32,555 nucleotides of DNA from Dicyema japonicum (GCA_011109175.1 RDEW01000094.1:1-32555), one strand, 5' to 3'. Counted from the stretch's first letter, positions 1 to 32,555 are shown. Notes: generated by a model not told the origin, from the sequence alone. Translations and numbers: made by a program.

Positions 1-699
1 AATGATACGACCAACTCCTAAACCAAAATATACTAAGTTTAATTATTTATGTCCACCGAGCAACACGCTTCTAACTATAGCAATCGATGTCAACTGAAGA
101 ACAATTTGGTTTCACAAACGTCATGCATTTTGAGTGTGGCCAGACGTCCCAATATCATGAAGAATGACTTCCAATTTATCGCTCCGTTGTCTTGACACCG
201 AAAGGAAGTGAATCAGTAGATAAACCCTTGGAGTTTTCTCCTTTTAACATTTTCTTAATTATAATAGTAACTCTAATTTTAGTAGAAGATAAGGAGTCAA
301 CACGAATGGCGTCTTATACTTAGCGATTCCTTCTCGAACGAAAATCGTGTAATTTCGTCTCAGATAGTTTCCATATGAATCAAAACCGTTAATAAAAATG
401 CGTTGGTAACTTTACGTGCCATTTCACTAAAAAAGAACATGGACCCATAAGTAAAAGCCTTCTCCAAAATATCTTCTGAAGTGACAAAATTCAAAGTACA
501 AATGTCACCATGTGTTAATTATAATTTTTAAATTCTACCCTCGAAAATTGGGCAATCTTTAATTGACCACATTTTGAAAAAAAAATTTCTAAAAAAATCA
601 TATTCTTTTTATTAATTAACTACAATTTTTAATAAAAATTGAAAAAAAATAAAAATTTTATCAACACGTCTTCTGATGCTTATCGTGGATTATATAATC

Positions 700-1130
700 T
701 CCGTACTTTTAATAAGAAAACTCAAATTTTAAATTATAAAAAAATACATGATGCTATTTCATACAAGCAATTAGCTAATATATTTTTAATTTGATTCGAA
801 AGACTAAATCAAGAAAAGCAAAAATTTTTACTAAAGAAAGACACTATTTTAAATGATTCTAAAAATATCAACTGTCTTTCAATGCTACGCGTAAACTAAA
901 GTTTCCTAAGCTTGAAAATAAGTTGGTAGAATAGATGGAGGAGGTAGTGGATCTAAAATTATCTTATGAAAAAATCAATTTTTTGGTTATTTTCTATATG
1001 GTATTTTTTTCAAATGAGTTGCAACTCAGTAATTTTAAAAATCCTAATGGATTTTATGATTTCTTCATTAATACTTTGAAGAAATTTCAAATGCACATAT
1101 AGAAACAAATAAAATCGGTAAGGAACTAAA
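700..1130 (+). mobile_element. pogo/Tigger-like transposase N-terminal remnant (CENP-B/psq HTH + HTH_Tnp_Tc5), degraded
   Basis: Translation across frameshifts gives KKTQILNYKKIHDAISYKQLANIF..LLKKDTIL, then RK.KFPKLENKLVE*MEEVV and NELQLSNFKNPNGFYDFF. These match the CENP-B-type motifs 'FPELE..LVEW' and 'FKASNGW' by recall. Boundaries approximate. Confidence 0.6.
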
Positions 1131-3409
1131 TTTTAATAAAACTTAAATTTGTTTTTTGTTTATTTATGAGATTTTTCTAAAAATTATCTCTTTGTTGTAG
1201 TTCAAAGTTATTGATTTTATTTTTTCAAATTGGCACCAAAATTTTAATTGAAATTATATTTAATTATCAATACGCATAAATAATTAATTAAAACAGCCAT
1301 CTATCCAGAGTGGACCTAGCCGACAATATCGACGTTGCGCTGNTTTTTGAGATTTACTTCTGAAATGAAAAAAATTTGATGCGAAAAGACAAAAGTTCAT
1401 TAAGATAGCAGTCATTGATTAAGTAACCATGAATTTCGCTGTTTTGTTCTTCGACAAAATTAAGATCACCATTATTCACAACCCACTCTTAAGGAATTAC
1501 AATGTTACATCTGGGGAACATAAATTCGTTAAAGTTGACTTTTATTTTTTTATTTGATTGATTTTATGCTATTTGCTAGTAAAAAAAGTCTCTGGCCCAC
1601 ATGCGGACGACAGAACATTGGTTTAAAACACAGACAAGTTCAAAAAAATATTGCAAAGATGTGAATACGTTGAATTCATGTAGAATATGATGTAAGTAGT
1701 TGCTGCAGAAGATTTACTAGAGAGCTGCATTAACGTGATCCATTGCATTCGAACCTAGGATAAGGATTCATCTCAATTTGTTCAATCATAAAATCCACAT
1801 TCTCTCCAATCTCCAGGAGCATCATATACAGCCAGGAGCTTTAAATTTTTTTCAGAATTATTTTTTTTGCTTTAAAAAATTAAATTTTTAAAATCTTTTT
1901 TTTACCAATAACTAATAAAATTCTATTAATAATATATATTCATTTTAAAAACCTCACAAACATTTCTCATATTGAATGATACTATTCCATTATGATTGGC
2001 TCTATTGTCATATCGAATGAGAAATGGTATAACAACGGAGAACTTAATTTGGCTATTTGTTCTTCTATTGATCCCAGACAACGCATTCAACCAATTAGGC
2101 ACAAGTAGAACCATAAGAATTCATATGCTTATGGGTAACGTGTGAGTACATTTAACTGACTGACAAATTTTCAATGTTCGGATGTTTGTAAGCCAGACCC
2201 CTTATAGAATAGAAGCATAAGACCACCTCAACAAAATTGATTTTTAACATCTGACGGGTGTTTTTTTCACGTTGCTTTAATAACAATAATTTTTGTAGTC
2301 CAAGTTGATGTCTTCTTTTTACAATGTCCAAACGACTTTTAGTTTAGACACTTCCACCGGTTAACACAGCTTGCGTTTAAATTAATGATGCAGCAATCGA
2401 AAGAACGGAAATTTTCGATCTTTTAAAATCAAGAATTTTTTGAATATTGATTACATAAAATGAAAAAATTAATGAAAATTTTTTAAAAAATTCAGAAAGA
2501 CTGAATAAAATCAGAAAACATGAGACTTGTAGACAAAAAGATACAGCGTTAAATCAATCGAAATTCGGCCGTCTCTTGAGTAAGATGGATCCAATGACGC
2601 CACCAGAAAGAAGATAAATATTAATCAAGTAGCCACATGGTAATTCAGCTTTATTGACTTTATTTTAAAATTGGCGACAAAATTCAAGTAATCAAAATGC
2701 CAATTTGCCAGGAATCACGGTAAAAATAATTTTTTATCACCCACCTAAGTTCATATCGCCCCCTGAAAGCAATTTCTCATAAACACCCACCTGAAATTTC
2801 AAATCGCCCTAAAAAGAACCGATATCACTCATTTTGGTAAAGCTTGAACAAATTGAAATGATGGTAGATATTTACCCTCTATTCATCGCGAAAATATATA
2901 TGAAGAGACTGCGCGGAAGTGTTTGCTGGCTCATTTGATGAATAAATAATGAGATGTAGCTAAATTAAACATATAAACAATGTACGTAAATTTGAATTTT
3001 TTGTAAAATTAATTATTTTGTAAAATTTTTTATAATTAATAATTTCCAGATGAGTAGTCTATATTTATTTTAATTATTAAATTTTCAATATAAAACCACT
3101 CACTAATAAATTAAATTTTACGTTCAATGAATTAATTTATCGTTATTTAAGATTTAAAAATGTAACAAATGTTATGTGCAATGTATATACGTGTGCTATG
3201 ATGTAAATTGTACCGCCCCAGTCTGATAATAATGCTGATTGTACATTCTGAGCACCTCATTTGTTAAATTATCAATTTCAACATAAAACCTCGAATCCAT
3301 CGCATTTTTAAAATAATTTTTTTCATTTTCTCATTATTTTTATTTTTTCAATTTTTTTTCAAAAAAAACTTCTACACGAGACATTATCATTTTTTGTGTT
3401 GTGGTCTTA

Positions 3410-3900
3410 ATGAAACGTAATTATACAAGATTAAAAAATTATGAAAAGCTCCAAATTATAAAATTTATCGGACAAAATCCACGGATTTCACTGCAAGAGT
3501 GTCTGAAATAGTTTTCGGAAAATTCAAACGTGTTATTTCAAAACGATCCTTAAATTCGTGTCAAGACTGCAAATAAATGATCAAATTCCAGAAGATGAGT
3601 TTCTTCTCTATAGTATACAGAGAATGAAGAGATCCTGGAAAATATTGATGAAAATGATGATGAAGAAAAAGAATATCAGAGCCTACGCTTCTATGAAGAT
3701 CACTAACGAAATACCAAACTACCGTCGATAGGAATTCCGACGATCGAGATGAAAATTGTAAGGTCGCAAATCGTGTGAAAAATATTCTATATAACAAGGA
3801 AGATTAATTCAACTTTAACTTTACCTTGCGGCAAAAAAACTAAAACAGCCAACGATCTTGTTGAATTAATTAATTTGATGAAAAGAAGAGACCTTGGATG
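3410..3900 (+). mobile_element. Second pogo/Tigger-like HTH remnant (different family), degraded
   Basis: ATG at 3410 gives MKRNYTRLKNYEKLQIIKFIGQNPRISLQ, continuing after a frameshift as EIVFGKFKRVISKRSL. This resembles the psq/CENP-B N-terminal HTH. The downstream part is too decayed to confirm. Confidence 0.4.
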
Positions 3901-4139
3901 GGAATAGTACAAAGGGTGCACATGGGAACCTTAATTGTTTTTTTGTGTTATCTGCAGTGCCAATAAAACAGGATCTTCCAATCAACAAAGACAATGGTAA
4001 ATCAAAAACGACACATGTCAATCATTAACGACACTTTGTCAATCAATTCAATACTGCTGCGGAATAAAACCAATTTTTTAGTATTTAGTCAAATTTCAAC
4101 CCTAATGACCACATCAAATAACCAGGAAAATGAAAGAAA

Positions 4140-4520
4140 CAATAGCCAGGAAGGCGTAAAATCTCAAATGAAGTCAGAGAACTCTTTATTAACAATGCTA
4201 AGAATAATTTTGGCAATACCGAGATCTCCCGAGTTATGGCTCTTCCTTGTACAAATGTTTGTACAATTGTTTCTTCATATCTGAAGGATGAAGTTTTCAA
4301 TGCTCTGAAAGACATAATGTGTCAACCGTGGAGGGGATCATAAAACAATCTTGACCGATTATCATAAAAATTTAATACGGAGTGGATTGATAAAGATGCA
4401 ACAATGACCTTGGGGGCGTTGAAAATAAAACTTTGAGGAGGAGACGAGATATTTGTATGTACAAGCACCATCACTGAAAACTCTCAACATTGTTTCTGGG
4501 AGAAGAAACTGTAAAAGCAC
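4140..4520 (+). mobile_element. IS630/Tc1-mariner transposase N-terminal (homeodomain-like HTH) remnant
   Basis: Translation across breaks gives MLRNNFGNTEISRVMALPCTNVCTIVSSYLKDEV and RGGDHKTILTDYHKNLIREWIDKDATMTLGALKIKL. Same element type as 20060-20990. Confidence 0.6.
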
Positions 4521-4599
4521 CAATCAGGCACGATTGGAATATGGGAAAAATTTCCAAGAAATTTTATCTGACGTTGGGGATAGTTAAATATAAAGTAGT

Positions 4600-5416
4600 A
4601 ACTAATGCTAATAATGCTATTTTGTACCAGCAATTAGCTGATATATTCTAAATTTGTTTTGAAAGACTATATCACAAAAAACAAATATTTTTACTGAAGA
4701 AAGATACTATTTTACATGATTCTAAAATTATCAACTGTCTTCTAAAGCTACGCGTAAACCAAAGTTTCCGAAACTTGAAGATAAGTTGGTAGAATGAATG
4801 GATGAGGTTGTGGATCTAAAATTATCTTATGGAAAAATCAATTTTTTTGGTTATTTTCTGAATAGTATTTTTTTCAAATGAGTTGCANAATTAGCTGATA
4901 TATTCTAAATTTGTTTTGAAAGACTATATCACAAAAAACAAATATTTTTACTGAAGAAAGACACTATTTTACATGATTCTAAAATTATCAACTGTCTTCT
5001 AAAGCTACGCGTAAACCAAAGTTTCCGAAACTTGAAGATAAGTTGGTAGAATGAATGGAGGAGGTTGTGGATCTAAAATTATCTTATGAAAAAATCAATT
5101 TTGTAGGTTATTTTCTATATGGTATTTTTTTCAAATGAGTTGCAACTCAGTGATTTCAAAAATCCTAATGGATTTTATGACTTCTTCATTAAGACTTTAA
5201 AGAAATTTCAAATGCACATATTGAAACAAATAAAATCGGTTAGGAATTAAATTTTAATAAAACTTAAATTTGTTTTTTGTTCATTTATGACATTTTTCTA
5301 AAAATTATCTCTTCGTTGTTTTTCAAAGTTATTGATTTTATTTTTTCAAATTGGCCACAAAATTTTAATTGAAATTATATTTGATTATCAAAACGCATAA
5401 ATAATTAATTAACACA
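4600..5416 (+). mobile_element. pogo/Tigger-like HTH remnant, copy of about 770-1295, with a 257-nt apparent duplication joined at a single N
   Basis: SSKATRKPKFPKLEDKLVE*MEEVV...NELQLSDFKNPNG, highly similar to 770-1295. Segment 4632-4887 is repeated from 4889, with N at 4888. Confidence 0.6.
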
Positions 5417-5469
5417 NNNNNNNNNNNNNNNNNNNNNNNNNNNNNNNNNNNNNNNNNNNNNNNNNNNNN

Positions 5470-5960
5470 ACTCCAGATATCAATTTCGTCAATCAAAACA
5501 AATTTTTTCAGATCTATAATAAATGCAAATAAAACCTAAAAAATAGCTTAATTCTGTCAAGCTGCATCTGCCATAAATTTTCTACACTTTTTCGACATCG
5601 GTAAATAGAAGGAAGATTATGTCCAATACTCTCAAACAAGTCTCGTAAGCCTTTAGTGTTTAACTATTGCAAGAGAATATCGGATTCGACAAAAGCCTTA
5701 GTTAGTGACTTTATCGACCCATGTGTCGGCAGATGAGACGAGTTATATAGTATTGACACCTGTAAAATAGTAAAAAAATAATAAACCTGCTAATTTAATA
5801 TGCTTTTTAGAGGATCTATGTGATTCACTAAAAAATTTGTTTTTTTTTTGCAGTACAAATGTCCCACATAAATTAAAAAAGAGATTTCCTTGTGAATTGA
5901 TAGAAAATCCATCAGGAGATTTTCAAACACAAGACTTATTCTTTTCAATTACACGCTTGA
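5470..5960 (-). mobile_element. CGGBP1-like/hAT transposase remnant (zinc-finger-like N-terminus + DUF region + first catalytic strand)
   Basis: Minus-strand translation across breaks: FSINSQGNLFFNLCGTFV..KFFSESHRSSKKH; TKAFVESDILLQ*LNTKGLRDLFESIGHNLPSIYRCRK; DLKKFVLIDEIDI. These resemble CGGBP1/hAT motifs 'AF.SADIPL.KL.N..LR.F' and 'IDE' by recall. Confidence 0.55.
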
Positions 5961-6080
5961 TTGACCTAAAAATCAAATTTTGACCTTTTTGACATTAAAC
6001 AAAATTTTTACGTTATAACTTTTGATTAATATAATATTTTTGATTAAAAATACGTTTTTTATAAGTTTTTGACAATTTTA

Positions 6081-6374
6081 AAGAACATATCAATTTTTGA
6101 CTTTAATTGACAAAATTGTCCTAGTAATCATATAATTTCCAGACACATTTGAATTTAGTTTCCCACTGCATGGTCACAAACTGGATGTCTCCTTCCACAT
6201 CAAAATCCTCTATAACAATATATACAAAAAGAACATATCAATTTTTGACTTTAATTGACAAAATTGCCCTAGTAATCATATAATTTCCAGACACAATTGA
6301 ATTTAGTTTCCGACTGCATGGTCACACACTGGATGTCTCCTTCCACATCAAAATCCTCTATAACAATATATACA
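6081..6374. repeat. 148-nt tandem duplication containing the empty target site of the CRE element
   Basis: Units 6081-6228 and 6229-6374 differ at about 4 positions. Each carries CATATCAATTTTTGACTTTAATTGAC, with AATTTTTGA at 6092-6100 and 6240-6248. Confidence 0.85.
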
Positions 6375-6600
6375 ACAGGACGGAGACAATTCATTGACAC
6401 GAATATCCTTCGAACTGTAGCTGGTCACTCTAATGGTCAACAAAGAGAGTTTCAAACGCTCATGTACAAGCAATTCATTAAGATGACACTGAATTATCTC
6501 TCCCTAACGTGGGCTCCACGCATATCACCCTCAACTGTCTCCAACTGGCCTGAATTACCAGGAATCGACGTGAAAGTAATGTAGCTTTGGGAGCATCCTG
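6290..6600 (+). mobile_element. LINE (APE-type) RT thumb fragment
   Basis: NILRTVAGHSNGQQREFQTLMYKQFIKMTLNYLSLTWAPRISPS resembles the LINE post-RT motif 'LR.LAG..WG......L.YK..IRS.LDY....W.P'. Paralog at about 18990-19224. Confidence 0.6.
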
Positions 6601-6879
6601 TCTTTTAACGGTAGCCAGTTTTCTATTTTAGCGAAACTGGTTAATACTTTAATTTATAGCATTTGGATGCCCTAATTATTATTGATCGATTAGAAATGAC
6701 TCGTAATTAACAATTCTCTTTAGGTTTGCTTCTCCCCACACTGGCTACTTAGTCAAATATTTCTCTAAGTTCCTCTTTCCTTCTCTTCTTTTTTGAGTGG
6801 TATTCTGACATCCACTTGTCTCAGATAATAGTGGCATAAAAAAATAATCTCGATCAATAGAGATTAATTTTTAAGATTA

Positions 6880-7020
6880 AAAACGAACTGAAGATCTATC
6901 CTGTCGGATCGGCTCAATGATCCTGAGGGTCACCAAAAATCCACGGGAGACTGGATGGCTTCGAGAGCGTATCTCAATATATATCGTCAGAGGAAAGAGA
7001 GCCGTGTTAGCTACCTAATT
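6880..7020 (+). mobile_element. CRE-type retrotransposon extreme C-terminus/3' end
   Basis: NPRETGWLRERISIYIVRGKRAVLA matches the CRE C-terminal motif 'D.RE..FL.QRISLAI.RGN'. Paralog at 19280-19415. Confidence 0.6.
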
Positions 7021-7169
7021 TTTAATTTCTAAAATCACTTAATAAATTTGAACAAAAGAACAAAAAAATTATGGTGACATTGTTATTATCAAGGCACTTT
7101 CACGAAAGCCATAATGTTTATAGTCCCGAATATGCAACACTCAAAACAATATTTAGCATTAATCTTTTC

Positions 7170-7410
7170 TATTTTCTTCTTTCGAATGCAGACCATCTTA
7201 ATTCGTCTAGGTCATCCCCCCTTTTGAGCTTTTTTCACCTGGTTTAAATCTTTGTTTAAGATAATCGGCTGTGTCGTCCGCGGAAAGGTTTGTCGCAACT
7301 GTCAAAGAAATCTTCCATAGCTCTGTTAGCAGGTGCGTACGGGTTCATTCTTAATACATGTCCGAATAGCTGTACTGGGTATCTATCACATCATTTCTGA
7401 TGTAATAACA
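7170..7410 (-). mobile_element. RTE-clade retrotransposon 3' fragment
   Basis: QLFGHVLRMNPYAPANRAMEDFFDSCDKPFRGR..LNKDL..DDLDELRWSAFERRK matches the RTE C-terminal motif 'FGHILRM...PA..AM....F..RGR'. Paralog at 19565-19800. Confidence 0.7.
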
Positions 7411-7685
7411 CATAAACCTGTTGTAAATACAACTGGTTGATATTCTTAAGCTTATAAAGCTGGCTAATTGAACACATTTCCTTATTTTTGAGCACAAAGT
7501 TACATCCAAAAATAAAAAAAATGATAGCATTAAGTGTAATTGAGCTATGCGGTAGAGCTCAGAGATCCATCATCAGTTCAATTATCAAGTCAATTGACCA
7601 CGTGGTTAACTGGTAGAAAATATAAGGTTGGTATTGACTAAATTACTCAATTTATTAAAATGAAATTGAAAACAAATCAACTTGC

Positions 7686-8908
7686 TTATAAATTAATGAC
7701 TGTTTTGATTCCATTAGAGGAAATCAAATTATCGAATGCCTCTTGGTACTCATCAATTCCGTAACGGTGTGTAATGAGATCAGAGACATTCACTTTCCCA
7801 GAACTGATTAGGTCGATTGCCTGCGGATAACTGAAATTATACGTTCGAACTCTACCAATTATAAGTGTTTATAAATCCTCGGACTTCCAAAAATTTCCAG
7901 ACTATATTTGAAGTCAAGACTGAAGTTTTGGGAGATCCAAGTCCTACAAGAGTCAACACCCCACCTGGGAAGTTGCCTTTTATGATCTTTTAAAATAAGT
8001 ACATTAATGAGGCTTTCTATGTTTGAACTGATCCCACAACAGTCGATAGATACATCAGCCATCATTCCCAGTTGACTTACTACTCTTTTTCCTATCTCAA
8101 TGACAGATTCTCCTTTTTGTACGACAACTCCACAATCAGCTCCTTTTTTTCATAGCAAAGCTGACTTTATCTCTAGAAACGTCTAAATTTAAGTTGATAC
8201 AATAACCCATGACGCAAATTCGTGAAGCTCCACTAACTTTAGCAATCATCATTGTTAGTGAGCCAATGACCCCTGCACGTGTTTTCAGATAAATAAATAC
8301 CGACTCCACCAATAAGAACAGTTTGTCCAATCGATATTCCAGCACGTTTGCAGATACCCACGGCAATGGAAAGTGGCTGAACAAGTGCACCTTCCTCAAA
8401 AGACATTGAATCTGGAATTTTGAAGCAACAAGAAGCTTTGCGTGTGATACTCTGCGTGTGATACTCTGAAAGGGCTCCATCTTGATTGACATCTCCCAAA
8501 TAATTGAGATTTTCGCAAATGTTTGATTTTCCTTCTTTGCAAAATTTACAGTCATTGCATCTTATAAGAGGCTCTACTGCAACTCTGTCTCCTACTTGAT
8601 TATCCACTTTAAGACCTGGTCTTAAATTTGTAACATTTGACCCGACCTCTTCACAATTCCAGCTGGTTCGTGTCCAAGTCGAAGAGGTCTCAGATTTATC
8701 AAATTATTAAGGCCACCATTTTTCCAGCTTGCAACGTCACTCCCACAAAGTCCAACAGATTTTATTCTGATTTTGACTTCTAAGATTGAAATTAACTAAT
8801 TAACCATCAACGTCTATTTTTGGTGGAGTTTGTATTTCCTAGTTATGAATTATGCTAAATTACCAATCGTAAATCATTGGGACCATATAAAACGACAGAT
8901 TTCGACAT
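7686..8908 (-). pseudogene. SORD: Sorbitol dehydrogenase (zinc-dependent MDR family), 8 exons/7 tiny introns, apparently frameshifted
   Basis: Spliced translation: MSKSVVLYGPNDLRL|EIQTPPKIDVD|EVKIRIKSVGLCGSDV..LGHEPAGIV..P|GDRVAVEP..CNDCKFCKEGKSNIC..GGV|GVIG..M|DVSRDK..LIN|..PGGVLTLVGLG..YN|CYPQAIDLISSGKVNVSDLITHRY..NL*. GT-AG introns: 8839-8863 (25), 8780-8804 (25), 8592-8615 (24), 8273-8300 (28), 8183-8206 (24), 7977-8002 (26), 7831-7855 (25). Frameshifts near 8652 (-1), 8144-8150 (+1 in an A7 run) and about 7970 (-1). A 14-nt tandem duplication lies at 8440-8467. Confidence 0.92.
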
Positions 8909-9127
8909 TGTCAAATGTTAGCGACAAAACTCTCTTTATAGTTGTGGTTTATAGTGGTCATATTTAAAAATCTGATAAGCTTACTAATTCATCGATGTGG
9001 TTAATCCCAAAGCGTGTTATTGACTATCAGAATTCCAACATTATTAATTCTATCGGAAAGATAATTTCATATTCTTATTATGAGATTAAATTTATTTTGA
9101 TGTGATGATGATGTGCAATAGAGGTAT

Positions 9128-9817
9128 NNNNNNNNNNNNNNNNNNNNNNNNNNNNNNNNNNNNNNNNNNNNNNNNNNNNNNNNNNNNNNNNNNNNNNNNN
9201 NNNNNNNNNNNNNNNNNNNNNNNNNNNNNNNNNNNNNNNNNNNNNNNNNNNNNNNNNNNNNNNNNNNNNNNNNNNNNNNNNNNNNNNNNNNNNNNNNNNN
9301 NNNNNNNNNNNNNNNNNNNNNNNNNNNNNNNNNNNNNNNNNNNNNNNNNNNNNNNNNNNNNNNNNNNNNNNNNNNNNNNNNNNNNNNNNNNNNNNNNNNN
9401 NNNNNNNNNNNNNNNNNNNNNNNNNNNNNNNNNNNNNNNNNNNNNNNNNNNNNNNNNNNNNNNNNNNNNNNNNNNNNNNNNNNNNNNNNNNNNNNNNNNN
9501 NNNNNNNNNNNNNNNNNNNNNNNNNNNNNNNNNNNNNNNNNNNNNNNNNNNNNNNNNNNNNNNNNNNNNNNNNNNNNNNNNNNNNNNNNNNNNNNNNNNN
9601 NNNNNNNNNNNNNNNNNNNNNNNNNNNNNNNNNNNNNNNNNNNNNNNNNNNNNNNNNNNNNNNNNNNNNNNNNNNNNNNNNNNNNNNNNNNNNNNNNNNN
9701 NNNNNNNNNNNNNNNNNNNNNNNNNNNNNNNNNNNNNNNNNNNNNNNNNNNNNNNNNNNNNNNNNNNNNNNNNNNNNNNNNNNNNNNNNNNNNNNNNNNN
9801 NNNNNNNNNNNNNNNNN
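9128..9817. other. Assembly gap (690 N)
   Basis: Run of N. Its flanks match 21664 and 23018 in block B. Other gaps: 5417-5469 and 24733-25059. Confidence 1.
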
Positions 9818-10237
9818 GGCTCGTTAACTTCCGACGGATAGAATTTAATGGTAAACCTATAAAAGTTGATATCATGGATTGTTTCATCATAAGTTCCATA
9901 GACAACATCATAGTCTAACAATAAACTAAATAATACATGAGAATATTCTGAAAGTGAAATGAATATAAAAATTAAAACCAGCATTAACAAATAATACAGA
10001 TATTCAATATATAAGCAGCATAAATAAAATTCAGACACAAATCGTTAACACAATTATTAATAAATTTTTGTTGCTTTTGAGTTCTTAAATTAGATGGGAC
10101 AAGTTATTCAATTTGATAATTGGTCGGGCTGCAATTCCACTAAATGTCTAATTAATTTCATATTATGTTTACCGGTAGAATAAATGAATGGATTTGTTTT
10201 TCAATCATATTAGTCGATTGTTTAAACAAATCATTGC

Positions 10238-10405
10238 AAAACCACTGGTGTGGATAGCATCTCTATCTCCAACCTTGTTATGACAGCAACTAACACATGC
10301 TCTGCCTCAGAGAAGGCTGAGACCCTAAAGGTGAAGAAATACGTATGTCTCGGTGGACGATTCATTTTTGACCAGTAGCCGTGAAAACGTCAAAATTTAA
10401 TGAAG
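10238..10405 (+). mobile_element. CRE-type RLE domain fragment
   Basis: KPLVW(D)..DSISISNLVMTATNTCSASEKAETLKVKKYVCLGGRFIF..PVAVKT resembles CRE 'L.WD..C.DT...S.....A......A..AE..K..KY..L...F.F.PVAVET'. Paralog at 23440-23605. Confidence 0.6.
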
Positions 10406-10469
10406 CATGTCATTGATTGAATAGACAGAATCAGATCGCTCATTGCGAAGAAGAAAAATGATAAAAAGT

Positions 10470-10830
10470 TAAAAAAGATATGATAAATTCAAGGTCATTA
10501 TAACGCAAAATCGATTGTTACAATTCATATAAAAGGTTGCTCAATTTCGATATCATTGACCTAAGCGATCTTTAAAAGATATCTTCTAAGGCCCTATGAC
10601 TTCATTCGTTTCGGAGACAACGGTTGCTCATGAAATCTTGTAAGTGGCAGTTGTATTTGGTTATTTAAAGTTTTCGAATACTAGTGATGCCTTCAAAGCT
10701 TCTTGTAGGAATCTTATAATTTCTGAGTGCAAAAAGGTATCCATAGATGCACCATTGCAAATAAGGTTTTTCCTAAGAGAGAATAGAAAAACTGTGATCC
10801 TGTCTGGGTGTTTTATATCAACTCGATATA
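10470..10830 (-). mobile_element. CRE-type RLE domain fragment (degenerate)
   Basis: DIKHPDRITVFLFSLRKNLICNGASMDTF..VSETNEVIGP corresponds to CRE 'DGKRPDGITVFPF..GK.L.WDATC.DTF..AVET.GV.GP'. Paralogs at 23670-24035 and 31090-31440, where it reads KRPDWITVYLF. Confidence 0.6.
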
Positions 10831-10849
10831 TGAAAAAAAGTTGAAAATG

Positions 10850-11378
10850 CAGATCTTGACTACTTAAGAGAGAATACAAGAAAAAGAAACTTGGAAGATG
10901 ATAATTAACGAAATTATTGGGAGTATTTAAAATAAAAAAACAACGAGAAAAGTAATAGTAGTTAATGAATAGGTACATATGAATTGGTCCTATGCTAATT
11001 CGGCGTTTAATAACAAATGTGATGACTCCGATGATTGTAGGTGTTACAACAGTGAGTATAATTCCTATAATAATGTACATTTTTGAATTATTAGAATTTT
11101 TATTTTTTTCAGGNCAGATCTTGACTACTTAAGAGAGAAAACAAGAAAAAGCAACTTGGAAGATGATATTTAACGAAATTATTCGGAGTATTTAAAATAA
11201 AAAAACAACGAGAAAAGTAATAGTAGTTAATGAATAGGTACATATGACATTGGTCCTATGCTAATTCGGCGTTTAATAACAAATGTGATGACTCCGATGA
11301 TTGTAGGTGTTACAACAGTGAGTATAATTCCTATAATAATGTACATTTTTGAATTATTAGAATTTGTATTTTTTCCAG
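10850..11378. repeat. 264-nt apparent tandem duplication joined at a single N (includes the LAMP-like last exon); probable scaffolding artefact
   Basis: Segment 10850-11113 is repeated at 11115-11378, with N at 11114. The left copy has a 1-nt deletion in the cytoplasmic tail codons. Confidence 0.75.
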
Positions 11379-12416
11379 GAATTCCTTTTTCAAAACACAC
11401 CGACTCTAAAATTCAGGAAAAATCAAACCGTTCCCAGTATAACGGAATTTAAAATCATCCCGAAGAATTTGTGCCTTAAATAATGAAAACTCAACATATA
11501 TGTCATCAGCAAATTTAGTGAGAGACAATTCGAAGTTACAGGAATTTCCAACATCAATCAATTTGGTATTATTAGGACTCCAAGACCCGTTATAGATTTT
11601 ATCGATGATTAACTGAATTTTGGACATATAATATTTTTTTTGATACAAAATAAATGTAAAAAGTATTTCAAAACGACTCCCCATAAGAGATAATTCAACA
11701 CTATTGTTATCAAAATTAATCTTCGTTTTCAAAATCTCGGAAAAAGCTAATAAAGCATTAATCTAATATTAAAATATACAATTTACTATTTCAACTTTGT
11801 GATTATAAAAAAATATGATTTTAAAATGACCACTTAATATTCCTTTCAGTCGATTTTCGGCAATAAAATACCAATATCGAACTTTTGAATCTTTAGATTG
11901 ATTACAATCATTTGCTAAATTAAATTATATCAAACCTTTTCCAATAAAAGATGATCTTGATTGTTTATTGTAATATTCTATCACCAAAGAATATATCGCG
12001 AGAGTATTACCATTTTCAAAATTTACGGACATATATCCGCATCTGTAATAATCTCCTTTTTTAATTTTTGGAAGATTTGTTGTATTTGAATAGGTTTTAT
12101 TATCTTTGAGTGGTAAATATTAATTACTAGAATTTAAATCAATTTTTATTGAGATTTTGTAGAATTCCCCTGAGGATTCAAAATAAAATTGGAAGAACAA
12201 ATTATTTATGTGCTTTGTAATTGGTGTTTTACTAAAATAAACCTGAAAAGAAATAATTTTAAATGAATAATTATCTGTTGTCTAACATTATTATTTATAA
12301 AAAACATTTGTAAGTGTACTTTTCAATAAACTTTTTCCATATACTGACATTCGATGTTTTAATTTTGAATTCGTAATTGTGGACAAAAACATTAATAATA
12401 AAATTAACAATAACAT
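11227..12416 (-). CDS. Intact LAMP-like (lysosome-associated membrane glycoprotein) type I membrane protein, 357 aa, 6 exons
   Basis: Exons 12416-12306, 12281-12128, 12103-11936, 11914-11787, 11762-11429, 11405-11227 total 1074 nt with no internal stop after removing GT-AG introns of 24, 24, 21, 24 and 23 nt. The product has a signal peptide (MLLLILLLMFLSTITNS), 10 N-X-S/T sequons, two beta-rich repeats each with a G-x-x-(Y)-x-C-like motif and a closing Cys (GDYYRC..ANDC; GNSC..ESVC), a TM segment (YIIIGIILTVVTPTIIGVITFVI) and the tail KRRISIGPMSYVPIH* with a Yxx-hydrophobic motif. The gene model is seen directly; the LAMP identity is inferred. Confidence 0.8.
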
Positions 12417-12519
12417 AAGTATCGATGTTAATAATTTAGGTCACTTGTTATATTGATGAATTTAACTTTTTTTAATTTTGAAACAAATGATTTTTATATT
12501 AAATTTATAATTATAATAA

Positions 12520-13330
12520 TCTAATTTTTTTCCGAGCCTGTAGAGTTCTTATTTAATTCCAAGACTTTTTCCTCATTGTCTTGTTTATTCCAGATGTTCT
12601 CCCAGAATGCGAGGCATTCATTTTCATTAAAGCTAAACTTGGCTTTTTCATGTTCCCAATTCAGATTCCCGTATAACTACCTCATATTAAGTTCAAAGCA
12701 CCAATTCTGTCTTTTATATTCGTTTCTTGACTGATGAATTTTTTGTTTCTTTTCTAAGATTTTGATTTCATCTTGGATACAAGATGCAAATCTTCCAATT
12801 ATTCCCTTCTTTGATTTTCGAAATCCATATCTACTCAGAATATCTTTGGTTTCTTAGTCATAACTTTGGTTTGATTTCTGTTCTCCAATTGTTTTGATTT
12901 GTACCATTATCTTCTTTTAATTTCTGCTCTCCAAACCTTATCCTCTATGCACACTGCCCTGTGACTGACGAAACAGTGTCAATTGAAAAACTTTTCAGGT
13001 TTTTGGCTATGCTCTTATCCACTTCCGTGGGTCGGATGATTTTGTAAAACGAGAGTATCCGTATCGGAATTGACTTGTGGTTGGTTCAAAAATCTGTGAA
13101 ACTCGTTGTGGACCCATGATTGGCAGAAATAAGATTAATTTTCTTTTCAGCAAAAGGAGTATTGGAAATTTCTCCAACAAGGACATTAATATACGTGGAT
13201 TAGAGTAAACTGTTTTCCTTCTCAAAATCTCATTCCTCCATGCATACTGCCCTGTGACTGACGAGGCAGTGTCAATTGAAAAACTTTTCAGTTCTAAGAA
13301 GGAAAATTTCAAGAAACCCTTACCAGTCTG
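12520..13330 (-). mobile_element. R4/NeSL-type (RLE) non-LTR retrotransposon pre-RT fragment(s)
   Basis: QKIHQSRNEYKRQNWCFELN..LYGNL..NENECLAFWENIWNKQ resembles the pre-RT motif 'R.N..F..N...FY..L......E...FW..IW'. A diverged ~57-nt direct repeat sits at 12942-12998 and 13235-13291. Confidence 0.6.
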
Positions 13331-13339
13331 CTGCAGATT

Positions 13340-13830
13340 ATCAACCTATAACCTATCCCTACCTCGGTGGTAGTCAAGGACAATAAACCGGACATTGTGG
13401 TACACGATAAGGAGTCTGGCCAAGCCCTTATCATAGAAGTTGGCATCACGTCTCAAGACCGTTTGCAGACTGTGCAGGTGGAGAAAAAAAGGAAGTATGA
13501 CTTTCTTGCAAACGAGATGGGGCAGATGCTTGGTTGCAGGGTCCTCGTTTATTCCTATAGTAATGACGTGGGAAGAAAATTCAACAAAGTACCACAAGGG
13601 TTATCTGAATAGTTGAGGGTAGATAGGAAGCTCCAGGCATATCTACAGTCCACTGTGTTAAAGCGGACCCTAGATAGCCTGACACTGGAGTATACGAGGC
13701 AGAGTCCTGAGATGCCATATGGGCAGAGGGTTCAATTAGACATGGCGCTCTCGGAGTTGTTTCAATAACCAGAATCGAACCTGCCTGAGGAGGCTGGCGA
13801 AGAAGGTTGTTGATTAAATATATTAACTTT
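13340..13830 (+). mobile_element. R4/NeSL-type non-LTR retrotransposon RLE (PD-D/ExK) C-terminus and 3' UTR
   Basis: KDNKPDIVVHDKESGQALIIEVGITSQDRLQTVQVEKKRKYDFLANEMG, then after a frameshift IPIVMTWE..TKYHKGYL..LQAYLQSTVLKRTLDSL. This is a canonical RLE 'PD...EV.I...EK..KY' signature. Confidence 0.85.
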
Positions 13831-15427
13831 TTTATTGTTTGTTAAATAAAGTGGGATTTCGATTTATATTCATTTTAAAAACCTCACATAAATTTCTCAT
13901 ATTGAATGATACTATTACATTATGATTGGCTCTATTGTCATATCGAATGAGAAATGGTATCACAACGAGCAACTTAATTTGGCTATTTGTTTTTCTGTTG
14001 ATCCCAGAAAACGGATGTTGAGATGTAACAAACAACAACTACTATTAAAATGAATAGTGTTTGGCAATAAAGATAGAATATTAATGACAGATTTTTAAGC
14101 TTTTGACTAAAAAATCTTTTGCTAAATTGTAGTTTTATTATTAATTTTGAAACAACAAAAGTTATTAATAAACACAAACAGTTAACCACTACTGTCTGCT
14201 CTCAGCATTAAGAACATATTTTCCCAACGATCTGTAAGGTTAATGAGCCAGCTCCTTTCGCTCATCTTTTTTCCATCTTGCAATAAGTTTATTATTAAAA
14301 CTCTAACATTAATTAAATTTCAAATAAAGTAATTGTAGACTCAAATAAATTAACATAAAATCACACTATCAAATTTCTTAATATATTTTTATTAGAGATT
14401 TTTTAAGACTTGAGGCCTATTGGCTTCTATTTTTAGTATTCGTTGTCATCACGAGAGTCTACGATTCACCATTTATATTAACGGGGACTATTTGACAAAT
14501 TATTTAAACATCTTTTAATAAAGATTATTATTTTTTAATAAAAAAATTTTATTTAAAAAAAAACTACGACCATTCGACTCATTATTATGCTAGTCAGTGC
14601 CGCTACGTCCATTATGTCGACGGGGACTATTTGACTGATAATTTAAATTTAATGGGCGCCACCCACCTATACGGATGGATTACATGACGCCATTCTAATA
14701 GGAGGTAAAACGGATGAACAACAAAAGAATCAGAAAAATTCAACCAATTAGGCACAAGTAGAACCATAAGTATTCATATGCTTATGAATAACGTGTGAGT
14801 GGATTTAACTGACTAATAAATTTTCAATATTCGGATGTTTGTAAGGCAGACCCCTTATAGAATAGAGGCATATCACCACCTAAAAAAATTTATTTCAAAC
14901 ATCGGACGGGTGAAACATAGCTATTATAGTTTTTCACGTTGCTTTAATAATAATAATTTCTGTAGCCCAAGTTGATGTCCTTTTTCTACAAAGTCCAAAC
15001 GACTTTTAGTTTAGACACTTCCACCGGTTCTCACGGCCTGCGTTAAAATTAATTATACAGCAATCGAAAAACGGATATTTTCGATCTTTTAAAATCAAGA
15101 ATTTTATGAATATTGATTACATAGAGAATGAAAAGATTAATGAAAATTTTTTAAAAGATTCAGAAAAACTGAATAAAATTAGAAAACACGAGACTTGTGG
15201 ACAAAAAAGATACAGCGTTAAATCAATCGGAATTTGGGCGTCTATTGAGTAAGATGGATCCAATGACGCCACCAGAAAGAAGATATATCTTAATCAAGTT
15301 GCCACATGGTAATTCAGCTTTATTGAATTTATTTTTTAAATTAGCGACAAAATTCAAGTAATCAAAATGGCCAATTTGCCAGGATTCACTGTAAAAATAA
15401 TTGTTTATCAACCACCTAAGTTCACTA

Positions 15428-15830
15428 ACTTTTTCGACAAGGATAAATAGAAGGAATATTATGTCCAATACTCTCAAACAAGTCTCGTAAGCCTTTAGTG
15501 TTTAACTAATGCAAGAGTATATCGGATTCGACAAAAGCCTTAGTTAGTGACTTTATCGATCCATGTGTCGGCAGATGAGTCGGTTTTATAGTATTGAAAC
15601 CTGTAAAATATATAATAAAAATAATAAACCTGCAATTTTGATATGCTTTTTAGAGGATTTATGTGATTCAATAAAAAATTTGTTTTTTTTGCAGTTACAA
15701 ATGTCCCACATAAATTAAAAAAATGATTTTTTTGTGAATTGATAGAAAATCCATCAGGATATTTTCAAACAGAAGACTTATTCTTTTCAATTACACGCTT
15801 GATTGAACGCGGAATCACAGTGAATGATGA
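15428..15830 (-). mobile_element. CGGBP1-like/hAT transposase remnant (duplicate of 5583-5960)
   Basis: Near-identical to 5583-5960. Confidence 0.5.
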
Positions 15831-16020
15831 TAATTGATTCACGCTAGTATTTTATTTAAAATCTCAAAAAAGTAAAAAAAAATAAAAATTAATAAAATTT
15901 TTGACTTTTTTGACCTAAAAATTACATTTTGACTTTATAACTTTTGATTAATATAATATTTTTGATTACAAATACGTATGTATAAGTTTTAGACAATTTT
16001 AAAGAACATATAATTTTTGA

Positions 16021-18762
16021 TTTTATTTTTGAGTTTTCATATAAACGGAAGGCCTCTCCCGCTTTCATTGCCGACCTCAAAAGTTTCGACTGTGGTGAAT
16101 ATTATTTGTGGTGGTGTGGTGTAATTGAGAAAAAGTGATCAGAAGCGATATGCACAAGATCGACAAAAGAGAAGAGCTTTGTGAATTTTGCAATAAAATT
16201 AACAATAGAAAGCGGCTGATATGCTGTGTCGTTTGTTCGTCGGTTTTTCACATGTCATGTGTTGGAATCACCAAAAAAGCCCTTACCATCATTACCAACT
16301 GGTGTTGCCAGGCATACCTCCTTCCTGGTACTAAAGCACCATCAACTCCACCTAATTCACCTGAACGAATACCAATAGATTACCAGAAAATTCTTGAATC
16401 AATTGCAAACCTGGCATCTACACGAAGGATCATGATCAAAATTCCAAAAGCTGCCCGTGTTCCTGCCGCCGACTGTTTACACGATTGTATTGAAAAGGCA
16501 ATTTCTTCGACTTATCTAGTGGATTGGACACGATTATTCTACTTTGCACCATACACGCTATGTATGCCCTGTCAGAAGAGGAAAGATCAGGAATCGCTCA
16601 CGTCTATTGTAAAGGAAAATTTTTGCTTGTTTTCTTCTGGAAATTTGTTCAGTGACTCCCGAGAATATACCTTCAACCACTCAAACCACGAGAACCATTC
16701 CTCAGAAACACAAAGATTGGGAAGAGCGATACATCGCAAACTATCTGAAGGTGGAGTCCAGGCCGCCGTGAGGAGTCTAGAAGAGTATAACCATCTAATT
16801 GAGCCAACTGAACACTCCTACGATGCACTGGTTGAACGACATTTTGGTCCGCCAGTGGACGAACAGATCCCTAGTTGCTCTGGTAAATTACCTAGTCTGA
16901 TTATTTCTGAGGGGGACGTGAAAGATGTGATCCTCTCATTCGCCCCAAGCAGCTTGGGGGACTTGACGGACTCTGTCCAGGACACCTAAAAGACTTAATT
17001 GATCAGAATACGGGGAACTCTGGTGTTCGGCTATTATCGGCTATAACGAGGATAATCAACAGAATGCTTTCCGGAAGATTACCAGAAGCAATCCGTCATA
17101 TTATGTTTTCCGCCAAGTTAATTGCCATTGATAAATGTGGAGGAGGAATTCGTCCTATTGCTGTTGGGTTTGTTTTTCGTCGATTGGCTTCTAAACTTGC
17201 TAGCAGAGCAATCCTTCCGATACTTGTCAAACAACTGCGACCAACTTAAGTAGGGGTCGGTTCTCCTGGTAGATGGGAGGCGGCAGTTCATGCCGTTCGG
17301 ATGTTTACTGGAAACAGAACGAACATGCCTTGTGTAATACCATACGGTTCGATATAATTTTGGAAAATTGTCTTACCCATTACCCGTCTATATATAATTA
17401 TGTTCATTGTTGGTATGGAGAACCGTCCAGTCTTGTACATGGGAAATACTTCATTTCCTCGTCGTGTGAAGTTCAGCAAGGAGACCCACTAGGACCGGCA
17501 TTGTTCTGCCTCGGCGTTGACCGTGTCATGAGATGCCTTACTACTCCGCTGAACGTGTGGTATTTGATGATTGCACCCTGGGAGGTCATCCTAACAATGT
17601 ATATGACTGTCTACAGAGATCACTAACCCAATTGGATACGCTTGGTTTAAAGCTAAACGCATCCAAATGCGAAATTATTAATTATGGATTCTCCCGATGA
17701 GAATGGAATCGAATCCTATTAATGTTTCAGGGGATTATTTCTAAAATATCGGTAATCGAGCCGGAACATTTGGAAATACTCGGATACTCTCTGGTTGCAA
17801 CTGGAATTAATGACACTCTGTTGGCTAAAGAACAGCAACTAAGAAAAACTTTTTTACGCCTTGGGATGCTGGATGCACATACTACTTTTTTTCTCATGAA
17901 AAACGTTTTATCCACGCAGAAATTAAATTACGTCCTTCGAAGAGCTCCATGTTACCTGAAAATGCAACAACTCGGGGAGATTGACTCCCTGAGATTGAGG
18001 CTTTTGAAAATATCTAACTAACACCGACGAGCCTGTCTTTTAACTGCAAGATGCGAGTGGAGCGGAGCTTGGATCAATGCCCTACACATTAGAAACGTGG
18101 GAACTCACCTAGACGATGAAACGGTCCGCTCCGGATTCTCCATCAGACTTGGATTGAAAGTTTGTCAACTCCGTGAGTGCCGATGCGGCCGGAAGGTCGA
18201 CTGGACATCATGTTCTTTCTTGTCGAAAAAGCGCAGGTCGATTCGGTAGACACAAGGCTATAAATGAAGTGGTGAAGCGCGCCCTCAAGTTGCCGGGATA
18301 CCCATCCATTCTAGAGCCAACGGGCTTGAGTAGGGATGATGGGAAGCGACCCGATGGAATTACTGTCTTCCCCTTCTCTCGGGGCAAATGCTTAATCTGG
18401 GATGCTACCTGTAATGACAGCTTTTCCCAGTCGAAACTTTTGAGGTCGGCAATGAAAGCGGGAGAGGCCGCCCGTTTATATGAAAACTCAAAAATAAAGA
18501 AATACAGCAGTCTCCTAAACCGTTTCCATGTGCGGCCAGTGGTCGTCGAGACGAGGGTTTTAGAAAAATTAGAGGGGAGTCTTTGGCCCCAAGACGGTCT
18601 CTTTCCTTAGAGCACTTTGGTGTCTATTGAACAAAGCCTCGAGGGAGTGTCGGGAAACCAAGTGGCTTTTCCAAAGGATATCCCTGGCAGTAGTCAGAAG
18701 TAACAGCCACTCGATCACATCCGCTGGACTCAGTAATGAACTACTCATGTTTTTTAATAATA
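16021..18762 (+). mobile_element. Near full-length CRE-clade non-LTR retrotransposon (PHD finger - RT - CCHC - RLE), decayed, with 9-bp TSD
   Basis: PHD CEFC..CVVC....HMSC..WCCQAY from 16180; KIPKAARVPAA; EGGVQAAVR; GGGIRPIAVGFVFRRLASK; RT QQGDPLGP (17474) and frameshifted YL[D]D (17561); CRCG..HVLSC; KRPDG..WDATC..VVVET. 3' tail TAATAATAA. TSD AATTTTTGA at 16012-16020 and 18763-18771. Empty site at 6092-6100. Confidence 0.9.
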
Positions 18763-19013
18763 AATTTTTGACTTTAATTGACAAAATTGCCCTAGTAATC
18801 ATATAATTTCCAGACACATTTGAATTTAGTTTCCGACTGCATGGTCACCTGGCAGTAGTCAGAAGTAACAGCCACTCGATCACATCCGCTGGACTCAGTA
18901 ATGAACTACTCATGTTTTTTAATAATAAATTTTTGACTTTAATTGACAAAATTGCCCTAGTAATCATATAATTTCCAGACACATTAGAATTTAGTTTCCG
19001 ACTGCATGGTCAC
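18684..19013. repeat. 165-nt tandem duplication spanning the CRE 3' junction
   Basis: Units 18684-18848 and 18849-19013, one mismatch seen. Confidence 0.9.
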
Positions 19014-19735
19014 AAACTGGATGACTCTTTCCACATCAAAATCTTATATAACAATATATACAACAGAACGGAGACAATTCATTAACACGAATAACCTCGA
19101 AATGTAGCTGGTCACTTTAATGGTCAACAAAGAGAGTTCCAAACGTTCATGTACAAGCAATTCATTAAGATGACACTGAATTATCTCTCCCAAACGTGGG
19201 CTTTACGCATATCACCCTCAACTGAGTGGCATAAAAAATTAATCTTGATTAATAGAGATAAATTTTTAAGATCAAAAAACGAACTAAAGATCTAGTCCGT
19301 CGGATCGCCTCAATGATCCAAAGGGTCACCAAAAATCCACGGGAGACAGGAAGGCTTCGAGAGCGTATCTCAATATCTATCGTCAGAGGAAAGAGAGCCG
19401 TATTAGCTACCTAATTTTTAATTTCTAAAATCACTTAATAAATTTGAAAAAAAGAACAAAAAAATTATGGTGACATTGTTATTATCAAGGCACTTTCACG
19501 AAAGCCATAATGTTTATAGTCCCGAATATGCAACACTCAAAACAATATTTAGCGTTAATCTTTTCTATTTTCCTTTTTCGAATGCAGACGATCTTAATTC
19601 GTCTAGGTCATCCCCCGTTTTGAGCTTTTTTCACCTGGTTTAAATCTTTGTTTAAGATAATCGGCTGTGTCGTCAGCGGAAAGGTTTGTCGCAACTGTCA
19701 AAGAAATCTTCCATAGCTCTGTTAGTAGGTGCGTA

Positions 19736-19947
19736 CGGGTTCATTCTTAATACATGTCCGAATAGCTCTACTGGGGATCTATCACATCATTTCTGATGTA
19801 ATAACACATAAACTTGTTGTAAATATCACTGGTTGATATTCCGGGTTCATTCTTAATACATGTCCGAATAGCTCTACTGGGGATCTATCACATCATTTCT
19901 GATGTAATAACACATAAACTTGTTGTAAATATCACTGGTTAATATTC
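19736..19947. repeat. 106-nt tandem duplication
   Basis: CGGGTTCATTCTTAATACATG... starts at 19736 and 19842. Single copy in block A at 7344. Confidence 0.9.
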
Positions 19948-20059
19948 TACGTGGCCATCCATTCTGAGTAAGCTTCTTATTTGCCTTTTACCACTGGTTG
20001 TTATTTTACAATCCTCTTTCGTTAGTTCGTTGAAAAAAACTTCACCAAATCAACATCTT

Positions 20060-20990
20060 GGGGTATTTTTATCTAAAAAACGCGTTTATGGTAACACTTT
20101 TAATTCTTTTTTATCAGACAAATAAAATTTTCATATTTTCACCCCCTTATTTTGGAAACATTTTTCCATGTATTAAATATACTCTCAATTGGATTGAGAA
20201 ATGGTGAGCAACGTAGAACAACAAAGAACATAAAAGTCTGCAATTTCAATCAATTCTATAGCGCCGGCATAATGATGAACATGGGCATAATCCAAAAAAG
20301 ATCAGGTCTTCAGTTCCTATTTCAGAACTAGATTTTTAAGGATTCCTGAAAAACCTTAAAATCCTCACAGATAACTAAGGCTTTGATTAACATGATGGTA
20401 AAGCATATCATATTTTGTCATTGATAAAATGACTGAAATATTTCTGGTTCGATGGTCTCTTCAAGAATATAGTCAGAGGATCTTGAAACAAGTCTTCTTC
20501 GTCTTGGTCATAAAGATACGACCTTGTCAATAAAAACAAATGACCTTCGTCAACATTAACAATGTTTGAGCATAGTCAAACCTACTTTCAATAGTTTTAG
20601 TTTTACTGGTTTTCCCCATTCAGGCACAGCGATCCCCGTTTTCAATGTATAATGAAATTCCATTAAACATTTATGAATTTTGCTGAGGCTAGTGGTTATT
20701 GAAAATCTTTTCTGGTAATTTCTAACCAATTGATTTGGTGCAATAGTTTCATCCTTCATCCTCCAAACACTTAACGCATTGTTTTCGTCCTGCGATAAGT
20801 TTCGTCTTACTATCACCACCACGATAACTTGAAGTGAAACACATTTTGTTTTAGAAAAATTTAGAAAAAAATTTCTAAAACAGTGGCTTGTCACAGATTC
20901 ATCATTGAAGCAATAATTGTATTGTGACAATCACTTTTGAGTGCAACTCGTCAGGAATGTTCCTTCTCATAGGTGGTTTTCCTGTTTTCT
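20060..20990 (-). mobile_element. IS630/Tc1-mariner (DDE_3) transposase pseudogene
   Basis: TSLSKIHKCLMEFHYTLK; RTRNISVI; LDYAHVHHY (normally MDNARIHH); SPFLNPIESIFNTWK. Many stops and frameshifts; no TIRs found. Confidence 0.8.
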
Positions 20991-21039
20991 TTCAATTTGA
21001 TCACATGCCACAGGGATTTTTTTAAATAAAAAAAATGTG

Positions 21040-21381
21040 TTTTTTACGACGTTTTCTAAAATTTCATAAGTTAATGATGTTTTTTTTCCAGCTTGCAACG
21101 TCACTCCCACAAAGTCCAACAGATTTTATTCTGATTTTGACTTCTAAGATTGAAATTAGCTATTTAACCATCAACGTCTATTTTTGGTGGAGTTTGTATT
21201 TCCTAGTTATTTTTTTACGACGTTTTCTAAAATTTCATAAGTTAATTATGTTTTTTTTCCAGCTTGCAACGTCACTCCCACAAAGTCCAACAGATTTTAT
21301 TCTGATTTTGACTTCTAAGATTGAAATTAGCTATTTAACCATCAACGTCTATTTTTGGTGGAGTTTGTATTTCCTAGTTAT
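21040..21381. repeat. 171-nt tandem duplication covering the Tc1-side junction and SORD exons 2-3
   Basis: Offset of 171 nt (ACGA at 21046 and 21217), one mismatch seen. It produces the 57-aa repeat in the antisense ORF 21035-21643. Confidence 0.9.
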
Positions 21382-21443
21382 GAATTATGCTAAATTACCA
21401 ATCGTAAATCATTGGGACCATATAAAACGACAGATTTCGACAT
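21075..21443 (-). pseudogene. SORD: Truncated SORD copy (exon 1 to the start of exon 3, with exons 2-3 duplicated)
   Basis: Near-identical to 8718-8908, ATG at 21443, introns 1-2 retained. Breaks off after ..GSDVASWK. Confidence 0.88.
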
Positions 21444-21934
21444 TGTCAAATGTTAGCGACAAAACTCTCTTTATAGTTGTGTTTTATAGTGGTCATAGTC
21501 AAAAATTTGATAAGCTTACTAATTCATCGATGTGGTTAATCCCAAAGCGTGTTATTGACTATCAGAATTCCAACATTATTAATTTTATCGGAAAGATAAT
21601 TTCATATTCTTATTATGAGATTAAATTTATTTTGATGAGATAACACAATGTGCAATAGAGGTATCTGAGTACTTCAACCTTCCGGTTACTAACATTTTTG
21701 TTATAAATATTGGATGGACTTGAGATTTTACGCTTAAAAAATTAAAATTTAGACCTGCTAATTATAGAAATAAAAATAATTAACATTTAATTCGATTATA
21801 CATTTATTATCGAATAAAAGGTCATTAAATTTTTAATAAAATCTAATAATTGTCTTAATGAAATCTCTCAAATAATTTTAATAAAATCTCTTAAATAATT
21901 GTCTCTCAATAAAAAAATGAAATCTAATTAAACT

Positions 21935-22204
21935 CAGCGTTATTTAACCATCAACCTCTTTCTGGCTGATATCCCGAGTCTTGAATCTAATAATGATGTT
22001 CTGCTTTCCTATGCGGATTATACTATGTCAGGTTATATACTATGTCAGGTTATATAGGGTCGGCTTTAATACAGTAAACTGTAGATAGACAAGAAGCTTC
22101 ATATCTACGCCTAACAGCTATAGATAACCCTTGTGGTACTTTGTTGCAATTCGTTCCCACGTCATTATTATTGGAATAACGATGCCTTGCAACCAAGCAT
22201 CTGT
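21935..22204 (-). mobile_element. R4/NeSL-type RLE 3' fragment (same family as 13340-13830)
   Basis: The reverse complement reads QMLGC..IPIIMTWERIATKYHKGYL..VYLQFTVLKP, plus a 3' UTR-like segment similar to 13795-13825. Contains a 17-nt tandem duplication at 22019-22052. Confidence 0.75.
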
Positions 22205-22329
22205 TGAAATCTAATAATAAATATAATTATTAACAATAATTATATCAGTGATTACACTATAACAAAATGGAAAGTTGTGATCATACTTGAATGATGATAA
22301 TACAAATAAATTATATATCGCATCTACTT

Positions 22330-22620
22330 TATGACCTCATACTTACCCGTTTTGACTTCTCAGCCTTCTCGGAAGCAGAACAGGCTCCAAAGGTACTATG
22401 ATGTAGGTTGTAAGGGAAGAATGTGTCGCAAGGGTTTGCAGTTTTAAAATGGTAGATGGTCATCCCATCGAGTCGTTTCCCGTCACTTCTGCAAAAAGAA
22501 CGACCGGTTCGAGCATAGAAGGATGTTCGGTATCGTCAAAAGCTCGCCTAACGACTTCGTTCAAACTCATATGTCCGGGAGATCTGCCTGCACTCTTCCA
22601 GTGGAAGGGAAGATTCACGC
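22330..22620 (-). mobile_element. CRE-type RLE domain fragment
   Basis: (W)KSAGRSPGHMSLNEVVRRAFDDTEHPSMLEPV..RSDGKRLDGMTIY..ASEKAEKSK, homologous to 18220-18510. Confidence 0.75.
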
Positions 22621-22645
22621 AAAAACAATAAACAGAGTTAAAAAA

Positions 22646-22835
22646 AATTAATGATGATATAAAACGGTTAGAAGACTATTTGATTGTTTTTAATAATTAC
22701 GTTAACGAATTGTGTATGAAATAACTATAATAGGTGATAAATAATTAATGATGATATAAAACGGTTAGAAGACAATTTGATTGTTTTTAATAATTGCATT
22801 AACGAATTGTGTATGAAATAACTATAATAGGTGAT
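22646..22835. repeat. 97-nt tandem duplication
   Basis: AATTAATGATGATATAAAACGG at 22646 and 22743, about 3 mismatches. Confidence 0.85.
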
Positions 22836-22990
22836 CTAATAGAATACGACAGAAGATTAAAGCTGCTGTTAAATAAGCTAATCTCGCTAGCCATCCTAAA
22901 AGGGAATAGCCACGCAGTCAGGGCGGCCGCTATATGACCAATTGTTTACTTTTTTATAAAGATGAAAGTAATAAAGGGTTTGTTAGAAAG
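22835..22990 (+). mobile_element. CRE-type C-terminus/3' end
   Basis: LIEYDRRLKLLLNKLISLAILKGNSHAVRAAAI* matches the 'ISLAI.RGN' motif. Confidence 0.6.
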
Positions 22991-24165
22991 TTATTTCATT
23001 TCTGCTAAAAATGTTTTTGGCTCGTTAACTTCCGACGGATAGATTTTAATGGTAAACCTATAAAAGTTGATATTATGGATTGTTTCATCATAAGTTCCAT
23101 CGACAACATCATAGTCTAACAATAAACTAAAAAATACTTGAGAATATTCTGAAAGTGAAATGAATATAAAAATTAAATCCAGCATTAACAAAATATTCAG
23201 ATATTCAATATATATGCAGCATAAATAAAATTCAGACACAAATCGTTAACGCAATTATTAATAAAATTTTGTTGCTTTTGAGTTCTTAAATTGGATTGGA
23301 CAAGTTATTCAATTTGATAATTGGTCGGGCTGCTATTCAACTAAATGTCTAATTAATTTCATATTATGTCTACCGGTGGAATAAATGAATGGATTTGATT
23401 TTCTATCATATTAGTCGATTGTTTAAACAAATCATTGCTAAACAACTGGTGTGGATAGCATCTCTATCTCCAACCTTGTTATGACAGCAACTATCCCATC
23501 CTCTGTTTCAGATAAGGCTGAGACCCTAAAGGTGAGAAATACGTATGTTACGGTTGACAATTCATTTTTGACCAGTAGCCGTGAAAACGTCAAAATTTAA
23601 TGAAACATGTCATTGATTTTGATAGACAGAATCAGATCGCTCATTGCGAAGAAGAAAAATGATAAAAAGTTCAAAAAGATATGATAAATTCAAGGTCATT
23701 ATAACGCAAAATCGATTGTAACAATTCATATAAAAGGTTGCTCAATTTCGATATCATTGACGTAAGCGATCTTTAAAAGATATCTTCTAAGCACGTATGA
23801 CTTCAATCGTCTCGGCGACAACGGTTTGCGTATGAAATCTTGTAAGTGGCAGTTGTATTTGGTTATTTAAAGTATTCGAATACTAGTGATGCCTTCGAAG
23901 CATTTTTTAGGAATCTTATTAATTCTGAATGCAAAAAAGTATCCATGGATGCCCCATTGCAAATAAGATTTTTCCTAAGAGAGAATAGAAAAACTTTGAT
24001 CCTGTCTGCGCGTTTTATATCATTACGATATATGAAAAAAAAGTTAAAAATGCAGATCTTGACTACTTAAGAGAGAAAACAAGAAAGAGCAACTTGGAAG
24101 ATGATATTTAACGAAATTATTCGGAGTATTTAAAATTAAAAAAACAACGAGAAAAGTAATAGTAG

Positions 24166-24732
24166 TTAATAAATAGGTACATATGACATTGGTCCTATGC
24201 TAATTCGGCGTTTAATAACAAATGTGATGACTCCCATGATTGTAGGTGTTACAACAGTGAGTATAATTCCTATACGAATATACATTTTTGAATTATTAGA
24301 ATTTGTATTTTTTCCAGGAATTCCTTTTCAAAACACACCGACTCTAAAATTCAGGAAAAAATCAAACCGTTCACACTACAACGGAATTTAAAATCATCCC
24401 GAAGAATTTGGCATTAAATGATGAAAACTCACCATATATGTCATCAGCAAATTTAGTGAGAGACAATTCGAAGTTACAGGAATTTCCAACATCAATCAAT
24501 TTGGTATTATTAGGACTTTAAGACCCGTTATAGATTTTATCAATGATTAACTGAATTTTGGACATATAATATTTTTTTTAATACAAAATAAATGTAAAAA
24601 TTATTTCAAAACGACTCCCCATAAGAGATAATTCAACACTATTGTTATCAAAATTAATCTTCGTTATCAAAATCTCGGAAAAAGCTAATAAAATATTAAT
24701 CAAATATTAAAATATACAATTTACTATTTCAA
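24166..24732 (-). pseudogene. LAMP-like gene copy B (3' exons; 5' part lost in gap), frameshifted
   Basis: Near-identical to 11227-11792, tail ..MSYVPIY*. 1-nt deletions near 24325 and 24411 relative to the intact copy. Confidence 0.8.
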
Positions 24733-25059
24733 NNNNNNNNNNNNNNNNNNNNNNNNNNNNNNNNNNNNNNNNNNNNNNNNNNNNNNNNNNNNNNNNNNNN
24801 NNNNNNNNNNNNNNNNNNNNNNNNNNNNNNNNNNNNNNNNNNNNNNNNNNNNNNNNNNNNNNNNNNNNNNNNNNNNNNNNNNNNNNNNNNNNNNNNNNNN
24901 NNNNNNNNNNNNNNNNNNNNNNNNNNNNNNNNNNNNNNNNNNNNNNNNNNNNNNNNNNNNNNNNNNNNNNNNNNNNNNNNNNNNNNNNNNNNNNNNNNNN
25001 NNNNNNNNNNNNNNNNNNNNNNNNNNNNNNNNNNNNNNNNNNNNNNNNNNNNNNNNNNN

Positions 25060-25760
25060 TCCTGCAACCGAGCAAGACTTTTATTAAAAATAAAGAAAAC
25101 AATATTTCTCAAGGTGAATATTATCCTCACTTTTTAACTTCGTTTTATTAACTATCAATACATCAACGGGATTAGTGGATAGCATATGCACAATCTCAGA
25201 ACGCCTTCTCTTTAAGGATCGGGCGTTCACTGCAATAAAAGTAAGAATAGACTCTATACTTGTAGAACCTCAGCCTCTCCAATAAAAGGGCCAACAATTT
25301 CCTGACGTCAAATCATTATTCGGCACACGAACTTTTTGGAACCCAAACACCATCTTCAGTCTCACTTTCGACGTGGTTTCGAATCTAGACTTTAAGTTAA
25401 TTTTCCAACAGGAAGACAGCGCCGATCCTTCATAAAACGTTGGAAAGAGAAACCAGGTCGTAGAGTTTCAGTAAAATAAAGATTCAAGTCATCATCTGAG
25501 GCCCAAAAATGGATTCCCTTCACAACAACAGTTGAAGGATTGGAAGGAAGTATAAAAACATGTCCATCAATACCTAATGAAGCTCTCAAGCCATAATCAT
25601 CGACACAATCGTCGATATCCTTTTTTGAGGCAATTTCCAGCGTAAACAAGCCTGATTTCCTTAATCACATTCGTTCCATACTGGCAGTCGCTGTGTTTGA
25701 TAGTATGTTAAAACGTTTAATCCATCCCAAAGCCATGTTTTTATTTTCCAGATTCACTAT
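25060..25760 (-). mobile_element. LINE 5' part: gag-like ORF1 remnant and start of APE endonuclease
   Basis: LTFIAVNARSLKRRRSEIVHMLSTNPVDVLIVNKTKL is the APE 'N..G/S....D......ETKL' start (about 25130-25260). Upstream NPSTVVVKGIHF is ORF1-like. Confidence 0.65.
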
Positions 25761-26329
25761 AAAAGACTCATCAAGTTAGACAAAAAAGCTCGTTTGCTTC
25801 TTCCTTTTTAATTAGCTTATAATTAGCAACGAGTTTGACAATTCTAATAAAATTATATATCTTTCTATCCGGTTCTGAGTTACGCAAAAATAAAGACTAT
25901 TACTATGACCTCGTTAAAAAATTCAAATATTATTTATTAAATGATAAAAAAGTAGAATAATAATTATGGAATCGTCTCAATTCTAACAGTTATCAATTAA
26001 AAAAAATTTAAAAAAAACGTAACGAAAGATTACCTATTGCAAAACTAAAAATAGAAAACCGTGGAGAAGCTCAGTCTTTAATTAGACTTGGTTTTAATAT
26101 TAGTTTCTCACAAGTCACAGTGAATGGTTTAAAAAACCTGAAATCCAATGCATTCACTTTCAGTTATTTGGTCATATTGCGCGTTTCTGCAAAAACGTTT
26201 AAAGATATTTGATTTGCTCAGGAAACCACAGGAAGTCGGATAGAACTGTAAAAATTGCATAATTTGTGGATTAACTAACAACATGGCTAACTACGTAGGT
26301 TGCTCTTGTGCAAAGCAGCTAATAAACTC

Positions 26330-27310
26330 GAGATGGATAAATTCTTAAATCAAGGTAAACCTCGCAATGAAAATGTGTTACTATTAAAGACTCCTGGCGG
26401 CGTTTTCGCAGCAAGTCTTCGAAAGTATCTACTGATCTCAATTGGGCGGACACCATCTCCTTTTCTGAATGCCAATAGATGTCCAATAAAAAGAAGATCT
26501 TTAGCATATTTCGAAATATTACCATTAACTACTCAAGTGAGCATCAAGGTGATAGACGTTTAAAAGCAAGGACTACTTTAGCAGTTGTTCCAGATGTTAA
26601 GTTAATTACATGGCTTGGGCGCAGTTCGTCCAGACCTCCGCAGCTACTGGGATCAAAAGACTTTATTACACGCACTATTTCAAATTCAGTGGGAATAAAT
26701 ACCGGGAGGTCTACTGGCTTGTTAAGTTCTGCTAGTTCAGTTGTGGAGTAGGGAGCTTTCTTCCTAGTAACTCCAAGACTTCAATAGTGATTCGTCACAA
26801 TACACTACTCTAACAGCTGCGCGAACGCCCCCTTCCATCAGTTTTCGGTTCACTCTCTAGAAATGTTTTAGAATCTTCCTGTATACACCCAGCTTCTGTA
26901 GACAACTGTATACGCCGAAGTACTTGATCGGGCAAGATTCCTGTGTCTTGCTGCGTTGAAGTTGCCAAAAATGAAGAAGTATTCTACTTAAATTTTGAGG
27001 CCAATAATCAGTTACGAGCTTGATCTGAGGCAGAATTTCCTAGGGTCATGAGTGCAAAGCACAGTAGACGTATCCAAGAGGCATGGTCGCTGGTACTGAT
27101 AGCTTTATAAATTAAAGACGTGAAGTATTCTGCAGTGGGAATTCGAGCGGCCTTTGGTGTCCTCAGAGGAATTCGTCTACCTTTCCGACTCTCTGATAGG
27201 CGTAACAAAAAAAGTTCGATTTGTCCAGAAAAGGAAGGATGTGTGAATTTATCCGGATGACAGAACCTACCGGGTCGGAAATATCATGTTCGGCCAAGAA
27301 TCATCACGTT
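26330..27310 (-). mobile_element. Second CRE-family element, 5' half to start of RT, degraded
   Basis: RTPKAARIPTAEYFTSLIYKAIS..SWIRLLCFA (homologous to 16430-16560); EGGVRAAVR; KSFDPSSCGGLDELRPSH; LLAFRKGDGVRPIEISRYFRRLAAK. Confidence 0.75.
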
Positions 27311-27639
27311 AACGAAGACCTAATATGAAATTTTTGATGATGAAAAACTAATAAATTCTTAAATAAATAAAAATAACAATTATTGGAAAAGCAGAGAATT
27401 AACCCAAACTAGCAAATTAATCTGACGCGTTCCAGCGATTCTAAAAGTCGTCTCGAGGTAACGAAATTGTGTCCTCGGGAAAGAATAGTAAGATCCTTGA
27501 GAATGCCGGCATCTTGTTAGTAAGTTGAATCAAATAAAGTTATCAGAGAGAAGGAAGATAAATTTTTAACAAAATAGCAAATAGTATCACATGGCAGCAC
27601 GTGGATTAAAATAAATTACAATTTACAGTGTGGAGTAGG

Positions 27640-29750
27640 ACTTTCTTGATTAATTTATTTATTTTATTTAACACCCAAAACCACGGTAAAACCAAAACTA
27701 AATAGCACGTGATCACGATGCGCTCCGCCAAAATCCTCATTCTTTCCCGGTGCTCCTCCCTCGTTCCTACACAAGCTCGTAGAGGGCGGCTGACTGTATT
27801 TTCAGGGCAGGAGTTTTGTTTAATGAGGGCTTCCAGTGTAGTTGGTCTAGTCCTTTGTCTTCCATAAGACCACCGATCCGTCATTCTGAAAGCCTTCATT
27901 TGAACGTCATCGATTTTCTTAAAGTTCGTCCATGATAATGAAGGTCCCCACAAAGCACACGCGTACGAGAAGCATGGTTCGATGTCTTGCTTGTAAATCT
28001 TCATAAAGACCGAGTGGGTATCTTCTTCCATATTCCAGATAAACATTTTAATACATTGATCCTCATCTCGCACTGCAGAACAATGTTAGCCACGTGTGAT
28101 GACAAACATAAGTGTGTATCAAGTGTTACGCACAAGATCGTCGGATGTTTGGTGAAGGAAATTTCAATGTTGTCCAATTTTAACTTGAAAGTCATCTACC
28201 CAACCTTTTGTCCGAAGTAAACATAGACGTGACTGACTTTCTGGAATTTATCGTGATTCGGTTCTTTATAAACAGGCGTTGAGTCTGTACAGGTTAATTT
28301 GTAATCTTTCTGTAGCATTTTGGATCACGCGAGGCCAAAACAATGTCGTCCGCATATGTGAGTAGAACATCCGGTGTCGGGAGGTCTGCCAGGTATAAAT
28401 TGAAATAATATCTCCAGGGTTCTTCAATAACACTACTGGAATGTTGTCGGGACCGGCAGAGTACGTTGTTCTAGTAAAACGCTGCGCATTCTTAACGTCT
28501 TTATCCGATAAGTTAACTGAGTTAGAATCCTTCTTCAGTTTCATCCATGAAGAGAGAAGCACTTCCGATTTCTTGTGTTCCTTGTACGAAAATTTTGTGT
28601 AGAATTTTATCAAATTGTTAACGTCGTTAAGTATACTCATCCTCGAGGAAAGTTTCTGCTCCCTTTTGCAACATTTCGGATGGCTTTCCACACTTCTCCG
28701 GTACTACGGTTGCGATTTACCTTTGTAAGAATCCGATTCCAATTCAATTTTTGGCCCTTGAAGTCTCTGGCCTTTATTTCGTCGTTTAAAGCTCTGATCC
28801 GGAGTTTCGCTTTTAATGTAATCCAATTAGATTTTTGAGGTGATTTCTTTCTTTGATCAATGCCGACTTCCCTCGTCCATTAGAGGAGTTTAGACGATGC
28901 TTGAGAATAGCCAATGATCTTGCTTCTAGGATTGTGCAAGTAAAGTATTTGATCGCTTTTTCTATCGATTTGAAGCTGACCAAGTAACAATTCTTCAGTC
29001 TATTATCAGAGATTGCGCGATGCAATTCCCAATTAGCAGTATTGTAGTTATAACTAGCAGGTGTTCTCTTCACTCTGACTTCTCTCATGACCTTCATCAA
29101 GATTGGATTATGGTCGCTTCTTGTTTCGTAGAGGACTGACCAATCAATTTTTAATGAAAGCGAAGATGAGCAAGTGTTACATCCAGTGAGATAAGCTAAT
29201 CCGTCTTTCTGAGTGGGGTCCTTGTATTTTTCGCTGGATCGTTCAGTATCGTTAGTGAGTCCGATTTCAATAACAATGGCTTCCCTCTCGTGTCGGCCTG
29301 TTGGGTTGACATCCATAATGGGTGCTTTGCGTTTAAATTTCCACATATAATAATCTCATCGTAGATTGCCAATCTTGATAGGTTTGGAATAACATAGTCC
29401 TTTGAGCAGGAGTTGGGAAGAGGCAAGTAGATATTCACGAGGCACATACTTATTTTCGTTGTCCCAAGCGAGATACCAATTGCCTCATTAACCTTGTCAT
29501 TTCCAACAAGTTTCCTCACTTCTGAAGTAATGTCTCTGCATTTCAGGTTCTTTTTGAATAGAGTAAGTAGTCAAACCCCTCTTCTCTTTTTACGGTCCAT
29601 CCAGATTGCCTCGTATCCAGGGAATGAAGGAGTGGAATTATCAATGCGTAGTTTAGTTTCTTGAATCATGTCCACGTCGATCTTCTGATTTGCCAGGATT
29701 GAACGGAGTTCCCTGACTTTGTCTTTAATTCCGTTGGAGAGCAATAAATT
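27640..29750 (-). mobile_element. APE-RT LINE pseudogene with internal deletion of the RT core
   Basis: APE: NGIKDKVRELRSIL..DVDMIQETKL..FPGY..VNIYLP..ICGNLNAKHPLW..SDHNPI. RT start: SAGPDNI..LLKN. Then YADD-like (rc of 28340-28358), LCVTLDTHL and YKQDIEPCFSYACALW..VQMKAFR. (TAAA)-rich tail near 27650. Confidence 0.85.
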
Positions 29751-29899
29751 TCTTTTCTTTACACTGGGCTAATTAATGAATTAATGAATATAAGATTATT
29801 ACAATTATATGATTTATATAAGTTTTATTAGTTTCGAATTTATTATATGTTAAAAGTTAATTCATCAATATAACAAGTGACTTAAATTATACACATTGA

Positions 29900-31050
29900 A
29901 GTGTTCATTATTCATTTTTATGTTAATGTTAATGATTTGTCCTCAATCACGAATATCAAATTCAGACAACATATGTCATTTGAAATTGTTTTTTGAAGAG
30001 TAGTCGTAAAAAATGTATTTTATAAATAAGTATAATGGTAGACAAAGAATTATTTATTTAACATTCATTATAGAATAAATTTTTATGATGGAATGAACGA
30101 TAAAATCCAAAGAAAAAACTTAATTTTTAATTTTTTGGTGGATTTTCAGAGGAATTCTACAACCTCTCAATAAACATAGAATTAAATTCTAGTAATTATT
30201 ATTTAACACTCAAAGGTGATGAAACCTATAGGAATACAATAAATCTTCCAAATATTAAATATGGAGAATATTACTGATGCGGGTATATCTCCGTAAATTT
30301 TGAGAATCATTATTCTCTCACAATTTATTCTATGACGGAAGAATTGTTCGATAAAGATTTACGTACATATTTAATTGGAAAGGGTTTAAATCTTGTTTAA
30401 TTCAGCAAATGACTGTGATCCATCTGACGATCCAAATGTTCGATATTGATATTTTATTGCCGAAAATAGACTAAAAGCTATATTAAGTGGGAATTTTAAA
30501 ATCATATATTTTAATGATCACATTCATAAAATCGTAAATTGTATATTTCTATAGTTGATTAATAAATTTTTATTTTCAGACCAAAATATGAATACTACGA
30601 TTTATTTTGGAAACAATAGTGTGGCGTTGTCTCTTATAGGAATACATTTTGAATTATTTTTTACATTTATATTGTATCAGAACAAATATTATATCTCCAA
30701 CATTCAGTTAATCATCGATAGCGTGTATACTCTGTCTTGGAGACCTAATAAATCCAAATTGGTTGATGTTAGGAAATCATGTATCTCCGAATTGCTTTTT
30801 GCTAAATTTACTGATGACATATATGCTGAATTTTCATTATTTAAGGCACACTTCTTAAGGATGATTTGAATTTCAGTTAAATTGGGAACGGTTTAATTTT
30901 TCTTGAATTTTAAAGTCGGGGAGTTTTGAAAAAGTTACTTCTGGATAAAATAAAAATTATAATCATTCAAAAATTTTTAAAATTATAGGAATTATACTCA
31001 CCGTTCTAACATTTTCAATCATAGGAGTCATCGCATTTTTTAAGATAAAC
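29900..31050 (+). pseudogene. Diverged LAMP-like paralog D (convergent with copy C)
   Basis: Same five intron positions: 30015-30041 (27), 30192-30215 (24), 30384-30405 (22), 30534-30554 (21), 30891-30913 (23, acceptor mutated to AA). GEYY*CGYISVNFEN, ANDCDPSDDPNVRY*YFIAENRLK and GIILTV are retained. In-frame TGA stops, a degenerate start and a lost tail. Confidence 0.8.
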
Positions 31051-32555
31051 GTCATCGCAAAGAAGAAAAATGAAAAGGAGTTAAAAATATATGATAAATT
31101 CAAGGTCATTATTCCGCAAAATAGATTGTTACAATTCATATAAAATGTTGCTCAATTTTGATATCATTGACCTAAGCGATTTTAAAAAGAATTCTTCTAA
31201 AGCCATATGACTTCATTTGTCTCGGCGACAACGGTCGCTCATTAAAATCTGGTAAGAGGCAATTGTATTTGAATATTTAAAGTCTTCGAATACCAGCGAT
31301 GCCTTCAATTCTTCAATGAAGAATTTTATAATTTCTGACTGCAAGAAAGTATCCGTGGATGCCCCATTGCAAATAATGTTTTCCTAAGAGAGAATAGATA
31401 AACTGTGATCCAATCTGGGCGTTTTATATCACCACGATATATGAAAAAAAAGTTGAAAATGCAGATCTTGACAACTTAAGAGAAAAAACAAGAAAGAGCA
31501 ACTTGGAAGAAGATAATTAAGAAAATTATTGAGAGTTTTTAAAATAAAAAAACAATGAGAAACGTAATAGTAGTTAAAGAATAGGTAAATATGGCATTGG
31601 TCTTATGCTATTTCGGTGTTTAATAACAAATGTGATGACACCGATGATTGTAGGTGTTACAACAGTGAGTATAATTCCTATAATAATATACATTTTTGAA
31701 TGATTAGAATTTTTATTTTTTCGAGGAATTCCTTTTTCAAAACAAACTGACTCTAAAATTCAGGAAAAATCAAACCGTTCCCAGTATAACGGAATTTAAA
31801 ATCATCCCGAAGAATTTTAGTCTTAAATGATGAAAACTCACCATATATGTTATCAACAAATTTTATGAGATACAATTCGAAGTAACAGGAATTTCCAACA
31901 TCAATAAATTTAGTATTATTAAGACTCCAAGACACGTTATAGATTTTATCGATGATTAACTGAATTTTGGACATATAACATTTTTTTTGATACAAAATAA
32001 ATGTAAAAAGTATTTCAAAACGACTCCCCTTAAGAGATAATTCAACACTATTGTTATCAAAATTAATCTTCGTTTCCAAAATATTGGAAAAAAATAATAA
32101 AACATTAATCTAATATTAAAATATACAATTTACTATTTCAACTTTGTGATTATTAAAAAATATGATTATAAAATGCCCACTTAATATTCCTTTCAGTCGA
32201 TTTTCGGCAATAAAATACCAATATCGAACTTTTGGATCGTTAGATGGATAACAGTCATTTGCTAAATTAAATTATATCAAACCTTTTCCAATAAAATTTG
32301 ATCTTTATCGTTTAGTGTAATATTCTATCACCAAAGAATATATCGTGAGAGTATTACCATTTTCAAAATTTACGGACATATATCCGCTTCTGTAATAATC
32401 TCCTTGTTTAATTTTTGGAATATTTGTTGTATTTGTATAGGTTTTATTATCTTTGAGTGTTAAATATTAATTACTAGAATTTAAATCAATTTTTATTGAG
32501 ATTTTGTAGAATTCCCCTGAGGATTCAAAATAAAATTGGTAGAACAAGTTATTTA
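31050..32555. repeat. Third copy of the LAMP-like module plus downstream CRE remnant (paralogous to about 10440-12215)
   Basis: Direct sequence match to 10440-11100/11115-12215 and to 23640-24732. Confidence 0.9.
31574..32555 (-). pseudogene. LAMP-like gene copy C (5' end beyond window), premature stop
   Basis: Same introns as the intact copy. In-frame TAA at 32305-32307 (TCA in copy A). YYRC has become YYRS. Tail ..PMPYLPIL*. Confidence 0.8.

Follow-up and report, generated by a model that had tools for sequence, protein, structure and literature searches.

An intact micro-intron gene of Dicyema japonicum belongs to a large, fast-changing family of membrane proteins with a predicted LAMP fold

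Main finding

The stretch of D. japonicum DNA analysed in this study (GCA_011109175.1, RDEW01000094.1:1-32555; 32,555 nt, referred to here as the window) holds a real, intact six-exon gene on its minus strand. This gene is a member of an unusually large and fast-changing family of at least about 70 copies. It probably encodes a type I membrane glycoprotein of a lineage-specific LAMP-fold family, with a role in the lining of endo-lysosomal membranes and of the apical surface.

The D. japonicum assembly comprises 67.5 Mb in 377 scaffolds, and its genes have extremely short introns (PMC6736024; PMC13644364). The window has a G+C content of 26-45% and contains several N gaps, and its contig extends past the window end. 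The initial annotation had described the DNA as parasite-like, which agrees with its origin, D. japonicum being a parasite of the octopus kidney.

Gene structure and micro-introns

The gene and its parts are located as follows:

11227-12416, minus strand: whole coding region, ATG to TAA, with six exons, five introns and 357 codons
12306-12416, minus strand: exon 1, 111 nt, phase 0, with the hydrophobic, signal-peptide-like N-terminus MLLLILLLMFLSTITNS and the start of domain 1
12282-12305, minus strand: intron 1, 24 nt, GT..AG (22-27 nt among paralogs)
12128-12281, minus strand: exon 2, 154 nt, encoding the first half of the core of domain 1
12104-12127, minus strand: intron 2, 24 nt, GT..AG, with an in-frame TAA
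11936-12103, minus strand: exon 3, 168 nt, encoding the second half of that core, including Cys110 (GDYYRC, codon 12041-12039) and the conserved sequons NKT and NTT
11915-11935, minus strand: intron 3, 21 nt, GT..AG, phase 1, at a position homologous to that of intron 5
11787-11914, minus strand: exon 4, 128 nt, with Cys148 (ANDC, codon 11906-11904) closing domain 1, then the first strands of domain 2
11763-11786, minus strand: intron 4, 24 nt, GT..AG, phase 0, with an in-frame TAA and TAG
11429-11762, minus strand: exon 5, 334 nt, 111 whole codons, core of the membrane-proximal domain with the predicted LAMP fold, with Cys262 (GNSC, codon 11540-11538) and the PF01299 signal; the piece that was modelled
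11406-11428, minus strand: intron 5, 23 nt, GT..AG, phase 1, whose removal shifts the frame
11227-11405, minus strand: exon 6, 179 nt, with Cys302 (ESVC, codon 11397-11395), a short sequon-bearing stalk, the TM helix, the cytosolic tail and the TAA stop
11275-11343, minus strand: TM helix, residues about 320-342, YIIIGIILTVVTPTIIGVITFVI, with two Gly and one Pro
11233-11244, minus strand: Y-x-x-hydrophobic motif YVPI, residues 353-356, followed by His and ending one residue short of the C-terminus

The initial annotation had proposed that an intact 357-aa ORF is hidden here and emerges once five GT-AG introns of 21-24 nt are removed. This was confirmed: each of the five introns is present exactly once, all are GT..AG on the minus strand, and their lengths are 24, 24, 21, 24 and 23 nt. 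The exons add up to 1074 nt, i.e., 357 codons plus TAA, and in a codon-by-codon reading the terminal stop is the only one. Each of introns 1-4 contains TAA or TAG in frame, and the last exon comes back into frame through intron 5. Relative to most paralogs, exon 1 of the window copy has a 12-nt insertion.

Support for the introns comes from 30 full-length copies of the family that were aligned, 14 of them intact. The five introns occupy the same positions in all 30, GT and AG are almost always kept, and the lengths vary by non-multiples of three (intron 1 22-27, intron 3 21-35, intron 5 22-24 nt). Fourteen of the 30 copies are open from ATG to stop, and only when the introns are removed. Because position and splice dinucleotides are kept, length changes do not respect the frame and nearly half of the copies open up once spliced, the intron model amounts to more than chance. 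The introns are also more conserved than the exons (p-distance 0.083 vs 0.148), as would follow if the splicing of a micro-intron depended on almost all of its bases. Evolutionary conservation among paralogs thus supports all five introns as real, and the family constitutes a clean natural test set for micro-intron splicing. Tiny introns, AT-richness and one frame whose in-frame stops were all TAA or TAG had prompted consideration of a ciliate code (Paramecium), which was rejected because nothing but the 23-nt intron would bring the last exon into frame and because the gene ends in TAA.

Features of the spliced protein

Hydropathy analysis of the 357-aa protein gave hydrophobic windows only at the N-terminus (residue 1) and at window starts 317-326, so that the features of a type I topology are present, namely, a hydrophobic signal-like N-terminus, a single C-terminal TM helix and a short tail. 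The TM helix of the window copy contains G324, P332 and G336; the paralogs keep both Gly, and most of them have Leu in place of Pro. The cytosolic tail consists of 15 residues, KRRISIGPMSYVPIH, and the Tyr of its motif lies about 10 residues from the membrane. This Tyr is found in all 14 intact copies, most of which read Y-x-P-[IV], and no Gly precedes it in the window copy.

The window copy has 10 N-x-S/T sequons and its paralogs have 5-10 within exons, with about eight sequon columns kept in at least 8 of the 14 intact copies. Four Cys are present, namely, C110, C148, C262 and C302, with 37 and 39 residues between the partners of the presumed pairs; they fall two to a domain, are invariant in all 14 intact copies, and the last lies 17 residues ahead of the TM helix. 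Only seven Pro occur in the whole protein, and domain 2 follows directly after Cys148, with no Pro-rich hinge. The 10 sequons, the four Cys in GDYYRC/ANDC and GNSC/ESVC, the one TM helix and the short tail had all been listed in the initial annotation and were all recovered on the spliced reading.

Sequence and fold similarity to LAMP

All searches, as well as the folding, were run exon by exon on exon pieces. Against Pfam, exon 5 of the window copy gave a single match, PF01299 (Lamp2-like_luminal; E 0.036, 14.3 bits), and exons 1-4 and 6 gave no match at E <= 10. PF01299 was the only Pfam family to recur, in 11 of the 14 close paralogs and in 16 of 29 members when divergent ones were added, with a best paralog score of 21.8 bits (E 1.8e-4). 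A six-frame PF01299 scan of the whole 67.5-Mb genome pointed to six places, all of them family members (best 19.3 bits). The gathering score of PF01299, 27.2 bits, was reached by no exon piece, paralog or six-frame genome match.

Other sequence searches were empty. Two exon-5 profiles (A1 and A2) run against PDB sequences returned no LAMP and only chance rows (picornavirus VP1, SLX1) at E about 1; the ESM Atlas gave no usable match; and the exon-5 profile found zero matches at E <= 0.001 among 1.84 billion representative proteins. These null results, together with the sub-threshold Pfam scores, indicate that the family is isolated at the sequence level. Two open frames that read through intron 5, and that hold the C-terminal Cys and the TM helix together (L057 and L040), had no LAMP match either, because they lack the N-terminal strands, which carry the signal. 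In the literature searched, no paper was found that links dicyemids to LAMP or that describes the family, and LAMP is not mentioned in the texts of the published D. japonicum genome paper and its supplements.

The fold was assessed with an AlphaFold2 model of exon 5 only (111 residues, about 70% of one domain), built on a 29-row alignment, with pLDDT 78.6 and pTM 0.70. A first run with the 14 close paralogs had been poor (pLDDT 57.5), yet LAMPs already ranked first, and it was the addition of 15 divergent members to the alignment that mended the model. In a Foldseek search of 350,542 PDB chains, the top three matches were LAMP-3 (4akm; E 4.7e-3 and 9.8e-3, TMq 0.57-0.62, probability 1.00) and LAMP-1 (5gv0; E 0.037, TMq 0.62), and the next, unrelated row had E 0.39. 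VIA-align over 48,161 chains placed LAMP-3 first (Z 9.0), followed by Ac45 twice (8.2), LAMP-2 (8.1) and LAMP-1 (7.8 and 7.7); these six, all of the LAMP fold, aligned 98-106 of the 111 residues, and the next fold stood at Z 5.4. The alignment with LAMP-3 4akm covers 106 residues at 3.6 A, with a sequence identity of 14-16%.

The LAMP reading of the initial annotation was to be judged by a LAMP beta-prism fold in a prediction or profile search, and it stands, as the predicted exon-5 fold matches LAMPs and PF01299 recurs. Within the proposed Pfam and structure check, the fold part agreed with LAMP and the PF01299 part stayed below 27.2 bits, exon by exon. At the level of the fold, the model supports LAMP identity, and we infer homology to LAMP rather than convergence.

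It might be argued that this is no LAMP relative at all, and that a lineage-specific all-beta membrane family has come to resemble the LAMP prism by convergence or through model bias, the weak PF01299 matches reflecting beta-strand composition in a proteome that is AT-rich at the DNA level and rich in Ile, Phe, Tyr and Asn. Such a family would explain why every Pfam match is sub-threshold, why the PDB sequence profiles miss LAMP, why there are no relatives in 1.84 billion proteins and why one of the two defining LAMP disulfides is missing; moreover, models that have no true relatives often reach a best VIA Z of 7-8. Nevertheless, it is very unlikely. All LAMP-fold representatives stand in the top six of the 48,161 chains, no other fold is among them, and the next one trails by about 2.3 Z; Foldseek agrees independently; the Pfam signal and the fold signal indicate the same family; and the architecture matches too, with a domain that abuts the TM helix, a Cys just before it, Gly and Pro within it, a short Tyr-bearing tail and a tandem duplication.

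An Ac45/ATP6AP1-like accessory subunit of the V-ATPase, rather than a LAMP proper, is suggested by the Z of 8.2 for the bovine and mouse subunits (6xbw_s, 8xli_c), which tie with the LAMPs. This identity is extremely improbable, as two tandem LAMP-type domains, a Tyr tail and about 73 loci misfit a single-copy pump subunit. In addition, PF05827 (the Ac45 luminal domain, VAS1_LD) had no match in the genome at E <= 10, whereas PF01299 matches the family; the control genomes also gave no PF05827 match, which makes this weak evidence.

Tandem domains and disulfides

The two repeated domains that had been claimed for the protein were borne out by profile comparison. In hhalign, the exon 3 profile matched the C-terminal 44 columns of the exon 5 profile (E 9.2e-5). 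Each of the two blocks stops precisely at a phase-1 intron, after which comes x-x-C. The match between exons 2 and 5 fell short of significance (E 0.24); it has the same +4 offset and is collinear with the exon 3 match. Two tandem LAMP-type domains are thereby supported, with the fold of the N-terminal one resting on a modest hhalign score.

The LAMP domain is known to have two fully conserved disulfides, the first of which links the two sheets and the second of which ties the C-terminus to the front sheet (PMC3409847); in DC-LAMP the first pair is C274/C311 (PMC3409847). The 111 residues of exon 5 align to DC-LAMP 258-369, which holds both of these Cys, and contain a single Cys, from which it follows that the sheet-linking disulfide is absent. 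The remaining pair ends just before the TM helix, which is also where the second disulfide of LAMP ends. The best reading, with pairing deduced from position, is accordingly the one in the initial annotation, i.e., that the second LAMP disulfide is kept and the first lost. If so, the family would show that the LAMP prism can dispense with the disulfide between its sheets, which the rest of the LAMP family retains.

Family size and duplication

A DNA search of the genome gave 46 matches at 77-96% identity. With the exon-5 profile, 88 matches were obtained, which correspond to about 73 loci on 31 contigs; some of these share as little as about 30% identity with the window copy. The initial annotation had described a four-member local family; its three further copies in the window are indeed there, and the size falls far short. 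These copies, all damaged, and one repeated segment are listed below:

24166-24732, minus strand: paralog fragment with exons 5-6 only, two in-frame stops, frameshifts and loss of the intron 4 AG, abutting an N gap at 24733-25059
31574-32555, minus strand: paralog from part of exon 2 to exon 6, with a stop in exon 3 and Cys110 changed to Ser, running into N past the window end
29852-31042, plus strand: diverged paralog (77% identity), a pseudogene that carries TGA/TAA stops and a 1-nt deletion and in which introns 4 and 5 have their 3' splice sites destroyed
10902-11113, minus strand: second copy of the 3' exon region, 97.7% identical over 213 aligned nt, directly left of a single N at 11114

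The last of these is part of a wider 265-nt repeat (10850-11113 vs 11115-11379, 97.4% identical), and its position beside the N at 11114 suggests that it is probably an unmerged contig overlap and not biology.

The loci are clustered on some contigs (15 on C112, 8 on C1 and a 2.3-kb tandem triplet on C223) and dispersed elsewhere. The window copy is sister to the copies at 400 kb and 440 kb of C112, with which it shares more than 2 kb of flank; among distant copies the conserved unit is about 1.4 kb, i.e., the gene with about 100 nt on each side. Tandem and clustered copies and shared flanks of more than 2 kb are in line with the earlier claim that the family expanded by segmental duplication. 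About half of the 30 copies are frame-broken in the assembly, mostly by 1-nt indels and not by nonsense changes, and some of these indels may be assembly errors.

Selection on the family

Among the 14 intact copies, the median pairwise dN/dS is 0.97 by a simple counting method, and divergence is about equal at the three codon positions (0.166, 0.135 and 0.142). The reading as a repeat or as a set of dead pseudogenes was rejected on the frequency of nonsense codons. Read in the ancestral frame, all 30 copies together, intact or not, contain 7 nonsense codons. Random placement of substitutions of the same kinds and in the same numbers would give about 157, so that the depletion is about 20-fold; the terminal branches alone (median 0.036) would predict dozens. 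A dN/dS of about 1 therefore does not signify decay and, judged from these counts, selection against stop codons acts at the level of the protein. Residues in strands are more conserved than those in loops (identity 0.79 vs 0.61), and w is 0.82 for strand codons and 1.26 for non-strand codons. According to the substitution spectrum, G/C bases mutate about twice as fast as A/T in this AT-biased genome; given this and the simple counting method, the true w of the family is probably somewhat below 1.

These data also bear on the main rival view of the role of the protein, namely, that the family supplies a variable, host-facing coat of plasma-membrane glycoproteins on the ciliated peripheral cells. 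Pressure from cephalopod factors would have driven its diversity, the Tyr motif would serve rapid surface turnover only, and a LAMP-derived fold would do a non-lysosomal job. A dN/dS of about 1 with equal divergence at the three codon positions, the higher w outside strands, the strong avoidance of stop codons and the about 73 clustered loci, many of them recently broken, as in the surface-antigen families of parasites, would all suit such a coat. It is considered unlikely, as the excess over w = 1 is small and is inflated by simple counting in an AT-biased genome, and the conserved Y-x-P-hydrophobic tail favours endocytic or lysosomal sorting. Equally doubtful is the broader proposition that, in an animal genome that is among the most reduced, a LAMP-fold gene amplified to about 70-100 copies gave rise to a diversifying repertoire of host-exposed glycoproteins on the endocytic surface of the parasite. 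If true, this repertoire would be an animal analogue of the variant surface families of protozoa, built from a lysosomal scaffold.

Proposed role

In the preferred reading, that of an endo-lysosomal and apical lining glycoprotein, the N-terminal signal sequence would direct the protein into the ER, where it may be N-glycosylated at up to about 10 sites. The luminal part would fold into two LAMP-type beta-prism domains in tandem. Each would be held by one disulfide, the putative counterpart of the second LAMP disulfide, which would tie the C-terminus of the domain to its front sheet. The Gly/Pro-containing TM helix would act as membrane anchor, and the Y-x-x-hydrophobic motif of the cytosolic tail belongs to a type that is recognised by adaptor complexes in endocytosis and in delivery to lysosomes. 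In the endocytic peripheral cells, by which dicyemids take up their food, the protein may thus provide endo-lysosomal membranes and, by cycling, the apical surface as well with a glycan-bearing lining. Its glycosylation, the pairing of its Cys, its sorting and its function in the cell are all proposed here from the predicted features of the protein. Several observations fit this reading less well: a dN/dS of about 1 is unlike that of housekeeping LAMPs, no match reaches the Pfam cut-off and no relative occurs in 1.84 billion proteins, there is one disulfide per domain, no hinge and a non-terminal Tyr motif that no Gly precedes, and about half of the copies are frame-broken in the assembly.

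Animals usually have a handful of LAMP genes. In D. japonicum, whose annotation counts only about 5,000 genes, a LAMP-fold family of about 70 or more loci would rank among the largest. The family may have been lost to repeat masking or because its introns are so short. Dicyemids lack a gut and take their food from octopus urine by endocytosis, so that an amplified protein of the endo-lysosomal lining would bear directly on their way of life. For D. japonicum itself, feeding by endocytosis has been described (PMC6736024).

Comparison with known systems

LAMP-1 and LAMP-2 have two LAMP domains that are split by a Pro-rich, O-glycosylated hinge of about 30 residues, and the LAMP tail bears a C-terminal G-Y-x-x-hydrophobic lysosomal sorting motif. 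LAMPs are heavily N-glycosylated and reside in lysosomal or late-endosomal membranes. In the LAMP family, the LAMP domain of 150-200 residues directly adjoins the TM helix, which has a conserved Pro and two Gly and is followed by a short sorting tail (PMC3409847). The Dicyema protein resembles LAMP-1 and LAMP-2 (PF01299; 5gv0, 5gv3, 8ath) in its type I topology, its two tandem luminal domains and its many sequons, in the predicted beta-prism fold of the membrane-proximal core (Z 7.7-8.1), and in the likely disulfide that ties the domain C-terminus to the sheet just before the TM helix. The Gly and Pro in the TM helix of the window copy and the Y-x-x-hydrophobic motif in its short tail may also correspond to those of LAMP. 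It differs from them in having one disulfide per domain instead of two, no Pro-rich hinge and a smaller size of 357 aa. Its Tyr motif ends one residue from the C-terminus, has no preceding Gly and lies about 10 residues from the membrane. At the level of the family, Pfam similarity is sub-threshold, there are about 73 loci where LAMP has one or two, and dN/dS is about 1.

The membrane-proximal domain of DC-LAMP/LAMP-3 (4akm) is the best structural match (Foldseek E 4.7e-3, VIA Z 9.0). Its C274-C311 pair falls in the aligned stretch, whereas the Dicyema exon has no Cys there, and sequence identity is 14-16%. Ac45/ATP6AP1 (6xbw chain s, 8xli chain c; PF05827) likewise has a LAMP-like luminal domain beside a single TM helix (Z 8.2); the Dicyema protein, in contrast, has no PF05827 signal and a different N-terminal part, and Ac45 is a single-copy pump subunit without a Tyr-motif tail of the Dicyema kind. 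With the expanded surface glycoprotein families of parasites, the Dicyema family shares dozens of clustered copies, many pseudogenes, conserved Cys and a conserved anchor, and missense changes that are as common as silent ones. Unlike those families, it is built on a LAMP fold and occurs in an animal.

Micro-intron conservation and frame breaks among paralogs

Between paralogs of the LAMP-like family, the p-distance is 0.083 in the micro-introns versus 0.148 in exons and 0.13-0.20 in flanks, in a comparison covering the gene's five introns (window 11406-12305) together with the paralog loci L002-L032. Since the micro-introns are clearly better conserved than exons or flanks, this contrast suggests that most bases of each 21-24-nt intron are under splicing constraint.

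Among paralogs L004-L032, nonsense substitutions are almost absent from the frame-broken copies (7 in 30 copies), and 1-nt indels are many. Across the paralogs, 45 exonic indel events have a length that is not a multiple of three, versus 22 that do. Errors in the assembly, and not pseudogenisation, may account for some of the frame breaks in L004-L032.

Divergent subfamilies and variant copies

Loci L043-L052 form divergent LAMP-like subfamilies with approximately 30% identity in exon 5, in which the conserved Cys context is VGN[YF][FY]xC. Examples from the D. japonicum assembly (G000) are:

C375:10400-12800
C112:49900-52300
C33:3100-5500

One divergent member (L040, contig C344) carries two additional Cys at a spacing of 8 residues. 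In another paralog, L057:874-1311:- (G000:C112:257.6 kb), intron 5 is stop-free and keeps the frame, so that a single 146-aa open frame runs from exon 5 through the intron into exon 6.

Segmental architecture, repeats and possible mobile-element traces

Most of the window consists of a segmental repeat of ~12-13 kb (1-12400 vs 13800-24732), with patchy identity of 88-97%, and the window ends in part of a third copy (31052-32555); a LAMP-like gene copy is found at the end of every repeat unit. Two tandem repeats of ~260 nt, each 97% identical, abut single Ns, namely, 10850-11113 vs 11115-11379 (N at 11114) and 4632-4887 vs 4889-5144 (N at 4888). Both look like contig ends left unmerged by a scaffolder or gap closer rather than genuine duplications. 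Three further tandem duplications show 94-99% identity:

18683-19012, 165-nt unit
19736-19947, 106-nt unit
22637-22830, 97-nt unit

The 16-19 kb block is richer in G+C and holds two neighbouring open frames, which may be retroelement debris:

16135-16989, + strand, 284-aa frame with a PHD finger (E 6e-7)
17273-17626, + strand, frame matching reverse transcriptase very weakly (E 0.0095)

Lastly, a dispersed repeat of ~510 nt (~13354-13870), present at >40 places genome-wide with 91-94% identity, has the look of a mobile element of the short, non-autonomous kind.
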